A stretch of DNA of 64,000 nucleotides from NCBI GenBank assembly GCA_038323535.1, contig JBBQGZ010000001.1, forward strand, positions 992 to 64,991, in the 5' to 3' direction. Of this stretch, positions 1-64,000 are shown piece after piece. The position numbers were made by a program, and so were the translations under genes. Origin of the DNA: Caulobacterales bacterium. Lineage in GTDB: Bacteria; Pseudomonadota; Alphaproteobacteria; Caulobacterales; Caulobacteraceae. Each line of letters opens with the position of its first letter. The stretch's first letter is position 1. Under the pieces are notes generated by a model. The model was given only the letters and a program-made list of their open reading frames with translations. It was not told where the DNA came from and did not search any database.

Positions 1-305
1 TCAGCGCGGGCATAAGTGGTCAGGGCGCGACCCGGGCGCAGATAGTCGATGGCGATGTCGATGGTCCGCGGTCGGCGACGCTGGGGCTCGCGGAGGGAGA
101 GTTGGGTCAACGCGGTCATTTCCATGAATGCCCCGAGTACGCCGCCGTGCAGGGCCGGCAGCATAATATTGCCTACCAGATGAGGCGAGAACGGCAGGAT
201 GGCGGTCATCTGCTCACCCGCCAATTCGGCGGTCATGCCGAGAAAGCGGGCGTAGGGTATGGTGGCCAGGAGCTCGGCCAGCCGTTCGGAATTGGGCAGG
301 CTCAA
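1..305 (-). CDS. PaaI-family (hotdog-fold) thioesterase, 3' end outside the window
   Basis: Hand translation from TTG at 305 (overlaps upstream TGA): MSLPNSERLAELLATIPYARFLG...LPALHGGVLGAFME...TIDIAIDYLRPG; HGG hotdog motif. Not in the ORF track because it is open at the edge. Confidence 0.85.
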   Translation of the reverse strand, partial: MSLPNSERLAELLATIPYARFLGMTAELAGEQMTAILPFSPHLVGNIMLPALHGGVLGAFMEMTALTQLSLREPQRRRPRTIDIAIDYLRPGRALTTYARA

Positions 306-754
306 GCGCCAGCGCCTCTGGGCATGGCGCCGCCGAGCACGAACGCCGCCTGGGCGGTGGCGACCGGATTGTCCTCATCGTTTTCGAACGCGCTGGCGCG
401 AACGAAGCCAATGGCCCGCGTCAGCCGGTAGCATCGCGCGCGGGCGGTGATGTCCTTCCCCGGCTCCGCGGCGCGCATGTAGTCGATGCGCAGATCGAGC
501 GTCGCCGTCGAGGTCAACGCCGGGGCGGCGGAGGCCACGGCCAGCCCGCAGACATGGTCGAGCAGCGTGGTGAGAACGCCGCCGGCGAGAACGCCCGTGG
601 CCGGATCGCCCACCAGGTCGGCGCGGTAGGGAACCACCATCGCCGCGTCGCCGGGCTCCACCGACACCAGTCGAAGGCCCAAGGCCACCGACTGGGGCGT
701 TCCTTGCGCCATACGGGCGCCCAATTCGGCGAGGGCCTTGGGTTCCAGGGTCAT
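302..754 (-). CDS. PaaI-family thioesterase
   Basis: 150 aa; GVLAGGVLTTLLDHVCG and ATLDLRIDYMRAA motifs; tandem with a second PaaI gene. Confidence 0.85.
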   Translation of the reverse strand: MTLEPKALAELGARMAQGTPQSVALGLRLVSVEPGDAAMVVPYRADLVGDPATGVLAGGVLTTLLDHVCGLAVASAAPALTSTATLDLRIDYMRAAEPGKDITARARCYRLTRAIGFVRASAFENDEDNPVATAQAAFVLGGAMPRGAGA

Positions 755-799
755 GGGCGCTTATAGGAACAAACGGTCCGCGCCGCCTATACTAAGTCG

Positions 800-1807
800 G
801 TGATCAAACCGCAGGCCCTCCTATGCCCCAAGCCCGCCGGCCTCTATTGCCCGCCGGGGGATTTCTACATCGATCCCGTGCGGCCGGTGGCGCGGGCGGT
901 GATCACCCACGGCCACGCCGATCACGCGCGCGCCGGCCACGGGGCGGTCATGGCCACCGCCGAAACCCTGGCGATCATGGGCGTGCGCTATGGCGAAGGC
1001 TTCGCTGGCGCCGTCCAGGCGCTCGCCTACAGCCAGACCGTCGCCATCGGCGGCGTGGAGATTTCCCTCGTCCCCGCCGGCCATGTGCTGGGCTCGGCTC
1101 AGGTGGTCGTGCGCTGGAAGGGTCTGACCATGGTGGTCTCGGGTGACTACAAGCGCCGCCGCGACCCCACCTGCCCCCCGTTCGAGCCGACCCTGTGCGA
1201 CGTCTTCGTGACCGAAGCGACCTTCGGCCTGCCGGTGTTCCGCCATCCGCCCGACGGCGAGGAGATCGCCAAGCTACTGCGCTCGGTGGCCCGGTTCCCG
1301 GAACGCGGCCATCTCGTCGGCGTCTACTCCCTCGGCAAGGCCCAGCGCGTGATCCGCCTCCTGCGCGAAGCCGGCTGGGATCGGCCGATCCCGGTTCACG
1401 GCGCCCTGGAGCGGCTCAACGCGCTTTACGCCGGCTTCGGGGTCGAGCTTGGGCCGCTCGAAGCGGCCACGAGCCAGACGAAGCAGGATTTCGCCGGCGC
1501 GATCATCCTGGCGCCTCCGTCGGCGCTGGCGAGCCCGTGGGCGCGGCGATTCGGCGATTCCGTCGACACCTTCGCCTCCGGTTGGATGCGGATCAGGGCT
1601 CGGGCGCGCCAGCGCGGCGTCGAACTCCCGCTGATCATATCCGATCATGCCGATTGGGATGAACTGACCGGAACCATCGCCGAGATTCATCCAGGCGAAG
1701 TGTGGATCACCCACGGCCGCGAGGAGGCCCTGGCCCGCTGGTGCGACCTCGCCGGCATCCCGGCCCTGCCGCTGGCGCTGGTGGGCTATGAGGACGAGGA
1801 GGAATAG
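800..1807 (+). CDS. Ligase-associated DNA damage response exonuclease (metallo-beta-lactamase fold)
   Basis: ITHGHADH, AGHVLGS, SGDYK, TEATFGLP and SDHADW motifs; close to an ATP-dependent ligase. Confidence 0.9.
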   Translation: MIKPQALLCPKPAGLYCPPGDFYIDPVRPVARAVITHGHADHARAGHGAVMATAETLAIMGVRYGEGFAGAVQALAYSQTVAIGGVEISLVPAGHVLGSAQVVVRWKGLTMVVSGDYKRRRDPTCPPFEPTLCDVFVTEATFGLPVFRHPPDGEEIAKLLRSVARFPERGHLVGVYSLGKAQRVIRLLREAGWDRPIPVHGALERLNALYAGFGVELGPLEAATSQTKQDFAGAIILAPPSALASPWARRFGDSVDTFASGWMRIRARARQRGVELPLIISDHADWDELTGTIAEIHPGEVWITHGREEALARWCDLAGIPALPLALVGYEDEEE

Positions 1808-1822
1808 GCGCCGCCGTTCCCC

Positions 1823-2740
1823 CTATTTCGGCCGGTGCGTCATCGGCCGCAGGAAAATGCGCCCGATCCGAGAGTCGGAGGCCTGCACGCGGTCGCTCAG
1901 GGCCTGAGCGGCGGTCTGGATTTCATCGCCGCTGAGGCCGTCACGGAATTCCAGGGTGACGCCGATGAGGATCGATTCGGGGCCCAGATGCAAGCTCAGC
2001 AGTTCATCGACCACGGCCACGTCGGGATCATTGTCGAGGATCCCGCGCACCGCCGCCACCACGCGCGGCGCGGCGGCTTCCCCGGCGATCAGGCTGCGCA
2101 CCTCATTGGCGAGGAACAGCGACACCGCCGCCAGCAGCAGGCCGATGGCCACCGAGGCCGCGCCGTCCGCCCACGCCAGGTGGAAGATCGCCGCCCCGGT
2201 GACGCCGGCCGCCGCGATCGCCAGGCCCACCAGGGCGGCGGCGTCTTCCAGCAGGGTGGCGAACAGGCTGGGGTCCTTGCTCAGCTGAAGGAACCGCCAG
2301 AGGCGGATACGGCGCCCGTGGACCGTGCGCCGAAACTCCCGATAGCTGACGACGAAGGACGTGCCTTCGAAGATCGCCGAAACGGTGAGGACCAGATAGT
2401 TGACCCAAGGCCGCGACAGTTCTTCCGGGTGGAGAATCCGCTGGACGCCCTGGTAGATCGAGGCCGCGCCGCCCAGGGCGAAGATCAGCAGGGCCACGGC
2501 GAAGGACCAGAAATAGGCCTCCAGGCCATGACCGAAGGGATGGTCCTCGTCCGCCGGCCGGCCCGCCCGATGAATGCCGACCAGCAGGAAGACCTGGTCG
2601 AGGATGTCGACCAGGGAATGCAGCGCCTCGGTGAGCATGGCGCTGGAGCGGGTGAACAGGAACGCGGCGAACTTGATCAGGGCAATGGCCAGATTGCCGC
2701 CCAGGGCGACATAGACGACCCGCTTCGATCCCTCCGCCAC
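1823..2740 (-). CDS. Cation diffusion facilitator (CDF) transporter
   Basis: SSAMLTEALHSLVD, HPFGHG, several TM helices; probable start GTG at 2740 (the longer ORF overlaps the ligase). Confidence 0.88.
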   Translation of the reverse strand: MAEGSKRVVYVALGGNLAIALIKFAAFLFTRSSAMLTEALHSLVDILDQVFLLVGIHRAGRPADEDHPFGHGLEAYFWSFAVALLIFALGGAASIYQGVQRILHPEELSRPWVNYLVLTVSAIFEGTSFVVSYREFRRTVHGRRIRLWRFLQLSKDPSLFATLLEDAAALVGLAIAAAGVTGAAIFHLAWADGAASVAIGLLLAAVSLFLANEVRSLIAGEAAAPRVVAAVRGILDNDPDVAVVDELLSLHLGPESILIGVTLEFRDGLSGDEIQTAAQALSDRVQASDSRIGRIFLRPMTHRPK

Positions 2741-2801
2741 GCGGTGTTCCCCTGCAAAGCCCGCTCCGATAGCACGCGCCGCCCTATATTTCCTTAAACC
2801 C

Positions 2802-4415
2802 ATGCGCGCCTTTGCCCATCTTCTCGACCAGCTGTCGCTGACCGCCTCGCGCAACGCCAAGCTGACCCTGGTGCGCGATTTCCTGCGCGAGACACCCGAC
2901 CCCGAGAGAGGCTGGGCGCTGGCGGCTCTGACCGGCGAGCTCACCTTCCACGTCGCCAAGCCCGCCGCCATCCGCAAGGCGGTGGAGGCGCGGATGGACG
3001 CCGCCCTGTTCGCCTGGTCTTACGACTACGTGGGCGATCTGGCTGAGACGGTGGCCCTGGTCTGGCCCGCCAGGCCCGGGGCCAACCGCGAGCCGGATCT
3101 CGCCGAAGTGGTGGATGCCCTCGGGCGCGCCGCGCGGTCCGAGGTTCAGAGTCTGATCGAGAGCTGGCTCGACGCGCTGGACGCGGACGGCCGTTGGGCG
3201 CTCCTGAAACTGGTCACGGGGGGCCTGCGGGTGGGCCTCTCCGCCCGGCTGGCCAAGCAGGCCGCCGCCGACCTGGGCGGGGCGTCCGCCGCCGAGGTGG
3301 AGGAACTGTGGCACGCCCTCCATCCTCCTTACGAAGACCTGTTCTCATGGTTGGAGGGCCGCGCCGATCGCCCGGCCTCCGACGCGCCCGGGCGCTTCCG
3401 ATCCGCAATGCTGGCCCAGGCCATCGACGAAGCGGTGGATTTCGCCAAGCTCGACCCGGCCGACTACGCCGCCGAGTGGAAATGGGACGGCATCCGCGTC
3501 CAGGCGGTCAGCGAGGCGGGCGCGCGGCGGCTCTACAGCCGAACCGGCGATGATCTTTCGGGCGCCTTTCCCGACGTGATGGCCATGCTCGAATTCGAGG
3601 GCGTGATCGACGGCGAACTCCTGGTCATGCGCGACGGCGCCGTCGCCCCCTTCGGCGACCTGCAGCAGCGCCTGAACCGAAAGACGGTCGACGCCAAACT
3701 GATGTCCGCCCACCCCGCCGGCATCCGCGCCTACGATCTTCTGATGCAAGGGGATCACGACCTGCGCCTCCTGCCTTTCCGCGAACGCCGGGTGCGGCTG
3801 GAAGCCTTCGTGGAGGCGATCCCTTCGCCCTTCGTCGACCTCTCGCCCCTCCAGCCCTTCGAGACCTGGGACGATCTGGCCAGCCTTCGCGCCGCCCCGC
3901 CGGCCGGCGACCCGCGCCGCGCCGAGGGCCTCATGCTCAAGCGATGGGACTCGATCTATCAGGCCGGCCGGTTCAAGGGCCCGTGGTTCAAATGGAAACG
4001 CGACCCGCATCTGGTCGACGCCGTGCTCATGTACGCCCAGCGCGGGCACGGCAAGCGTTCCAGCTTCTATTCGGACTACACCTTCGGCGTCTGGCGTGAA
4101 GACGCGGAGGGCCACCGGTCGCTGACTCCGGTCGGCAAGGCCTATTTCGGCTTCACCGACGAGGAGCTGAAACGCCTCGACACCTTCGTGCGGGAGAACA
4201 CGACCGAGCGTTTCGGCCCCGTGCGGGCGGTCCGCGCCGACCTGGATTTCGGCTTGGTGCTGGAAGTGGCGTTCGAGGGCCTGCAGCGCTCGACCCGCCA
4301 CAAGTCCGGCTTGGCCATGCGCTTTCCCCGCGTTCATCGCATCCGCTGGGACAAGCCCGCGCGGGACGCCGACGAACTGGAGACCTTGGAGCGGATGCTG
4401 ACGGCAAACGGATAG
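2802..4415 (+). CDS. ATP-dependent DNA ligase (damage-response type)
   Basis: Motif I EWKWDGIR, DGEL, EGLMLKR, WFKWK, MRFPR. Confidence 0.93.
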   Translation: MRAFAHLLDQLSLTASRNAKLTLVRDFLRETPDPERGWALAALTGELTFHVAKPAAIRKAVEARMDAALFAWSYDYVGDLAETVALVWPARPGANREPDLAEVVDALGRAARSEVQSLIESWLDALDADGRWALLKLVTGGLRVGLSARLAKQAAADLGGASAAEVEELWHALHPPYEDLFSWLEGRADRPASDAPGRFRSAMLAQAIDEAVDFAKLDPADYAAEWKWDGIRVQAVSEAGARRLYSRTGDDLSGAFPDVMAMLEFEGVIDGELLVMRDGAVAPFGDLQQRLNRKTVDAKLMSAHPAGIRAYDLLMQGDHDLRLLPFRERRVRLEAFVEAIPSPFVDLSPLQPFETWDDLASLRAAPPAGDPRRAEGLMLKRWDSIYQAGRFKGPWFKWKRDPHLVDAVLMYAQRGHGKRSSFYSDYTFGVWREDAEGHRSLTPVGKAYFGFTDEELKRLDTFVRENTTERFGPVRAVRADLDFGLVLEVAFEGLQRSTRHKSGLAMRFPRVHRIRWDKPARDADELETLERMLTANG

Positions 4416-4436
4416 AGCGTGGAAGCCGGCGTTCGC

Positions 4437-5594
4437 TCAGCCGTTGAAGCCGCACACGGCGGCGATGATCCGGTCCTGGAGATTGGGCGCCAGATAGGCG
4501 TGCATGGGCAGGGCGATCACTTTCCCAGCCTTGGCTTCGCTGATCGGCAGGCCGCCAGGCCCCCTGGGATAGCGGGCATAGGGCGCCTGGCGGTGCATGG
4601 GGACCGGATAATAGATCGCGGTGGGGATGCCCTGGGTCTTCAGATGGGCGGCGAGGGCATCGCGGTTCGCGTGTTCGACGACATATTGCGCCCAGGTGGA
4701 AACGCCGCCTTCGATCACCGTCGGGACCGCTAGGCAGCTTTCCGCCAGACCCTCGCCGTAGCGCGCCGCCACGGCTTGGCGTCTCTCGATCTCGTCGGGA
4801 AAGACGGTCAGTTTTTCGAGCAGGATGGCGGCTTGCAGGGTGTCGAGTCGGGAGTTCATGCCGATGCGGGCGTTGAGGTACTTCGGATCGTGTCCAGGGT
4901 CGTCCGCGACGCCGTCGCCGGCCACAGCCTTGCCGTGGATGCGCAGGGAATCCATGCGTTCCCAAAGCGCGGCGTCGCGCGTGAGGACCGCGCCTCCGTC
5001 GCCGTAGCAAGCCAAGGGCTTGGCCGGAAAGAAACTGGTGGTGGCGACATCCGCCCAGCGGATCGGATGATCATTCCACAGGGTGGCGCCGAAGGCCTGG
5101 GCCGAGTCGGCGATCAGCTTGAGGCCGTGGCGCAGGCACACCTCGGCCAGGCGCGGATAGTTGGCGGCTTGGCCGAACAGGTCGACGGCGATCACCGCGG
5201 CGGGCCTGAGCCGGCCCTCGGCCTTTACCGCCTCGACGGCGGCTTCCAGATGCGCCGGGTCGATATTGAAGGTATCAGGCAAGATATCCACGAACACCGG
5301 CGTCGCCCCGGTCCAGGGGATGACCTCGGCCGTCGCGGCGAAGGTGAAGGAGGGGCAGAAGACCGCGTCCCCCGCGCCGATTTCCCAGGCCATCAGCGGC
5401 AGGGCCAAGGCGTCTGTGCCGTTGGCGCAGGTGAGCGCCAAGGGCGCCCCGCAGAAGGCCGCGAGGGCCTTTTCGAGCTCGCGCACCTCCGGCCCCATGA
5501 CGTAGGCCCCGTGAGCCAGGACCCTGGCGATGGCGGCGTCGAGCCCAGGCTTGATCCGCGCCTGCTGGGCGGCCAGGTCGTTGAAGGGAATCAT
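4437..5594 (-). CDS. DegT/DnrJ/EryC1/StrS PLP-dependent sugar aminotransferase
   Basis: MIPFNDL start, ANGTDAL, DSAQAFGA, SFFPAKPL.YGDGG, NSRLDTLQAA. Confidence 0.93.
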   Translation of the reverse strand: MIPFNDLAAQQARIKPGLDAAIARVLAHGAYVMGPEVRELEKALAAFCGAPLALTCANGTDALALPLMAWEIGAGDAVFCPSFTFAATAEVIPWTGATPVFVDILPDTFNIDPAHLEAAVEAVKAEGRLRPAAVIAVDLFGQAANYPRLAEVCLRHGLKLIADSAQAFGATLWNDHPIRWADVATTSFFPAKPLACYGDGGAVLTRDAALWERMDSLRIHGKAVAGDGVADDPGHDPKYLNARIGMNSRLDTLQAAILLEKLTVFPDEIERRQAVAARYGEGLAESCLAVPTVIEGGVSTWAQYVVEHANRDALAAHLKTQGIPTAIYYPVPMHRQAPYARYPRGPGGLPISEAKAGKVIALPMHAYLAPNLQDRIIAAVCGFNG

Positions 5595-5649
5595 GGCGGG
5601 CGCTGATAGGCCCCGCCGGGGCGAGCGGCGACACAAACCCTGTATCGGA

Positions 5650-6165
5650 TCATTTCGGCAAGGTCAGGGTGGCCAGGAAGTCGTCCAGGTCGCCGCCGGG
5701 AAAGCGGGCGCCGGCGATCCCGGCCCGGCGCGCGGCCTCCAGGTCCGAAGCCTGGTCGCCGATCAGGAGTGCGCGCCCCGGATCGATCGCCCAGTCGGCC
5801 AGGGCCTTGAGGATCAGGCCGGGGTTCGGTTTTCGGTCCGGGTGGTCGGGGTGGCGATAGGCGGCGACGATGGCCTCGGCGTGAAAAGGGCAAACATAGA
5901 AGGCGTCGATGCGGGCGCCTTCCCTGGCCAGATCGGCCTGCATGACGGCGTGCAGCCGATCAACCGCCGCTTCGTCGAACAGTCCGCGGGCCACGCCCGA
6001 CTGGTTGGTGACCACGATGACCAGCAGTCCGGCGCGGTTCAGGCGACCGATCGCGCGCCGGGCGCCGGGGGTCCATTCCAGTCGACCGGGATCGCCGACA
6101 TAGCCGTGGTCCAGGTTGAGAACGCCGTCGCGATCGAAGATCACCGCGGCCCGGCTTGCATTCAT
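5650..6165 (-). CDS. gmhB: HAD-IIIA D,D-heptose 1,7-bisphosphate phosphatase (GmhB-like)
   Basis: FDRDGVLN, VVTNQSG, CPFH, RKPNPG, IGDQASD; start may be 6177. Confidence 0.85.
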   Translation of the reverse strand: MNASRAAVIFDRDGVLNLDHGYVGDPGRLEWTPGARRAIGRLNRAGLLVIVVTNQSGVARGLFDEAAVDRLHAVMQADLAREGARIDAFYVCPFHAEAIVAAYRHPDHPDRKPNPGLILKALADWAIDPGRALLIGDQASDLEAARRAGIAGARFPGGDLDDFLATLTLPK

Positions 6166-6232
6166 TGCTTCCCGCATCGCCTCTCGCGCCTTAGGATCGC
6201 GGCGTTCCGATCAGGGATCACGGTAAAGCCCC

Positions 6233-7234
6233 TTGCGACCATCGCCAAAGCCCCTGCGTCTTCTGCCCGATCCCATCGCCTCGGCCGTGCAGACGGTGGC
6301 CGCGGAGATCGAAGGGCTGCGGGTGTTGTCCTCCGCCCTCCAGAACGGCCTGGGCCCTCCTTTCGAAGAGGCGGTGGCGACCATCGCGCGGGCGACCGGC
6401 CGGGTGGTGGTGACCGGCATGGGCAAGAGCGGGCACATCGCGCGCAAAATAGCCGCCACCCTGGCTTCGACCGGCACGCCGGCGTTGTTCCTCCATCCGG
6501 GTGAAGCCAGCCACGGTGATCTGGGCATGGTCGCGGTGGGCGATGTGGTTCTCGCCTTGTCGTGGTCCGGGGAGACGCCGGAACTGCGCGACGTGATCCA
6601 CTATTGCAAGCGCTTCGCCGTGCCCATTCTCGCCATCGCCTCGGAGCCCGGGAGCGCATTGGCGCACGCCGCCGACATCGCGCTCATCCTGCCGCAGGCG
6701 CGCGAGGCCTGTTCCACGACCTCCACCCCGACCACCTCGACGACCATGCAGCTGGCCTTCGGGGACGCCCTGGCCATCGCCCTCTTGGAAGCGCGGGGCT
6801 TTTCGGCCGCGGACTTCCTCAACTTCCACCCCGGCGGGCGCCTGGGCGCGCGGCTGGTCACCGTAGGCGACCTGATGGCGCGGGGCACGGACCTGCCGTG
6901 GATCCTCGACAGCGCGACCCTGTCGGACGCGATAGTCGAGATCACGCGAACCCGCTGCGGAGGCGTCGGGGTGATCGACGGGAGCGGCGCCCTGGTGGGG
7001 GCGTTCACCGATGGTGATCTGCGCCGCGCCCTGCCGGCCAGCGATCTTTCCGCGCCCGTCGCCCGTCACATGACCCGGTCGCCGGTGTTCGTTCATCCCC
7101 ACCTCCTGGCCACCGAGGCCCTGCGGGTGATGAACGAGCGTCCACGGCCGATCATGCTGATCTTCGTCTGCGAGGGTGATCGCCTGGTCGGCGCCGCGCA
7201 CATGCACGACTTCCTCCGCGCCGGGATCGCGTAG
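6233..7234 (+). CDS. kdsD: KpsF/GutQ family arabinose-5-phosphate isomerase (SIS + 2 CBS)
   Basis: TGMGKSGHIARK, HPGEASHGDLG, PTTSTT, FHPGGRLG, TDGDLRR. Confidence 0.9.
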   Translation: MRPSPKPLRLLPDPIASAVQTVAAEIEGLRVLSSALQNGLGPPFEEAVATIARATGRVVVTGMGKSGHIARKIAATLASTGTPALFLHPGEASHGDLGMVAVGDVVLALSWSGETPELRDVIHYCKRFAVPILAIASEPGSALAHAADIALILPQAREACSTTSTPTTSTTMQLAFGDALAIALLEARGFSAADFLNFHPGGRLGARLVTVGDLMARGTDLPWILDSATLSDAIVEITRTRCGGVGVIDGSGALVGAFTDGDLRRALPASDLSAPVARHMTRSPVFVHPHLLATEALRVMNERPRPIMLIFVCEGDRLVGAAHMHDFLRAGIA

Positions 7235-7366
7235 TCGGCTCGGGCCGCCTGACCATGCGTGGGCGTAGCCGCCGCGCGGAATTGCGGCTAGGTAGGCGCG
7301 CCACGGGCGACGCCGCTCCACCCTTGCCGACCTTCGCTCGGTCTTATCTCAAAAGCCTCCTCGCTC

Positions 7367-8569
7367 ATGACCCTTGACCTCGCTGACATTCGGGCCGCCG
7401 CGGGGCGGATCGCCGGCCACGTCGAGCGCACCCCCTGCCGCCGGTCCAGGACCCTGTCGCAGATCACCGGCGCCGAGGTGTGGGTGAAGTTCGAGAACCT
7501 CCAGTTCACCGCCTCGTTCAAGGAGCGTGGCGCGCTGAACAAACTCTCCCAGCTCAGCGACGCGGAGAAGACCCGGGGGGTCATCGCCGCTTCCGCCGGA
7601 AACCATGCCCAGGGCCTGGCCTATCACGGCGAGCGGCTCGGCATCCCGGTGACCATCGTCATGCCCGTCGGCACGCCGCATGTGAAAGTGCAGCAGACCC
7701 GTGACTTCGGTGCGACGGTGGTGATCGAGGGCGACGGCTACGACACCGCCTATGAGCGTGCCATGGCGCTCAGGGACGAGCGCGGCCTGGTGTTCGTCCA
7801 TCCTTTCGACGATCTGGATGTGATGGCCGGCCAAGGCACCATCGCCCTGGAGATGCTCGAGGACGCCCCCGATCTCGAAGTGCTGCCCGTGCCGATCGGC
7901 GGCGGGGGCCTGATCTCGGGCGTGGCCACGGCGGCCAAGGCGATCAAGCCGGACATCGAGGTGATCGGGGTCGAGGCGGCGATGTATCCCTCCTTCACCG
8001 GCCGCATGCGCGGCCTGAACGCGCCCATCGGCGGCCAGACCATCGCCGAGGGTATCGCGGTCAAAGGGGTTGGGCAGCTGAGCTATGGCGTGGCCAGGCC
8101 CCTGATCAGCGATGTCCTGTTGCTGGATGAACCGTTCTTCGAGCGCGCGGTCGCCCTCTACTGCAATGTGGAAAAGACCGTGACCGAAGGCGCGGGCGCC
8201 GCGGCGCTGGCCGCCCTGTTGGCCTATCCGGAACGTTTTCGCGGCCGAAAGTGTGGGCTGATCATCACCGGAGGCAATATCGACCCCCGCTTGCTGGCCT
8301 CCGTCCTGACCCGCGAAATGGTGCGCGCGCAGCGGCTGGTCTCCTTGCGCATCGTCGGCGCCGACCTGCCCGGCATGCTGGCGACGGTGTCCGCATCCAT
8401 CGGCGCTCTGGGGGGAAACATCATCGAAGTCGCGCACAATCGCCTGGCCCTCGACGTCCCGGCCAAGGGCGCCGAGTTCGACATCATGATCGAAACCCGA
8501 GACGCCCAGCATACCCAGGAAATCATGGACGCCCTGCGCGAGGGGGGCTATCCGCCCCGGTCTGTCTGA
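7367..8569 (+). CDS. ilvA: Threonine ammonia-lyase with C-terminal ACT domain
   Basis: KFENLQFTASFKERGA, ASAGNHAQG, PIGGGGLISG. Confidence 0.9.
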   Translation: MTLDLADIRAAAGRIAGHVERTPCRRSRTLSQITGAEVWVKFENLQFTASFKERGALNKLSQLSDAEKTRGVIAASAGNHAQGLAYHGERLGIPVTIVMPVGTPHVKVQQTRDFGATVVIEGDGYDTAYERAMALRDERGLVFVHPFDDLDVMAGQGTIALEMLEDAPDLEVLPVPIGGGGLISGVATAAKAIKPDIEVIGVEAAMYPSFTGRMRGLNAPIGGQTIAEGIAVKGVGQLSYGVARPLISDVLLLDEPFFERAVALYCNVEKTVTEGAGAAALAALLAYPERFRGRKCGLIITGGNIDPRLLASVLTREMVRAQRLVSLRIVGADLPGMLATVSASIGALGGNIIEVAHNRLALDVPAKGAEFDIMIETRDAQHTQEIMDALREGGYPPRSV

Positions 8570-8571
8570 GA

Positions 8572-9066
8572 ATGCCGTTTCGCCGCCCCGCGCTCGCCCT
8601 CCTCTTCGCCCTGGCGCTCTGCGCCTGCGCGCGCACGGCGCCGGCCGCCGACGGATCGGCCGCGGTCAAGGCCTTCCTGGCCAGGAACGCCGCCGCCCCG
8701 GGCATGCACGTCACCCAATCCGGTCTTTAGTACCGCATCCTCCACGCCGGCCCGGCCGGCGGCCCGCGCCCCAAGTCGGCCGACGAGGTCAAGGTCGACT
8801 ACGAGGGCAAGCTCATGAGCGGCGAGGTGTTCGATTCATCCTTTGCGCGTGGGGCCCCGGCGGTGATGACCGTGCGCGACCTGGTCCCTGGCTAGCGGGA
8901 GGCCCTGCAGCTCATGCGCCCCGGCGACGAGTGGCTGCTCTATGTCCCGCCGAGTCTGGGCTATGGCGACAAGGGCGCGGGGCCGATCCCGCCAGGCAGC
9001 GTGCTCATCTTCAAGATCGACCTGATCGGCGTTCTTCCCGACGCGAGTTCGGTGGGGCGCGGCTAA
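8572..9066 (+). pseudogene. FKBP-type peptidyl-prolyl isomerase interrupted by two in-frame TAG codons
   Basis: Signal/lipoprotein-like N-terminus, then TQSGL*YRIL...VKVDYEGKLMSGEVFDSS...LVPG*REALQLM...VPPSLGYG...IPPGSVLIFKIDL; TAG at 8728-8730 and 8893-8895, TAA at 9064-9066. Confidence 0.85.
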
Positions 9067-10124
9067 GGGCGGCTCGGTGACGCCTCGAGGCGTTCCAAGG
9101 CCCACGCAGCCGCCTCGCGCACCGTCTCGCAGGCATCGTTCAACCGCGCCGCGGCGACCGCGACCAGGCCCATATCCCCGGAGTTGCCGACCGCGTACAT
9201 CACATTGCGAACGAAACGGTCGCGGCCGATGCGCTTGATCGGGCTGGCGGAAAAAAGCGCGCGAAAGCCGGCGTCGTCGAGCGCCGCGAGGTCCGCGAGG
9301 GCCGGGGCGCGCAGGGTCTCGCGGGCGTGGAGCCCCGCTTCGCGCGCGGTGGCGGCGAATTTGTTCCACGGGCAGACGGCCAGGCAATCGTCGCAGCCAT
9401 AGATGCGGTTGCCCATGGCCTCGCGGTATTCCAGCGGGATGGGGCCGGCGTGTTCGATGGTCAGGTAGGAAAGGCAGGCCCGGGCGTCGAGCTGATAGGG
9501 TGCGGGAAAGGCCTGGGTCGGGCAGATGTCGAGGCAGGCGCGGCACGTGCCGCAATGGTCTTCCGCCGGTTCATCGGACGGCAGATCGAGGCTGGTCAGC
9601 ACACTGCCAAGAAGGAGCCAGGACCCGAAGTCGCGGGACACGAGATTGGTGTGCTTGCCCTGCCAGCCCACCCCGGCGAGCGCGGCGAGCGGCTTTTCCA
9701 TCAGGGGGGCGGTGTCGACGAACACCTTCACTTCTCCGCCCAGCCGACGTTTCATAAAGCCGGCCAAGGACTTCAGCCGCCCCTTGATCAGGCCGTGGTA
9801 GTCGTTCCCCTGGGCGTAGGCCGAGATCGTGGCGCGCGAGGCCCGTTTCAAAGCCCCGAGCGGGTCGTCGGCCGGGCCGTAGTTCATTCCCAGGGCCACC
9901 GCCGATCGGGCCAGCGGCCACAGGGTGGTCGGATGGCTTCTCCGTCCGGCCGTGGTCTCCATCCAGGTCATGGTCCCATGGCGCCCGGCGGCCACGAACG
10001 CCTCCAGCCGCGCCGACGCGGGCCAGGCGTCGCGAACCTGGGCGAAGCCGCAGGCGTCGAACCCGAGCCGCCGCGCCTCGGCGCGGATCAGGGCGCGGGG
10101 ATCGTCAGAAGTCGAGGTCGTCAT
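9063..10124 (-). CDS. queG: tRNA epoxyqueuosine(34) reductase
   Basis: FVDTAPLMEK, GWQGKHTNL, CGTCRACLDICPT, RIYGCDDCLAVCPWN. Confidence 0.95.
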   Translation of the reverse strand: MTTSTSDDPRALIRAEARRLGFDACGFAQVRDAWPASARLEAFVAAGRHGTMTWMETTAGRRSHPTTLWPLARSAVALGMNYGPADDPLGALKRASRATISAYAQGNDYHGLIKGRLKSLAGFMKRRLGGEVKVFVDTAPLMEKPLAALAGVGWQGKHTNLVSRDFGSWLLLGSVLTSLDLPSDEPAEDHCGTCRACLDICPTQAFPAPYQLDARACLSYLTIEHAGPIPLEYREAMGNRIYGCDDCLAVCPWNKFAATAREAGLHARETLRAPALADLAALDDAGFRALFSASPIKRIGRDRFVRNVMYAVGNSGDMGLVAVAAARLNDACETVREAAAWALERLEASPSRP

Positions 10125-10791
10125 AGTGGCTGGCCGGCGCCAGGCCCGGCCAGCGGTCGGTGAGCAGGGGCCGGAAGGCGGGCCGGGACTTGACCTTCAT
10201 GTACCAGGTCTTGACCCCGGGAAAATCGCGCCAGGGAATGTCGCCGAAGTAGTCGAGCACGGAGATATGCGCCGCGCCGGCGAAGTCGGCCAGGCTCAGG
10301 CGCCGCCCCGCCAGCCAGTCTCGCGCCTGGAGCAGCTTTTCCAGATAGATCAGATGAAGCCGCAGGGCGTCGCGCCCCTGACGCATGGCGTAGAGATCCG
10401 GCGCGCCCATTTTCAACAGCCGCTTCTCCAGCTTCTCGTGCAGCAGATAGGCGTTGACCTCATTGTCGAACTTCCGGTCGAACCACTGCATCAAGCGGCG
10501 GGCCTCGGCGCGATCACCCGGCTCGCTTCCCAGCAGGTCGTGCTCCGGGTATTCGCGCTCCAGGTGCTCGAGGATGGCGCGGGCCTCGCAGGCCACCACC
10601 GGCTCGCCCCCCGATCGTTCGACCAGCACCGGAGTGAGGCCCGAAGGGTTGAGCGCGACGAACTCCTTGGGCCGTTCCCAATAGCGCACGACGGCCTCGT
10701 CGAACGCCAGGCGTTTTTCGCCAAGCGAGAGCCGGACCTGACGCGAGGCCGGGTCGAGAGGGAAGTGGTGCAGGGTTCGATCGACGCTCAT
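10105..10791 (-). CDS. fzlA: FtsZ-binding GST-fold protein FzlA
   Basis: 228 aa GST fold; LHHFPLDPASRQVRL and C-terminal HYDDLDF match Caulobacter FzlA as recalled. Confidence 0.88.
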   Translation of the reverse strand: MSVDRTLHHFPLDPASRQVRLSLGEKRLAFDEAVVRYWERPKEFVALNPSGLTPVLVERSGGEPVVACEARAILEHLEREYPEHDLLGSEPGDRAEARRLMQWFDRKFDNEVNAYLLHEKLEKRLLKMGAPDLYAMRQGRDALRLHLIYLEKLLQARDWLAGRRLSLADFAGAAHISVLDYFGDIPWRDFPGVKTWYMKVKSRPAFRPLLTDRWPGLAPASHYDDLDF

Positions 10792-10856
10792 CGGGCGGGT
10801 GGAGCTATAGTCAAATCCGCCCGCCGGACAACGCCTCGCCCGCCGCGGCGTGTCGG

Positions 10857-11807
10857 CTATTCCGCATCGGTCCCGGCTTCGTGAAACTCCGGGAACGCTC
10901 CGCCATGGGGTTCGGCCCGGCCGCGCGGATCGGGGTGGATGATGATGTCGGCGGCGGGAAAGGCGCCCAGGACCCGCTTTTCGGCGGCGACCACGACCTG
11001 GTGCGCCGCCACCAGGGACAGGTCGGGATCGAGATCGGCGTGCATCTGGATGTGGACGATCGGCCCCGAAGCGCGGGTGCGCAGCTGATGCACCGCGGCA
11101 ATGCGCGGATCCTCGGTCATCAGGGCGAGGATCCGCGCGCGGGCTTCCTCGGGAAGTTCATGGTCCAAGAGCTGGTTCGAGGCCTGGCGGAACACCCCGA
11201 CGGCCCCCCACAGCAGCACAGCCGCCACCGCCAGCCCCGCCAGGGCGTCGGCGCCGAGCCATCCGAACGCCGCCACCGCTCCGATGCCGGCCAGGGCGAT
11301 CACATTCGAGGCCAGATCGGCGGCGTAGTGGGCGCGGTCGGCCGACACCGCCACCGACGCGGTCGTCCGCAGCAGCCGGGTCTGGGCGAAGACCAGCCCC
11401 AAGGTGAGGACCGTCGAGACCACCATCACGCCGATGGCCCAGCCTTCGCGGCTCACCGGCTGGGGGCTCAGGATATGACGGACCGCTTCCTGGCCGATCA
11501 GGGCGGCGGAGGCGAACACCAGGCCGGCCTGGATGAGGCTGGCGAAAGCCTCGGCCTTGCCGTGCCCGTAACGGTGTTCGGCGTCGGGGGGCGCGGCGGC
11601 GTAGCGCACGGCGAAGAAGGTCGCCGCCGAGGCGACCAGATCGAGCCCGGAGTCGGCCGTCGAGGCCAGCAGGGCCACCGACCCGCTCGCCATCCAGACC
11701 ACCGCCTTGAGGCTCACCAGCACCAGAGCCGTGGCCACCGACAGCGAGGTGACCCGCCGGGTGCGGGCGGCGCTCTGAGCGGGGCTGGGCGGCGGGGGGG
11801 GGGTCAT
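10857..11807 (-). CDS. fieF: CDF transporter, FieF/YiiP-like
   Basis: ASTADSGLD, HRYGHGKAE, ADRAHYAAD, LRTRASG, IIIHPDP. Confidence 0.85.
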   Translation of the reverse strand: MTPPPPPSPAQSAARTRRVTSLSVATALVLVSLKAVVWMASGSVALLASTADSGLDLVASAATFFAVRYAAAPPDAEHRYGHGKAEAFASLIQAGLVFASAALIGQEAVRHILSPQPVSREGWAIGVMVVSTVLTLGLVFAQTRLLRTTASVAVSADRAHYAADLASNVIALAGIGAVAAFGWLGADALAGLAVAAVLLWGAVGVFRQASNQLLDHELPEEARARILALMTEDPRIAAVHQLRTRASGPIVHIQMHADLDPDLSLVAAHQVVVAAEKRVLGAFPAADIIIHPDPRGRAEPHGGAFPEFHEAGTDAE

Positions 11808-11868
11808 CGGCCCCAACCTAGAACCCTTCGACGCCGGCCTGTAGCGCGAACGACTCTTAAGGGGGCGG

Positions 11869-12960
11869 TCAGGCCGCCGCCCTGGGAACCGGGCCCACAT
11901 AGCGCGAAGCGGGCCGGATCAGCCGCCCGCCGGCGACCTGCTCGCGCGCGTGGGCGATCCAGCCGGCGACGCGGGCCATGGCGAAGACGCAGGTGAAGGC
12001 CTCCGGCGGGAAAGCGAGAGCCTCCAGGAGAAGGGCGGTGTAGAGCTCGACGTTGGTCTGCAGCGAGCGGTCCGGCTTGCGTTCGCGCAGGATCGCGAGG
12101 GCCGCGGCCTCGACGGCCTCGGCGAAAGCGAGCCGGCCGGGCAGGCGGTTGGACTGTTTTCCCAGGAGCGCGACGACGCGCTTGAGGGCGTCGGCCCGGG
12201 GGTCGCGCACCCGGTAGACCCGGTGGCCAAAGCCCATCAGCCGGTCGCCACGATCCAGCGCCGCCTCCAGCCAGTTCCGCGCGTCTTGCGGGCGGCCGAT
12301 CGCGTCGAGCATGTCGATCACCGGCCCGGGCGCGCCGCCGTGCAGCGGGCCCTTCAGGGCGCAAAGCCCGGCCAGCACCGCCGAGGTCAGGCCGGCGTGG
12401 GTCGAAGCGACCACCCGCGCGGCGAAGGTGGAGGCGTTGAGCCCATGGTCGCAGACAGTGACGAGATAGGCGTCCAGCGCCGCGACCTCCGCCTCCGGGG
12501 CCGCCCGCCCGCGCGTCATGCGCAGGATGTCGGCGGCGTGGCCGAGCGCGGCGTCCGGCGCCATCGGCGCCTCGCCGGCCCGGGCGCGGACGGCCGCGGC
12601 GGTGAAGACGGCCGGAGCGGCGGCCAGGCGCAGGGCCGTGCCAAGGTCGTCCCGGTCGGCCAGGCGCGCAGTGAGGGCCCGGACCGCTTCCATGGCCGGT
12701 ATGGCGAGAAGGCCACGGTCGAGGGCGCCGACTTCGGCGAACACCTCGAGACGCGCTTGACCGAGGGGAGCCCGCAAGTCGGCCGGAAGATCGTCGAAGA
12801 AGCCGCTCCACAGAAGGGCGAGCACCTCTTCGAAGGCCCATTTCCCCACCAGTTCGTCCAGGGTCCGGCCCCGGATCACGAGCCGCCCGCCTTCGCCGTC
12901 CACATCCGACAGCACCGTATCGGCCGCCACGATCCCGTCGAGCCCATTCGCAACACCCAT
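11869..12960 (-). CDS. Citrate/methylcitrate synthase family protein (NVE variant, B. subtilis CitA-like)
   Basis: GLDGIVA, DHGLNASTF, KGPLHGGA, MGFGHRVY, TNVELY (catalytic Asp position is Glu). Start may be 12966. Confidence 0.88.
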   Translation of the reverse strand: MGVANGLDGIVAADTVLSDVDGEGGRLVIRGRTLDELVGKWAFEEVLALLWSGFFDDLPADLRAPLGQARLEVFAEVGALDRGLLAIPAMEAVRALTARLADRDDLGTALRLAAAPAVFTAAAVRARAGEAPMAPDAALGHAADILRMTRGRAAPEAEVAALDAYLVTVCDHGLNASTFAARVVASTHAGLTSAVLAGLCALKGPLHGGAPGPVIDMLDAIGRPQDARNWLEAALDRGDRLMGFGHRVYRVRDPRADALKRVVALLGKQSNRLPGRLAFAEAVEAAALAILRERKPDRSLQTNVELYTALLLEALAFPPEAFTCVFAMARVAGWIAHAREQVAGGRLIRPASRYVGPVPRAAA

Positions 12961-13011
12961 CGCCATTCTCCCTGCCGTCGTCGGCCCGAGATGTGAAAAA
13001 CCGGCTGGACA

Positions 13012-13035
13012 ATCAAGATTGATCAATTTAATCAA
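13012..13035. promoter_or_regulatory. Putative operator between the divergent citrate synthase-like genes
   Basis: AT-rich ATCAAGATTGATCAATTTAATCAA: ATCAA at 13012, 13022 and 13031, plus palindrome TTGATCAA. Confidence 0.5.
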
Positions 13036-13043
13036 TGTAAATA

Positions 13044-14192
13044 ATGACCGACTGGCTGAGCGCGCGGGAAGCCATGTCCCGCCTGGGCGTGCGTCCCCAG
13101 ACCCTCTACGCCTATGTCAGTCGCGGGCGGCTTCAGGCCGAGATGGATCCCGGCGATCCGCGCAAGAGGCGTTACCGGGCGGGGGACATCGCCGCCTTGG
13201 CGGTGCGCAAGACGCGCGGGCGCAAGGCCGCCGACGTGGCCGCCGACGCCATAGCCTGGGGCGAACCGATACTGCCCTCGGCCATCACCACGGTGGTGAA
13301 TGGGCGCCTTTACTATCGCGGACGCGATGCGGTCCGATTGGCCGACACCGAAACCTTCGAGGGTGTGGCCCGCCTCCTGCGCGGCGGCGGGGGCGCCCCA
13401 GCGATGCGCACCCGGCGGCCGACCGCGCCGAGCGGGCCAGACATGCGCGCGCGGGCCTTCGCCGCCCTGGCCGCCCGCGCCGCGAGCGAGCCGGCGGCGC
13501 ACGGCCAAACGGCCGAGGCGCTCGAGCGGGAGGCCGCGACCCTGCTCGACCTTCTGACCGACGCGGTGACCGGCGTGACCGACGGGGGCGTCATCCATGA
13601 ACGTCTGGGCCGGGCCTGGGGCTGCGGGCCGCTCGGTTGCGATCTCATTCGCCGCGCCTTGGTTTTGCTGGCCGATCATGAGCTGAACGCCTCCACCTTC
13701 GCCGCCCGCGTGGCCGCTTCCACCGGCGCGTCGCTGGCGGCGGCCGCGCTGGCCGGCCTCTCGGCGCTATCGGGCCCGCTCCATGGCGGCATGCCCGCGC
13801 GGGTCAAGGTCTTGGCTCTCGAAGCGGAGCGCCTGGGCGCCAGCGAAGCGGTCGCCGCGCGGTTGGCGCATTGGTCGTCGGCCCCGGGTTTCGGCCATCC
13901 GCTCTACCCCCAGGGCGATCCCCGCGCGCGGGCGCTGCTCGGCGGATTCGCGGCCCCGGCGTCGCTGGGAGTTCTGGAACTTATCGCCCGGGAAGCCACC
14001 GGCGAGCGCGCCAATGTGGATTTCGCCCTGGTGGCCCTGGCCGACGCCCTCGCCCTGCCGGAGGACGCGCCCTTCGCCCTCTTCGCGGTCGCCCGCTGCG
14101 CGGGTTGGACCGCCCACGCCCTCGAACAGGTCGCCACCGGGACCTTGATCCGGCCCCGGGCGCGCTATGTCGGTCTGACGCCGGAAGCCTAG
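13044..14192 (+). CDS. Citrate synthase-like protein with N-terminal excisionase/MerR-like HTH
   Basis: WLSAREAMSRLGVRPQTLYAYVSRGRL HTH, then DHELNASTF, GPLHGG, GFGHPLY, NVDF. Confidence 0.88.
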   Translation: MTDWLSAREAMSRLGVRPQTLYAYVSRGRLQAEMDPGDPRKRRYRAGDIAALAVRKTRGRKAADVAADAIAWGEPILPSAITTVVNGRLYYRGRDAVRLADTETFEGVARLLRGGGGAPAMRTRRPTAPSGPDMRARAFAALAARAASEPAAHGQTAEALEREAATLLDLLTDAVTGVTDGGVIHERLGRAWGCGPLGCDLIRRALVLLADHELNASTFAARVAASTGASLAAAALAGLSALSGPLHGGMPARVKVLALEAERLGASEAVAARLAHWSSAPGFGHPLYPQGDPRARALLGGFAAPASLGVLELIAREATGERANVDFALVALADALALPEDAPFALFAVARCAGWTAHALEQVATGTLIRPRARYVGLTPEA

Positions 14193-14806
14193 GGCGCGCG
14201 TTCCTTCTGCAGGGCGGCCCAGCGCCGGTCCGCCACGCCCTGGAGATCGCCCGCGACTCCGCGCCGGACAAGGGAGATTCCCTGCAAGGCAATCTGCCGG
14301 CCCATGAGGAACCGCGAGCGGTAGGCGTAGCCGATCTGGTAGAGGGAGCGATCCGCACGCGTTTCGCCATCCTCCACATAGGTGGTGATGACGCCCACCG
14401 GCAGCGTCGCCTCGCCGTCACCCTTGGCGTGAGCCGCATCGAGGGCGCGGTCCAGCCCAGTAGTGATCCAGCCCACGTCGATCTGGGGGCGGGCGGCGGT
14501 CACCTCCATGGCGTGATCGAGTATGGCGTTGGGAAAGACATAGCGCTGCGATTGGATGACCTGGGTCGGCGTGACCGCCTCGAGCACGATCTTGCGCCCG
14601 CCCGCGTCGGCGGCGCCCTTGATCACGAAGGCTTGCCGGGCCCTGGCCTGGGCGTCGATCTGTTTTTCGCTCAGGGCATGTTCGCGGTGGGCGTCCCAAT
14701 AGCTCAAGGCCGCGATGATCACGGCCAGGACCGCGGCCGCCTCGCCGACGTTCAGCCAGAAGCGTCCGCGCTTTCGCGCCGGCGGCGGGGAAGGCGGCGA
14801 AGTCAT
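14189..14806 (-). CDS. Hypothetical single-pass membrane protein
   Basis: 205 aa with N-terminal TM segment (AAAVLAVIIAALSYW); 4 bp downstream of the NDUFA9-like gene. Confidence 0.7.
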   Translation of the reverse strand: MTSPPSPPPARKRGRFWLNVGEAAAVLAVIIAALSYWDAHREHALSEKQIDAQARARQAFVIKGAADAGGRKIVLEAVTPTQVIQSQRYVFPNAILDHAMEVTAARPQIDVGWITTGLDRALDAAHAKGDGEATLPVGVITTYVEDGETRADRSLYQIGYAYRSRFLMGRQIALQGISLVRRGVAGDLQGVADRRWAALQKERAP

Positions 14807-14810
14807 CGCG

Positions 14811-15794
14811 CTACCGCGGCGGAAGGGCGGCAGCCGCCTGGGCGGCTTCGGCGTACTGCCCGCCCTTGCGATAGCGATAGAGATAGGTCGGGATGATCGG
14901 CTCCAGGGCGCTGGCGGCGACGCCCAGGTCGGCGAGGCCCGGGGCGCCGGAGGCGACGATATTGTCTTGCCGCAGCATCTCGACCTGGTCGCTGGTGATC
15001 GGCGGCGCCAGAAGGCCGGTGGCGGCCATGGCGTCGCCCGCCAGCCCCAGGATCCGCGCGACGGCGAAAGGTACCGGCGCGAGAAGGCGCGACCGGCCGA
15101 TTTCCTCGAGCAGCAGGGCCATCAGCGCCTTGAAACTATAGACGGTCGGGCCGCCCAGCTCGTAGGTCCGCCCGGCGGAGGTGGCATCGGAGAGGGCGGC
15201 GCCGATCGCCGCCGCCACATCGCCCACGAACACCGGCTGGAATCGCGTCCGGCCGCCGCCGATCAAGGGCAGGGCCGGCGAGGTCATGGCCATGGCGGCG
15301 AAACGGTTGAAGAAGGCGTCGCCGGGCCCGAACACCACCGAGGGCCGAACCAGGGTCGCCGAAGCGATCACGGAGCGCACCGCCGCTTCTCCGGCGGCCT
15401 TGGTGCGGGCGTATTTCGCACCGCTCGCCGCATCGGCGCCGATGGCGGAAATCTGCACGAATCGCTCGACGCCGCGCGCCCTGGCCGCCTCGGCGATGCG
15501 GCGGGCGCCGGCGACGTGCAGATCCTCGAAGGTCTGGCGGCCGGATTGATAGAGGACAGCCACGGCGTTGACGCAGGCCTCGGCCCCGTCCAAGGCCCGG
15601 CCCACCGAGGCGGCGTCGCGCACATTGGCCTGGACGATTTCTATCTGCCCCACGTCGCCCAGCATCGGCAGGCGGTAGCCCCGCCCGGGCCGGCGCACGG
15701 CGACCCGCACCCGGTGATCCCGCCTGGCGAGCGCGCGGACGATCTGGGCGCCCACGAAGCCGGAGCCGCCGAACACCGTCACCAGGCCCTTCAT
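14811..15794 (-). CDS. Complex I NDUFA9-family NAD-dependent epimerase/SDR
   Basis: VTVFGGSGFVG, GDVGQI, YARTKAAGE, RPSVVFG, FQPVFVGDVA. Confidence 0.9.
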   Translation of the reverse strand: MKGLVTVFGGSGFVGAQIVRALARRDHRVRVAVRRPGRGYRLPMLGDVGQIEIVQANVRDAASVGRALDGAEACVNAVAVLYQSGRQTFEDLHVAGARRIAEAARARGVERFVQISAIGADAASGAKYARTKAAGEAAVRSVIASATLVRPSVVFGPGDAFFNRFAAMAMTSPALPLIGGGRTRFQPVFVGDVAAAIGAALSDATSAGRTYELGGPTVYSFKALMALLLEEIGRSRLLAPVPFAVARILGLAGDAMAATGLLAPPITSDQVEMLRQDNIVASGAPGLADLGVAASALEPIIPTYLYRYRKGGQYAEAAQAAAALPPR

Positions 15795-15932
15795 CCGCGT
15801 CCCTCGCCTCGCCCGCGCGGGCGCCTCGACCCGATAGACGAGCCGCCGACGAGGCGCAACGCCGCTCCATTGACGACGCTGGGCCGGCGCCCTAAGCGTC
15901 CCGGCCTCGCGCGCTGGGCATAGCCTAGGCGG

Positions 15933-16019
<87 letters not shown>

Positions 16020-16234
16020 GGCTATTCCCGAGCGCCGGTCCTTTTTTCCCGCTCGCTTGCTCCGGACCGGTCGAGCTCCTAAATCCCTTGACGTCGCGGC
16101 CCGGGCTTTCGAATGCGAGGTCAGAGGTTGCGCCGGCACATTCGCGCGTTCCGGCGCCAGGGGCGGCCCGGCGACGATCGTCGCCGGGCGGGAATCTAGG
16201 CGCGCCTCGACTATCATCGGAGGGTTCAGTCCCC

Positions 16235-16852
16235 TTGCCTCACACTCTCCACCGTGGCGACCTGCCGCACGGGCTATTCGCCGGCGCGGCGTCGGTAGCT
16301 GTCGATTCGGAGACCATGGGCCTGAGGGTGGGCCGCGATCCCCTGTGCCTGATCCAGCTTCGCGCCGCCGAGGGCGACGCCCACCTGGTCCAACTGAACC
16401 GCCCGGCCTATGACGCGCCGAACCTCAAGGCGCTGTTGACCGATCCCGACATTCTCAAGATCTTTCATTTCGGGCGTTTCGATATCGCCATGTTCCAGTA
16501 CGCCCTGGGCGTGGTGACCGCCCCGGTCTATTGCACCAAGATCGCGTCGCGCCTGGCGCGGACCTATACCGACTGGCATGGCCTCAAGGACGTCACCCGC
16601 GAACTCCTGGGCGTGGAGATGTCCAAGGCCCAGCAGAGTTCCGACTGGGGCGCCGCCCAACTTTCGCCCGAACAGCTGGACTATGCCGCCAGCGATGTCC
16701 TCAACCTGCATGCCCTGAAAGCCCGGCTCGACGAAATGCTCGTCCGCGAAGGTCGCATGGCCCTGGCCCAGGCCTGTTTCGACTTCCTGCCCCACCGGGC
16801 CGGACTCGACGTCGCCGGATGGGAGGAGGTCGACATCTTCGCCCATGGCTAG
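16235..16852 (+). CDS. rnd: Ribonuclease D-like 3'-5' exonuclease
   Basis: VAVDSETMG, KIFHFGRFD, CTKIASRL, QQSSDWG, YAASDV; probable TTG start at 16235. Confidence 0.88.
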   Translation: MPHTLHRGDLPHGLFAGAASVAVDSETMGLRVGRDPLCLIQLRAAEGDAHLVQLNRPAYDAPNLKALLTDPDILKIFHFGRFDIAMFQYALGVVTAPVYCTKIASRLARTYTDWHGLKDVTRELLGVEMSKAQQSSDWGAAQLSPEQLDYAASDVLNLHALKARLDEMLVREGRMALAQACFDFLPHRAGLDVAGWEEVDIFAHG

Positions 16853-17462
16853 CCTGGCCCCCGCCTTGAGCGTCGGCCCGCCTCCCAGGGGCAGGGCGCG
16901 CGCGCACAGCCGCTTGGTGCGGGTTCTCAGGTGGGTTCTGCCGATGATCATGATCGGCGTGATCGGCGTCCTGGCCGGGCTGGTCGGGGCCCATGCGATC
17001 AAGCGCCAAGCCGCGGCGCGCAAGGACGCCGCCACCCCCATTCGGATGGTCAACCCGCACTTCTTCGGGCGCGACAACCAGGGCCGCGCCTACACCCTGG
17101 GCGCCCGTCAGGCGGCCCGCGACGAGCAGTCGTTTCAGAGGGTCCTGCTGGCCTATCCCTCGGTGACCTTGGACGTGGACGGCGCGCGTCCCTCGACGCT
17201 CACCGCCGATTCCGGCGTCTACCACGAGGACACCCGTGTCCTGTTCCTCAAAGGCCACGTCCGCGCCGCCGATTCCAAATCGACCAATTTCGCCACCGAC
17301 GAGGCGACCGTGAACACCCGCACCGGGGTGGTCAACGGCGCCGGCGCCCGGATCAGCCGCACCCCCGTCGGCCAGCTCAATTCGAAGAGTTTCGATGTCT
17401 ACGACAAGGGCGACCGGGTGATTTTCAAGGGCGGCGTTCACGCGCGGCTCAATCGACACTAG
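16845..17462 (+). CDS. lptC: LPS export periplasmic protein LptC
   Basis: HSRLVRVLRWVLP + TM helix, MVNPHFFG; synteny with lptAB. Confidence 0.82.
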   Translation: MASLAPALSVGPPPRGRARAHSRLVRVLRWVLPMIMIGVIGVLAGLVGAHAIKRQAAARKDAATPIRMVNPHFFGRDNQGRAYTLGARQAARDEQSFQRVLLAYPSVTLDVDGARPSTLTADSGVYHEDTRVLFLKGHVRAADSKSTNFATDEATVNTRTGVVNGAGARISRTPVGQLNSKSFDVYDKGDRVIFKGGVHARLNRH

Positions 17463-17534
17463 AAGAGCGTGTCCAGCGTGGCGTCGAGCGATCGGGGCGG
17501 CCTTGGGCGGTCTTTTGGAAAGGTTGAGCGCAGG

Positions 17535-18098
17535 ATGCGACGGACGACCAGGAGCGCGCTCGCGATCGTGGCGACGGGGCTGACGGGTCTTTGCGCCGCG
17601 GGCGCGGCCTGGGCGCAGGTCGACATCCGGTCCGACGCCCCGATCGACATCACCGCCAATGAGGCCGAGGTGATCAACTCCAAGTGCCTGGCCATATGGC
17701 GCGGCGCCGCCGAGGCGCTCCAAGGGCAGACCCGACTGCGGGCCGACACGATCAGCGTCTATGCGATCCCCAAGGGCGTGGGGCCCGGCGGTCAACCGGC
17801 GTGCGGCGGGACCGACCGCATCGTGGCCGACGGGCGGGTCTTCTATGTGAACCCCCAGCAGAACGCGCGGGGCGATCATGCCGTCTATTCGGCCTCCGCC
17901 GACCAGATCGTGATCACCGGTGACGTGGTCGTGGTCCAGGGGCGCGACGTCGCGCGCGGTGACACCCTGACGATCAAGGTCTCCACCCGGGAAGCCAAGA
18001 TGGAATCCCGGGCCGTCGGGGCCGGCAAGCCGGGTCGCGTGCGCGGCGTGTTCTATCCCGACCAGAAGGGCTCGGACACGCCCGCGGCCAAGCCTTGA
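17535..18098 (+). CDS. lptA: LPS transport protein LptA/OstA
   Basis: Signal peptide, APIDITA, TGDVVVVQG, GRVRGVF. Confidence 0.85.
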   Translation: MRRTTRSALAIVATGLTGLCAAGAAWAQVDIRSDAPIDITANEAEVINSKCLAIWRGAAEALQGQTRLRADTISVYAIPKGVGPGGQPACGGTDRIVADGRVFYVNPQQNARGDHAVYSASADQIVITGDVVVVQGRDVARGDTLTIKVSTREAKMESRAVGAGKPGRVRGVFYPDQKGSDTPAAKP

Positions 18099-18892
18099 GG
18101 CGCGCCTTGGACGATGTCTCCCCCCCGGCGCCCGCCGTCGAAATGCCCGAGCCGCTCGCCACCGCGCCGCGAGCGGGCGGCCTGATCGTCGACCGGATCG
18201 GCAAATCCTTCCGAGGGCGGGCGGTGGTCAAGGGTGTCAGCCTTCACCTGGACCGCGGCGAAGTCGCCGGGCTCTTGGGACCCAACGGAGCCGGCAAGAC
18301 GACCTGTTTCTACATGATCACCGGCCTGATCGCCGCCGACTACGGCGCGATCCATCTCGACGGCGAGGACATCACCAATCAGCCGATGTACCAGCGCGCG
18401 CGCCTGGGCCTGGGCTATCTGCCGCAGGAGACCTCGATTTTTCGCGGGATGACCGTGGAGCAGAACGTCATGGCCGTGGTCGAAATGCGCGAGCCGCGCC
18501 GCGAAAAGGTGCGCGCCATCACCGAGGAACTGCTCGAGGAGCTCCACATCCATCACCTGCGCGCGTCCCCGGCGGTTTCGCTCTCGGGTGGAGAGCGGCG
18601 GCGCGCCGAAATCGCCAGGGCCCTGGCCAGCGAGCCGGCCTTCATGCTGCTCGACGAGCCGTTCGCCGGTATCGACCCCCTGGCGATCGCCGACATCCGC
18701 GACGTGATCGGCTATTTGAGGAAACGTGGCATCGGCATCCTGATCACCGACCACAATGTCCGCGAGACGCTCGACATCATCGATCGCGCCTCGATCATCC
18801 ATGCGGGCGAGGTGCTCTTCGAGGGCTCCCCCAGCGAGATCCTCGCCAACCCCGAGGTGCGCCGGGTCTATCTGGGTGATCGTTTCGGGTGA
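18095..18892 (+). CDS. lptB: LPS export ABC ATPase LptB
   Basis: GPNGAGKTT, LSGGERRR, LLDEPFAGIDP, ITDHNVRETL, VRRVYLG. Confidence 0.95.
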   Translation: MRRALDDVSPPAPAVEMPEPLATAPRAGGLIVDRIGKSFRGRAVVKGVSLHLDRGEVAGLLGPNGAGKTTCFYMITGLIAADYGAIHLDGEDITNQPMYQRARLGLGYLPQETSIFRGMTVEQNVMAVVEMREPRREKVRAITEELLEELHIHHLRASPAVSLSGGERRRAEIARALASEPAFMLLDEPFAGIDPLAIADIRDVIGYLRKRGIGILITDHNVRETLDIIDRASIIHAGEVLFEGSPSEILANPEVRRVYLGDRFG

Positions 18893-18972
18893 AGCGGCGC
18901 CGGTCGCGCGAGTGTGATGGGCCGTCGCCCTCCACGCTTGACACCATCGGGGCCCCGGCGCGTTGATATGCC

Positions 18973-19596
18973 ATGCACGTGAAGGTTTCCGGCAAGCACG
19001 TCGATGTCGGCGAGGTTCTGCGAGCGCGCATCGGCGACGAGCTCCTCGGCGCCATCGGGAAATACTTCGAGCGCGGCGGCGACGCCGAGGTCGTGGTCAG
19101 CCGTGACGGCCATGGTTTTCGCGTCGACTGCGCGGTCACCCTGGCTTCGGGTCAGCAGCTTCAGAGTCACGGCCTAGCCGCCGACGCGCACGCCGCCTTC
19201 GGCCAGGGCCTGGCCAAGATCGAAACCCGGATCAGGCGCTACAAGCGCCGCCTGAAAAGCCACACGGTCGCCGCCACCGCCAAGGCGGCGGAAACCGCGT
19301 CGCTCTATGTCCTGCGCGCTCCGGCCGGCGAATCCGACGAGGACGACTGGGACGGCGTCGACGGCCACACGCCGCCGGCCGCCATGATCATCGCCGAGAC
19401 CGAAGCGGCCCTCAAGACGATGACCGTCTCCATGGCGGTCGTGGAGCTCGATTTGATCGAGTCTCAAACAATCGTGTTCAGGAACGCCGCTCACGGCGGA
19501 TTGTCCGTGGTATATCGCCGGCCGGATGGGAACATTGGCTGGATCGATCCTGAGCGTACGAAGGCCTCCCAAGGCGAAGTCCCGCGACGGCGGTGA
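18973..19596 (+). CDS. hpf: Ribosome hibernation promoting factor (long HPF)
   Basis: VSGKHVDVG, RIRRYKRRLK, VVYRRPDGNIGWIDP. Confidence 0.92.
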   Translation: MHVKVSGKHVDVGEVLRARIGDELLGAIGKYFERGGDAEVVVSRDGHGFRVDCAVTLASGQQLQSHGLAADAHAAFGQGLAKIETRIRRYKRRLKSHTVAATAKAAETASLYVLRAPAGESDEDDWDGVDGHTPPAAMIIAETEAALKTMTVSMAVVELDLIESQTIVFRNAAHGGLSVVYRRPDGNIGWIDPERTKASQGEVPRRR

Positions 19597-19621
19597 CGGC
19601 CTGATCGGCGCTTCGCCGCCG

Positions 19622-20137
19622 ATGGCGCTCCACGCGAACGAGAAAACGTTTTCATCAACGGTCATCGGAGATTTGCTGGCCAACGCCTCGATCGCTCCGC
19701 GGGTCAGCGCCGCCAGCAAGCGCCAAGCCCTTTCGATCGTCTCGGAGATAGCCGCCCGCGCCTTGTCGCTCAGGGCGTCCGAGGTATTCGACGCCCTGAT
19801 GGGTCGCGAGGCGGCCGGCCCCACGGGCGTGGGCCGGGGCGTCGCCCTGCCTCACGCCCACGTGGATGGACTCGATCGCCTACATGGGATTTTCGTCCGT
19901 CTCGAAGCACCGGTGGACTTCGGGGCGGTGGACGACGAGCCGGTGGATCTGCTCTTCACCCTGCTCGCGCCCCGGGACGGCGGCTCGGAGCACCTTCGCG
20001 CCATGGCCCGGGTGTCGCGCCTGCTACGCGAGGCTGATGTACGCCAGCAACTCAGGAGCGCCCGCGGCGCCGACGCTATTCACGCCCTCCTGGCGCGGGA
20101 CGACCCACCCTACGCGGCTCGAGTCCAGACCCTTTAG
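19622..20137 (+). CDS. ptsN: PTS IIA-Ntr nitrogen regulatory protein
   Basis: TGVGRGVALPHA, DDEPVDLLF, EHLRAMARVSR; start uncertain. Confidence 0.88.
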   Translation: MALHANEKTFSSTVIGDLLANASIAPRVSAASKRQALSIVSEIAARALSLRASEVFDALMGREAAGPTGVGRGVALPHAHVDGLDRLHGIFVRLEAPVDFGAVDDEPVDLLFTLLAPRDGGSEHLRAMARVSRLLREADVRQQLRSARGADAIHALLARDDPPYAARVQTL

Positions 20138-20391
20138 TGCACCGACACGGGCGCCAGCTCATGCGCCAGGGCCGCGGCGACGGCGGAGTCCTTGTCGCCC
20201 ATCACCGCCAGGCGCGCGCCGTCGGCGCGATGGACCGCATAGAGAGTCTGGTCGGGCTTCAGCTCGAACTGGCGGATTTGCGCCGCGGGCGTATCGGCCA
20301 TGATCTCGGCGGCCCGGATCGGGCGCACATAGACGAGGTCGGGCGCGCCGAGGGCGGCGAAGTCTTCGATCGACAGGGTGGATGTCAGCAT
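20134..20391 (-). CDS. DUF1150 family protein
   Basis: LVYVRPI, LYAVHRADG, C-terminal PVSVH; usual position downstream of Hsp20. Confidence 0.85.
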   Translation of the reverse strand: MLTSTLSIEDFAALGAPDLVYVRPIRAAEIMADTPAAQIRQFELKPDQTLYAVHRADGARLAVMGDKDSAVAAALAHELAPVSVH

Positions 20392-20435
20392 ACTCGTTTC
20401 CTTGGAAATACGAACGCCTCGAGAGGCCGTTTCGT

Positions 20436-20861
20436 TCAGTCGCCGGTCCTGATCGGCACGTTCCTCACCACTTGGCTGGGCTGCGGGCGAGAGGCGTCTA
20501 TGTGCAACAGGCCATGTTCCAGCACCGCGCCTTCGACTTCCATCCCGTCGGCCAGGACGAAGGAGCGGGTAAATCCCCGGGCCGCGATGCCACGGTGAAG
20601 AAACGCGCGATCCTGAGCCGGGTCGCCCGGCGGGCCGCGCTTGCCGGTGATCGTGAGTTGCCGGTTCTCGACCGTGACCGACAACTGGTCGGGAGCGAAC
20701 CCCGCCACCGCCAGGGTGATGCGCACCCGTCCATCGGCGGCGTCCTCGACGTTGTAGGGCGGGTAACCTTCCGCGGCGGCCTTGGCGGCGCGTTCGATCA
20801 ACGCGCGGGTGTGTTCGAAGCCCAGAAGGAACGGACTATCGAACACCAGCAGGCGATCCAT
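20436..20861 (-). CDS. Small heat-shock protein, IbpA/Hsp20 family
   Basis: YPPYNVE, LAVAGF, FLHRGIAARGFTRSF, GLLHID. Confidence 0.93.
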   Translation of the reverse strand: MDRLLVFDSPFLLGFEHTRALIERAAKAAAEGYPPYNVEDAADGRVRITLAVAGFAPDQLSVTVENRQLTITGKRGPPGDPAQDRAFLHRGIAARGFTRSFVLADGMEVEGAVLEHGLLHIDASRPQPSQVVRNVPIRTGD

Positions 20862-20866
20862 CGAAA

Positions 20867-20963
20867 GAGCCCTTGCAAAAAGCGACTCCGCCGCCCTAGC
20901 GCCCCTTCAGGCGACGCCGCGCGACGTGAGGCTTAGATGGCGACGGGGGACCGGTGGTTCAAG
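20867..20963 (-). promoter_or_regulatory. RpoH-type promoter and ROSE-like hairpin upstream of the Hsp20 gene
   Basis: Minus strand CTTGAA (20963-20958)-N17-CCATCT (20940-20935); GAGTCGCTT...AAGGGCTC hairpin with bulged G over the RBS region (20888-20867). Confidence 0.55.
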
Positions 20964-21012
20964 CAGCGGGGCGCGGAAGGGCCGCCCGGCCTCATGGCCG
21001 GGCGGCCTTGTT

Positions 21013-21088
21013 TGGTGGAGCTAAGCGGAGTCGAACCGCTGACCTCTTGAATGCCATTCAAGCGCTCTACCAGCTGAGCTATAGCCCC
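21013..21088 (-). tRNA. tRNA-Ala (GGC)
   Basis: GGGGCTATAGCTCAGCTGGTAGAGCG-CTTGA-ATGGCAT-TCAAG...GTTCGACTCC...CTCCACCA, 76 nt. Confidence 0.96.
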
Positions 21089-21204
21089 CAGATGTCCGGG
21101 GTATCACGCCGGCGCCCCTATCGCGGCAGGGCCCCAGGCGGCGAAGGCGCGGAACCTAGTGCCCCGGCCAAGGCCGATCAAGAGCGGAAAAAAGAGCGGT
21201 CGCG

Positions 21205-21678
21205 TCAGCGATCCTCGGGCCGCCCTTCCGGGGGCAGGCCGTCGATCTCGGTTTCCGGGAAGTCCTCGTCCTCGTCCTCGATGAAGGGCACTTCGTCGTC
21301 CTCGGCCTCCGCCAGATCGTCCTCCTCGCCGAAGCCCGCGCCCAGGGGCTCGCCCGGCGCCGCTGGCGCGGCATCGGCTTCCTCGGTGTCGTCGTCGGCA
21401 ATCAGGGGCGGATCATCCACCACCGCGTCCAGTTCGGGGGCTTCGTCGGGCTCGGCCTCGAAGCCGTCCTCCACCTCGGCGGCGACGGCGGCCTTGGGCT
21501 GTTCGGCGTCCTCCTCGGGGATGATGGCGCGGGCCCGGACCCGGCGATTGCGCATCGCTTCTTCTGGATCGAATTCGGCCCCGCACTTGGGGCAGGCCGC
21601 GGGCCGGCGGCCCAGATCGTAGAATTTCGTCGAACAGGTTGGGCAGATCTGTTTGGCGCCCAGTTCGGGATTGGCCAA
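21205..21678 (-). CDS. TIGR02300 / FYDLN acidic zinc-ribbon protein
   Basis: [21 protein letters not shown]...CPKCG then a very acidic tail; TTG start at 21678. Confidence 0.9.
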
Positions 21679-21795
21679 TGCGGCGACCTCTGCAGGCTCG
21701 GATTCAAAGCGGCGGCTCCCTTGCCATGGCCAAGGGCGACTGTCAAAAGCAAAGCCCCCGGTCCGATCCCCAGCACGATGAAGCCCGATATTTCC

Positions 21796-23124
21796 ATGGC
21801 GCCGGCCGGAATGATCGCCCGCCCGGGCGGCGCCCTGCGCGGGCGGGTTCGCGTACCATCCGACAAGTCGATCTCCCACCGCGCCTTGATCCTGGGCGCC
21901 TTGGCGCGTGGCGTCACGACCATCGAGGGTTTGTTGGAGGCGGACGACGTCATGCGTACGGCGGAGGCCATGCGCGCCTTCGGCGCCAAGGTGGAACGTT
22001 CGGGCGACGGCCTCTGGCAGGTCACCGGCGAGGGCGGCCTGAAGGCGCCAACGGGCGTCATCGACTGCGGCAACGCCGGAACCGCCGCGCGCCTGATTCT
22101 GGGCGCCGCCGCGGGCTTTCCGATCCGAGCCACCGTCACCGGCGACGCCTCCCTTCGCCGCCGGCAGATGGGACGGGTCCTGGGTCCCCTGGGCCAGATG
22201 GGCGCGACATGGATCTGCCGCGACGACGGGCGCCTGCCGGTAAGCCTCAGGGGCGGAGGCCTGACCGCGATCGACTACCGCTTGCCCCAGCCCTCGGCCC
22301 AGGTGAAATCGGCGATCCTCCTGGCGGCGCTGCGGGCGCGAGGCGAGACCCGCATCATTGAGCCGGAGCCGACCCGCGACCACACCGAACGCATGCTGCG
22401 CGCTTTTGGGGCCCAGGTGCGGGTGGAGGACGGCGATGAAGGCCGGGTCATCCGTATCGCGGGCGGCCAGGATCTCGAAGGCGTGCGTGTGCGGGCGCCC
22501 GGCGACCCGTCCTCGGCGGCCTTTGTCCTGGTGGCGGCCCTCATCACACCGGGCTCGGCGGTGACGGCCGAGGGCGTCCTGCTCAATCCCCTGCGCGCGG
22601 GCCTGTTTGAAACCTTGCGGGAAATGGGCGCCGACCTCGTGATCGAGAACGAGCGCGAGGAAGGCGGGGACCGCGTGGGCGACGTCACCGCTCGCCATGG
22701 CGCCTTGACCGGCGTCACCGTGCCGCCAAACCGCGCGCCGGCGATGATCGACGAATATCCCGTCCTCGCGGTCGCCGCGGCCTACGCCCGGGGTTCCACG
22801 GTGATGCGGGGCATCGGGGAATTGCGCCTGAAGGAGAGCGACCGCATCGCCGCCATGGCCGCCGGCCTGGCGGCCTGCGGCGTGGAGGCCCGGGAAGAGC
22901 CCGAGGGCCTAGTGGTCATGGGGGCTGGCGGGGCCGGCCAGGCGGTCAGGGGCGGCGGCGCCGTCCGAACCCGGGGCGATCACCGCATCGCCATGAGCGC
23001 GCTCATCCTGGGCCTAGGCGCGTGCGCGCCGGTGACGGTCGACGAGGCGGGGATGATCGCCACCAGCTTCCCCGATTTCCTTGGCCTCATGGCCGGGCTC
23101 GGCGCGGATGTCGAGGCGGTATGA
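21796..23124 (+). CDS. aroA: EPSP synthase
   Basis: [43 protein letters not shown]; start may be 21778. Confidence 0.95.
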
Positions 23125-23125
23125 C

Positions 23126-23770
23126 ATGGGATTCGTGATCGCCATCGACGGGCCGGCCGCCTCGGGCAAGGGAACCATTTCGGCCAAGGTGGGCCAGGCG
23201 TTCGGCCTGCCGGTGCTCGACACCGGCCTGCTCTACCGCGCGGTGGGCGCGGCGGTCGCGCGGGCGGGCGCCGACCTCGATGACGAGGCATCCTGCGCCA
23301 GGACGGCGGGGGCGGTCGATCTCGCGCAGCTTGCCGATCCGCTTTTGCGCACCCGGTTCGCGGGAGAGGCGGCCAGCCGGGTCGCCGTCCACGCGGGCGT
23401 GCGCCGGGTTCTCCTTGAGGTCCAGCGCGCCTTCGCGGCCCGGGGGCGGGGCGCGGTTCTCGACGGGCGTGACATCGGGACCGTGGTCGCTCCCGACGCG
23501 CCGGCCAAGCTTTTCGTGACCGCCTCGCCGGAGGTGCGCGCGCGGCGGCGGTGGCGCCAGCTTCGGGACCTGGGCGACCCCGTGGCCTATGACGACATCC
23601 TGGCCGACATCCGCCGGCGCGACGCCCGCGACGCGGAGCGGGTGCTCGCCCCCATGCGCCCCGCCGACGACGCCGCCTTGATCGACACCACAGATCTCGA
23701 TATAGACCGCGCCTTCGATGCGGCCCGCCGCATCGTCGAGGCGGCGCGCGCCCGATGGGAGCCATCCTGA
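23126..23770 (+). CDS. cmk: Cytidylate kinase
   Basis: IAIDGPAASGKGT, LDTGLLYR, DGRDIGTVV. Confidence 0.95.
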   Translation: MGFVIAIDGPAASGKGTISAKVGQAFGLPVLDTGLLYRAVGAAVARAGADLDDEASCARTAGAVDLAQLADPLLRTRFAGEAASRVAVHAGVRRVLLEVQRAFAARGRGAVLDGRDIGTVVAPDAPAKLFVTASPEVRARRRWRQLRDLGDPVAYDDILADIRRRDARDAERVLAPMRPADDAALIDTTDLDIDRAFDAARRIVEAARARWEPS

Positions 23771-23903
23771 CGGGCAATCCAACCGCGCCCTTCCTCGCAC
23801 GGCCGCGGGCGCGCCTGTTTCACCCATCCCAATTTGACGAAACGCCCGCAATGCGCCCCGGCGCTCAAGGCTTCACTTCCAGCAAGAGACGACGAACACG
23901 AAC

Positions 23904-25616
23904 ATGGCCGACGACATGAGCATGAATCCCTCCCGGGACGATTTCGAAGCCCTCCTCGACGAGAGCATGGGCGGGCGCGACTTCGCCGAGGGCACGGTCG
24001 TCAAGGGCCTGGTGGCGGCGATCGAAAAGGATTTCGCGATCATCGACGTCGGCCTCAAGACCGAAGGCCGCATCCCGGTCAAGGAATTCGGCGTCGACGA
24101 CACCGGCAAGGCGACCTTGAAGGTGGGCGACACGGTCGAGGTCTTCCTAGAGCGGATCGAGAACGCCCTGGGCGAGGCGGTGATCAGCCGCGACAAGGCC
24201 CGCCGCGAAGAAGCCTGGACGCGCCTGGAAGGCGTGTTCGCCAAGAACGAGCCGGTGATGGGGTCGATCGTCGGGCGCGTCAAAGGCGGCTTCACGGTCG
24301 ACCTGGGCGGCGCCTCGGCCTTCCTGCCGGGCTCGCAGGTGGATATCCGCCCGGTGCGTGACGTCGGGCCGCTGATGGGCAAGGAACAGCCGTTCGCGAT
24401 CCTGAAGATGGATCGCCCGCGGGGCAATATCGTGGTCTCCCGCCGCGCCATCCTCGAAGAGGCGCGGGCCGAACAGCGCACCGAACTGGTCAGCCAGCTT
24501 CTCGAGGGCGAGGTGCGCGAGGGCGTGGTCAAGAACATCACCGACTACGGGGCCTTCGTCGATCTGGGCGGCATCGACGGGCTGCTGCACGTCACCGACA
24601 TGAGCTGGAAGCGCGTCTCCCATCCCAGCCAGGTGCTGGCCGTGGGCGACACGGTCAAGGTCCAGATCGTCAAGATCAACCCCGAAACCCAGCGCATCAG
24701 CCTGGGCATGAAGCAGCTCCAGTCGGATCCCTGGGACGGCGTGGAAGCGAAATACCCGCCGGGCGCCCGGTTCACCGGGCGGATCACCAACATCACCGAT
24801 TACGGGGCCTTCGTCGAACTGGAGCCCGGCGTCGAGGGCTTGGTCCACGTCTCCGAAATGAGCTGGACCAAGAAGAACGTTCACCCGGGCAAGATCGTCT
24901 CCACCTCGCAGGAGGTCGACGTCGTCGTGCTCGACGTGGACGCGTCAAAGCGCCGGGTGAGCCTGGGCCTCAAGCAGGCCATGGCCAATCCGTGGGATCA
25001 GTTCGTCGAACAGCACCCGGTGGGCTCGACCATCGAGGGAGAGGTCAAGAACGCCACCGAGTTTGGGCTCTTCATCGGCCTGGAGGGCGACATCGACGGC
25101 ATGGTGCACCTCAGCGACATCGACTGGAACACGCCCGGCGAAGAGGCCATGAGTCGCTACAAGAAGGGCGACATGGTGAAGGCCAAGGTCCTGGACGTGG
25201 ACGTGGAAAAGGAGAGGATCAGCCTGGGCATCAAGCAGCTGGCCGGCGATCCCATGGTCGGCGATTCCCATCGCAAGGGTCAGACGGTGACCACCACCGT
25301 GACCGAGATCACCACCGGCGGCATCGAAGTGAAGTTCGGCGACGACGCGGCCCCGATGACGGCCTTCATCCGCAAGTCCGATTTGTCGCGCGACCGCTCC
25401 GAACAGCGCCCCGAACGCTATGCCGTCGGCGACCGCCTCGACGCCCAGATCACCAACATCGACAAGGCGGCCCGCCGGGTCTCCCTTTCGGTCAAGGCCC
25501 TGGAAATGGCGGAGGACAAGCAGGCCATCGAGAAGTTCGGCTCCTCCGACAGCGGCGCCTCTCTGGGCGAAATCCTGGGCGCGGCCCTGCGAGAAAAGGC
25601 GGCGACGAAGGAATAG
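23904..25616 (+). CDS. rpsA: 30S ribosomal protein S1
   Basis: Repeated S1 domains (NITDYGAFV, GLLHVTDMSW, GLVHVSEMSW). Confidence 0.98.
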   Translation: MADDMSMNPSRDDFEALLDESMGGRDFAEGTVVKGLVAAIEKDFAIIDVGLKTEGRIPVKEFGVDDTGKATLKVGDTVEVFLERIENALGEAVISRDKARREEAWTRLEGVFAKNEPVMGSIVGRVKGGFTVDLGGASAFLPGSQVDIRPVRDVGPLMGKEQPFAILKMDRPRGNIVVSRRAILEEARAEQRTELVSQLLEGEVREGVVKNITDYGAFVDLGGIDGLLHVTDMSWKRVSHPSQVLAVGDTVKVQIVKINPETQRISLGMKQLQSDPWDGVEAKYPPGARFTGRITNITDYGAFVELEPGVEGLVHVSEMSWTKKNVHPGKIVSTSQEVDVVVLDVDASKRRVSLGLKQAMANPWDQFVEQHPVGSTIEGEVKNATEFGLFIGLEGDIDGMVHLSDIDWNTPGEEAMSRYKKGDMVKAKVLDVDVEKERISLGIKQLAGDPMVGDSHRKGQTVTTTVTEITTGGIEVKFGDDAAPMTAFIRKSDLSRDRSEQRPERYAVGDRLDAQITNIDKAARRVSLSVKALEMAEDKQAIEKFGSSDSGASLGEILGAALREKAATKE

Positions 25617-25712
25617 GCGGCTCAAGGTGAATTTTCGCCGCCTCGCCTGTAACCCCTTGATCCGCAACCAGCGTTTGGGCAAGGCTTAGCCAGCGAGGGG
25701 GATTGGGCCAAC

Positions 25713-25994
25713 ATGATCAAGTCGGAACTGATCGCCGCCCTGGCGGCGGAGAACCCGCACCTCACCCAGCGGGATGTCGAGCGGGTGGTCGGCGTCATCC
25801 TGGGCCGGATCGTCGAGCGGCTCGAAAGCGGCGGCCGGGTCGAACTTCGCGGGTTCGGCGCCTTTTCCGTGCGGTCCCGTCCCGCGCGCTCCGGGCGCAA
25901 TCCCCGCACCGGCCAGGCCGTCCAGGTGAAGGCCAAGCATGTGCCGTTCTTCAAGAGCGGCAAGGAACTCAAAGCGCGGCTCAACGCCGACTAG
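25713..25994 (+). CDS. ihfB: Integration host factor beta
   Basis: [33 protein letters not shown]. Confidence 0.96.
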
Positions 25995-26007
25995 GGAAGC
26001 GCGCGCC

Positions 26008-26433
26008 ATGACGATCTTCAAGGAATTCCGGGAATTCATCGCCAGGGGCAATGTCGTCGACTTGGCCGTGGGCGTGATCATCGGCGCGGCGCTCGGCAAG
26101 ATCGTCACCAGCCTGGTCGACCAGGTAATCATGCCGCCGGTCGGGTTGTTGCTCGGCCATGTGGACTTCACCCACCTGCGGATCGTCCTCCAGCAGGCCG
26201 ATCCGGCCCGCAAGCTGACCGAGGTGGCCATCGGTTACGGCGCCTTCCTCAACACCGTCTTCCAGTTCGTGATCGTCGCGGCGGTGATCTTCCTGATCGT
26301 CAAGGCGATCAACACCCTGCGCCGGGAGGAGGCCGCCGCGCCGGCCGAACCCGACGCCCCCACCACCACCGAAGCCCTGCTCACCGAAATCCGCGATCTG
26401 CTGGCCAGGCCCCGAAACGATTCGCGGGTCTGA
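26008..26433 (+). CDS. mscL: Large-conductance mechanosensitive channel
   Basis: [32 protein letters not shown]. Confidence 0.95.
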
Positions 26434-27096
26434 TTGACCGGGTCGGCGGGCCGCCCGGGGGTCCTGGCCAAGATCTGCGGCCTCACGACCGCCGAGGCCG
26501 TCAATGCGGCGGTGGCCGGCGGCGCCGCCTTTGTCGGCTTCGTCTTTTTCGCCGGCAGCCCGCGCGACATCGTCCCGGAAAGCGCCCGACGATTGGCCCG
26601 GGCGGCCCGGGGCAAGGCGAGGATCGTGGCCGTCACCGTCGACCCCGACGACGCCTTGATCGATCGGCTTTCGGCGATCCTCGCGCCCGATCTGATCCAG
26701 CTTCACGGCGGCGAGACGCCAGCCCGCGCGCGTGAAATCGCGCTGCGCTCCGGCGTCGAGGTCATCAAGGCCGTGCCGGTCTCGGCGGAGTCCGATCTGG
26801 ATGGGGCGCCGGACTATGAAGCGGCGGGCGCGCGATTGATGTTCGACGCCAAGGCGCCGGCGGGGGCGCCGGCGCCGGGCGGAATGGGGGCGCCGTTCGA
26901 CGCGAGCTTCCTGGCCGGCCGCCGGTTCGAGCGCCCCTGGTTTCTCGCCGGGGGGCTGGACCCCTGGAACGTCGCCGAGGCGGCCCGGCGTTCGGGCGCG
27001 CCGATGGTCGACGTTTCCTCTGGCGTGGAGCGCGGGCGCGGACTAAAGGACCCCGCTCTCATCCAAGCCTTTCTCGAGGCGGTCCGCCGCGCCTAG
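26434..27096 (+). CDS. trpF: Phosphoribosylanthranilate isomerase
   Basis: KICGLT, IQLHGGE, LAGGL, DVSSGVE. Confidence 0.93.
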
Positions 27097-27115
27097 AAGA
27101 ACCCTTGCCGCGACC

Positions 27116-28339
27116 GTGACCCTTTCCGCACCCCAACCCAATGACTACGGCGCCTTTCCCGACGCGGCCGGGCGCTTTGGCGACTATGGCGGTCGCTATG
27201 TGCCCGAAACCCTGATGCCCCTGGTCTTGGCGCTGGAGGGCGCCTACGCGGCGGCGAAGGCCGACGGGGCGTTCCAGGCGGAATTAGCCGGCTATCTGAC
27301 GTCCTACGTCGGCCGGCCCAGCCCGCTCTATCTCGCCAGGCGCCTGACCGATCATTTCGGCGGGGCGAAGATCTGGTTCAAGCGCGAGGAGCTCAATCAC
27401 ACCGGCTCGCACAAGATCAACAACTGCCTGGGCCAGATCCTGCTGGCCCGGCGCATGGGCAAGACGCGGATCATCGCCGAGACCGGGGCCGGCCAGCACG
27501 GCGTCGCCAGCGCCACGGTGTGCGCCCTGTTTGGACTTCCGTGCATCGTCTACATGGGCGCGGTGGACGTCGAGCGGCAGGCGCCCAATGTGCTGCGTAT
27601 GGAGCTGCTGGGGGCGGAGGTCCGGCCTGTCGCCGGCGGCGCGGCGACCCTCAAGGACGCCATGAACGAGGCCTTGCGCGACTGGGTCGGCAACGTCGGC
27701 GACACCTATTACCTGATCGGCTCGGCCGCCGGGCCGCACCCCTATCCGATGATGGTCCGGGACTTCCAGGCCGTGATCGGGAGGGAGGCCCGCGCTCAGG
27801 TGCTCGCCGCGGAAGGCCGCTTGCCCGACGCCCTCGTCGCCTGCGTGGGCGGCGGGTCGAACGCGATCGGCCTCTTCCATCCGTTCCTGGCGGACGAGGG
27901 GGTGCGCCTCATCGGCGTCGAGGCCGCCGGCGAGGGCCTGGGGACAGCGCGGCACGCCGCTGCGCTGGGCGCCGGGCGCCCCGGCGTCCTGCACGGCGCC
28001 CAGACCTATCTGCTCCAGGACGGGGACGGTCAGATCCTGGAAGCCCATTCGATCTCCGCCGGCCTCGACTATCCGGGCGTCGGGCCCGAGCACGCCTGGC
28101 TTCACGACGCCGGCCGGGCCACCTACCTCACCGCCACCGACGACGAGGCTCTGGCCGCTTTTCAGCTGTGCGCCCGCCTGGAGGGAATCGTTCCGGCGCT
28201 GGAGACCGCGCACGCCCTGGCGCGTTTGCCCGAGGTCGCCACGGAGGCGGGCCCCGACGGGGTCGTGATCGTGGGGCTCTCGGGCCGAGGAGACAAGGAT
28301 CTGGCCGCCGTCGCGGCCCATCGGGCGCGCGCCCATTGA
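27116..28339 (+). CDS. trpB: Tryptophan synthase beta chain
   Basis: [44 protein letters not shown]. Confidence 0.97.
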
Positions 28340-29175
28340 CCGTCTCCAGGATCGACCAGCGCTTCGCCGAGCTGAAGCGGCGGGATCGCGCCGCCTTCGT
28401 GGCCTATGTCATGGCCGGCGACCCGGACGCCGAGACGAGCCTGGGCATCCTGCGCGGCCTTCCCGCCGCCGGCGCCGACCTCATCGAGCTGGGCCTGCCT
28501 TTCTCCGACCCGATGGCCGACGGCCCTCCCATCCAGCGCGCGGCGCTGCGCGCCTTGAGGGGGGGAATGACCGTACGCGGCGCCCTTGGCCTCGTCCGCC
28601 GATTCCGCGAGGCCGACTGGGAAACCCCGATCGTGCTGATGGGCTACCTCAATCCCCTCCTCACCCATGGCTTGCAGGCGTTCGCCCGCGACGCCGCCTC
28701 CGCCGGCGTCGATGGCCTGATCGTGGTCGACTGTCCGCCGGAGGAGGCCGCGCCCCTGGCCGACGCCCTGGAGGCTCACGGCCTCGCCCTGATCCGCTTG
28801 GCCGCGCCCACCACCGACGCCGCCCGGCTCGACGTTATCGCCCACCGCACCCGGGGTTTCGTCTACTATGTTTCAGTGGCCGGGGTGACCGGCGGCAAGG
28901 AAGCGGACGCAGATCTAATCGCTCCGGCCGTTGCGCGCGTGCGCGCCGCCAGCGGCCTTCCGGTCGCGGTCGGTTTCGGCATCCGCACGCCAAAGCGCGC
29001 CGCCGAGGTTGCCCGGGTGGCCGACGCCGCCGTGGTCGGCTCGGCCCTGGTCGACGGGATCGCCGAGGCGCTCGCACAGAACCGTGATCCGGTTTCGAAA
29101 GTTCTGGATACCGCGGCGTTGCTGTCTAAGTCTGTGCGATCCGCGCGAGGCGAGCGGCGCCTGGAAGCTCCTTGA
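28336..29175 (+). CDS. trpA: Tryptophan synthase alpha chain
   Basis: [38 protein letters not shown]; TTG start overlaps the trpB stop. Confidence 0.95.
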
Positions 29176-30104
29176 TGGCCTTGGCCGACGACAAGAAGAA
29201 CAAGCCCCCGCGTAATCCCGCGCCGCCGAACCGCGAGCGCGGCGGGTGGCTGGCCAAGATCGCTCCCGGCGTGCGCAAGCTCGTCGCCCGGCGCGAGACG
29301 CCCGAGAACCTGTGGGAGAAGTGCCCCGACACCGGCGAAATGATTTATCGCCCCGACCTGGAGGCGGCCCTGTGGGTCACGCCGGCGGGCCGGCACATGC
29401 GCATCCGTCCGGCCCTGCGCTTCGCCTACACCTTCGACGCCGGACGCTACAAAACCCTGAGCCTGCCCAAGTCGCCCGACGACCCCCTCGGTTTCACCTA
29501 TGGCAAACCCTATCGCGACAGCCTGGCCACCGCGCGCAAGGCCACCGGCGAGATGGACGCCATGGCGGCGGCTGTCGGCGATATTGGAGGCGTCCCCACC
29601 GTCGTCCTCGTCCAGGACTTCGCCTTCATGGGCGGATCGCTGGGCGCCGCGGCGGGAGAGGCCTTCCTCGCCGCCGTGGACGTGGCCGTCAGGCGCCAGG
29701 CGCCGTTCGTGGTCTTCACCGCCTCGGGCGGTGCGCGGATGCAGGAAGGCGCCCTCTCGCTGATGCAGATGGCCCGCACCACCGCCGCCATCCAGCGTCT
29801 TCGCCGCCTTCGCCTGCCCTATGTCGTGGTCCTGACCGACCCGACCACCGGAGGGGTGACCGCTTCATACGCGATGCTGGGGGATGTGCATCTGGCGGAG
29901 CCGGCCGCCCTCATAGGCTTCGCCGGGCGCCGGGTGATCGAGGAAACCATCCGCGAGACCCTCCCGCCCGGCTTCCAGACCGCCGAATTCCAGGTGGAGC
30001 GGGGCATGGTCGACCGGGTGGTCACCCGCCAGGAGCTTCCGGCCGTCCTGGGCTCGATCCTGCGCACCCTGATGACGGGGCGCGCCCGCCCCCGCGCCGC
30101 CTGA
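29175..30104 (+). CDS. accD: Acetyl-CoA carboxylase carboxyltransferase beta
   Basis: FMGGSLG, SGGARMQEG, DPTTGGVTASYAMLGD, IGFAGRRVIE. Confidence 0.95.
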   Translation: MALADDKKNKPPRNPAPPNRERGGWLAKIAPGVRKLVARRETPENLWEKCPDTGEMIYRPDLEAALWVTPAGRHMRIRPALRFAYTFDAGRYKTLSLPKSPDDPLGFTYGKPYRDSLATARKATGEMDAMAAAVGDIGGVPTVVLVQDFAFMGGSLGAAAGEAFLAAVDVAVRRQAPFVVFTASGGARMQEGALSLMQMARTTAAIQRLRRLRLPYVVVLTDPTTGGVTASYAMLGDVHLAEPAALIGFAGRRVIEETIRETLPPGFQTAEFQVERGMVDRVVTRQELPAVLGSILRTLMTGRARPRAA

Positions 30105-31438
30105 CCCCGTCGCCGGCCCTCGATCACGACGCCATCCGCGCTTCCGATGGAGCGATCAGGCGGCTTCGCGCCCTGCATCCCTCCCTGATCGACCTTTCCA
30201 CCGGCCGCATCGAGCGGCTGCTCGGGGCGCTTGGTCACCCTCAGGACCGCATGGGTCGGGTGATTCACGTGGCCGGGACCAACGGCAAGGGCTCTACCGC
30301 CGCCTTCCTGCGCGCCATCGCCGAAGCCGCCGGCTTGAAGGTCCATGTTCTCACCTCGCCCCATCTGGTGCGTTTCGCCGAGCGGATCCGCCTGGCCGGA
30401 ACCCTGATCGGCGACGATGCGCTCGCGGACCGCATCGACGAGGTCGAGGCGGCGAACCGCGGCGAGCCGATCAGCTTCTTCGAGATCACCACCGCCCTGG
30501 CCTTCCACGCCTTCGCCCAGGCGCCCGCCGATCTCGCCATCGTCGAGGTCGGCCTGGGGGGCCGGTTCGACGCCACCAACGTTTTCGCCCGCCCGGCCGT
30601 GAGCGTGATCACGCCGGTCGCCCTTGACCACCTGGAGATGCTCGGGCCGGAACTGGCCAGGATCGCCTGGGAAAAGGCTGGAATCATCAAGGCTGGCGTT
30701 CCGGTGGTCGTGGGGCGCCAGGCGCCCGAGGCCCTGGCGGTGATCGAGGCCGAGGCGCAAGGCTTGGGTGCCCCCCTGACCCTCATGGGCCGCGACTTCG
30801 ACGCCTATGAAGACCGTGGTCGCCTGACGGTCCAGTTGGAAGATCGCCTGCTGGACCTCCCGGCCCCCAGCCTGGAAGGCGATCACCAATTCGCCAACGC
30901 CGGCCTCGCCGTCGGCGCGATCCTGGCGCTGGACGATCCACGCATCGACGAGACCGGCATCGCACGGGGGGTTTCCTCGGCGGTGTGGCCGGGCCGGCTC
31001 CAGCGCCTCACCGCCGGCCCGCTCGGCGAACGCGCCCGGGCCCGGGGCGCCGACCTGTGGCTTGATGGCGGCCACAATCCCCACGCCGGCCGGGCCCTCG
31101 CCCGCGCCTGCGCGCGCTTGGCGGTGCGCGACCGCCGGCCCCTGGCGCTCATCGTGGGCATGCTGGGGCGGAAGGACGCGGAGGGATTCTTCGAGCCGTT
31201 CGCAAACCTCGCGCCGAAGGTCTTCACCACAAGTTTCCAATCGCCCGGCGCCTCGCCCCCCGAGGGCCTGGCGGCGGCGGCCAGGTCGGCCGGACTCGCC
31301 GCCGAGCCCGCGGAGGGGATCGGACCCGCACTGGACCGGGCGCTGGCGGCCAGCGGCGCGCCCCGCATAGTCGCCTGCGGCTCCCTCCACTTCATCGGCG
31401 AAATCCTCGAAATGGCGCCGGAAACCTGGCCGACATAG
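30101..31438 (+). CDS. folC: Folylpolyglutamate/dihydrofolate synthase
   Basis: HVAGTNGKGS, TSPHLVRFAERI, EVGLGGRFDATN, WPGRLQ, DGGHNP; start uncertain (in-frame CTG at 30101). Confidence 0.93.
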   Translation: MTPSPALDHDAIRASDGAIRRLRALHPSLIDLSTGRIERLLGALGHPQDRMGRVIHVAGTNGKGSTAAFLRAIAEAAGLKVHVLTSPHLVRFAERIRLAGTLIGDDALADRIDEVEAANRGEPISFFEITTALAFHAFAQAPADLAIVEVGLGGRFDATNVFARPAVSVITPVALDHLEMLGPELARIAWEKAGIIKAGVPVVVGRQAPEALAVIEAEAQGLGAPLTLMGRDFDAYEDRGRLTVQLEDRLLDLPAPSLEGDHQFANAGLAVGAILALDDPRIDETGIARGVSSAVWPGRLQRLTAGPLGERARARGADLWLDGGHNPHAGRALARACARLAVRDRRPLALIVGMLGRKDAEGFFEPFANLAPKVFTTSFQSPGASPPEGLAAAARSAGLAAEPAEGIGPALDRALAASGAPRIVACGSLHFIGEILEMAPETWPT

Positions 31439-31536
31439 GAACCGTCGGGTCGCTTCGCCTCGAAGTTCGCGGTCCCCGCCTCCCGACGTCGCCCGAGCCT
31501 TTCTTTCGACGCGGCGACGCGGCTAGAAGCGGGGCG

Positions 31537-32793
31537 ATGGACACCGGTTTCGCCGACCCTACGGACAGCGCCGACAAGCCGGTGCGAGTCATGCTGCTCC
31601 TGGGATCCTTGAGCGGCGGCGGGGCCGAGCGGGTGGCGGTCAATCTGGCGAACTGCTGCGATCCGGCGCGCGTCGACCTGCGGCTGGCCTTGCTGCGCAG
31701 AACCGGCCCCTATCTGGCCGAAATCGACCCGCGCCGGGTCGAGGCGCCCACGGCCCGGACGCGGTCATTCGGCGGGTTCGCCAAGGCGCCCGGCGACATC
31801 GCCGGCATGATCCGCGCCCGCCAACCCCAGGTGCTGATGAGTTTCGGCATGGGCGTCAACATGCTCGCCTGGGCCGCTCTTTGGGGCCTCGGGCGCCATC
31901 GCCCGCGCTGGATCTGCCGTGAGGACAGCAACACGGACATCGAAATCGACGATCTTCTGGCCAACCCGGTTGGCCGCGCCTTGGTCCGGTGGGCAAGGGG
32001 GCGCGTCTACCGATCCGCCGATTGCCTCCTGGCGGTCGCCCATGACGTGGCCTCGACGCTCGAACGCCAGATAAGGGCCGCGCCGGCCCGAACGCGGATG
32101 ATCCACAATCCCATCGACGTGGGCAGGATCGAGCGCGCGGCCGCGGAACCGCTGGCCTTGCCGCCGGAGCGCCCGTTCATCGTCGCCGCCGGCCGCCTGG
32201 AGCATCAGAAGGGATTTGACCTCCTCATCGAGGCGTTCGCGCGGAGCGCAGCGGCGCGGGGGACCGATCTGGTCATCCTGGGTCAGGGCCGGTTGGAAGA
32301 GGTGCTGAAGCGCCAGGCCACAGCCCTGGGGGTCGGCGGTCGGGTCCGATTTGTGGGTTTTCAGGCCAATCCCTGGGCCTGGTTCGCGCGCGCGCGCCTG
32401 TTCGTCCTGGCCTCGCGCTGGGAGGGCTTCGGCAATGTCGTGGCCGAGGCCCTGGCGTGCGCGGTTCCGGTGCTGGTCACCGACTGCGACTTTGGGCCCC
32501 GCGAACAGGTCGTGCACGGGCGAAGCGGCTGGGTGATCCCATCGCAAGACGCCGGCGCCCTGACCGTGGCGCTCGATCGGCTGCTGGGCGATCCGGGCCT
32601 CCGCGCCCGGCTGGCGGCCGGGGGAAAAGCGCGCTCGGCGGCCTTCGACCTGTCGACGATCGCGGCGGCCTACACCGACCTCTTCTTGGACGTGGCCATG
32701 GCCGGATCCGCTTCGCGGATCGCCGTCGAGCTTCCCGCCCGGCGCGCGCCCGGCCCCCGGGGGTCCGAAATCGCCCCCATCGCCGGCGCTTGA
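31537..32793 (+). CDS. GT4 family glycosyltransferase
   Basis: GGGAERV, AGRLEHQKGFDLL, SRWEGFGNVVAEALA. Confidence 0.9.
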   Translation: MDTGFADPTDSADKPVRVMLLLGSLSGGGAERVAVNLANCCDPARVDLRLALLRRTGPYLAEIDPRRVEAPTARTRSFGGFAKAPGDIAGMIRARQPQVLMSFGMGVNMLAWAALWGLGRHRPRWICREDSNTDIEIDDLLANPVGRALVRWARGRVYRSADCLLAVAHDVASTLERQIRAAPARTRMIHNPIDVGRIERAAAEPLALPPERPFIVAAGRLEHQKGFDLLIEAFARSAAARGTDLVILGQGRLEEVLKRQATALGVGGRVRFVGFQANPWAWFARARLFVLASRWEGFGNVVAEALACAVPVLVTDCDFGPREQVVHGRSGWVIPSQDAGALTVALDRLLGDPGLRARLAAGGKARSAAFDLSTIAAAYTDLFLDVAMAGSASRIAVELPARRAPGPRGSEIAPIAGA

Positions 32794-32802
32794 CCTCGCG
32801 AG

Positions 32803-34446
32803 TCAGGCCCCGGCCAGGGAGCGCAGGGTGCGCCCCGGCGCGATGTCCTGGATGTCCGTCTTCAGGTGGATGAGCGCCGGGCCGCCCGCCGCCCGCGCAT
32901 CGCGTAGGGTGCCGGGAAACTCGGCCGTATCCTCCACTCGCGTCGCCCAGGCGCCGAAGGCGCGGGCGTAGGCGACGAAGTCGGGGTTGGCGAGGTCCGT
33001 GGCCATGACCCGCCCAGGATAGTCGCGTTCCTGATGCATGCGGATGGTGCCGTAGGAGCTGTTGTCCACCACCAGGAAGATCACCCCGGCCTTGTATTGC
33101 ACGGCCGTCGCCAGTTCCTGGCCGGACATCAAAAAGCAGCCGTCGCCGGCGACCGCGACGACCTCACGGCCGGGCGTCGTGATCTTGGCGGCGATCGCCG
33201 CGGGAACGCCGAAGCCCATCGCCCCGCTGGTGGGCGCAAGCTGGGTCCCGAACCGCCGGTGGCGGTAGAAACGGTGCAGCCACGCGGCATAGTTCCCCGC
33301 CCCATTGCAGACGATCGCGTCGGGAGGCAGCGCGCGGTTGAGGTGGTCGAACACCTCCGAAAGATTGACCCGCCCCTCGACGGGGACGAGCGCGCCAAAG
33401 GCGGTGGCCTCGTCGCGCGCCGCCGACCGCCACGCCTCCCACCGTCCCTTGGGCAGGCGAATGGCGCACAGCGCCCGGGCCGCCTCGCCCGTGTCGGCGA
33501 CGGAGGCGAGGCTGGCGGGCCAGACCCGGCCGAGCTCCTCGGCCCCGGGGTGGATGTGGATGAGAATCTCGGCCGTCCTGGCGGGCGTGAACAGGCTGTA
33601 GCCCTGGGTCGGGTTTTCCCCCAGGCGGGCGCCCAGGGCGACGACGAGGTCGCAGGCGCCGACGCGCTCGATCAGTCTGGGGTTGGGGCCGAGCCCGAGA
33701 TCCCCGGCATAGCAGGGATGGTCGTTGTCCAGCAGGTCCTTGCGCCGGAACGACAGGGCGATCGGCAATCCCGCCTCCCCCGCCCAGATCGCCAGCGCGT
33801 CCAGGGCGGGCGCCGTCCAGCCGGTTCCGCCGAGGATCATCAGCGGCCTTTGCGCGGCCTCCATCCGCCCGGTCAGGGCTTCGATGAAATCGGGGCTTGG
33901 CGAGGCAGTCGCTCGCGCCGACAGCGTGATCGGCGCGGCGGGGGCCTCGTCGGTCAGCATGTCCTCGGGCAGGGCGATCACCACCGGGCCGGCGCGGCCC
34001 TGGACGGCGGCGGCGAACGCGCGCCCCACAAGTTCGGCCACCCGGTCGGCGGCGTCGATCTCCACCGCCCATTTCGCCAGGGGGCCGAAGGCGGCCGCGT
34101 AGTCGACCTCCTGGAACGCCTCCCGGCCCTTCTGGCCCCGCGCCACCTGGCCCACGAAGAGGATCATGGGCGCGGAATCCTGGCGCGCGGTGTGCACCCC
34201 GACGCTGGCGTGGGTCGCGCCGGGGCCGCGGGTGACCATGCAGATTCCCGGCCAGCCGGTGAGCTTGCCGTGGGCGACGGCCATGTTCGCCGCCCCGGCC
34301 TCATGGCGGCAGCTTATGACCGTGATCCTGTCCTTGACGTCCGCCAGGGCGTCGAGCACCGCCAGATAGCTTTCTCCCGGGACGCAGAACACATGGGTGA
34401 CGCCGTGCGCCAGAAGCACGCGCACGAGCATTTGCGCGCCGGTCAT
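32803..34446 (-). CDS. Thiamine pyrophosphate-binding enzyme (acetolactate synthase-like)
   Basis: FCVPGESY, CRHEAGA, TRGPGATHA, GDGCF...DNSSYGTIR. Confidence 0.9.
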   Translation of the reverse strand: MTGAQMLVRVLLAHGVTHVFCVPGESYLAVLDALADVKDRITVISCRHEAGAANMAVAHGKLTGWPGICMVTRGPGATHASVGVHTARQDSAPMILFVGQVARGQKGREAFQEVDYAAAFGPLAKWAVEIDAADRVAELVGRAFAAAVQGRAGPVVIALPEDMLTDEAPAAPITLSARATASPSPDFIEALTGRMEAAQRPLMILGGTGWTAPALDALAIWAGEAGLPIALSFRRKDLLDNDHPCYAGDLGLGPNPRLIERVGACDLVVALGARLGENPTQGYSLFTPARTAEILIHIHPGAEELGRVWPASLASVADTGEAARALCAIRLPKGRWEAWRSAARDEATAFGALVPVEGRVNLSEVFDHLNRALPPDAIVCNGAGNYAAWLHRFYRHRRFGTQLAPTSGAMGFGVPAAIAAKITTPGREVVAVAGDGCFLMSGQELATAVQYKAGVIFLVVDNSSYGTIRMHQERDYPGRVMATDLANPDFVAYARAFGAWATRVEDTAEFPGTLRDARAAGGPALIHLKTDIQDIAPGRTLRSLAGA

Positions 34447-34488
34447 CGCCGCTCTTCCAAGTTCGATCCCTCGTCGGCCAAGGCGCCG

Positions 34489-35400
34489 CTACGCCGCGTG
34501 GCGCGCCACGGACGCCTCGTCCATCCGATCCCGAATGAAGGCCCCGGCCGTCCCGATAGCCCGCCGCGCTTCGCCGAGCATTGGGTGGAAGAAGTGCCAG
34601 ACGTGGATCATCTGGGGCCAGATCTCGAGTCGCACCTCGACCTCCGCCGCCCCGGCCGCCGAAGCCAGGCGGACGGAATCGTCGAGCAAGGTTTCGGCCG
34701 ACCCGACCTGGATGAGCAAGGGCGCGATGCCCCGAAGATCGGCGTGAAGCGGCGCCGCCAGGGGCGCGCGCGCCGAGGCGCCGCCCAGATAGGCCGCCGC
34801 CATCCCCGCCAGCTCCTCCTTGTGGACCATGGGGTCCTCGGCCGCCTTGGCGGTCATAGAGTCGCCCAGGCCCTCCAGATCGACCCAGGGAGAGATGCAG
34901 ACGGCGCAGGCGGGCTGAGGCAGGCCCGCGTCGCGCGCCGCCACCAGGGTCGCCACCGTCAGCCCGCCGCCGGCGCTGTCCCCGGCGATCGCGATCTTGC
35001 CGGGCGCGAACCCGCCCTCCAGAAGGAAGCGATAGCCGCTCAGCGCATCGTCGGTCGCCGCCGGAAAGGGATGCTCGGGGGCCAGCCGATAGTCGAGGGC
35101 GAAACTCCGCGCCCCCGCGGCGCGGCCCAGTTCCGTCGCCAAATGGCGATGGCTGAGAATAGAGCCGATCACATAGCCGCCGCCATGCAGATAGAGGACT
35201 GCCCCGTCGCTCGCCGCGCCCGGCGACGAGGACCATTCCGCGGTGAACCCAGGGGCGCTCTCGGGCTTCAATTCGCAGTCCGGGGCGGTCGGAAACTGAG
35301 CGCCCAGGCCGTCGTAGAGCTGCCGCAACTCGAGTGTCGAGAGGTTGGCGGGCGTCTGCGCCAGCATGGCGCGAATGACGTCGATCTCGGGATTGCGCAT
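34489..35400 (-). CDS. Alpha/beta hydrolase, hormone-sensitive-lipase family esterase
   Basis: LHGGGY, YRLAPEHPFPA, GDSAGGGL, HVW. Confidence 0.92.
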   Translation of the reverse strand: MRNPEIDVIRAMLAQTPANLSTLELRQLYDGLGAQFPTAPDCELKPESAPGFTAEWSSSPGAASDGAVLYLHGGGYVIGSILSHRHLATELGRAAGARSFALDYRLAPEHPFPAATDDALSGYRFLLEGGFAPGKIAIAGDSAGGGLTVATLVAARDAGLPQPACAVCISPWVDLEGLGDSMTAKAAEDPMVHKEELAGMAAAYLGGASARAPLAAPLHADLRGIAPLLIQVGSAETLLDDSVRLASAAGAAEVEVRLEIWPQMIHVWHFFHPMLGEARRAIGTAGAFIRDRMDEASVARHAA

Positions 35401-35478
35401 GGGGCTCGTCCTCGGCTTGGAACTTTCGCGATCGAGCCGCTCCGGCGGCCGGTGTCAAGGCGAAGATCGCGGTAAGCT

Positions 35479-36818
35479 TCAAGCGGGGGTGAATTCCACC
35501 GGCAGGGACTTGATGGCGTAGACGAAATTGTTGGGTTGGACCTCCATGGGCCCGGCCTGACGGATGTCGGGCAGCCGCGCCAGGAGCTGGCGATAGACCG
35601 CTTCGAGCTGGATCTGGGCGACGCGCTTGCCGATGCAGGTATGGGGGCCATAGCCGAAGGCGACGTGCTTGTCGGCATTGGGCCGCTCGACATCCAGCCG
35701 GTCGGGGTCGGCGAACACCGCCTCGTCCCGGTTGGCCGAGCCATAGTACATGATCACCTTTTCACCCTCGGCGATGTCCTGTCCGGCGATCTCCACGTCC
35801 CGGGTCGCGGTGCGGCGCATGTAGATCACCGGGCTGATCATGCGAATGAATTCGTTGACGGCCCCTGCCAGCAGCTCCGGGCGGGCCGCCAGCTTGGCCT
35901 TTTGCGCCGGAAAGTCGGTCAGAAGGCCCATGGTCCCGCTGATGGTGTTGCGGGTGGTGTCGTTGCCGGCGAAGACGATCAGCAGCCAGGAGCCGTCGAG
36001 ATATTCGTCGGCCAGGAACTCACCGTCGAGCTGGGCGCGGGCGATGGCCGACATCAGATCGTTCCTGGCTCTTCGCGTCGCTTGCGCAGCATGTGGCGGC
36101 CGTATTCGAACATTTCTTCGATGGCGCCCTGGAAGGCCTCGATGAACGCCCGGGCCTCGGGCGGCAGATCGGCGATCGCCTGCTCCACGGCGCCGGCCTC
36201 GCCGCTTCGCTCGGCGACGAAGGAATTGGCCAGTTCCAGGAAATGCATCCAGGTGAGGAACTTGGCCCGATCCTCCGCCGGCACGCCAAGGATCTCGCAA
36301 AGGGTGAAAAGCGGAAGTTGGGCCGACAGGCTCGGCACGAGATCGCACCGGCCGAGCGGCGCCATGGCGTCCACCAGGCGCGTCACCTCCGCCTCGATCC
36401 GGTCGGTCAGGCCGCGCAGATAGCCAGGGGTGAAGTAGGGCATATGCTCGCGGCGAAGCTGCAGGTGTGCGGGGGCGTCCATGTTGATCATCGCGTCCAG
36501 GGAGGCGCGCGAGAGTTGGTCCTCCGATCGGATGTGGGCCATCAGTATGCCGCCCTTCTGCGAGGAGAAGGTCGCCGGATCGCCGTTGACCCGCATCACA
36601 TCCTCATAGCGCGTGATCGACCAGAAACCCCGACGCTCGCCCGGCTCCTCGTTCCAGGCCACCGGCGCGTGGGCCCTCAGCCAGGCGAAGTCGGCGTGGG
36701 GCGGGCCGCTCGTGAATAGCTTTGGATCGGCCAGATCGACCGGGGAGGCCGGGTAGCGCCGGGCCCGCGCCGGCCCCTTGGGGCCGCCGATCTCCACCGT
36801 CTCGCTGATCAGGCGCAT
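35479..36818 (-). pseudogene. Cytochrome P450 split by a 1-nt frameshift near 36065 (possible sequencing error)
   Basis: N-half (36054-36818: FWSITRYEDV, MINMDAPAH) and C-half (NDLMSAIA, VFAGNDTT, EFIR, FGYGPHTCIG) lie in different frames; junction GAG CCA GG AAC GAT. Confidence 0.85.
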
Positions 36819-36967
36819 CGCGCTCTCTCCACTTTCCCTGTCTGGACTCTCATAGCGGCCTTGACGTTGCGCAAGGCAAAAGGGTCGGCGACAGCGGTTT
36901 GCAGTGTCGGCCCACGCTTGCCGACCGGCCGATTTTCCACTATTCCGAAAAGTAAGGAAATTGGCGG

Positions 36968-37201
36968 ATGGATCTGATGGAATTGGCGCGCATCTCCTCC
37001 AAGGGGCAGATGACCATCCCCAGGAGGATTCGAGAAGCGGCGCATCTGGCCGAAGGCGACGTGGTTACGTTCGTGGTGGAGAACGATCGGGTCACCCTGC
37101 GCAAGCTCCCCTCCGGCGAGGACGCCTATCTGATCAGCGTCCAGGAGATGCTGGTGGAGTGGAACAGCGCAGAGGACGAGAATGCCTGGCGGGACCTTTG
37201 A
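36968..37201 (+). CDS. AbrB/MazE-family antitoxin
   Basis: ARISSKGQMTIPRRIRE, C-terminal EWNSAEDENAWRDL; overlaps the toxin gene. Confidence 0.88.
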   Translation: MDLMELARISSKGQMTIPRRIREAAHLAEGDVVTFVVENDRVTLRKLPSGEDAYLISVQEMLVEWNSAEDENAWRDL

Positions 37202-37529
37202 ACCGTTCGAGGTGGTGGTCGTGCCGTTTCCGTTCACCGACAGGGCCGCCACCAGGCGCCGCCCCGCCTTGGTCGTCTCGAGCCGCGGGTTCATCGATTC
37301 GCATGACCAGCTGATCCTCGCGATGATCACGTCGGCGAAAGGAAATGATTGGCCCAGCGACGTCCCCCTCAACGATTGGCGCGCGGCCCGGCTTTCCGTT
37401 CCCTGCCAGGTGCGGTTCAAGCTGTTCACTCTGGTCAAGACGCTGATCGTGAGGCGCGTTGGCTCCTTGGCGAATGATGACCGGGAAAGCGTACGCGAGG
37501 CGCTTTCGAAGTGCCTCTCAAGCGCCTGA
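37182..37529 (+). CDS. PemK/MazF-family toxin
   Basis: VVVVPFPFTD...RRPALVVS, AMITS. Confidence 0.88.
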   Translation: MPGGTFEPFEVVVVPFPFTDRAATRRRPALVVSSRGFIDSHDQLILAMITSAKGNDWPSDVPLNDWRAARLSVPCQVRFKLFTLVKTLIVRRVGSLANDDRESVREALSKCLSSA

Positions 37530-37654
37530 GAGCCGGCCCGCCGCCGGCGCCGTGGGGAGATCGCCCGCCGACGTGGAGCGCCGACGGCTCCGCGGAGTTG
37601 GACCTTGGGACGGGGCTTGGCCGTTCACTCTCCAACCAGGCGAGGCGATCGGTC

Positions 37655-39172
37655 ATGCGGCCACGAAAGACGGAGGTGGAGTTGAAGCTCGCGATCGGCT
37701 CGGCCTCGGCCAAGCGGGCGGCGGAACGCGAGGTGGGGGCCGCCCGCCCCAGGACCCTTGAGTCAATCTATTTTGACACAGGCGATCACAGGCTCCGGGC
37801 GGCGGGCTATTGCCTGCGCGTGAGGCGTGAGGCAGGCAAATGGTCCCAGGCCCTCAAGGGCGGCGCCGGCCTAGCCCGGTATGAGGACGAGCGCTCGATC
37901 AGGTCGGGGGCCCCGGTGTTTTCATTGTTGGACTCGACGCCCGCCGCCGGCGTGATCCGGGCGGAGGAAGACCTTCGCCCCATCTTTCGCGTCAAGGTCG
38001 AAAGGCGCTCCCGGGTTCGCAAGGTCGGTTCGAGCCGCATCGAGCTTAGTCTGGATGAGGGCGAGCTTACCGCCCTGGACCGGACCTGGCCGATCCTGGA
38101 ACTCGAACTGGAGCTGAAATCCGGGCGGGCGACTGATGTCTTCGCGGAGGCGCGGCGCCTGGCCGGCGCCGAGGCGCTGGTTCCGTCCTTCGCCAGCAAG
38201 GCCGAGCGTGGCCATGCCCTGCGGGACGGGGCCTTGGGCGAGCCGGCCAAGGTCGATTTTCGCCCGTTCGACCGGGAGCTTCCGGCCGGCGGCGCGTTTC
38301 AGGCCCTCGGCCGCGCTTGCCTGGAGCACCTCGCCCTCAATGCTTCCTTGGTCCAGACTGGCCAGCGGCTCGAAGCGACGCACCAGGCGCGGGTGGCGCT
38401 GCGCCGCCTTCGCGTGGCCCTGACGGTGTTCAAGCCGTTCCTGGCCGGCGACCGCCGGGAGAGCCTGAAGGGCGAACTGGCGTGGCTGACTGGCGAGTTG
38501 GAGGACGCGCGCAACCTGGATGTCTTCGCCCTGGGGGCCTTCAGGCCCGCGGCGAGAACCTTGGCCGATCCCGCGCCGATGGCGGCCTTCGGAAAGGCGC
38601 TCCTGAGCGCGCAACAGGCCGCTTACGGCCGCGCCAAGGTCGCCATCGACGGCGCGCGCTATCGTCACCTCCTGATCGACGTGGCCGATTGGATCGAAAC
38701 CGCGGACTGGTCCCGGGCCGCCCTGACCGCGCGAGAGGCGTCTATCCCCGCCCGCCGTTTCGCGAAACCGGCGCTGGATCGGCGGCGCAAGATGCTCGAC
38801 AAGCGAGTCAGATCCGTGGACTGGAAGGATCCGCTGGCGCGGCACAAGCTACGGATCGAAGCGAAGAAGATGCGCTACGCCTCGGAATTCTTCGCCAGCC
38901 TGGCCAACGGCCGCCGCGCCCGCCGGCGCCAGGATTTCACCGGCGCCTTGGAGGCGTTGCAGGCGTCGCTTGGCCACCTCAACGACATCTGGGTCGGCCA
39001 GGGGACGGCGCTCAAAGCCCTGGATCGCGCGCCGGAAGGAACGCACGACGCGGACCGGGCGGGCTTCGCGGCCGGGGTCGTGGTCGGTCAAAGCCTCGCC
39101 CGGGCCGCGTCGCTGATCAGGTCCGCGAAGCGGCAAAGCCGCAAGTTGGTGAAGACCGCCGCTTGGTGGTGA
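37655..39172 (+). CDS. CYTH + CHAD domain protein
   Basis: EVELKL, YFDT, LRVRRE, ELELELKSG; CHAD HQARVALRRLR, HKLRIEAKKMRY, LGHLND. Confidence 0.9.
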   Translation: MRPRKTEVELKLAIGSASAKRAAEREVGAARPRTLESIYFDTGDHRLRAAGYCLRVRREAGKWSQALKGGAGLARYEDERSIRSGAPVFSLLDSTPAAGVIRAEEDLRPIFRVKVERRSRVRKVGSSRIELSLDEGELTALDRTWPILELELELKSGRATDVFAEARRLAGAEALVPSFASKAERGHALRDGALGEPAKVDFRPFDRELPAGGAFQALGRACLEHLALNASLVQTGQRLEATHQARVALRRLRVALTVFKPFLAGDRRESLKGELAWLTGELEDARNLDVFALGAFRPAARTLADPAPMAAFGKALLSAQQAAYGRAKVAIDGARYRHLLIDVADWIETADWSRAALTAREASIPARRFAKPALDRRRKMLDKRVRSVDWKDPLARHKLRIEAKKMRYASEFFASLANGRRARRRQDFTGALEALQASLGHLNDIWVGQGTALKALDRAPEGTHDADRAGFAAGVVVGQSLARAASLIRSAKRQSRKLVKTAAWW

Positions 39173-39256
39173 CCCCGTCGAGGCCTTGAATTCCCGCGAC
39201 ATCCGTGGGCGGGCGGCGCAGTATGCGGCGGACGGGGCAAATCGGGGGTTATCGCC

Positions 39257-40228
39257 GTGCTCAGCCTGAAGGCGCATGTGGCGATCCTGCTTGGCTTTGT
39301 GGCGGCCCTGATCGCGGTCATCGCGGCCGGGGGTGTGATGCAGGCCATGGGTATGGCGCAGCTCCCGCCAGCTTGGCGCCTGCCGGCCCTGGTCCTGGTC
39401 TTCGTCCTGTTCCTCGGCGTGGGCTTCGCGGCCGTGCCGGTGATCGTCAAGACGGTGGTCGGCTTTCACAACGCGGTGGGCAATGCCGACCTGGCCGTGG
39501 TCAAGGCGGTGACCGCGCGGCAGGCCCTGTTGATCTGGATCCTGTGGGGCCTGATGGCCGCCGGCGCCGTGGTGGCCATTCCGGCGGCGATCCTGGGCGG
39601 GATGTTCAACCCGCCCGCCGATCCCGGCGCCCTGGCTGCCGCTCCGGGTCCTTCGGAGGGGGTGCTGGCGGCGGCGCCCGGCATGACGCTTCAGGAGATG
39701 GCCCGGCGGTCGACCTTGAAACTCGACATCGCCAGCCGCTATGGCGGCCCCGCGCCGGTCGTGGCCGGCGGCGGCGTCTTCGACTTTCGCATACCGGGTT
39801 CGGCGGTCGTGTTTCAGGGCTGCCGTTACTATTACATCTCCACCTTCACCAACGACCGGACCCATATCCAGGGCGTTTCGATCGGAACGGCGCCGCGCAA
39901 GCTCACCCGCGCCCAGCTGGACGCCGCCGACGACGCGGCGCGCGGGCGGCTGGCGGCCGATGGCTGGCTGGCCGGCCATGAAGTCTACAAGGGCGAGGAG
40001 GATCGGCGGCTCCACGGCGGCGCGACGCGGGGCCCCGAGGGCGATATCTGGCTCAAGGACGGGATCGTCCTGAACCTGCGCGCCAAACGCATGGACGAGC
40101 ACGAACCGACATCGGATGACGCCGCGGGGCGGGAATGGATCCAATATGTCGAGCTCTGGTCACGTAATGACTATTCCGGGATCGAGCGGTATCGTTTCGC
40201 GCCCTACCGGGGGGCGTCGGGGCCTTGA
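39257..40228 (+). CDS. Hypothetical membrane protein (3 N-terminal TM helices + soluble domain)
   Basis: 323 aa, hydrophobic N-terminus; stop overlaps next start (TTGA). Confidence 0.7.
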   Translation: MLSLKAHVAILLGFVAALIAVIAAGGVMQAMGMAQLPPAWRLPALVLVFVLFLGVGFAAVPVIVKTVVGFHNAVGNADLAVVKAVTARQALLIWILWGLMAAGAVVAIPAAILGGMFNPPADPGALAAAPGPSEGVLAAAPGMTLQEMARRSTLKLDIASRYGGPAPVVAGGGVFDFRIPGSAVVFQGCRYYYISTFTNDRTHIQGVSIGTAPRKLTRAQLDAADDAARGRLAADGWLAGHEVYKGEEDRRLHGGATRGPEGDIWLKDGIVLNLRAKRMDEHEPTSDDAAGREWIQYVELWSRNDYSGIERYRFAPYRGASGP

Positions 40229-41934
40229 TCTCCGCGACCGGGGTGATGAAGGCGCTGCTGGTCAGCCTGACGCTGGCGGTTTCGGCCTACGCCGTGGCCA
40301 AGATCAATTTGTTCGGCTTCGAAGCGGCCTCCGACCGCCTGGCCGACCAAGTCTATCAACGGATCACCGCCGCCGACTACGGCGCCGACCGGCGCGGCCA
40401 GCGCGCGGTGCGCGTGGTCTATCTGGACGAGACCTCCATCGAGGCGATGAAGGGTTACGGCTGGCGGCGCTTCCCCCCGACCTACGACCAGCAGTGGACC
40501 ATGCTGGACGACTTGATGAGCGTCGGCGGGGCGCCCCCGTCGGCCATGTATGTGGACTTCGTCTACATGGGCCAGGGCGGAACCTCCGACGGCTTCCCGG
40601 CCTTCCTCGACGGCCTGGCCGCCGCCACCCGCGCGCGGGCCTGGGCGGACAAGCCCGGATGCCTCGCCGACCCTCTGATCAAGATCGCCTGCGTCATCGC
40701 CGCGGGGGGGACCCCGATCATCCTGGCCAAGCCGTCGCCCGGCGATCTGGACCTGTTCACCGACGTCCAGCGCAGCCTCGATACGGTCGCCATCCTGGCC
40801 CCGGCCATGGTCCGGCTGGAGGCCTATCCCCTGATCACCGACTACGGCTTCGATGCGGCCAAGGCCGCGCGACTGGGCGTGCACCGGTTCGACATCTCCC
40901 CGGCCATGGGCCTCTATGCGGCCTGGTGCCTGCGCCGCGGCGACCATTGCGGCGAGCCGGTGTTCGCGCGCCTGGCGTCCCAGGCCAGGGAGGCCCTGGC
41001 CGGCCGGCCCTCCAGACCGCCGGACCTTTCAACGGTGTTCGACGCTCCCCTGGACGTGGTCTGGGGCTCGCGCCCGGACCCCGATTATCTGGCGGTCACC
41101 AAAGCGGTGACCGGGGCGCCGGCTCCCTGCCGGGGCCTGGCCTCCGGATGGCGGGACCGCCTGATGGAGCAGATGGCCGGCCTGCGCGGGCCCGGCGTCG
41201 GCAAGCGTCAGGAATGCCCCTACGCCTACAGCCTGGGCTACGACCGCCTGGTGGTCGGGCAGGGATTGGGAAAGGATGACCTGGCGAACCTGCTGGCCGG
41301 CAAGATGATTTTGGTCGGCGGCCATTTCCGCGCCTCCAACGACTGGGTGGAATCGCCGGTGCACGGCCAGGCGCCCGGGGTGCAGTACCACGCCATGGCC
41401 CTGGACAATTTGATCGAGGATGGCGACGAATACCGGCGCAACGCCAACGCCTTCCTCGATTCGGACCTGCTCAAGAGCGCGATGATCTTCGCCCTCGCCT
41501 TTTGCGGCGCCCTGGGGGTGATGGCGCGCAACAGCCTGCTGGACCGGGCGACGGCCGAGGGGGTGGAGCCCCGCCTGCGCTCCACCGTCTATGGGCCGCT
41601 CTATCTGCTGCTCTTCTCCGCCTCGATCGGGACGGTGTTCATGGCCACCTGGCTGGGGGTGGCCTATCTGCACCGCTCGCCGATCAACTGGATCGGCCTG
41701 TGCGGCGTCGCGGTCGCCTTTTTGTTCTACGCCACCCGCCAGACCCTGCCGGCCGACATCGCCGGCTCGGTCGAGAGGTTCCGCTTCGCGCGCCAGATTG
41801 TGCGCCTGCGGCGGCGCGTGGTATCCCTGCTGAGGTTCGAGGAGGAGCGGTTGCTGGGACCGCGAGCCTCGAAGTCGGCCGGCCGCCGGGGAGCGGAACC
41901 GGCCTCGGAGGGGTCCGACCATGGTCAAGACTAG
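40225..41934 (+). CDS. CHASE2-domain membrane protein without cytoplasmic output domain
   Basis: N-terminal TM, VRVVYLDE, YVDFVY, GKMILVG, DWVESPVHGQAPGVQYHAMALDNL followed by 3 TM helices and a short tail. Confidence 0.78.
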   Translation: MISATGVMKALLVSLTLAVSAYAVAKINLFGFEAASDRLADQVYQRITAADYGADRRGQRAVRVVYLDETSIEAMKGYGWRRFPPTYDQQWTMLDDLMSVGGAPPSAMYVDFVYMGQGGTSDGFPAFLDGLAAATRARAWADKPGCLADPLIKIACVIAAGGTPIILAKPSPGDLDLFTDVQRSLDTVAILAPAMVRLEAYPLITDYGFDAAKAARLGVHRFDISPAMGLYAAWCLRRGDHCGEPVFARLASQAREALAGRPSRPPDLSTVFDAPLDVVWGSRPDPDYLAVTKAVTGAPAPCRGLASGWRDRLMEQMAGLRGPGVGKRQECPYAYSLGYDRLVVGQGLGKDDLANLLAGKMILVGGHFRASNDWVESPVHGQAPGVQYHAMALDNLIEDGDEYRRNANAFLDSDLLKSAMIFALAFCGALGVMARNSLLDRATAEGVEPRLRSTVYGPLYLLLFSASIGTVFMATWLGVAYLHRSPINWIGLCGVAVAFLFYATRQTLPADIAGSVERFRFARQIVRLRRRVVSLLRFEEERLLGPRASKSAGRRGAEPASEGSDHGQD

Positions 41935-42301
41935 CCTCGCCATCGCCGTCGCCGCCGCCCTGCTGACGCCGGCCGCTGCCCTCGCCGACGGCCTGGGCAA
42001 GGTCACCCAGGCGCTGCGCCCGACCCTTCGGACCTTCGACGCCCAGGGCCGGCCCCTGGGCGAGATCAAGGCCGCCGCCCTGCATCTGCCCGCCCCGATC
42101 GTGGCCCACGGCGTGGGGGCCAGCATCGGGATCAAGGCGGAGGGCGGCGTCGTCTATCTGCGCGGCCTGGACGTCCAGACCGAGGGCGTCAACGCGACCT
42201 GCGCGCCGGTACAGGCCGCCGCTCGCCCGTCGGGCTCGGCCTACGCCACCTCCAACATGGGACTGGGCGGAGCCGCGGACTGCCGGCCGGCGCGCCGATG
42301 A
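41921..42301 (+). CDS. Small secreted hypothetical protein
   Basis: 126 aa, signal peptide ending ALA-D, two Cys near the C-terminus; overlaps both neighbours. Confidence 0.75.
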   Translation: MVKTSLAIAVAAALLTPAAALADGLGKVTQALRPTLRTFDAQGRPLGEIKAAALHLPAPIVAHGVGASIGIKAEGGVVYLRGLDVQTEGVNATCAPVQAAARPSGSAYATSNMGLGGAADCRPARR

Positions 42302-43941
42302 GCCTGCCGCGCCCGGCGCGCGCCCTGGCCGGCGCGGCGCTGATCGCCCTGGCCGGACTCCAACCAGGCTTGGCCGCCCCGCGCGGCGACCGGTTCTCCG
42401 TTTCCGGCAAGGGCGGCCCTTTCATCAAGGCGGTGGCGGGGCGGCGCCTGGGCGTGGACGCCGTCGGCGGCCCGGCCCTGGGCCTGGCGTCCGACGCGCT
42501 CAAACGGGGCGACTACCAGGCCGCGCGCCTGCGCATGCCCCAGACCGAAGCCAAGGTCCGGGCGCTCCTGGACCGGATCGAGGCCCGCTGGCCCTACGCC
42601 AAGACCCAGCCGGTGACGGTGCGCATGGTCGGCATCGACTATTACAGCGCCTATTCCCTGCCGGACGGTTCGATCATGGTCGGCCTGGGCCTCCTGGAAC
42701 AGGCGCGGTCGGACGACGAGGTTGCCTTCGTCCTGGCCCATGAGCTGGGTCACATCCGGCTGGGCCATTTTGCCCAGAACGCCGGCCGCGCCGAAAAAGC
42801 CGATGAGACGGCCAGCCGCCTGGGGGCGCTCTATCTGATCGGATCGACCGCGTACGGCCTGGGGCGGGGAGGCTCGGTGGGCGGCGCCCTGGCGGCGGCG
42901 GGCGCCAAGGCGGAGGCCACCAGCGACTATCTGCATTTCCTGGCCAAGGCGATGGTGGAACCGACCCACTCCCGCGTCCAGGAGGACGAGGCCGACGCCC
43001 TGGGCTTCGACCTGGCGCAGGCCGCCGCGTTCGCCGCCGACAGCGCCTCGGCCCAGGTGTTCGACACCATCCAGGCCGACCAGGAGACCCGCAAGGCCAC
43101 CCAGAACGCCCTCACGGCGCAGCTGAAGGCGCAGCTGGGCCAACTGGTCAACGCGGACACCGCCCAGAGCTTTCTTTCGGGCGGCCCATCCCCTCAGAGC
43201 CTGAAGCAGGGCCTCTTCAAAGGGGCGGGGCGCCTGGCCCTCGGCTTCGCCGCCGCCCGCCAGGAAGACTCCGGCCCGCGCCATCGCTCGCCCCAGGCCC
43301 GCAAGAAGGGGATCGCCGACTATTCCGCCGACGCCTATCCCGGGGGCCTGCCCCTGCGGGACGAGCAGACCGCCTGGCTCACCCAGGTCCGCGCCGCCAG
43401 GGAGTACCAGGACGGCCCGGCGACCGTGGCGGCCGTGCGCGCGGCGATGAAGGCGCGCGGCGACGGCGACCCGGCCGGGGCGGAACGGGAACTCGCCAAG
43501 GCCGCCAGGACCCAGTTCGCCTCCGCGCCCCTGGTGGTCAATGAGGCGGCGCGCATCCGCGACGACCTGCGCGACACCGCCCGCGCCGACGCCCTGTTCA
43601 CCCGGGCCGAACAGAGCCCCGACCAGAGCATCGACGGCTATCTGGACCACGCCCGCATGTTCTACCGCCTCGGCCGCGACGATCGGGCGATGGCGATCCT
43701 GCGCCAAGGGATCGCGCGCTTCGGGGCCGACGACAAACCCTTCATCTCCCTCGAAGTGGCTGTATCGCGCCAGGAAGGCAGGGTCGGCGAGGCCCGGGCC
43801 TATCTCGACAAATGCCTGGCCTATGACCAACCCGACCTCACCAAGGACTGCCAGGAGGCCGCCGGCGAGCTCGCCCGCGCCCAGCCGGCGCCGCCCAAGC
43901 GCGCCCTGCACCTCCCGAGCCTGCCGGGCCTGCCGTTCTAG
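42298..43941 (+). CDS. M48 family zinc metallopeptidase with helical/TPR-like C-terminus
   Basis: Signal peptide, AYSLPDGSI, DEVAFVLAHELGH, QEDEADALG. Confidence 0.85.
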   Translation: MSLPRPARALAGAALIALAGLQPGLAAPRGDRFSVSGKGGPFIKAVAGRRLGVDAVGGPALGLASDALKRGDYQAARLRMPQTEAKVRALLDRIEARWPYAKTQPVTVRMVGIDYYSAYSLPDGSIMVGLGLLEQARSDDEVAFVLAHELGHIRLGHFAQNAGRAEKADETASRLGALYLIGSTAYGLGRGGSVGGALAAAGAKAEATSDYLHFLAKAMVEPTHSRVQEDEADALGFDLAQAAAFAADSASAQVFDTIQADQETRKATQNALTAQLKAQLGQLVNADTAQSFLSGGPSPQSLKQGLFKGAGRLALGFAAARQEDSGPRHRSPQARKKGIADYSADAYPGGLPLRDEQTAWLTQVRAAREYQDGPATVAAVRAAMKARGDGDPAGAERELAKAARTQFASAPLVVNEAARIRDDLRDTARADALFTRAEQSPDQSIDGYLDHARMFYRLGRDDRAMAILRQGIARFGADDKPFISLEVAVSRQEGRVGEARAYLDKCLAYDQPDLTKDCQEAAGELARAQPAPPKRALHLPSLPGLPF

Positions 43942-45056
43942 CTCTGGAAGATCAGCAGCAGATAGGCGGCGAACAGGAGCAGGTGCACCGCGCCTTGCAG
44001 GACATTGGTCCGCCCGCTGGCGAAGGTCACCACGCTGACCCCCAAGGTAAGGACCAGCATCACCACGTCGGTGTTCTGTAAGCCCAGCACCAGCGACCGC
44101 CCGGTCAGATGGCTCACCAACAGCATGGCCGGGATGGTCAGGCCGATGGTCGACAGCACCGAGCCCAGGAAGATATTCACCGCGCGCTGCAGGTTGTTGG
44201 CGCTGGCGGCGCGGACCGCGCCGATGGCTTCGGGCGTCGCCACGAGCAGGGCCATCATCAGCCCCCCCAGGGCGCCGGGCCCATGCAGGGTCTCGATGAT
44301 GTAGTCGACCGGATGGGCGAACTGCTCGGCGAGGAACGCCACCGGCGCCATGTAGACCGCGAGCAGGACTACGTGGCGCGCCAGGGGGCGCCGGTCGGTG
44401 GCGGGCGAATAGTCCCGGCTGAGTTCCGCCACCTCTCCCAGCTTGAAATAGCCGCGATGCCGGCTGGTCTGCATCACCAGGAACGCGCCGTAGAGTCCCG
44501 CCGACATGAAGATCAGGCAGGTTTCCTGGGTGAACGACAGGGTCGGCCCGGCGGTGGTCTGGGTGAAGTTGGGCATGATCAGGCCCAGGGCGGCCAGGGG
44601 GATGATGACGCCCAAATAGGCGTTGACCCCTTGGAAATTGTAGGCCTGTTCGCGGTATTTCCACGCGCCGATCAGAAGCGACAGGCCGACCAGGCCGTTG
44701 AGGATGATCATCACCACGGAAAACAGCGTGTCGCGCACCAGCTTGGGGTCGTTCTGGCCGTGCAGCATCACCGCCGAAATGGTCATCACCTCGATCGCGG
44801 TCACCGAGAGGGTCAGGATCAGTGTGCCGAAGGGCTCGCCCAGCCGGGCCGCGAGCTGGTCCGCGTGGCGCGCCACCGACAGCGCCGAGCCCAGCACCAC
44901 GGCGAACAGCCACGCGAAGACGCCCGCCAGCCACAGCGGGTTCGCCAGCTCGCTGAACAGGGCCGGCCCTTCGATCAGAAAAGCCAGGACGGTCGCGAGG
45001 CTGACGCCCAGGAACCACTCCTGACGAACGAACGCGGGCAATCGCGGAATAGTCAT
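43938..45056 (-). CDS. chaA: Ca2+/H+ antiporter ChaA (CaCA family)
   Basis: LGEPFGTLILTLSVTAIEV, VATPE, LGSVLSTIGLTIP, TNVLQGAVHL. Confidence 0.9.
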   Translation of the reverse strand: MTIPRLPAFVRQEWFLGVSLATVLAFLIEGPALFSELANPLWLAGVFAWLFAVVLGSALSVARHADQLAARLGEPFGTLILTLSVTAIEVMTISAVMLHGQNDPKLVRDTLFSVVMIILNGLVGLSLLIGAWKYREQAYNFQGVNAYLGVIIPLAALGLIMPNFTQTTAGPTLSFTQETCLIFMSAGLYGAFLVMQTSRHRGYFKLGEVAELSRDYSPATDRRPLARHVVLLAVYMAPVAFLAEQFAHPVDYIIETLHGPGALGGLMMALLVATPEAIGAVRAASANNLQRAVNIFLGSVLSTIGLTIPAMLLVSHLTGRSLVLGLQNTDVVMLVLTLGVSVVTFASGRTNVLQGAVHLLLFAAYLLLIFQS

Positions 45057-45134
45057 CGGCGCGACTGTAGGGTCGCCGCCCCTTCGCCGAAAGGCTATTG
45101 ACGTTGGAGAACCTCCCCGGCTCCGGAGACCGTC

Positions 45135-45293
45135 ATGACCGAAAAGCCCCCAACGCCCCGCAAGCCGGGCGAGCCCATTTCCGACGAGGAATTCGCCAAG
45201 CGCGACGAACGCCTAACCGAAAAGCTCGACGACCTCGAAAAAGAAACCCTCGAGAAAAAGCCCAAACCCCCCGGCGTGGGAGCGATGTTTTAG
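45135..45293 (+). CDS. Putative 52-aa small protein
   Basis: GGAG at 45125-45128, ATG 45135; MTEKPPTPRKPGEPISDEEFAKRDERLTEKLDDLEKETLEKKPKPPGVGAMF. Below the ORF-track cutoff. Confidence 0.55.
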   Translation: MTEKPPTPRKPGEPISDEEFAKRDERLTEKLDDLEKETLEKKPKPPGVGAMF

Positions 45294-45713
45294 CCAGGCG
45301 CCTCCGCGCTTGATCCTCACCCGCGAAGCGGGGGAGGGGGACCCGCCGAAAGCGGTGGAGGGGGCGGCGGCGGCCTCGATCTCGCCGAGAACGCCAGGCA
45401 AGGTTTCGTCGTCCAGCACGCTAGCCGCAGTAAAGCGAAGCACCTTCAGGCCTCGGGAGACCAGCCATCTGTCTCGCGCTTGGTCGTGACTCTCCTGGTC
45501 CGGATGGCCATGGCCCTCGCCGTCGATCTCGACGGCCAAGCGCGTGGATGGGCAATAGAAGTCCAGGATGTAGGACCCGATGGGATGCTGCCGCCGAAAC
45601 CGAAGAGCGGCCAGCCTTCCTTTGCGAAGGTGGTCCCAGAGGACGACCTCGGGTAGGCTCATCTCGCGCCGGAGATTTCGAGCCCGCTTGAACGTCACGA
45701 TTTTGGCGCGCAC
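45213..45713 (-). CDS. DUF559 / Vsr-like endonuclease
   Basis: RARNLRREMSLPEVVLW, FRRQHPIGSYILDFYC, LAVEIDG..H, RDRWL...GLKVLRF. Confidence 0.9.
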   Translation of the reverse strand: MRAKIVTFKRARNLRREMSLPEVVLWDHLRKGRLAALRFRRQHPIGSYILDFYCPSTRLAVEIDGEGHGHPDQESHDQARDRWLVSRGLKVLRFTAASVLDDETLPGVLGEIEAAAAPSTAFGGSPSPASRVRIKRGGAWLKHRSHAGGFGLFLEGFFFEVVELFG

Positions 45714-45767
45714 CCGCCCCCTCCACCACTTCGTGGTCCCCCTCCCCCGCTTCGCGGGTGAGGATCA
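45311..45767. mobile_element. Hairpin inverted-repeat element enclosing the DUF559 gene
   Basis: 33-bp perfect IR TGATCCTCACCCGCGAAGCGGGGGAGGGGGACC at 45311-45343 and reverse complement at 45735-45767, plus shared inner GGTGGAGGGGGCGG. Mobility is inferred. Confidence 0.7.
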
Positions 45768-45776
45768 GAACAAGCT

Positions 45777-45914
45777 CTACCCGCCCGCCCCCGACACCCG
45801 CCAGATGGTGTCGCCTACGTCGTCGGCGACGAGGAGGGCGCCGCCGCCGTCCAGGGCGACGCCGACGGGGCGGCCGAGGGAGGCGGTGTGGGGGCCGAGC
45901 GCATAGTCCGGCAC
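45777..45914 (-). pseudogene. Remnant of a PQQ-dependent sugar (L-sorbosone-type) dehydrogenase
   Basis: [45 protein letters not shown], two C-terminal family motifs joined directly. Confidence 0.7.
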
Positions 45915-45917
45915 GGT

Positions 45918-47987
45918 TCACCAGATGCGGACGCGCTCGGCGGGCTCGACATAGTAGGCGTCGCCCGGCTCGACCCCGAACGCCGCGTACCAGGCGTCGA
46001 TGTTGCGCGCCGGGCCGATCACCCGAAAGGCGCGGGGGGAATGCGGGTCGCTGACCACCTGCTTTCGCACATAGTCCTCGCGCGCCTTGCCCCGCCACGC
46101 CTGGGCCCAGCCGAGGAAGACGCGCTGGTCGCCGGTGAAACCGTCGATGACCGGCGCCGGCCGCCCGTTCAGCGAGCGGTGGTAGGCCTCCAGCGCGACG
46201 TTGAGGCCGCCGAGGTCGGCGATGTTCTCGCCCATGGTCAGTTCGCCGTTGATGTGGGCGCCGGGGACCGGCTCATAGGCCGAATACTGCGCGCCCAGCC
46301 CCTTGGCTCGGGCCTCGAACGCGGTGGCGTCGGCCGGCGTCCACCAGTCGCGAAGCTGGCCCCGGGCGTCCAGCTTGCGGCCCTGGTCGTCGAAGCCGTG
46401 GGTGAGTTCGTGGCCGATCACCGCGCCGATGGCGCCGTAGTTGATCGCCGGGTCGGCCGCCGGGTCGAACATCGGCGGCTGCAGGATCCCGGCGGGGAAG
46501 ACGATGTCGCGCAGAGAGCCGTTGTAGGCGTCGTTGGTCTGGGGCGTCATCGACCAGTCGGCCCGGTCCACCGGCGCGTTCAGGCGATCGACATAGTACC
46601 GCCAGTCCCACGCTCCGGCGCGGCGCACGTCGCCGATGAGATCGTCGGCGCGGATGTCGAGCCCCGAATAGTCGCGCGGATGGTCGGGGTAGCCGACCTT
46701 GATCTGATAGGTGTCCAGCTTCTTCAAGGCCTCGACCTTGGTCGCCGCGCTCATCCAGTCGAGCCGTTCCAGCCTGGCGCGCATCGCCGCCTTCACATTG
46801 GCGACCAGGGCCTCGATCTTGGCCTTGGACGCCGGCGGGAAATACCGGGCGGCGTAGAGCTGGCCCACGGCGAAGCCCATCGAGCCGAAACAGTCGACCC
46901 GGTCGGTCCCCACGCAGTCGCCGCCCGCCACGGCGCGGATCCCCCGCTTCCATCGCGCCGCTTCCTCCGGCTGGCCCGACAGGGTCTTGTCGCGGAAGTC
47001 GAAGCGCGCCCGCGAAAACGGCTGGGAGAGGTAGAAGGCGGCGTTGTCGGCGATGGTGAACGCCTGCCAGGCCTTGAGCGCCGGCGGCGGGGTCGAGCGC
47101 CAGACCGCGGCGATGCGCGGGAAGGCCGATTTCTCCGCCACGATCACCCGGCCCTGGTCGGCGAGGCCGGCGCTTTCGAAGAAGCCCTTCCAGCCAAAGC
47201 CCGGGGCCAGGGCCTCGAGTTCCGCTCGGCTCATCGGATTGTAGACTTTTTCCGGGTCTCGTTGCTCGGCGCGGGTCCAACTGGCCGCCGCGATCGCGCT
47301 CTCGAAGGCCACGACGCCAGCGGCGGCCGCGCCCGGCTCCGGCCAGCCGGCGAGCCCTAGGACCCTGGCCACATAGGCTTGGTAGGCCGCCTTCTGGGCG
47401 GCGAAGGCCGGCTGGAGGTAGTAGTCACGGTCGGGCAGGCCCAGGCCGCCCTGGCCGACGTAGACCGCATAGCGCGAGACGTTCTTCAGATCGACGTCCA
47501 GGCTCAGGGCGAAGATCGAGCCGTAAAAATCGGACGTCGCGCGGCCCATGAGCGCGGCGAGGCGGTCGCGACCCCGCGCATCGCGCACGGCGGCCAGCTG
47601 CGGGCCGATCGGCGCGGGGCCCAGCGCATCCACCCGGCCCGCGTCCATGAAGGCCTTGTAGAAAGCCCCGACCTTATCCTCCGTCGTCGCGGGCCCAGCC
47701 GGCGCCCGCGCGGCGGCCCCATCCATCAGGGCGTGCAGGCGCGCCTGGATGGCGTCGCTCATCGCGAAGCGGAGCGAGGCGATCGGCTTGTCGGCCGGGA
47801 TCGGCGTGCGCGCCAGCCAGGCGCCGGAGGCGTAGCGGTTGAAGTCCGCCCCGGGCCGCGCGCCGCGGTCCATGGCCGTGAGGTCAAACCCCCAGGCGCC
47901 GTACTGGGGTTTGTCCGCCGCCCGCGCCCCGGCCGGCCCCGCCGCGGCGCCGATCAGGGCCACCATGGCCAACAAGGCACGCTTCAA
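45918..47987 (-). CDS. M13 family metallopeptidase (PepO/neprilysin-like)
   Basis: Signal peptide, GLGLPDRDYY, IVFPAGILQ, VIGHELTHGFD, GENIADLGG, DPHSP. Confidence 0.95.
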   Translation of the reverse strand: MKRALLAMVALIGAAAGPAGARAADKPQYGAWGFDLTAMDRGARPGADFNRYASGAWLARTPIPADKPIASLRFAMSDAIQARLHALMDGAAARAPAGPATTEDKVGAFYKAFMDAGRVDALGPAPIGPQLAAVRDARGRDRLAALMGRATSDFYGSIFALSLDVDLKNVSRYAVYVGQGGLGLPDRDYYLQPAFAAQKAAYQAYVARVLGLAGWPEPGAAAAGVVAFESAIAAASWTRAEQRDPEKVYNPMSRAELEALAPGFGWKGFFESAGLADQGRVIVAEKSAFPRIAAVWRSTPPPALKAWQAFTIADNAAFYLSQPFSRARFDFRDKTLSGQPEEAARWKRGIRAVAGGDCVGTDRVDCFGSMGFAVGQLYAARYFPPASKAKIEALVANVKAAMRARLERLDWMSAATKVEALKKLDTYQIKVGYPDHPRDYSGLDIRADDLIGDVRRAGAWDWRYYVDRLNAPVDRADWSMTPQTNDAYNGSLRDIVFPAGILQPPMFDPAADPAINYGAIGAVIGHELTHGFDDQGRKLDARGQLRDWWTPADATAFEARAKGLGAQYSAYEPVPGAHINGELTMGENIADLGGLNVALEAYHRSLNGRPAPVIDGFTGDQRVFLGWAQAWRGKAREDYVRKQVVSDPHSPRAFRVIGPARNIDAWYAAFGVEPGDAYYVEPAERVRIW

Positions 47988-48109
47988 GCTCGACCCTCCG
48001 CCCGATCCCGTCGCCGAGCGGCGGTCTTATCAGCCCAGCCGCGAGATGTCTCCGGCCGGTCCGCCGGCGGGCGCTAGGGGATACACAACTCGTTCAGGGG
48101 CACCTCTTG

Positions 48110-48306
48110 AACACCTCTCCCAGAGGGAGAGGGAGGGGCCCATGGCGCAGCCATGGGAGGGTGAGGGGTTACCATGCCCGGCGATTTCGCCATGTCTTTC
48201 AACTTGATACCTGACATCTGCGCCTCATTCGGATAGGCCGTAACCCCTCACCCTCCCACGCCCTGATCGGGCGCGGGCCCCTCCCTCTCCCTTTGGGAGA
48301 GGTGTT
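48110..48306. repeat. Non-coding hairpin inverted-repeat element (CIR/RIME/REPIN-like)
   Basis: Arms 48110-48172 and 48240-48306: AACACCTCTCCCA(G/A)AGGGAGAGGGAGGGGCCC, a variable hairpin, then TGGGAGGGTGAGGGGTTAC, in inverted orientation. Confidence 0.85.
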
Positions 48307-48758
48307 TAAAGATTGGGGATCGGCCGTCATTCAGCCGAGGTCAGGATCCCGCGACAGGCGTCGCATGGCTGGGTTTGCCGTACATGATCGATCCGCCGGC
48401 CGGAGGGCTCACGCGAGCCGCGCCGGGTTGGAACGACACGCCCATGGCCTGGTTGGGGGAGGTGCAGAGCAGCGCCTTCCTGGGCTTGGGGCCGATGGGC
48501 GAGAGGGTGGAGCCGTACGAGGTGATCGCACCCGGAGCGCCCGCCGATGAGGGAATTTGGCGGGGCTATTCACTTTATATTAGGAATCGTCGGGTCCCTT
48601 TACTGGAGTCGCCAATATTACAACTCGAGGTGTCCATTTGGCATGACACCGCTTCAATCCCGACGGCGCCCCGTTTTCGCTCGGCGCCCGGCCGTGAAAC
48701 CAAATGGACGCCCGGGCGCTCTTGAGAGAGCAGGACGGGTGTCTCGGGAGAGACGCTG

Positions 48759-51700
48759 ATGGCCACCAAACACCTGAGGGGCACTTACAACGCCGGCTAC
48801 ACGCTGTCCCACGCCTACTCGTTGCTGAAAATCGACGACACCGCCGTGATCAGGGGCTCGGGCGTCTTCGCCGGCGCCCTGGCCAAGGTGTCCAATCGGG
48901 GATTGGTCCTCGCCGGGGCCGGCGGGGATGGCGGCGCTAGCCATTTTCAAGGCCGCGCGGGCGAGACGGGGATCGAGCTCTCCAAAGGCAACCGGGTGGT
49001 CAACTTCGGCACAACCGCCGGCGGCCGCGGCGGGGCCGGGTTCGGGGTTCATGGCGGCGGCTATGCCGGTGACGGCGGCGCCGGAGGCGTCGCGGTTCTC
49101 TTGGGGGCGCTGGGCTCCGTCACCAACCGCAATCTGATCGTCGGCGGGGATGGCGGCGCAGGGGGCGCCGCGGCCCGCGCGCACCAGGGCGCCGGGGGCG
49201 CCGGGGGCCAGGGCGGCGCCGGAATTTCGCTGACCAGTGGCGGCGACGCGATCAACAGTGGCGCGGTGGACGGCGGCGCCGGCGGCGCTGGCGGGTACGG
49301 CTTGCAGGGCGGCGGCGCGGGCGGAGACGGCGGCGCCGGCATCAGCCTGGGGGCCGCGGGAATCTTCACCATCTACAACGGGACGGTCACCGGCGGCCAT
49401 GGTGGAGCGGGGGGCGGCGGCCGTTTCGGGAGCGGGGGCGCGGCCGGCGGCGCGGGCGGAGCGGCCCTGACCGCCACCGCGGACGCGAGGTTGAAGAACA
49501 ACGCCGTGATCGCGGGCGGCGAAGGCGGCGCGGGCGGCGCCGGGGCCGGCAAAGGCTCCGGAGGGGTCGGGGGCATGGGCGGCCAGGGCGTCGTCCTTCG
49601 CGGCGGCGGCTACATCCTCAACAGCGCCTCGATCGTCGGCGGCAACAGCATCACCATTACCGGCGGCCGGGGCGGCGTCGGGGGCGCCGGGGGCTACGGC
49701 GGCGGCGACAGCTATCGCACGAACGGCGGATTCGGCGGCGAAGGCGGGGCGGGGATCGCCCTTGCCGGGGGCGGCGACGTGACCAACCGCTCGACCATCG
49801 AGGGCGGCGCGGGCGGCGCCGGCGGGGAAGGCGGCTCCCGCGCGGGGACCGCCGCCGGCGGCGGGCGCGGCGGTGCGGGAATCGATGTCACCCTGGTCGC
49901 GGCCAGCCTGTCCAACACCGGCCTCATCCAGGGAGGCCGAGGCGGCCTCGGCGGCGACGCCTACGGCGCTTCGACCGCGGCGGGCCATCATCAGACCGCC
50001 GGTAGCGGCGGCGGGGGCGGCGCGGGAATCTATCTTTCGGCCGGCGGCAGCCTGGTCAACAGCGGTTCTATCGTCGGGGGCGTCGGCGGGGACGGCGGCG
50101 TGGGCGCCGGCTTCGCGGGTGGCGGCGACGGCGGCGACGGCGGCGACGGCGTGGTCCTGCGGGCCGGCGCGGCGATCACCAACCGCGGTGTGATCGCCGG
50201 CGGGGCGCGCGGGGGCGGGGGGGCGAGCGGCGCGGGCGGCGCGGGCGGCTCGGCCGGCGCCCAGGGGGCCGGGGTGGTGCTCACCACCGACTGCTACCTC
50301 CTCAACGACGCGGGCGCCGTGATCACGGGCGGGACCGGGGTCTCCGTGACGGGCGCCAACGCCACGGTCACCAACTACGGCACGATCAGCGGCGGCGCCT
50401 ATTCGGTGAAGCTGAACTTCGCCAGGGATGTGCTGATCGCCGGCGCCGGCGCCCAATTCATCGGCGAGATCGCCGGGGGTGGCGGAACCTTCGAACTCAT
50501 CCGCGGCAGCGGCGTGATCAGCGGCCTGGGGGGGACCGGGGCGGTGTCGGGGACGGACTCCGCCACCTTCTCCGGGTTCGGGTCCTACGTCATCGACTCG
50601 GTCGGCTGGACCCTGGCCGGATCCAACCAGCTCTCAAAAGGCCAGAGCCTGACCGACAACGGCATCCTGACCGTCACCGGATCGCTGGGGGTGTCGGCCG
50701 GCGCGATCGTCCTGGTCGGCGCGGGCAATGACCTGACCTTCCGCGGCGGGGGAGACGTCATCGCCGGCACGCTCGGCGGCGCCGGGACGATCAGCTTCGT
50801 CGGCGTGGTCGATACTTTCAACGGGGCCAACCTCGCGGCGGCCGATCTCCAAATCAAGGATTCGACGGTGACGCTGAACGGCGCGATCACCGAGACCCGC
50901 GTCCTGACGGTCATCACCAGCACCCTGACGGTCGGCGCGGGCGGGGCGACGCTCAGAGGCGGCGGGACCATCGCGTTCGGCGACTTTGCGTCCAATCGCA
51001 TCATCGGCGCCTCGGCGGGCGACACCTTGACCAACGTCGACACCACCATCTCCGGGGCCGGGATGCTGGGTGCGGGCCAGATGACGCTGATCAACATGGC
51101 CGGCGGGGTGATCGACGGCAATGGCTCGCGGGCGTTGATCATCGACACCGGGGCGCGCAGCATCACCAACTCCGGATTGATCGAAGCCTCCGGCGCCGGC
51201 GGGGTGACCATCCAGGGCGAGATCCGAAACTCGGGCCTGCTGGAGGCGGTCGGCGGAGTTCTGACCGTGAATGGCGCGGTGAGTGGCGAGGGGAGCGGGA
51301 TCATCGCCGGCGGCGCCCTGGCCTTCAACGGGGCCTTCCACCAGGACGTCGCGTTCAGCGGCGTGTCGGGCGTGCTGCAACTGGCCGATTCCCTGAACTA
51401 CACCGGCACGGTGAGCGGCTTTTCCAAGGTCGGCGCAACCACTCTGGACCTGAGGGATATCAAGTTCGTCGATTCGAGCGAGGCGAGCTTCAGCGGCACG
51501 GGGTCCGGGGGCGTGCTCAGCATCAGCGACGGTGCGCACACCGCCAAGATCGCCCTGGCCGGCGACTACCTGGCCGCGACCTTCGTCGCGGCGAGCGACG
51601 GTCAGGGCGGCGTGACGATCATCGCCACGACCGGCGGCGCATCCGCCCCCCCGCCGAGCGCGCCGCCGCCCCATGCGCCGCCCCCTCACACCTTCATCGC

Positions 51701-51809
51701 CGCCATGGCCGGCTTCGCCGCCACCCCCGCCGGCCTCGCCCATATGGGCGCCCATGGCGACGCCGGGCGGCTGGCCACGTTGTCGGCCCCGAGGATGGCG
51801 ATGGCGTGA
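48759..51809 (+). CDS. Large glycine-rich repeat protein (PGRS-like/beta-helical), probably surface-exported
   Basis: 1016 aa; repeated N.G.I.GG.GG.GG...GG.GG.G(I/V).L units, beta-rich C-half, SDGQGGVTI, Pro-rich linker, FIAAMAGF tail; no obvious signal peptide or beta-barrel. Confidence 0.85.
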   Translation: MATKHLRGTYNAGYTLSHAYSLLKIDDTAVIRGSGVFAGALAKVSNRGLVLAGAGGDGGASHFQGRAGETGIELSKGNRVVNFGTTAGGRGGAGFGVHGGGYAGDGGAGGVAVLLGALGSVTNRNLIVGGDGGAGGAAARAHQGAGGAGGQGGAGISLTSGGDAINSGAVDGGAGGAGGYGLQGGGAGGDGGAGISLGAAGIFTIYNGTVTGGHGGAGGGGRFGSGGAAGGAGGAALTATADARLKNNAVIAGGEGGAGGAGAGKGSGGVGGMGGQGVVLRGGGYILNSASIVGGNSITITGGRGGVGGAGGYGGGDSYRTNGGFGGEGGAGIALAGGGDVTNRSTIEGGAGGAGGEGGSRAGTAAGGGRGGAGIDVTLVAASLSNTGLIQGGRGGLGGDAYGASTAAGHHQTAGSGGGGGAGIYLSAGGSLVNSGSIVGGVGGDGGVGAGFAGGGDGGDGGDGVVLRAGAAITNRGVIAGGARGGGGASGAGGAGGSAGAQGAGVVLTTDCYLLNDAGAVITGGTGVSVTGANATVTNYGTISGGAYSVKLNFARDVLIAGAGAQFIGEIAGGGGTFELIRGSGVISGLGGTGAVSGTDSATFSGFGSYVIDSVGWTLAGSNQLSKGQSLTDNGILTVTGSLGVSAGAIVLVGAGNDLTFRGGGDVIAGTLGGAGTISFVGVVDTFNGANLAAADLQIKDSTVTLNGAITETRVLTVITSTLTVGAGGATLRGGGTIAFGDFASNRIIGASAGDTLTNVDTTISGAGMLGAGQMTLINMAGGVIDGNGSRALIIDTGARSITNSGLIEASGAGGVTIQGEIRNSGLLEAVGGVLTVNGAVSGEGSGIIAGGALAFNGAFHQDVAFSGVSGVLQLADSLNYTGTVSGFSKVGATTLDLRDIKFVDSSEASFSGTGSGGVLSISDGAHTAKIALAGDYLAATFVAASDGQGGVTIIATTGGASAPPPSAPPPHAPPPHTFIAAMAGFAATPAGLAHMGAHGDAGRLATLSAPRMAMA

Positions 51810-51832
51810 CGGGCGTTACCTCGGCGCCCCGC

Positions 51833-51862
51833 TTGACACACCAACCCATCGAGGGTCAGAAC
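51833..51862 (+). promoter_or_regulatory. Promoter-like motif shared by array genes
   Basis: TTGACA-N17-TCAGAAC here and at 54482-54511, 55722-55751 and 57199-57228. Confidence 0.6.
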
Positions 51863-51922
51863 AGGCTCGGCCCGCCGTTAGGACTGGATGAAGAGAGGGG
51901 CCAAGTTACGGATTGAGATTCC

Positions 51923-53023
51923 ATGTCGAAGAGTGTTACTTTCCACGTCGGTTTACCGAAGACTGGAACGACGACTATTCAAAGATACTTGCGCGGTCAG
52001 GAGGGAAAGCTTCGCTCTCTCGGTTTCCTTTATCCAGGTCCGCGGGAGCACCCAGCGATGGGTCGAGCCAGACATACCGTGATGATGAGCGCCATGGTTC
52101 GAAAACCGACCGCCCAGTCGGAAGGCTTGGATCTGCAGGCGTGTAGGGAGGCGGTGGCGTCGGTCTTTGAGAAATTCGAGAAATCCGGCCTGGAAAATCT
52201 AATCTGGTCCTGTGAAGGGATGGCGTCCCGCGCGCGGGCCTGGGACGAAGAATACCTTGGGCAGATCTTGGACGGCTTCGATGTGCGGGTCGTATTCTTC
52301 GCCAGATACCTGGACGATTGGGTCGAGTCGCTGATCAAGGAACGCATCCGGGGCCGGAGCAAGTCGGCGGCGGAGCGGCTGTCCCAAAAGCCGCTGGCGC
52401 CGCTTTCGCCACAACCGGGCGCGGCGGAGGCCACGTCGGCCCGCGAGCGACGCAGCATGGTCGAGAAGGGCGCCAATATCGTCGATGATCTGCGGACTAT
52501 GCGGAGCAAACTGCCCTTCGCCGAGGTCGTCGTTGGATCGTTCGATACGAATCGTGAAACGGGAACCGTCGTATCGGGCGTCATGGCGGCCATGGGCATC
52601 CCGGTCGAAGGGGCCTTCCCGGACGCCGATGACGAAGCCGAGGTCAGGAACTCGACGAAATCGGACCTGTACAGCATGCTGCTCTATCACTTGATAGTGG
52701 CCGAGGCCGGAGTGGATGTCATCCGCGCCGTCGGCGCCGCGGGCAGAACCAGGGACCGCCGAGGCGTGAAGTTCGAACCGCTCAGCGGTCGCCGCTTCCG
52801 CTTCCTCTCGGACGAAGATGTAGTGCAGGCTCGCGCCTACTACGATGAGCTGCGGCGGGAATACCCCGATCTTCCGGCGCAGCCGCCGTATGTGTCCAGG
52901 CCGGCCGAAAGATACCTGCCCAGAGAGGATGGCGTGGCGGTGCTGGACTGGCTGCGGCCGGATATTTCGGACGCCACCTTCGACAAGGCGCGCGCCGCCT
53001 ATCCCGCCGATCCGAGAGCCTGA
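51923..53023 (+). CDS. Sulfotransferase-fold (P-loop) protein, array copy 1 (subtype A)
   Basis: HVGLPKTGTTTIQ (5'PSB-like), LIWSCE, FFARYLDDWVES (3'PB-like R..S). Confidence 0.75.
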   Translation: MSKSVTFHVGLPKTGTTTIQRYLRGQEGKLRSLGFLYPGPREHPAMGRARHTVMMSAMVRKPTAQSEGLDLQACREAVASVFEKFEKSGLENLIWSCEGMASRARAWDEEYLGQILDGFDVRVVFFARYLDDWVESLIKERIRGRSKSAAERLSQKPLAPLSPQPGAAEATSARERRSMVEKGANIVDDLRTMRSKLPFAEVVVGSFDTNRETGTVVSGVMAAMGIPVEGAFPDADDEAEVRNSTKSDLYSMLLYHLIVAEAGVDVIRAVGAAGRTRDRRGVKFEPLSGRRFRFLSDEDVVQARAYYDELRREYPDLPAQPPYVSRPAERYLPREDGVAVLDWLRPDISDATFDKARAAYPADPRA

Positions 53024-53138
53024 CGGGAAGGCCCGCCACGCGTCGGGCGGACGAGCGTCAAGGCCGGGAATCGGGTCTAAAGATCCGTCAGGGAATAGAT
53101 GATCGCAAATGCCGTTGTGTCGGAACCGCCCTTTGAAA

Positions 53139-53230
53139 CGCCAAGTCGCCAAGGAGCCAAGAAGACAGAACGGCGCTTCGCGCCAAGGCGTTGATTTTCA
53201 CCGGTCTCTTGGCTTCTTGGCGTCTTGGCG
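53139..53230. repeat. Inverted repeat built from three GCCAAG units per arm
   Basis: CGCCAAGTCGCCAAGGAGCCAAGA (53139-53162) and TCTTGGCTTCTTGGCGTCTTGGCG (53207-53230), 22/24 complementary. Confidence 0.8.
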
Positions 53231-53323
53231 GTTGATAGGCTCGACCGAACATCGCCGCGAGCGCCCGGTTGACGACGATTCATTTATTCCTTGACGGGCC
53301 TTAAGATCAAAGGTTGAGCTGTA

Positions 53324-54427
53324 ATGTCGAAACGCGTCACCTTTCATGTCGGGCTCCATAAGACGGGATCCTCGACCATTCAACAGTATTTGCGAGATCA
53401 CGACGAGAAGCTTCGGTCGTTCGGCTGCCTTTATCCAGGGCCGCGCGAACACGAGGCCATGAACCCGCGGAGAAACCACCCGTTGATGTTCATCGCCATG
53501 ACCCGGCTGATGACGGCCCCGTCGGAAGGCCTGGATCTGGCGGGCTGCAGGGAGGTGGTCGCGCGGGTCTTCGAGGAATTTCGCGGGTCCGATCTCGAGA
53601 ACCTGATCTGGTCCTATGAAGCGATGGCGCTCACCGCCCGCGCCTGGGATGCGGACTATCTGGAGCGGATCCTGGGCGGCGTCGATGTGCGCATCGTCTT
53701 CTTCGCCAGATACACGGACGACTGGATCGAGTCGCTCTACAAGGAACTCGTCCGGGCCCGGAGCGGCGCGCGGGCGGAAAGATTCTACGCAAAACCGATG
53801 CCGCCGATCGCGCCGCTCCCGCGGAAGGATGTGGGCTTCGGGACGCGACCGGTGGAAAGCCTGATGGAGCAGGGGGCCAGGATCGGCGACGCCCTGCGGA
53901 TCATGCGAAACAAATTGCCCTCGGCCGAAATCGTGGTTCGATCGTTCGACGCCAATCGTGAGGCGGGAAAAGTCGTATCGGGCGCCTTGGCCGCCATGGG
54001 CGTTCCGGTGGAAAGCGCCTTCCCGGACGCCGACGCCGAGGCCGGGGTCAAGAACCCGACGAAATCGGACCTCTACAGCATGCTGCTCTATCATCTGATC
54101 ATGGCGCGGGCCGGGGTGGAGGTGATCAGCGCCGTCCACGCCGCGGGCCGCAAGAGGGACCGGAAAGGTCAGAAGTTCGAACCGCTCGGCGGTCGCCGCT
54201 TCCGCTTCCTCTCCGACGAGGACGCCATCCGCGCGCGCGGTTGCTACGAAGAATTGCGCCAGGAATATCCCGACCTTCCGGCGCAGCCGCCGTTTGTATC
54301 GAAGCCAGCCGAAAGATATCTGGCCAGGGATGAAGGGGTCGCGCTGCTGGACTGGCTGCGGCCGGATATTTCGGACCCCATCTTCGACAAGGCGTGCGCG
54401 GCCTACCCGGCGGATTCGAGAGGCTGA
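53324..54427 (+). CDS. Sulfotransferase-fold protein, array copy 2 (subtype B)
   Basis: HVGLHKTGSSTIQ, LIWSYE, FFARYTDDWIES. Confidence 0.75.
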   Translation: MSKRVTFHVGLHKTGSSTIQQYLRDHDEKLRSFGCLYPGPREHEAMNPRRNHPLMFIAMTRLMTAPSEGLDLAGCREVVARVFEEFRGSDLENLIWSYEAMALTARAWDADYLERILGGVDVRIVFFARYTDDWIESLYKELVRARSGARAERFYAKPMPPIAPLPRKDVGFGTRPVESLMEQGARIGDALRIMRNKLPSAEIVVRSFDANREAGKVVSGALAAMGVPVESAFPDADAEAGVKNPTKSDLYSMLLYHLIMARAGVEVISAVHAAGRKRDRKGQKFEPLGGRRFRFLSDEDAIRARGCYEELRQEYPDLPAQPPFVSKPAERYLARDEGVALLDWLRPDISDPIFDKACAAYPADSRG

Positions 54428-54571
54428 ACGGAACGCCCGCGCCGCGGCCCTCGATCGGCCCGGACCACCGCCGCCGACCCCTTGACATGCCAGCCCGTCA
54501 AGGATCAGAACGGCCGCCGTCCCCATTTATAACTGCCTAGGAACGGGGTTCACGCCGAAGGTCGGGCCGCG

Positions 54572-55666
54572 ATGTCGAAACGTGTCACACTCCATGCGGG
54601 ACTGCCGAAGACTGGCACCACCACTATTCAAAGATACTTGCGGAGTCAGGACGAAAAACTTCGCTCCCTCGGATTCCTTTATCCAGGCGCGCGTGAGCAC
54701 GAGGCCATGCGGCCACACAAGCATCACCTGATGATCAACGCCATGGTGGGAAACGCGAAGTCCCGGTCGGAAGGCCTGGATTTGCAAGGCTGCCGGGAGG
54801 TGGTGGGGCGGGTCTTCGAGGAATTCCACCGATCCGATCTGGAAAACCTGATCTGGTCTTATGAAGGCATGGCGCTCGCGGCGCGCAATTGGGATGCCGA
54901 ATACCTGGAGCGGATCCTGGCCGGCGCCGAGGTGCGTATCGTGTTCTTCGCGAGATATGTCGACGACTGGGTCGAGTCGCTGGTCAAGGAACGGATTCGC
55001 GGCCGGCGCGGGCAGCACGCGGAGAGCCTGACCGGCAAACCGCTGACGCTGGCCCCGCTGCCGGCGGCGGCCGATGGCGAGGCGGCGCAAACGGGCCGGA
55101 GCATGCTCGAAAAGGGGGCCAAGATCGTCAAGGCCGTGCGGGTTATGCGTCACAAACTGCCCTCGGCCGAAATTGTCGCGCTTTCATTCGACGAACATCG
55201 CGGGAAGGGAAAACTCGTATCGGGCGCATTGGCGGCGATGGGGGTTCCGGAAGGGGCCTTCCCGGACGCCGATGACGAGGCCGGGGTCAAGAACCCGACG
55301 AAATCGGACCTGCACAGCATGCTGCTCTACCATCTGGTGCTGGGACGGGCCCAAGGGGAAGTCATCCACGCGGTCGGCGCCGCCGGCGCGATGCGAGACA
55401 AGCTCGGCCGCGAATACGAACCGCTCGCCGGCCGCCGCTTCCGCTTCCTCTCGGACGACAACATCATCCAGGCCCGCGGCTACTACGAAGAGCTGCGCCA
55501 GGACTATCCCGATCTGCCGGCGCAGCCGCCCTATGTCTCCAGGCCGGCCGAACGGCGCCTGTCGAGAGATGAAGGTGTCGCGGTGCTGGACTGGCTGCGG
55601 CCGGATATTTCGGACGCCGTCTTCGATGAGGCCTGCGCCGCCTACCCCGCGGATCCGCAAGCCTGA
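54572..55666 (+). CDS. Sulfotransferase-fold protein, array copy 3 (subtype C)
   Basis: HAGLPKTGTTTIQ, LIWSYE, FFARYVDDWVES. Confidence 0.75.
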   Translation: MSKRVTLHAGLPKTGTTTIQRYLRSQDEKLRSLGFLYPGAREHEAMRPHKHHLMINAMVGNAKSRSEGLDLQGCREVVGRVFEEFHRSDLENLIWSYEGMALAARNWDAEYLERILAGAEVRIVFFARYVDDWVESLVKERIRGRRGQHAESLTGKPLTLAPLPAAADGEAAQTGRSMLEKGAKIVKAVRVMRHKLPSAEIVALSFDEHRGKGKLVSGALAAMGVPEGAFPDADDEAGVKNPTKSDLHSMLLYHLVLGRAQGEVIHAVGAAGAMRDKLGREYEPLAGRRFRFLSDDNIIQARGYYEELRQDYPDLPAQPPYVSRPAERRLSRDEGVAVLDWLRPDISDAVFDEACAAYPADPQA

Positions 55667-55826
55667 CCACAGGGCCCGCGACCAGGGCGCTGGCCCCATC
55701 GCGAGGCGGCGGCGCGACCGCTTGACAGGCCGAGCAATCAGCAATCAGAACAGAGCCGGAGTTCCCCTATGACCGCGCGACGCCTAGCGTGCCGCGGAAG
55801 GGAGTCACGTCACGGATTGAGCCGCC

Positions 55827-56951
55827 ATGCCGAAGAGTGTCTGTTTTCATGTGGGCCTTCCGAAGACGGGCACCACCACTATCCAAAGATATCTAAGGGG
55901 CCAGTACGAGAAACTTCGCTCTCTGGGCTTTCTTTATCCGGGTCTAGGGGAACACCCGGCGATGCACCTGCCAAGACATACCTTGATGATGAGCGCCATG
56001 ATCGGGAAGGCGACGGCCCAGTCGGAAGTCCTGGACCTGAAGGCCTGCAGGGAGGCGATTGCGATGGTCTTCAAGAAATTTCACGAATCCGATCTGGAAA
56101 ATCTGCTTTGGTCTTGCGAAGGGATGGGGCTGACCGCGCGCATCTGGGATGCGGAATACCTGGAGAGAATCCTGGAAGGCGTCGATGTGCGCATCGTGTT
56201 CTTCGCGAGGTACGTGGACGACTGGGTCGAGTCATATGTCAAGGAACGTATCCGGGGCCGGAGCAAATCAGGAGCGGAAAGGCTTTCCAAAAAGCCGCTG
56301 CCGCCGCTTGCTCCGCTAGCGGGGGTGGCCGAGGGTTCGGCGGCCCGGTCGCGTGAAAGCGTGCTCGAGAAAGGGGCCAAGTTCACGGAAGCCTTGCGGA
56401 TCATGCGGAACAAGGCGCCCTCGGCAGAGATCGTCGTTCGATCCTTCGACGCGGATCGCGCCAAGGGAAGAGTCGTCTCCGGCGCCCTGGAGGCCATGGG
56501 CGTCCCGGTCGGAGGGAACTTTCCGGACGCCGATGATGAGGCCGGGGTCAAGAACTCGACGAAATCGGACCTGTACAGCATGCTGCTCTATCATTTGATA
56601 ACGGCGCAGGCGGGGGTGGATGTCATCCGCGCCGTCGGGGCCGCGGGCAGAACGAGGGACCGCCGGGGCGTGAAGTACGAACCGCTCGGCGACCGCCGCT
56701 TCCGCTTCCTCTCGGACGAGAATGTGATCGAGGCTCGCGGCTATTACGAAGAGCTCCGCGAGGAATATCCCGACCTTCCGGCGCAACCCCCGTTTGTATC
56801 CAGACCGGCCGAACGATACCTGCCCAGGGACGAGGGCGTCGCGGTGCTGGACTGGCTGCGGCCGGATATCTCGGACGCCACCTTCGACAAGGCGTGCGCC
56901 GCCTACCCGGCGGATCCGGGGGGGCCGAGCGGAACGCCGGCTCAGGTTTGA
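55827..56951 (+). CDS. Sulfotransferase-fold protein, array copy 4 (subtype A)
   Basis: HVGLPKTGTTTIQ, LLWSCE, FFARYVDDWVES. Confidence 0.75.
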   Translation: MPKSVCFHVGLPKTGTTTIQRYLRGQYEKLRSLGFLYPGLGEHPAMHLPRHTLMMSAMIGKATAQSEVLDLKACREAIAMVFKKFHESDLENLLWSCEGMGLTARIWDAEYLERILEGVDVRIVFFARYVDDWVESYVKERIRGRSKSGAERLSKKPLPPLAPLAGVAEGSAARSRESVLEKGAKFTEALRIMRNKAPSAEIVVRSFDADRAKGRVVSGALEAMGVPVGGNFPDADDEAGVKNSTKSDLYSMLLYHLITAQAGVDVIRAVGAAGRTRDRRGVKYEPLGDRRFRFLSDENVIEARGYYEELREEYPDLPAQPPFVSRPAERYLPRDEGVAVLDWLRPDISDATFDKACAAYPADPGGPSGTPAQV

Positions 56952-56964
56952 AGTCGGAGCTGAG

Positions 56965-57249
56965 GTGTCAAAGCGTGTCGTCTTTCATGTCGGCCTTCCC
57001 AAGACGGGAACGACGACCATTCAACACTATTTGCGGAGCCAGGATGAGAAGCTCCAATCTTTCGGCATCCTCTATCCGGGCTCCCGGGAGCACGAGGCGA
57101 TGGAGTCGCACAAACATGACCCGATGTTGAACGCGCTCGGGCCAACGTCAACGGCGGCCGGATATCGGGCGGGCGCGGCTTCTGGCGTCGCCGGCCCCTT
57201 GACACGCCAGCCCGTCGAGGATCAGAACGGCCGCCGTCCCCATTTATAA
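56965..57249 (+). pseudogene. Truncated array copy 5 (N-terminal ~57 aa only)
   Basis: VSKRVVFHVGLPKTGTTTIQHYLRSQDEKL...HDPMLNAL, then homology ends near 57135 and the frame runs into the copy 6 upstream region. Confidence 0.85.
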
Positions 57250-57288
57250 CTGCCTAGGAACGGGGTTCACGTCAAAGGTCGCGCCGCG

Positions 57289-58380
57289 ATGTCGAAGGTT
57301 GTCACATTCCACGTTGGACTTCCAAAGACTGGCACGACAACTATTCAAAAATACTTGAGGAGCCAAGACGAAAAACTTCGCTCTCTCGGAATCCTCTATC
57401 CCGGCGCGCGTGAGCACGAGGCTCTGCGTCCCCCCAAGCATTCCGTGATGATCAACGCCATGAAGGGAAGGGTGACGGCGCCGTGCGGGGGCCTCGACCT
57501 CAAGACTTGCCGGGAGGTGGTCGAGCGGGTCTTCGAGGAATTCCACAAGTCCGATCTGGAAAACCTGATCTGGTCCTGTGAAGGGATATTGCTCGCGGCG
57601 AAAATTTGGGATGCCGAATACCTGGAGCGGATTTTGGCCGGCGCCGAGGTGCGCATCGTGTTCTTCGCCAGGTACATCGACGATTGGATCGAGTCGCTGA
57701 TCAAGGAACGGATTCGCGGGAGCAGCGGGTCTCGCCAAAGTGTTTCTCCGGTGAAGCGGCTGAAGATCGCTCCGTCGCCGGACGCGGCCGACGGCGCGGC
57801 GCAAACGGGCAGGAGTGTGCTCGATCACGGCGCCAAGATCGTCAAGGCCGCGCGGGCCATGCGCGAAAAGGCGCCTTCGGCCGAGATCGTCGCCCGCTCG
57901 TTCGATGCGGATCGGGCCAAGCGGAAGCTCGTGTCCGGCGCTTTGGCGGCTATGGGGGTTCCGGAAGGCGCCTTCCCGGACGCCGATGATGAAGCCGGGG
58001 TCAAGAACCCGACGAAATCGGACCTGTACAGCATGCTGCTCTATCATTTGATAACGGCGCAGGCGGGGGTGGATGTCATCCGCGCCGTCGGGGCCGCGGG
58101 CAAAAACAGGGACCGCCGGGGCATGAAGTATGAACCGCTCGGCGACCGCCGCTTCCGCTTCCTTTCGGACGAGAATGTGATCGAGGCTCGCGGCTATTAC
58201 GAAGAGCTCCGCGAGGAATATCCCGACCTTCCAGCGCAACCCCCGTTCGTATCCAGGCCGGCCGAACGGCGCCTGCCCAGGGACGAAGGCGTCGCGGTGC
58301 TGGACTGGCTGCGGCCGGATATCTCGGACGCCACCTTCGACAAGGCGTGCGCCGCCTACCCGGCGGATCCGGGAGGCTGA
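57289..58380 (+). CDS. Sulfotransferase-fold protein, array copy 6 (C/A chimera)
   Basis: HVGLPKTGTTTIQ, LIWSCE, FFARYIDDWIES; N-half like copy 3, C-third like copy 4. Confidence 0.75.
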   Translation: MSKVVTFHVGLPKTGTTTIQKYLRSQDEKLRSLGILYPGAREHEALRPPKHSVMINAMKGRVTAPCGGLDLKTCREVVERVFEEFHKSDLENLIWSCEGILLAAKIWDAEYLERILAGAEVRIVFFARYIDDWIESLIKERIRGSSGSRQSVSPVKRLKIAPSPDAADGAAQTGRSVLDHGAKIVKAARAMREKAPSAEIVARSFDADRAKRKLVSGALAAMGVPEGAFPDADDEAGVKNPTKSDLYSMLLYHLITAQAGVDVIRAVGAAGKNRDRRGMKYEPLGDRRFRFLSDENVIEARGYYEELREEYPDLPAQPPFVSRPAERRLPRDEGVAVLDWLRPDISDATFDKACAAYPADPGG

Positions 58381-58491
58381 TTGGAACGCCCGCCACTCGC
58401 CGGCCAGGCTGGCTCAACGCCGGTGCGATGAATCGCTCGGGCGGCGACCGGCGCCGCTGATGTCGGGATTTACGTCAAGGGTCGAGCTGTA

Positions 58492-59673
58492 ATGTCGAAA
58501 CGCGTCACCTTCCATGTCGGGCTCCACAAGACGGGATCCTCGACCATTCAACAGTATTTGCGAGATCACGACGAGAAGCTTCGTTCTCATGGCATCCTCT
58601 ATCCGGGGCCGCGCGAACACGAGGTGATGAACGAGCGGGAAAGCCACCCCCTCATGTTCATCGCCATGACCCGGTTGATGACGGCCCCTTCGGCAGGCTT
58701 GGACCTGCAGGGCTGTCGGGAGGTGGTGGCGGGGGTCTTCAGGAAGTTTCACCAATCGGAATTCGAGAACCTGATTTGGTCCTATGAAGCGATGGCGCTC
58801 ACCTCCCGCGCTTGGGATGCGGACTATCTGGAAGGAATTTTGCACGGCGCCGATGTGCGCATTGTTTTCATCGCCAGATACACGGACGACTGGATCGAGT
58901 CGCTCTACAGGGAAATCATCCGGTCCCGGGCCGGCCCGCGGGCGGAAGTCTTCTACGCGCTACCGATGCCGCCGATCGCACCGCCCTCGATCGCGCCGCC
59001 CTCGAGGGCTCAGAAGGCCGCCGGGGCTCGACCGCCGGAAAGCCTGCTGGAGCAGGGCGCCAGAATGACCAAGGCCTTGCGGATCATGCGGGACAAATTG
59101 CCCTCGGCCGAAATCGTGGTTCGATCGTTCGACGCGGATCGTGAGGAGGGAAGAGTCGTCTCCGGCGCCTTGGCGGCCATGGAGGTCCCGGTGGAAAGCG
59201 CCTTTCCTGACGCCGATGAGGAGGCCGGCGTCCGCAACCCGACGAAGTCAGACCTCTACAGCATGCTGCTCTATCACCTGATAGTGGCGCGAGCCGGGGT
59301 GGATGTGATCAGCGCCGTTCACGCCGCGGGCAGAAAGAGGGATCGCAAAGGCGTGCAGTTCGAACCGTTCAGCGGCCGGCGCTTCCGTTTCCTGTCGGAT
59401 GAAGAGACGATACGGGCGCGCGGCTACTATGAGCAGCTGCGAGAGGACTACCCCACCCTTCCGGCGCAGCCGCCGTATGTCTCCAAGCCAGCCGAACGAT
59501 ACCTGCTCAGGGATGAAGGCGTCGCGCTGCTGGACTGGCTGCGGCCGGATATTTCGGACGCCATCTTCGACCAGGCGTGCGCCGCCTATCCCGCGGATCC
59601 GAAGGCTGACCGAAAACACTCACGACGACCTCCGCGACCAGGGCACAGTCAGAGTAAATTATCCGCGCGGTAA
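58492..59673 (+). CDS. Sulfotransferase-fold protein, array copy 7 (subtype B)
   Basis: HVGLHKTGSSTIQ, LIWSYE, FIARYTDDWIES; short C-terminal extension. Confidence 0.75.
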   Translation: MSKRVTFHVGLHKTGSSTIQQYLRDHDEKLRSHGILYPGPREHEVMNERESHPLMFIAMTRLMTAPSAGLDLQGCREVVAGVFRKFHQSEFENLIWSYEAMALTSRAWDADYLEGILHGADVRIVFIARYTDDWIESLYREIIRSRAGPRAEVFYALPMPPIAPPSIAPPSRAQKAAGARPPESLLEQGARMTKALRIMRDKLPSAEIVVRSFDADREEGRVVSGALAAMEVPVESAFPDADEEAGVRNPTKSDLYSMLLYHLIVARAGVDVISAVHAAGRKRDRKGVQFEPFSGRRFRFLSDEETIRARGYYEQLREDYPTLPAQPPYVSKPAERYLLRDEGVALLDWLRPDISDAIFDQACAAYPADPKADRKHSRRPPRPGHSQSKLSAR

Positions 59674-59784
59674 CGAGCGAGTTGCCGGCAGTCTGACAGC
59701 ACCGGGCAGGGACATCCTCGTCCGGCGTAATGCCGAATACGGTCCCGTTGGGGGAGCCAGGTTTACTGACGGAACGATAGTATA

Positions 59785-60684
59785 TTACTCACAGCGGTGC
59801 GTACTCCACCGCGCCTTGAATTCGGCGATTTCATGCGCGCGATAGAAATGCGTGACGGCCGGCACGTCGTAGATTGCGTTCAGGGTCGCGGCGGGAAGGT
59901 GGAAACGCTCGCGAGTCTGAACGTAGAGCGGGTAGGATCGCCGCGTCGCCGCCGTGTTTACCTCCGGCAGCGCGAAATCGGGGTCTCCCAGAAACCTCTT
60001 CGCCGCGTCGTGCAGGAGTTGGCGCGTCGATGCTTCGGATGCGATGTCTTCGGCGCGATAGACGAGCAACGCGACGCCGGGGCTGTTCAAGCACTGGGCC
60101 CCACCGCCGGACGGGAACGGCGATGAGAATATATCGAGACCGAAGACCGCTAGAAGTTCCTCGTCGAACCAGGTTCGATAGGCCCCGATCATGCGCCACG
60201 CCAGCCGCTCGAAGCTGCCGGTGGGCTCGGTCCCCGCCAGGACCCATCGCCATAGCTCGCCGAGAACCGCGCACACCGCATCGGCGCTCGCCCCGTCCTT
60301 CGCGCTGAGGCTCCCGCCTGTATGGCCGCAGAAGTCCGCCAGGAAGCTCAGAAGCGACAGCGATCGGGCGACTGGGTCGCGCATGCCCGTGATCACGCGG
60401 ATCTCCTGCCGGCGTTCGCGCGCGGCTTCGATCTGCGCAATTCCTTTCCTGCCTTTGCGCACGATATCGCGCGCAATGAGCGGGTTGACGATGGAATTGT
60501 TCTCGCGCGGAGTGGCCAGGATCGCCGCGATGGCCTGAAGATTGGCCGCGGTCAAATAGTGGGCGTGGACGGGAGCCACCCCGCCTTGTCCAGCCGCCGG
60601 CGCCGCCGCCTCGACCCAGGCGAGCGAGGCCACCTTCGCCATCTGGTGCACGACGATTAGCCTTCCGCTGCTCACGCGCGCCAC
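59785..60684 (-). CDS. Sulfotransferase-like protein (resembles the putative capsular polysaccharide synthesis/NKWYS family)
   Basis: HQMAKVAS (degenerate 5'PSB), ITGMRDPVARSLS (3'PB), WFDEEL..FGLDIF..PF. Confidence 0.65.
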   Translation of the reverse strand: MARVSSGRLIVVHQMAKVASLAWVEAAAPAAGQGGVAPVHAHYLTAANLQAIAAILATPRENNSIVNPLIARDIVRKGRKGIAQIEAARERRQEIRVITGMRDPVARSLSLLSFLADFCGHTGGSLSAKDGASADAVCAVLGELWRWVLAGTEPTGSFERLAWRMIGAYRTWFDEELLAVFGLDIFSSPFPSGGGAQCLNSPGVALLVYRAEDIASEASTRQLLHDAAKRFLGDPDFALPEVNTAATRRSYPLYVQTRERFHLPAATLNAIYDVPAVTHFYRAHEIAEFKARWSTHRCE

Positions 60685-60690
60685 CGGTCC

Positions 60691-61932
60691 TCAAACAAAG
60701 TCGGCCCAGGCGCGGGCCATGGCCGGAACACGCGTCCGCGTTTCCCAGACCACCGACCCCGGGACGAGGCGTAGGTCGGGATGGGCGAGCAGGGCGGCAA
60801 TCGCCACCTCCGACTCCATCTGGGCCAGCGCGGCGCCCAGGCAGCGATAAGCGCCATGGCCGAAGGCGAGGGAGTCCGGCCCCTCTCGGTCGATGTCGAT
60901 GGCGTCGGGATCCGGAAAGGCGGCCGGATCGCGGTTGGCGGCGCCCAGGATGATGGTGACCCGCTCGCCGGCGCGGATCGTCTCGCCGCTGAACTGGCAA
61001 TCGCGCGCGGCGATGCGAGCGACATACTGGAAGGGGGAGGCGAGACGCAGAAACTCCCGCACCGCTCCGGCCACTTTACCCGGCTCGGCGATCAGGCGCG
61101 CGCGCACGTCGCTTCGTTCCAGCAGCATGACTGCCGAGGCGGGGATGCCCGTCGCCGTCGACTCCTGGCCTCCGCTGAAAATGAATGTGAGCAAACCGGC
61201 AAGATCCCGATCACTCAATCCCAGGTCGCTGTCGCTGCGTTCCACCAGTTGCGAAAAACGGCTCTCGTCGGGTCGCGCACGGTTGCGGCCGATCTCCAGC
61301 TCAAAATAATCCAGAAGTTTGCCGGCCCGTGCTTCGGCTTGCCGCAATTCACGCAACGATCGCGGCGTCAAATCAAAGATCCAGGCTACCTCGCGGGCAG
61401 TCGCGGCCTGGGCGAGACAGTCTTCCGATGGCAAGCCGAGCAGGGTCTGGATAGTAAAAATGGCCAAGTCGCGTCCAAAACCGGCCGCCAAGTCGAGTCT
61501 TCCGACCTGGCGCGCGGCAAGCAGAAGGCCAGCGGCGCGCCGCTCGAGCCCGGCGCGAATTCCAGCCACTTCCGGGCCCTGAAAGAGGCGGGACATGAAT
61601 TTCCGCAATTGAATATGGCGCGGTGGATTGGTGAAGAAGGCGACGTTCGACAGAACGGTCCTGAGATTTGGCAGCGAGGGTCCGCCGCGTCGCTCGAGGA
61701 GATCGAAACGCGCGATCGGATCGTCGGCGAGAAAGGCCGGATCGCTCAGGACCGACAGCGCGTCGGCGTGCCGCGTCAGGACCCAACCGCCGAAATGGCG
61801 GCTCCAATGGACCGGCGCGGCCTCGCGCAGCAGCGCGTAGGTCGAGACGAGGTTGTCTGGCGCCAACTGGGCGAGAGGATCCGGACTCAGGCTGGCGCGC
61901 GTTCCGCGCACGGCGGCGGATGTGTTGGTCAC
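60691..61932 (-). CDS. Cytochrome P450
   Basis: WVLTRHAD, NPPRH, SGGQEST (I-helix), EFLR, AANRDP, FGHGAYRCLG. Confidence 0.93.
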   Translation of the reverse strand: MTNTSAAVRGTRASLSPDPLAQLAPDNLVSTYALLREAAPVHWSRHFGGWVLTRHADALSVLSDPAFLADDPIARFDLLERRGGPSLPNLRTVLSNVAFFTNPPRHIQLRKFMSRLFQGPEVAGIRAGLERRAAGLLLAARQVGRLDLAAGFGRDLAIFTIQTLLGLPSEDCLAQAATAREVAWIFDLTPRSLRELRQAEARAGKLLDYFELEIGRNRARPDESRFSQLVERSDSDLGLSDRDLAGLLTFIFSGGQESTATGIPASAVMLLERSDVRARLIAEPGKVAGAVREFLRLASPFQYVARIAARDCQFSGETIRAGERVTIILGAANRDPAAFPDPDAIDIDREGPDSLAFGHGAYRCLGAALAQMESEVAIAALLAHPDLRLVPGSVVWETRTRVPAMARAWADFV

Positions 61933-61966
61933 GGAACCGAGCCCGGCGAGGTGAGGCTTCCGACGA

Positions 61967-62248
61967 TCATGGCGCGTCGAACTCCTCGGTGGTAGCGCCT
62001 CTTCCGTCGTGCTCGACCGCAGCGACCATGGCTTCGATCGTCGGATATTGCAGGAAGGCCGCGGGATCGATCTCGAAGCTCAATTCATCCTCCAAGGCCC
62101 CGGCCATCAGCACCGCCTCGATCGAATCGAGTCCGTAGCTTTCGAGAGTCCGGTCGAGCTCCACTTCCTTTTCCGGAATGCCGAGAACCTCGGCGAGATA
62201 CCGGCGCACCCATCCTCGAAGTTCGCTGTCGGCCAGAGCCTGGTTCAT
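61967..62248 (-). CDS. Acyl carrier protein (PKS-type)
   Basis: YGLDSIEAV phosphopantetheine Ser, YPTIEAM; start overlaps the FAAL stop (ATGA). Confidence 0.92.
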   Translation of the reverse strand: MNQALADSELRGWVRRYLAEVLGIPEKEVELDRTLESYGLDSIEAVLMAGALEDELSFEIDPAAFLQYPTIEAMVAAVEHDGRGATTEEFDAP

Positions 62249-63999
62249 TCGGCGCCCCCGTTGCGGGAGGCGCCGGTCTGAGGCGCCTTGGGACGCCAGC
62301 GGCTGAGTTCCGGGTGGCGCGACTCGACCAGGGGTGGGAGCAGGCCGTTCAAATATCGCTCCCGGCAGAGATGCCGCTGCACCTTGCCGCTCGTGGTCCG
62401 TGGCAGGACGCCGGCCCGAAGCAGCACGAGGTCGTAGAGGGCCAGGCCGAAGTTCAGGCTGATGGTCTCGGCCACCCGGGCCACCACGGCGGCCGAATCG
62501 AGCGTTTTCATCGCGGCGCGCTCCACCTCATGCACGAGCACCACCTGTTCGCCGGCGGGACTGTCGAACGAGAATGCACCGCCACCGCCGTGGCTCAAAG
62601 CGGGGTGGCACCGTTCGGCGGCGACTTCCAGATCGAGCGGATCGAAGTTCGCTCCACGGACGATGATCATGTCCTTGAGCCGGCCGGTCACCACCAGCCC
62701 CTCGACTGACATGAAGCCGAGGTCCCCCGTGCGCAGCCAGCCGCCGGACCTGTCGCCGTCGCAAAGGGTCGCATCGAACATTTCCGCGGTTTCCAGCGGG
62801 CGGCGCCAATAGCCTTGGCTTATGCTCGCACTGCGAAGCCAGATCTCCCCGACCTCGCCCGGAGGCGCCGCCATGCGGCGGACCGGATCGACCACGATGA
62901 GCTCGTGACGCGGCCAGGGATGACCGCAGGAGACCAGACGGCGGGTGCGTTCCGGGCTCGCCGGCGACGCGGCGCGTCCTTCGGCCAGGCTTGGACCGTC
63001 CACGGAGCAGACGTCGAACCCGCCGCCCGCCTTCACCGAAGCCGCGAGCAGCGTGGACTCGGCCAGACCATAGGCGGGGGCCAGCGCTTCAGGTCTGAAA
63101 CCGGCCGGGGCGAAGGTTTCGGCAAACCGTTCGAGCACTTCGGGCCGAATCATCTCGCCACCGCAAACGGCTATTCGCCAGCAGGAGAGATCGAGCGACG
63201 CGCGCTGCTGCGGCGTGGTTCGGCGCTCGCAAAGATCGTAGGCGAAGACCGGACCGGCGCTCAAGGTTCCGCGATAGCGATCGATGACCTCCAGCCAGCG
63301 CGCCGGCCGCTTCAAAAACGCGACCGGGGGCATCAGGACACAACGCAGGCCCGCATAAATGGGGAAAAATCCGAAACCGAAGAGGCCCATGTCGTGATTG
63401 AAGGGCAACCAATTCACCGCCGTCTCGCCTTCCTCGACTCGGGTGGCCTTGGCCATCGCTCCAAGGTTGCTCAGCAAGTTAGCATGCGTCAGCATCACGC
63501 CGCGCGGCGTGGTGGTTGAACCGGACGTGTATTGCAGCATCGCCAGGGAATGCGGGCCAGGCAAGGTGGACGGCGAAAACTCGACTGCTTTATCAACGTC
63601 GTCCGTGGTCAAAATACTTACGCCGGCGGGCGCTTCCTCAGTCACCCGCGCGGCGAGCGCGGCGACGGTCAGCATGCCCGCGGCGGAGGAATCGATCGCC
63701 AGCGCTCGGACGCGGTCCAGCGACTGCGCGCCGGGCAGCGGCGCCACGACCGCGATGGCGCCCGCATAGAAGCAGCCGAACAACGCCGCCAGCAAGTCCA
63801 GGCCGGAAGGATAGACCAGCAGGACCGGTTCGCCACCCAGACCGTGATCCAGCACAAGCCGCGCAATCGAACGGGCGCGGCGGTCGAGCCCGGCAAAGGT
63901 GATCCTTCCGGCTTCCCGCTCGCCGTTCTCGAGCCACAGGAAGGCTTCCTCATCGGGCGCGCGCAGGGCCCGACTGTGTAGAACATCGACCAGTGACGT
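62245..63999 (-). CDS. Fatty acyl-AMP ligase (FAAL), 5' end outside the window
   Basis: Frame open to the edge (TSLVDVLHSRA...AFLWLENGE); LQYTSGST, WLPFNHDMGL, YGLAEST, FAAL-type insertion before LVSCG, WLRTGDLG, PRTTSGKVQR. Confidence 0.93.
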   Translation of the reverse strand, partial: TSLVDVLHSRALRAPDEEAFLWLENGEREAGRITFAGLDRRARSIARLVLDHGLGGEPVLLVYPSGLDLLAALFGCFYAGAIAVVAPLPGAQSLDRVRALAIDSSAAGMLTVAALAARVTEEAPAGVSILTTDDVDKAVEFSPSTLPGPHSLAMLQYTSGSTTTPRGVMLTHANLLSNLGAMAKATRVEEGETAVNWLPFNHDMGLFGFGFFPIYAGLRCVLMPPVAFLKRPARWLEVIDRYRGTLSAGPVFAYDLCERRTTPQQRASLDLSCWRIAVCGGEMIRPEVLERFAETFAPAGFRPEALAPAYGLAESTLLAASVKAGGGFDVCSVDGPSLAEGRAASPASPERTRRLVSCGHPWPRHELIVVDPVRRMAAPPGEVGEIWLRSASISQGYWRRPLETAEMFDATLCDGDRSGGWLRTGDLGFMSVEGLVVTGRLKDMIIVRGANFDPLDLEVAAERCHPALSHGGGGAFSFDSPAGEQVVLVHEVERAAMKTLDSAAVVARVAETISLNFGLALYDLVLLRAGVLPRTTSGKVQRHLCRERYLNGLLPPLVESRHPELSRWRPKAPQTGASRNGGAE

Positions 64000-64000
64000 A

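What the first reader, a model, noticed from the sequence alone, without database searches (positions are those of the whole stretch)
51923..59673. Tandem array of seven paralogous sulfotransferase-fold genes
Seen: six full (363-393 aa) and one truncated head-to-tail paralogs over 7.7 kb. All share H(V/A)GL(P/H)KTG(TT/SS)TIQ; the six full copies also share L(I/L)WS(C/Y)E, ARY.DDW(V/I)ES, N(S/P)TKSDL.SMLLYHL and a near-invariant C-terminus (LDWLRPDISD..FD.A.AAYPAD). Differences concentrate in two patches (about aa 43-62 after EH, and aa 140-175 after the R..S motif). Established: KTG(T/S)(T/S) and R-x7-S are the PAPS-binding motifs of sulfotransferases. Inference: a diversified enzyme library with conserved cofactor site and varied acceptor pocket, able to give multi-site or variable sulfation of a lipid, glycan or surface protein. 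I know of no described system like this.
Basis: partly seen in the sequence, partly recalled or inferred. Interest (0 to 1): 0.85.

Follow-up and report, generated by a model that had tools for sequence, protein, structure and literature searches.

The report
Tandem battery of specialised bacterial sulfotransferases
An uncultured soil or sediment bacterium carries six intact, old, side-by-side copies (plus a stub) of a predicted sulfate-adding enzyme; the copies keep the same cofactor motifs but differ, type by type, in segments predicted to grip the target, so they likely add sulfate at different positions of a cell-surface sugar polymer.

Summary
The array is real: six intact genes (363-393 aa, 64-80% identical) and a stub at 51923-59673. 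A seventh full copy lies on another contig, and the sister species G065 has seven copies, three in the same order. Synonymous divergence between copies (0.38-0.87) exceeds that between the two species (0.28-0.34), so they are not strain variants.

The AlphaFold model (pLDDT 89.8) best matches heparan-sulfate sulfotransferases (Z 12.6; best kinase 8.0), and both PAPS motifs are intact.

Three segments (aa 47-65, 137-155, 172-190) are conserved within a paralog type but differ between types; two align, weakly, to substrate-contact residues of 3-OST-3. Residues 156-177 are just a variable linker. There is no positive selection, so this is a fixed set of types, not a hypervariable library.

The genes belong to a very large, poorly annotated family (12,584 clusters) that is often multiplied and linked to glycosyltransferases and APS kinase. 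A glycan acceptor is inferred, not shown. Earlier scan notes (unchecked) report tandem sulfotransferase arrays in other genomes. Verdict: a new variant of a known kind.

The parts
51923..53023 (+). W1, sulfotransferase-fold gene, type A (366 aa)
   Evidence: same type as the first copy of the G065 three-gene run, dN 0.123
53324..54427 (+). W2, type B (367 aa; HKTGSS loop)
54572..55666 (+). W3, type C (364 aa)
   Evidence: G065 counterpart dS 0.354, dN 0.074, matching species divergence
55827..56951 (+). W4, type D (374 aa); the copy modelled (residues 1-367)
56965..57249 (+). Stub: about 60 homologous codons, closest to type E, which is intact in G065
   Evidence: 77.6% over 58 aa to type E, 74% to the next best; the W4-stub junction is bridged by a contig in both runs laid at 98%
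57289..58380 (+). W5, type C-related N-terminal part with a W4-like C-terminal part (363 aa)
58492..59673 (+). W6, type B (393 aa, with a C-terminal extension)
56523..56915 (+). W4 codons 233-363, nearly identical to the matching part of W5 (about 57976-58371): a recent gene-conversion or unequal-crossover tract
   Evidence: W4-W5 dS 0.089 here against 1.08 in codons 1-232. Homologue P0026 is 93% like W5 in the N part but more like W3 (88%) than W5 (80%) in the C part
51833..51862 (+). Upstream element TTGACA-N18-CAGAAC before W1 (promoter-like; inferred)
   Evidence: The pattern occurs 4 times in the whole assembly, all in this array; similar elements precede G065 copies; the generic sigma-70 scan found 0 sites
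54482..54511 (+). Same upstream element before W3
55722..55751 (+). Same upstream element before W4
57199..57228 (+). Same upstream element before W5, inside the stub's frame; near-copy of W3's
53075..53305 (.). Palindromic interspersed repeat in the W1-W2 spacer; absent from the matching 35-bp spacer of G065
   Evidence: 11 matches of 100 bp or more in G000; fold z = -6.3

Best explanation
The array holds six intact paralogs and a stub whose products are predicted to be cytoplasmic PAPS-dependent sulfotransferases of the heparan-sulfate-sulfotransferase-like fold, which likely add sulfate at different positions or sugars of a cell-surface glycan. Shown: the genes are real, older than the split from the sister species, under purifying selection, and fall into types with fixed differences in three segments. 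Predicted: the fold; PAPS binding by K13 in the GLPKTGT loop and by R128/S136. Inferred: a catalytic base at H51 or E98; that segments 47-65, 137-155 and 172-190 line the acceptor cleft, so each type has its own acceptor or position preference; that PAPS comes from the genome's CysNC; that the acceptor is a glycan modified before export. Unequal crossover and gene conversion reshuffle the C-terminal third, while the type-defining segments persist.
For: Fold: pLDDT 89.8, pTM 0.87. The top 11 VIA rows are all sulfotransferases (1nst Z 12.6, rmsd 4.3, 239 aligned; 3bd9 Z 12.5; 3rnl Z 12.3); best kinase Z 8.0. All 4 Foldseek hits at E<=0.001 are sulfotransferases. A 48-sequence wider-family profile hits 3rnl at E 1.6e-12; 24 of 30 PDB hits are sulfotransferases, none a kinase. 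K13, R128, S136 and the RxxxDxxxS consensus match the defining residues in PMC11625862 (passages; conservation). Age and selection: paralog dS 0.38-0.87, dN/dS 0.25-0.39; housekeeping dS to G065 0.28-0.34 (4 genes). Type-specific windows 137-155, 47-65 and 172-190: p<=0.0003 against 10,000 column shuffles at protein level. In 14 coding sequences the 137/144-start and 46-64 windows pass in both pairings (p 0.0005-0.023); the 172-190 region mostly does not. Through the profile, E140 and G144 align to 3-OST-3 Gln255 and Lys259, and residue ~179 to Ser284, all substrate contacts in PMC8341778 (passages). Segment 137-155 has net charge +2 to +5 in all 15 sequences. Glycan link: G065's four-copy locus interleaves an NAD-dependent epimerase, two other sulfotransferase-like genes and a GT4. 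In 22 distant wider-family loci the nearest genes include a glycosyltransferase in 6, APS kinase in 3 and another sulfotransferase in 5. All 4 non-sulfotransferase fusion partners among 41 long relatives are glycan enzymes. G000 has CysNC.
Against: No activity, substrate or expression data. No Pfam or NCBIfam sulfotransferase model reaches its cut-off for any copy scanned (best E 0.0025). The structural matches have rmsd above 4 A and 8-14% identity, and Foldseek ranks tyrosylprotein sulfotransferases first. Types come from a quick tree that includes the tested segments, and gene conversion in other regions can inflate the contrast. The array in this window has no glycosyltransferase beside it; its downstream neighbour is a lipid-type cassette. 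The single copies on G000:C29 and in G028 have no glycan gene among the neighbours examined. The neighbour counts have no background control, and CysC is near-universal in the genus (69 of 78).
Confidence: 0.52

Rival explanations
1. PAPS-dependent sulfotransferases acting on a lipid or small molecule, for example the product of the convergent FAAL-ACP-P450-NKWYS cassette just downstream.
For: The cassette abuts the array (59785-63999, minus strand) with similarly low GC3 (0.76-0.80); one contig of run X2 covers the end of W6 and the start of the cassette. All 5 genomes with the NKWYS gene also have at least one wider-family gene. Sulfotransferase domains of curacin and olefin synthases are among the fold hits.
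Against: The NKWYS gene was found in 5 of 78 genus genomes and, with this query, not in G065 (85% complete) or G028 (70% complete), the only other carriers of the subfamily. The other four carriers lack the subfamily.
Confidence: 0.16
2. Redundant duplicates kept for dosage or by drift; all copies do the same reaction, and the patches are merely tolerant surface loops.
For: dN/dS between same-type copies (0.16-0.24) is higher than for housekeeping genes (0.05-0.155); 21% of codons fit a neutral class; a stub and a conversion tract show turnover; linker 156-177 varies within types.
Against: Segments 96-107 and 137-155 differ by only 4% and 12% within types but 40% and 56% between types (whole gene: 18% and 34%). 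The same types recur in separate assemblies.
Confidence: 0.15
3. They sulfate the secreted glycine-rich surface proteins (or glycans on them), one of whose genes lies directly upstream.
For: A glycine-rich gene ends directly upstream of the array in both G000 and G065. All six genomes with 9-12 wider-family genes have 21-38 matches to the glycine-rich family. Tyrosylprotein sulfotransferases top the Foldseek list.
Against: In G010, G020, G028 and G098 only 2 of 41 wider-family genes have a listed glycine-rich hit within 5 kb (my comparison; a third neighbour seen), about what 20-30 scattered copies would give. G012, G027, G032 and G100 have 25-37 glycine-rich matches and 0-1 wider-family genes.
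Confidence: 0.08
4. The fold is used for other chemistry (a kinase-like phosphotransfer, or a sulfation-dependent elimination) rather than stable sulfation.
For: P-loop kinases share the fold at Z 6-8, and retinol dehydratase is among the hits.
Against: The loop reads G-L-P/H-K-T-G-T/S, without the G-K-T/S of a Walker A motif (motif recalled). The 3'-phosphate R...S motif is intact, and no kinase appears among 30 profile hits.
Confidence: 0.06
5. Assembly artefact: strain variants stitched in tandem.
For: The genome is a fragmented, 77% complete assembly, and no contig of the runs laid spans the array. One joint from W3 to W5 appeared at 90% likeness.
Against: Copies are too divergent (dS 0.38-0.87). 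G065 has the same A-B-C order. Two runs cover 29 and 30 of 30 bins at >=98% with no joints (one study, possibly the source sample).
Confidence: 0.02

Closest known systems
Heparan sulfate N-sulfotransferase (NDST1 domain, PDB 1NST) and 3-O-sulfotransferases (3-OST-3, 3-OST-5; PDB 1T8T, 3BD9)
   Same: Best structural matches (Z 12.5-12.6); same PAPS loop and R...S motif; isoform families with a shared core and different substrate selectivity (seven human 3-OST isoforms, PMC8341778 abstract opening).
   Different: 8-11% identity; bacterial, no transmembrane anchor; about 40 extra C-terminal residues unaligned; catalytic base not identified; encoded as a tandem array.
Alicyclobacillus acidocaldarius sulfotransferase (PDB 3RNL)
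   Same: Best sequence match to the wider-family profile (E 1.6e-12) and Z 12.3; PSB loop, R...S helix and downstream Asn align.
   Different: 14% identity. I found no substrate for it in my calls, so it fixes the fold, not the function.
Bacterial polysaccharide sulfotransferases: Synechocystis XssA/XssE (synechan), Vibrio and Cobetia capsule clusters, Actinoplanes WpsB/WpsH, Mesorhizobium KpsS
   Same: Sulfotransferase genes tied to surface-glycan synthesis; PAPS-synthesis genes in the Vibrio and Cobetia clusters (passages of PMC8205485, PMC11641403, PMC11766843, PMC13390465, PMC11625862).
   Different: Those clusters carry one to three sulfotransferases, of distinct families where stated, inside a glycan locus. 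Here six close paralogs of one subfamily stand in tandem with no glycosyltransferase beside them. I did not compare sequences with these enzymes.
Pfam Sulfotransfer_1/3/4 (PF00685, PF13469, PF17784)
   Same: Weak N-terminal hits in 4 of 6 copies (E 0.0025-0.078); 5-7 of 48 wider-family members hit each model at E<=0.01.
   Different: No copy reaches a gathering threshold; the family lacks its own model in the Pfam and NCBIfam copies searched.

Membership tests
PAPS-dependent sulfotransferase superfamily | 5'-PSB strand-loop-helix with catalytic Lys/Arg | tested here: met
   K13 in 6 of 6 copies, 41 of 41 subfamily rows that cover it, K/R in 48 of 48 wider-family rows; strand 4-10 then helix 16-25; aligns to the 3RNL loop
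PAPS-dependent sulfotransferase superfamily | 3'-PB strand-turn-helix, RxxxDxxxS | tested here: met
   R128, D132, S136 invariant in the six; R 54 of 55, S 53 of 55 in the subfamily; consensus from PMC11625862
PAPS-dependent sulfotransferase superfamily | Central beta-sheet alpha/beta fold | tested here: met
   Top 11 VIA rows are sulfotransferases, Z 8.0-12.6
PAPS-dependent sulfotransferase superfamily | Catalytic base (His or Glu) | tested here: inconclusive
   Candidates H51 (46 of 46 subfamily rows that cover it; 40 of 48 wider) and E98 (55 of 55; 48 of 48); no coordinates to place them
PAPS-dependent sulfotransferase superfamily | Sulfuryl transfer from PAPS | not testable with these tools
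   Needs an enzyme assay
Pfam PF00685 / PF13469 / PF17784 | Score above the gathering threshold | tested here: not met
   Best 18.1 bits against 22.8 (PF17784) and 17.2 against 27 (PF13469); PF00685 not listed at E<=0.1
Heparan-sulfate-type carbohydrate sulfotransferases | Acceptor-cleft residues equivalent to 3-OST-3 Gln255, Lys259, Ser284 | tested here: inconclusive
   Position 140 is Gln or Glu in 43 of 48 wider-family rows and aligns to Gln255 via a weak profile alignment (E 0.035); the Lys259 position is not conserved
Heparan-sulfate-type carbohydrate sulfotransferases | Glycan acceptor | not testable with these tools
   Only guilt by association
P-loop nucleotide kinases | Walker A GxxxxGK(S/T) (motif recalled) | tested here: not met
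   G15 is followed by T/S, not K, in all six copies; best kinase Z 8.0 against 12.6
Diversifying or hypervariable gene arrays | Positive selection on variable segments | tested here: not met
   Highest regional dN/dS 0.88 (linker); M2a against M1a 2dlnL about 0 (14 sequences, codons 2-232)

The most novel reading that the evidence does not exclude
The array is a bacterial counterpart of the animal heparan-sulfate isoform system: a panel of regiospecific enzymes that writes a defined multi-site sulfation pattern on a soil bacterium's surface polysaccharide. It is the visible tip of an unrecognised family of over 12,000 sequence clusters that is repeatedly deployed in batteries (tandem genes, dispersed sets of 9-12, or 2-4 domains in one chain).
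Probability: 0.2. Interest if true: 0.75.

Novelty: new variant of a known kind. Interest (0 to 1): 0.45.

Why it matters
The papers read say little is known about bacterial enzymes that sulfate polysaccharides and that Pfam profiles miss many of them. This array is a ready-made natural panel: soluble, compact, 64-80% identical enzymes whose fixed differences map to a few dozen residues. If the types differ in regiospecificity, they make the rules of acceptor recognition directly testable, supply candidate catalysts for making defined sulfated glycans, and point to heavily sulfated surfaces in soil and sediment bacteria. If the copies prove redundant, it is an ordinary gene expansion.

Tried and rejected
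Subfamily profile against PDB sequences: nothing significant. NCBIfam: no relevant family. Protein atlas: no answer obtained. Metagenome scan: only 2 short loci, one frameshifted. No RNA holder listed, which says nothing about expression. No contig spans the array; the W3-to-W5 joint seen at 90% likeness vanished at 98%, so I do not count it as copy-number variation. Generic sigma-70 scan: 0 sites. Positive selection: rejected. Segment 96-107 looked strongly type-specific (ratio 11) but fails the window scan (p 0.28 at protein level). Physical linkage to glycine-rich genes: not clearly above chance. The FAAL-ACP-P450-NKWYS cassette as obligate partner: rejected. Single-sequence model of the NKWYS protein: pLDDT 35.9, unusable. 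The careful protein tree did not finish, so the quick tree was used, without 2 of 56 rows under 250 aa. The GyrB tree covers 42 of 78 genus genomes and has weak deep branches. Shared contig lengths suggest further multi-copy contigs (5 besides those of G000 and G065), but I could not fetch them. Literature searches listed no description of this array or family; I saw listings only, and subscription papers are not covered. No supplements were opened. Earlier-finding look-ups by place and by sequence were empty.
Full report
Setting. The window is G000:C1:992-64991 of a 2.6-Mb, 217-contig, 77% complete assembly with 69% GC. Close homologues are named Caulobacteraceae by their sources. The two public runs holding most of the array are sediment and soil metagenomes of one study, possibly the source. 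The array has GC3 0.74-0.80 against a genome median of 0.88 (5th percentile 0.78), as do the genes downstream, which suggests an accessory island (inference).

Observation. Six intact head-to-tail ORFs and one stub lie at the stated coordinates. They are 64-80% identical, and all quoted motifs are present. A seventh full copy lies on contig C29 next to an integrase and a SRAP gene near tolC-valS. The two named patches are significantly variable but hold 48 of 189 variable columns. Four genes (W1, W3, W4, W5) are preceded by the same 30-bp element, found nowhere else in the assembly, so most duplication units likely carried their own promoter (inferred; the generic scan found none).

Not an artefact. 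Synonymous divergence among the six copies is 0.38-0.87. G065, the sister species on a GyrB tree of 42 genomes, differs at four housekeeping genes by dS 0.28-0.34, so the duplications predate the species split. G065 has seven full copies on two contigs; one run of three follows a glycine-rich gene in the same type order as W1-W2-W3. Two runs cover 29 and 30 of 30 bins at >=98% with no joints, and both bridge the W4-stub junction; no contig spans the whole array. Full-length members of the subfamily occur in 3 of 78 genus genomes (G000, G065, and G028 with one copy; the tally includes unpublished G002, which has none).

Fold and cofactor. The model of W4 built on 55 sequences has pLDDT 89.8. 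Against 48,161 chains the top 11 matches are sulfotransferases, led by heparan-sulfate N- and 3-O-sulfotransferases and PDB 3RNL (Z 12.3-12.6, rmsd 4.0-4.3); the best kinase scores 8.0. Foldseek's four hits at E<=0.001 are sulfotransferases, three of them tyrosylprotein enzymes. A profile of 48 wider-family sequences finds 3RNL at E 1.6e-12 and 24 sulfotransferases among 30 hits, no kinase. The defining PSB lysine and RxxxDxxxS motif (PMC11625862, passages) are met. No Pfam or NCBIfam sulfotransferase threshold is reached. The first strand starts at residue 4 and the highest 19-residue hydropathy in the six is 1.62, so the proteins are likely cytoplasmic. The genome encodes CysNC, but so do most relatives (69 of 78 match).

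What varies and how. A quick tree of 54 proteins shows recurring types shared between assemblies. Comparing 4 same-type pairs with 21 between-type pairs, residues 137-155 differ 12% against 56%, 43-62 18% against 52%, 96-107 4% against 40%, but the linker 156-177 40% against 64% (whole gene 18% against 34%). A window scan over 12 types gives 137-155, 47-65 and 172-190 at p<=0.0003; in the coding-sequence set 137-155 and 46-64 hold, 172-190 mostly does not, and 96-107 fails. Through the profile, E140, G144 and residue ~179 align with 3-OST-3 Gln255, Lys259 and Ser284, which contact the oligosaccharide in PMC8341778 (passages); this leg of the alignment is weak (E 0.035) and no superposition was possible. 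Segment 47-65 surrounds H51, where heparan-sulfate enzymes carry their base on a loop (placed by position only). No region has dN/dS above 1, and a site model finds no positively selected class (79% of codons at 0.14, 21% neutral). W4 and W5 share a recent tract in the C-terminal third (dS 0.089 against 1.08), and a W5-type homologue elsewhere has a W3-like C-terminus. So the array turns over by recombination while type-defining segments persist. Caveats: types come from trees that include these segments, and conversion elsewhere sharpens the contrast.

The acceptor. The array has no glycan gene beside it. G065's four-copy locus includes an epimerase, two other sulfotransferase-like genes and a GT4. 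The wider family comprises 12,584 clusters at E<=0.001, only 35 at E<=1e-30. I picked 22 of 77 distant loci for spread and scanned 101 of 105 nearest genes (dropping three tandem family copies and one overlapping frame): glycosyltransferases at 6 loci, APS kinase at 3, other sulfotransferases at 5 (no background control). Of 143 new top hits, 39 carry 2-4 divergent copies of the domain in one chain (ranking favours such proteins), and the 4 non-sulfotransferase fusion partners among 41 long proteins are GT4 (twice), GT2 and a polysaccharide pyruvyl transferase. Six of 78 genus genomes, in four separate branches of the GyrB tree, hold 9-12 wider-family matches; 53 have none at E<=1e-8. Multiplication is thus a habit of this family, reached here by tandem duplication. 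The downstream FAAL-ACP-P450-NKWYS cassette occurs in 5 of 78 genomes and was not found in G065 or G028. Glycine-rich genes co-occur at genome level but are not clearly enriched next to family genes.

Comparison and novelty. It works like a set of carbohydrate sulfotransferase isoforms. It is a member of the PAPS-dependent superfamily by motif and fold, but of no curated family. Described bacterial sulfated-glycan clusters have one to three sulfotransferases (passages of PMC8205485, PMC11641403, PMC11766843, PMC13390465). Eight searches listed no account of this array or family (listings only). Unchecked earlier notes of this scan describe tandem sulfotransferase arrays of other families in other genomes, so the arrangement is recurrent rather than unique.

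Verdict. Observation confirmed; interpretation partly supported. Best reading: a fixed battery of likely regiospecific glycan sulfotransferases (0.52). New variant of a known kind; interest 0.45.

Noticed in passing
window 59785-63999 (-), continuing to G000:C1:66914: TPR protein - fatty acyl-AMP ligase - acyl carrier protein (61967-62248) - cytochrome P450 - NKWYS (PF10364) cassette. The NKWYS gene is in 5 of 78 genus genomes, with a second copy on G000:C111; some versions add a TauD-like gene (name from my reading of the sequence) or a second P450/NKWYS pair. It looks like an undescribed lipid-tailoring pathway.
   Followed up: partly
G000:C1:67542-68381 (+), just beyond the window: A classical Sulfotransfer_1 gene, so the island may hold a third kind of sulfotransferase-like gene if NKWYS is one (untested).
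   Followed up: partly
window 48759-51809 (+): 1016-aa glycine-rich (28% Gly) protein without a Pfam match; its C-terminal domain has 20 or more matches in 14 of 78 genus genomes and none in 53 (tally includes unpublished G002).
   Followed up: partly
window 53075-53305 and 48075-48310: Two families of roughly 230-bp interspersed repeats, with 11 and 47 matches in G000, also many in G065; the first folds into a long hairpin (z -6.3). MITE- or REPIN-like (labels recalled).
   Followed up: partly
L030:7895-11893: A Halieaceae genome has four tandem wider-family genes: three 98.6-100% identical and one 47-49%; a very recent expansion or an assembly repeat.
   Followed up: partly
L120-L122 (G075:C5:1-45000): Island with a second cysD-cysNC set, an epimerase-like gene, the FAAL-P450-NKWYS cassette, two wider-family sulfotransferases and apparent type I secretion genes (most names from my reading of the sequences).
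   Followed up: no
L108:5036-18000 (G020:C27) and L107 (G010:C213): Cluster downstream of gyrB with five sulfotransferase-like genes of two families in G020, a mannose-1-phosphate guanylyltransferase, a sugar epimerase and a GT4-like gene.
   Followed up: partly
P0068, P0079 and 37 other proteins: Single chains with 2-4 divergent copies (19-76% identical) of the wider-family domain.
   Followed up: partly
window 40225-43941 (+): Three-gene run: a membrane protein, a small secreted protein and an M48-like peptidase with a weak LoiP/BepA match.
   Followed up: no

Follow-up and report, generated by a model that had tools for sequence, protein, structure and literature searches.

Which product would be made by adjacent minus-strand genes for a FAAL (fatty acyl-AMP ligase), an acyl carrier protein (ACP), a cytochrome P450 and a sulfotransferase-fold protein, located at the end of a 64,000-nucleotide stretch of Caulobacterales DNA (the whole stretch analysed, termed the window here)? 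We see an even chance that these genes, together with a fifth just outside the window, form a cassette for the hydroxylation and O-sulfation of an ACP-tethered acyl chain, followed by its transfer to an envelope acceptor. This reading was built on gene content, predicted folds, conserved residues, linkage and the kind of transferase present at each locus. Our literature search returned no description of such a cassette.

Gene content and predicted functions

The four tightly packed minus-strand genes of the original prediction were borne out by ORF calls and family matches, and the three junctions (an ATGA overlap, a 34-bp gap and a 6-bp gap) were exact on recheck. The FAAL ORF (602 aa; 62245..64000, minus strand, with its start 53 bases past the window end at G000:C1:65044) matches AMP-binding with an E-value of 1e-62, and its best NCBIfam matches are mostly FAAL families. 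FAAL-named families score 265-387 bits, against 315 for one long-chain-fatty-acid-CoA ligase family and at most 149 for other CoA-ligase families, all of them below curated cut-offs. The 15 solved-structure matches include FadD23, FadD28, FadD32 and a fatty acyl-adenylate ligase, the best being 7r7e-g, an entry named 'polyketide synthase' which we take to be the FAAL domain of Ols. By these matches, the window ligase resembles FAALs more closely than acyl-CoA ligases. The segment presumed, by its expected position, to hold the FAAL-specific insertion aligns over almost its whole length with the top solved match, yet it is short and variable in relatives.

The stand-alone ACP gene (93 aa; 61967..62248, minus strand) overlaps the FAAL stop codon, and its product matches PP-binding (E 9e-20), carries Ser42 in a GLDS motif and is acidic, with 21 D/E versus 6 K/R. 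FAALs load fatty acids onto ACPs, and the window FAAL likely loads its fatty acid onto its own dedicated ACP.

The next gene (60691..61932, minus strand) encodes a P450 of 413 aa (p450 E 1e-20) with the heme Cys, the ExxR motif and the I-helix acid-alcohol pair all present; the heme Cys is found in all 21 cassette P450s shown. Oxygenation is established P450 chemistry. Among solved structures, BioI ranks first for a 17-sequence P450 profile (290 bits, versus 258 for the next), whereas with the single window P450 as query it is merely tied for first (152.6 versus 153.9 bits). The substrates of BioI are ACP-linked fatty acids, as described in excerpts of PMC10741444, and a BioI-like P450 in the cassette likely hydroxylates the ACP-tethered chain.

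The last gene (59785..60684, minus strand) encodes a protein of 299 aa that matches PF10364, NKWYS (E 2e-8, 35.0 bits, exceeding the gathering cut-off of 25.1), a family whose name is neighbourhood-based and derives from capsular loci. Its structure model (pLDDT 95.6) was compared with 48,161 chains, and ranks 1-20 were all sulfotransferase-family proteins, the best (Z 9.8, rmsd 4.2, 205 aligned) being heparan-sulfate sulfotransferases; the Ols sulfotransferase 4gox ranked 17th (Z 7.1, rmsd 4.7, 176 aligned). Foldseek matches were weak, with a best E-value of 0.02. Among 53 aligned relatives, K17 and S20 are each conserved in 52 and fall in a gap in the last one; R102, S110, H40 and H42 are present in all 53. 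K17 and S20 presumably serve as the 5'PSB residues, and R102 and S110 as those of the 3'PB. Conservation thus extends to the Lys, Arg and Ser predicted to bind PAPS, and the 5'PSB-like motif, previously supposed to be degenerate, is not. PAPS use is established for the sulfotransferase fold, and an APS-kinase domain is present in a CysNC-type protein of this genome. The PF10364 protein is a predicted sulfotransferase, which would transfer sulfate from PAPS onto the new hydroxyl of the chain; no biochemical study of PF10364 appeared among the papers listed in our literature search. The predicted sulfotransferase-ACP complex scored 0.58, versus 0.01 for the best control, with contacts agreeing by at least 94% between runs and a partner pLDDT of at least 75. 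Of 157 solved pairs 116 attained the score mark, as did 2 of 215 mismatched ones, and passing scores of at most 0.60 were seen for just 18 of the 157 solved pairs plus both passing mismatches, which leaves weak support for a PF10364 protein-ACP complex.

The cluster does extend past the window, as had been anticipated, by one further co-directional gene 58 bp upstream of the FAAL gene (minus strand, G000:C1:65103-66737, equal to L001:7104-8738). A divergent Sulfotransfer_1 gene follows it, close to the contig end. The fifth gene does not mark the locus as a known cluster of another kind, an outcome that would have undermined the proposal. It had also been stated that neither a PKS nor a thioesterase gene was visible in this part. 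No PKS was seen: neither contig C1 nor contig C111 gave a ketosynthase match, and none was present among the scanned neighbour ORFs of the cassette loci. A thioesterase-fold gene, in contrast, does lie just outside the window. Its product (544 aa) combines TPRs with an alpha/beta-hydrolase fold (Z 15.1, rmsd 3.6, 208 aligned) and is a predicted acyl-accepting protein.

In this hydrolase family the nucleophile elbow holds a Cys in 32 of 34 members, the window protein included. A triad His is found in all 24 Ser-type rows; of the 15 Cys-type rows, 14 have none close to this column, the sole exception having a His three columns off. The window protein lacks both a Ser nucleophile and a triad His, and hence a complete nucleophile-acid-His triad; with that His lost, it may be non-catalytic. 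By structure and features, the neighbours of the domain include a capsule O-acetyltransferase, antigen 85 proteins and Asp2-family proteins. Members of the family often stand alone, with a FAAL, adenylation or ACP match to our own profiles at just 5 of 20 loci read, and at L096 the family member forms a fusion with adenylation and carrier domains. Because of this fifth gene, which was invisible to the original prediction, the likely end of the pathway shifts from release to transfer: the Cys-type TPR-hydrolase protein would accept the acyl chain and hand it on to an acceptor in the cell envelope, so that a surface lipid or glycoconjugate would carry an O-sulfated hydroxy-acyl group. Cys is the nucleophile of CmaE and SyrC. 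In the CmaE/SyrC/LgnA shuttles (excerpts of PMC8748450) and in the Dlt ligase-carrier-MBOAT system, hydrolase-fold or MBOAT proteins likewise transfer rather than hydrolyse carrier-bound acyl groups, but these systems handle aminoacyl substrates with intact triads (the LgnA triad in the same excerpts), while the window protein has TPRs and no His.

Recurrence of the cassette and exchange of its transferase

The cassette turns up across two phyla of uncultured bacteria (Caulobacteraceae, Rhizomicrobium, Steroidobacteraceae and Acidobacteriota), and a second copy is present in the same genome. Each of its five genes has a dN/dS of about 0.2-0.4 and, together with the recurrence of the gene set in two phyla, this argues that the cassette is not a chance arrangement. 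All five genes, with 5 differences, also lie on a single contig (8,130 nt) from run X1, which is possibly the source sample and hence not independent.

Scans with a sulfotransferase-fold alignment yielded 14 GTDB loci and 12 metagenome loci. An ACP adjoins all 24 close relatives of the PF10364 gene (22 distinct) and neither of the two distant ones. Near the close relatives, a P450 was found at 12/12 GTDB and 10/12 metagenome loci, a FAAL at 11/12 and 3/12, and a hydrolase-fold gene at 10/12 and 2/12, respectively; the missing genes correspond to contig ends, L005 excepted. Two loci (L002 and L004) each possess two P450s and two sulfotransferase-fold genes, and in L028 the second pair is broken. 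One genome has a split cassette (L005/L090), and another (L089) keeps only the hydrolase and ACP in 14 kb. At L003 and L020-L024 the sulfotransferase-fold gene lies on the opposite strand, next to one of the TauD family, and clusters separately from the P450, ACP and FAAL of its locus, so strict co-inheritance fails; L024 further has a Ser/His relative in place of the Cys-type hydrolase. The TauD-family gene, whose solved relatives include TauD, Rv3406 and AtsK, occurs at 8 of 24 loci and in the genome's second cassette copy, and is absent from the window's own copy. The distant PF10364 relatives (L014, L015) are fused to GT2 and lack the cassette, which points to glycan substrates. Frequent neighbour products are GT2/GT4/GT8 glycosyltransferases, Stf0-type and TPR-sulfotransferases, methyltransferases and surface proteins, and a sulfatase gene is present in L002. 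In the scanned ORFs, a selection of neighbours, we saw neither a conserved redox partner nor a conserved exporter.

Searches with the ACP profile alone revealed 9 sister FAAL-P450-ACP loci, of which two (L053 and L101) had contributed to that profile; the PF10364 profile matched at none of the nine. Seven carry a GT2, and two carry a carbamoyltransferase and an MBOAT without a hydrolase-family gene. One GT2 family accounts for 7 of 7 GT-type loci versus 0 of 28 loci having a PF10364 gene, and the hydrolases of the GT-type loci have Ser and His. The matches of the MBOAT include DltB, and FAAL, ACP and MBOAT together at these two loci form a Dlt-like feature. Sulfotransferases, glycosyltransferases and carbamoyltransferases can all cap hydroxyls, and their swap around FAAL-P450-ACP points to hydroxylation followed by hydroxyl capping.

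Known systems and competing readings

The same chemistry could follow another timing, with the chain leaving the ACP first and the P450 and/or sulfotransferase using the free acid or the finished lipid; this we regard as unlikely. The caryoynencin (cay) cluster includes a FAAL. In excerpts on this cluster (PMC9322674) and on jamaicamide JamABC-type systems (PMC11837247), fatty acids are likewise tailored on a dedicated ACP, and cay has a thioesterase and a P450; unlike the cassette, they use desaturases on the ACP, encode dedicated redox partners and, in those excerpts, have no sulfotransferase. The cay P450, CayG, acts once the thioesterase has freed the ACP-bound fatty acid (PMC9322674), so ACP adjacency is no proof of tethered action. 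Similarly, in the mycobacterial sulfomenaquinone operon a P450 gene (Cyp128A1) neighbours a sulfotransferase gene (Stf3), and the proposal is that a free lipid is first hydroxylated and then sulfated by their products, but that lipid is menaquinone, the sulfotransferase is of a different family and the excerpted text has no FAAL, ACP or hydrolase (PMC6469627). The Ser-His hydrolases of the GT-type loci also suit this timing, which has to contend with BioI as the nearest relative of the P450 profile, the weakly passed complex prediction and a window hydrolase-fold protein devoid of Ser and His. Decidedly unlikely, to our minds, are two parallel decorations, as in Nod factor and sulfolipid-1, where FAAL, ACP, P450 and the hydrolase-fold protein would give a hydroxy-acyl group and the PF10364 protein would sulfate a sugar of the same surface glycan. 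The capsular naming of PF10364, the GT2 fusions of its distant relatives, its heparan-sulfate sulfotransferase matches, the structural and feature neighbours of the hydrolase domain and several glycosyltransferase-rich neighbourhoods all favor such a scheme, but no conserved glycosyltransferase was seen across the sulfotransferase-type loci, the ACP accompanies the PF10364 gene at all 24 loci of the close relatives, and P450 and sulfotransferase-fold genes are doubled together at two loci.

Sulfate could instead be a leaving group, with P450 beta-hydroxylation standing in for the KS-AT-KR extension of CurM/Ols, prior to decarboxylative elimination to a 1-alkene or displacement by a nucleophile. 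The Ols/CurM thioesterase uses a Ser nucleophile and a His; the cassette's hydrolase-fold protein has neither residue, and no KS, AT or KR was seen. In excerpts on the Ols/CurM ST-TE (PMC11730487), a sulfotransferase similarly acts on hydroxyacyl-ACP, on a FAAL-loaded ACP, ahead of a hydrolase-fold domain, and the four fold types of Ols (FAAL, ACP, ST and TE) are all in the cassette, whose top solved FAAL match is itself named for a polyketide synthase. Unlike that system, the cassette consists of separate proteins, its hydroxyl is proposed to come from a P450, PF10364 is not an Ols-type sulfotransferase (4gox being just 17th), and the Cys hydrolase lacks a His; a GT2 or carbamoyltransferase in the slot and the double P450/sulfotransferase pairs also suit stable capping better. 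We hold this route to be very unlikely. The original prediction, ACP-tethered hydroxylation and then sulfation towards a sulfolipid or an activated leaving group, is thus strengthened in its first part by the BioI match, the sulfotransferase fold with its PAPS-type residues, the constant ACP and the transferase swap, while its leaving-group branch is disfavoured by the hydrolase-fold protein without Ser and His. Least probable of all, we believe, is oxidative chain cleavage, or a catabolic, sulfur-recycling role in which the sulfotransferase-fold gene and TauD would handle sulfate esters. BioI itself cleaves a C-C bond, C7-C8, for biotin, on the housekeeping ACP, and some relatives are automatically named 'pimeloyl-ACP synthase'; the TauD-family genes and the sulfatase would fit sulfur recycling. 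The cassette, in contrast to BioI, has a dedicated FAAL, ACP and capping transferase, FAAL-to-ACP loading is a biosynthetic logic, the window's own copy has no TauD, and no biotin-pathway family was present among the scanned selection of neighbour ORFs.

A possible wider platform

If tethered hydroxylation, sulfation and transfer hold true, PF10364, a family with merely a neighbourhood-based name, would gain a biochemical role, sulfated fatty acyl groups would have a PKS-free route, and the cassette P450s would be candidate carrier-dependent, regioselective fatty acid hydroxylases. With sulfotransferase, glycosyltransferase and carbamoyltransferase naturally exchanged around one FAAL-P450-ACP core, five proteins allow a direct test of the order in which tethered tailoring proceeds and of its specificity. 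We further suggest, as a rather doubtful possibility, that this core belongs to an undescribed modular platform for cell-surface decoration, with an interchangeable cap (PF10364 sulfate, GT2 sugar or carbamoyl) and an interchangeable off-loader (His-less Cys TPR-hydrolase, Ser-His TPR-hydrolase or MBOAT). PF10364 proteins would then be acyl-ACP sulfotransferases of a new class, and the His-less Cys domain would form an acyltransferase class of its own, with surface proteins that are secreted, or the glycans on them, as possible acceptors. A sulfated acyl chain, its role unknown, has also been predicted for the swf cluster of sponge symbionts, which in the excerpted text relies on a type I PKS/FAS with a reductase-sulfotransferase and has no FAAL or P450; according to the same source, routine saponification-based analysis can miss alkyl sulfates (PMC3908369).

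Organisation and conservation of the cassette

The original prediction of four minus-strand ORFs, joined by an ATGA overlap and by junctions of 34 bp and 6 bp, was reproduced in the window sequence. Their products are an AMP-binding enzyme (window 62245 to beyond 64000), whose best family matches are mostly FAAL families, an ACP (61967-62248), a P450 (60691-61932) and a PF10364 (NKWYS) protein (59785-60684). The cluster was also expected to run past the window end, and indeed the sequence there completes the FAAL at 602 aa and contains a co-directional fifth gene of 544 aa on the same minus strand, 58 bp upstream of the FAAL (C1:65103-66737). Upstream of the cassette lies a divergent Sulfotransfer_1 gene on the plus strand (positions 9630-10379 of L001, the cassette with its flank on G000:C1 past the window), with no counterpart in the other GTDB cassette loci.

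The source genome (G000; 2.6 Mb, 77%-complete, window at G000:C1:992-64991), whose named close relatives belong to Caulobacteraceae, holds a second copy of the cassette on contig C111 (L016, C111:3720-7627), comprising a FAAL truncated by the contig end, an ACP, a P450 and a PF10364 gene, with a TauD-family dioxygenase gene between the ACP and the P450. All five cassette genes show dN/dS values of ~0.2-0.4 (seven pairs computed). Promoter and terminator scans gave signals no higher than shuffled sequence, and no ketosynthase match was found on contigs C1 or C111; no ACPS-family match was found in G000 either, a genome only 77%-complete, so that absence does not follow.

Scanning with the PF10364 alignment yielded 14 loci from GTDB (15 of 69 pattern matches confirmed) and 12 from metagenomes (out of 91 matches). 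The GTDB set includes twelve close loci, with identities of 41-66%, whose hosts are Caulobacteraceae, Rhizomicrobium, Steroidobacteraceae, Acidobacteriota and one unassigned alphaproteobacterium. The ACP adjoins the PF10364 gene in all 24 close loci (22 distinct, L026 being a repeat of L008 and L029 of L028). Among close GTDB and metagenome loci, respectively, the P450 is present in 12/12 and 10/12, the FAAL in 11/12 and 3/12, and the hydrolase-family gene in 10/12 and 2/12; missing genes correspond to contig ends in all cases but L005, whose genome has a hydrolase-FAAL pair on another contig. Two loci (L002 and L004) possess two P450s and two PF10364 genes each, and a TauD-family gene occurs in 8 of the 24. 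The cassette is real and conserved. It is also rare, since close P450 orthologues were found in just 3 of the 400 genomes searched within the family, at 4 scored candidates per genome, and the ACP, as a single query, had no match in 400 class-wide genomes. A plasmid collection yielded one distant match for the PF10364 gene and none for the hydrolase domain of the fifth protein. DUF6473 recurs beside the cassette in L003, L012, L021 and L022, accompanied by Stf0-type sulfotransferase genes in three of the four.

The PF10364 protein and the P450

The 5'PSB motif of the PF10364 protein had been suspected of being degenerate, a worry contradicted by its alignment, in which all 53 rows keep H40, H42, R102 and S110, and all but one (52) keep K17 and S20. 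We take K17/S20, H40/H42 and R102/S110 to correspond to the 5'PSB Lys, the catalytic His region and the 3'PB Arg/Ser. The structural model is confident (pLDDT 95.6, 53-sequence alignment), and sulfotransferase-family entries occupy ranks 1-20 when it is compared with 48,161 solved chains (best match: Z 9.8, rmsd 4.2, 205 aligned), with kinases ranking lower. The Foldseek ranking agrees with the sulfotransferase family, with weak E-values and no match at 0.001 or better, and the alignment had no meaningful match among solved-structure sequences. A CysNC-type protein encoded in G000 could supply PAPS.

The window P450 retains the heme Cys, the ExxR motif and the acid-alcohol pair. As a single-sequence query it finds 2z3t and BioI tied, and a 17-sequence profile places BioI first, 32 bits ahead; BioI oxidises ACP-linked fatty acids (PMC10741444). 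In a tree built with FastTree (the program also used for the PF10364 protein tree), the 21 cassette P450s cluster together with good support, and the P450s of the sister loci described below fall outside it, in a tree that carried long-branch warnings.

Sister loci and the fifth protein

Matches to an ACP profile came from three sets of genomes: 8 out of the 390 others in the window's family, 5 out of 195 additional ones from the L007 family, and 1 out of 195 from the L009 order. Ten matches lay outside the profile-building set (L005 and L010 among them being loci already known), with a P450 in nine and a FAAL in eight of the same loci. Nine loci in all combine FAAL, P450 and ACP without a PF10364 gene; "sister" here denotes common architecture and related ACPs, common descent not being implied. 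Seven contain a Ser-His hydrolase and a GT2 protein of one family (46-79% identity), and their frequent neighbours are genes for methyltransferases, polysaccharide pyruvyl transferases or surface proteins. The other two contain a carbamoyltransferase, an MBOAT protein and a tandem double-P450, with no hydrolase-family gene. A search of 28 PF10364 loci gave 0 with the sister-type GT2 family, and the PF10364 profile matched 0 of the nine sister loci, counts that come from related, non-independent genomes and represent a pattern, not a statistic. This pattern fits a scheme in which a P450-made hydroxyl is capped by the transferase occupying the slot and an off-loader transfers the chain.

The FAAL-P450-ACP-GT2-hydrolase cassettes (L053, L101, L129-L133), whose extras vary among O-methyltransferases, polysaccharide pyruvyl transferases and PhyH-family dioxygenases, are a candidate glycolipid pathway. 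The other type (L119:5673-14341 and L120:5234-13767) consists of a FAAL, a tandem double-P450 fusion, an ACP, the carbamoyltransferase, the MBOAT protein and a protein with a hydrophobic start, a layout resembling Dlt.

In the fifth protein, TPR repeats precede a domain for which no Pfam family was found, and a solved-structure search with the alignment of this domain gave TPR-region matches only, among the 60 matches listed. The model (pLDDT 87.7) adopts an alpha/beta-hydrolase fold, matching MPT51 (Z 15.1, rmsd 3.6, 208 aligned), with antigen 85A and esterases nearly tied and a capsule O-acetyltransferase also among the matches (Z 14.0). Of 34 aligned relatives, 32 have Cys at the nucleophile position. 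Across 40 hydrolase-family domains (24 Ser-type, 15 Cys-type, one Ala), the triad His is found in all 24 Ser-type rows and is missing from 14 of the 15 Cys-type rows. A Cys nucleophile without the triad His makes an ordinary thioesterase unlikely, leaving two candidates: a transferase that accepts the acyl group, or a binding protein devoid of catalysis.

Many family members stand alone, a profile search giving a ligase or ACP match in 5 of 20 loci examined; those of L091-L095 and L107, Ser-His members occurring alone or in tandem, share a common neighbourhood with no ligase or ACP match. In L096 (G009:C5:1856000-1875000) the family is fused with adenylation and carrier domains in two proteins of differing domain order, which adjoin a GT2-sulfotransferase fusion and an autotransporter gene. 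A second unit in L028 (8117-12364) encodes an AMP-binding enzyme, a carrier protein and a Cys-type, His-less TPR-hydrolase whose tree position is outside the main Cys group.

Candidate mechanism, alternatives and neighbouring genes

The most likely pathway, to which we give roughly an even chance, is one in which the FAAL would charge the ACP with a fatty acid, the P450 would hydroxylate the tethered chain, the PF10364 protein would sulfate the new hydroxyl, and the Cys-type TPR protein would take over the acyl group for delivery to a lipid or glycan of the envelope or to a surface protein. A predicted complex of the PF10364 protein with the ACP scored 0.58 against 0.01 for the best control, with at least 94% of contacts agreeing between runs and partner pLDDT of at least 75. 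Of the 157 solved complexes, 116 reach the mark applied, as do 2 of the 215 mismatches, but passing scores at 0.60 or under come from only 18 of the 157, plus both passing mismatches; the prediction raises the odds of this pathway only slightly. Tailoring only after release from the ACP, for which CayG offers a precedent (PMC9322674), is unlikely.

Several findings count against the tethered pathway: the two distant GTDB loci are GT2 fusions of PF10364 without the cassette; the PF10364 genes of L003 and L020-L024 are encoded, together with TauD, on the other strand and cluster separately from their partner genes; cassettes are split or reduced in two genomes; the scanned ORFs included no redox partner or exporter that is conserved; and the fifth protein may be inactive. 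That the PF10364 protein sulfates a sugar, in parallel with acylation, is distinctly improbable. Sulfate serving as a leaving group in the manner of Ols (PMC11730487) is very unlikely, and BioI-like cleavage or sulfur recycling is the least probable of the alternatives.

By analogy, the cassette may act like a blend of Ols, in which sulfation occurs on an ACP, of Cyp128A1-Stf3, in which a P450 and then a sulfotransferase act on a lipid (PMC6469627), and of stand-alone FAAL-ACP tailoring (PMC11837247). The cassette is not a member of the Ols/CurM family: no KS-AT-KR was seen, with no ketosynthase match on C1 or C111, and no Ser-His thioesterase. No published description of the cassette was found in a literature search of openly accessible papers. 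In the main text of a 2025 FAAL review "P450" occurs 0 times (PMC11837247); the sole P450/sulfotransferase cyanobacterial cluster mentioned (PMC8406957) has no adjoining carrier protein; and the PKS macrolactone with P450s and a Stf3-like enzyme (PMC7081687) is a different system. Each step has precedent; what appears to be undescribed, in the literature searched, is their combination, the link to PF10364 and the swappable slot.

Downstream of the cassette operon and facing it is a plus-strand tandem array (window 51923-59673) of six paralogues of 363-393 aa, 65-81% identical to the last one, with a fragment near 56965-57162 and a seventh paralogue on contig C29. These have a sulfotransferase-like P-loop at the protein start, and four give weak sulfotransferase Pfam scores (E 0.002-0.14). 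The array was set aside because profile comparison shows no relationship with the PF10364 protein (probability 0.3%) and because, save for weak matches in L028 and L101, it does not recur alongside the cassette. Another plus-strand gene (48759-51809) encodes a Gly-rich protein of 1016 aa with no Pfam match and with matches on >10 contigs, a possible surface acceptor; related proteins are encoded beside L002 and beside the second copy of the cassette as well. A second window P450 (35482-36348, minus strand), with a Pfam match over its C-terminal part only, is possibly split or starts further upstream. Elsewhere in the genome, L018 (G000:C63:328-12000) encodes an AMP-binding enzyme, a class I/II aminotransferase, a CDP-alcohol phosphatidyltransferase, an ABC transporter, LptF/G, an ACP and a ketosynthase, a gene set that we take to resemble a sphingolipid-type locus.
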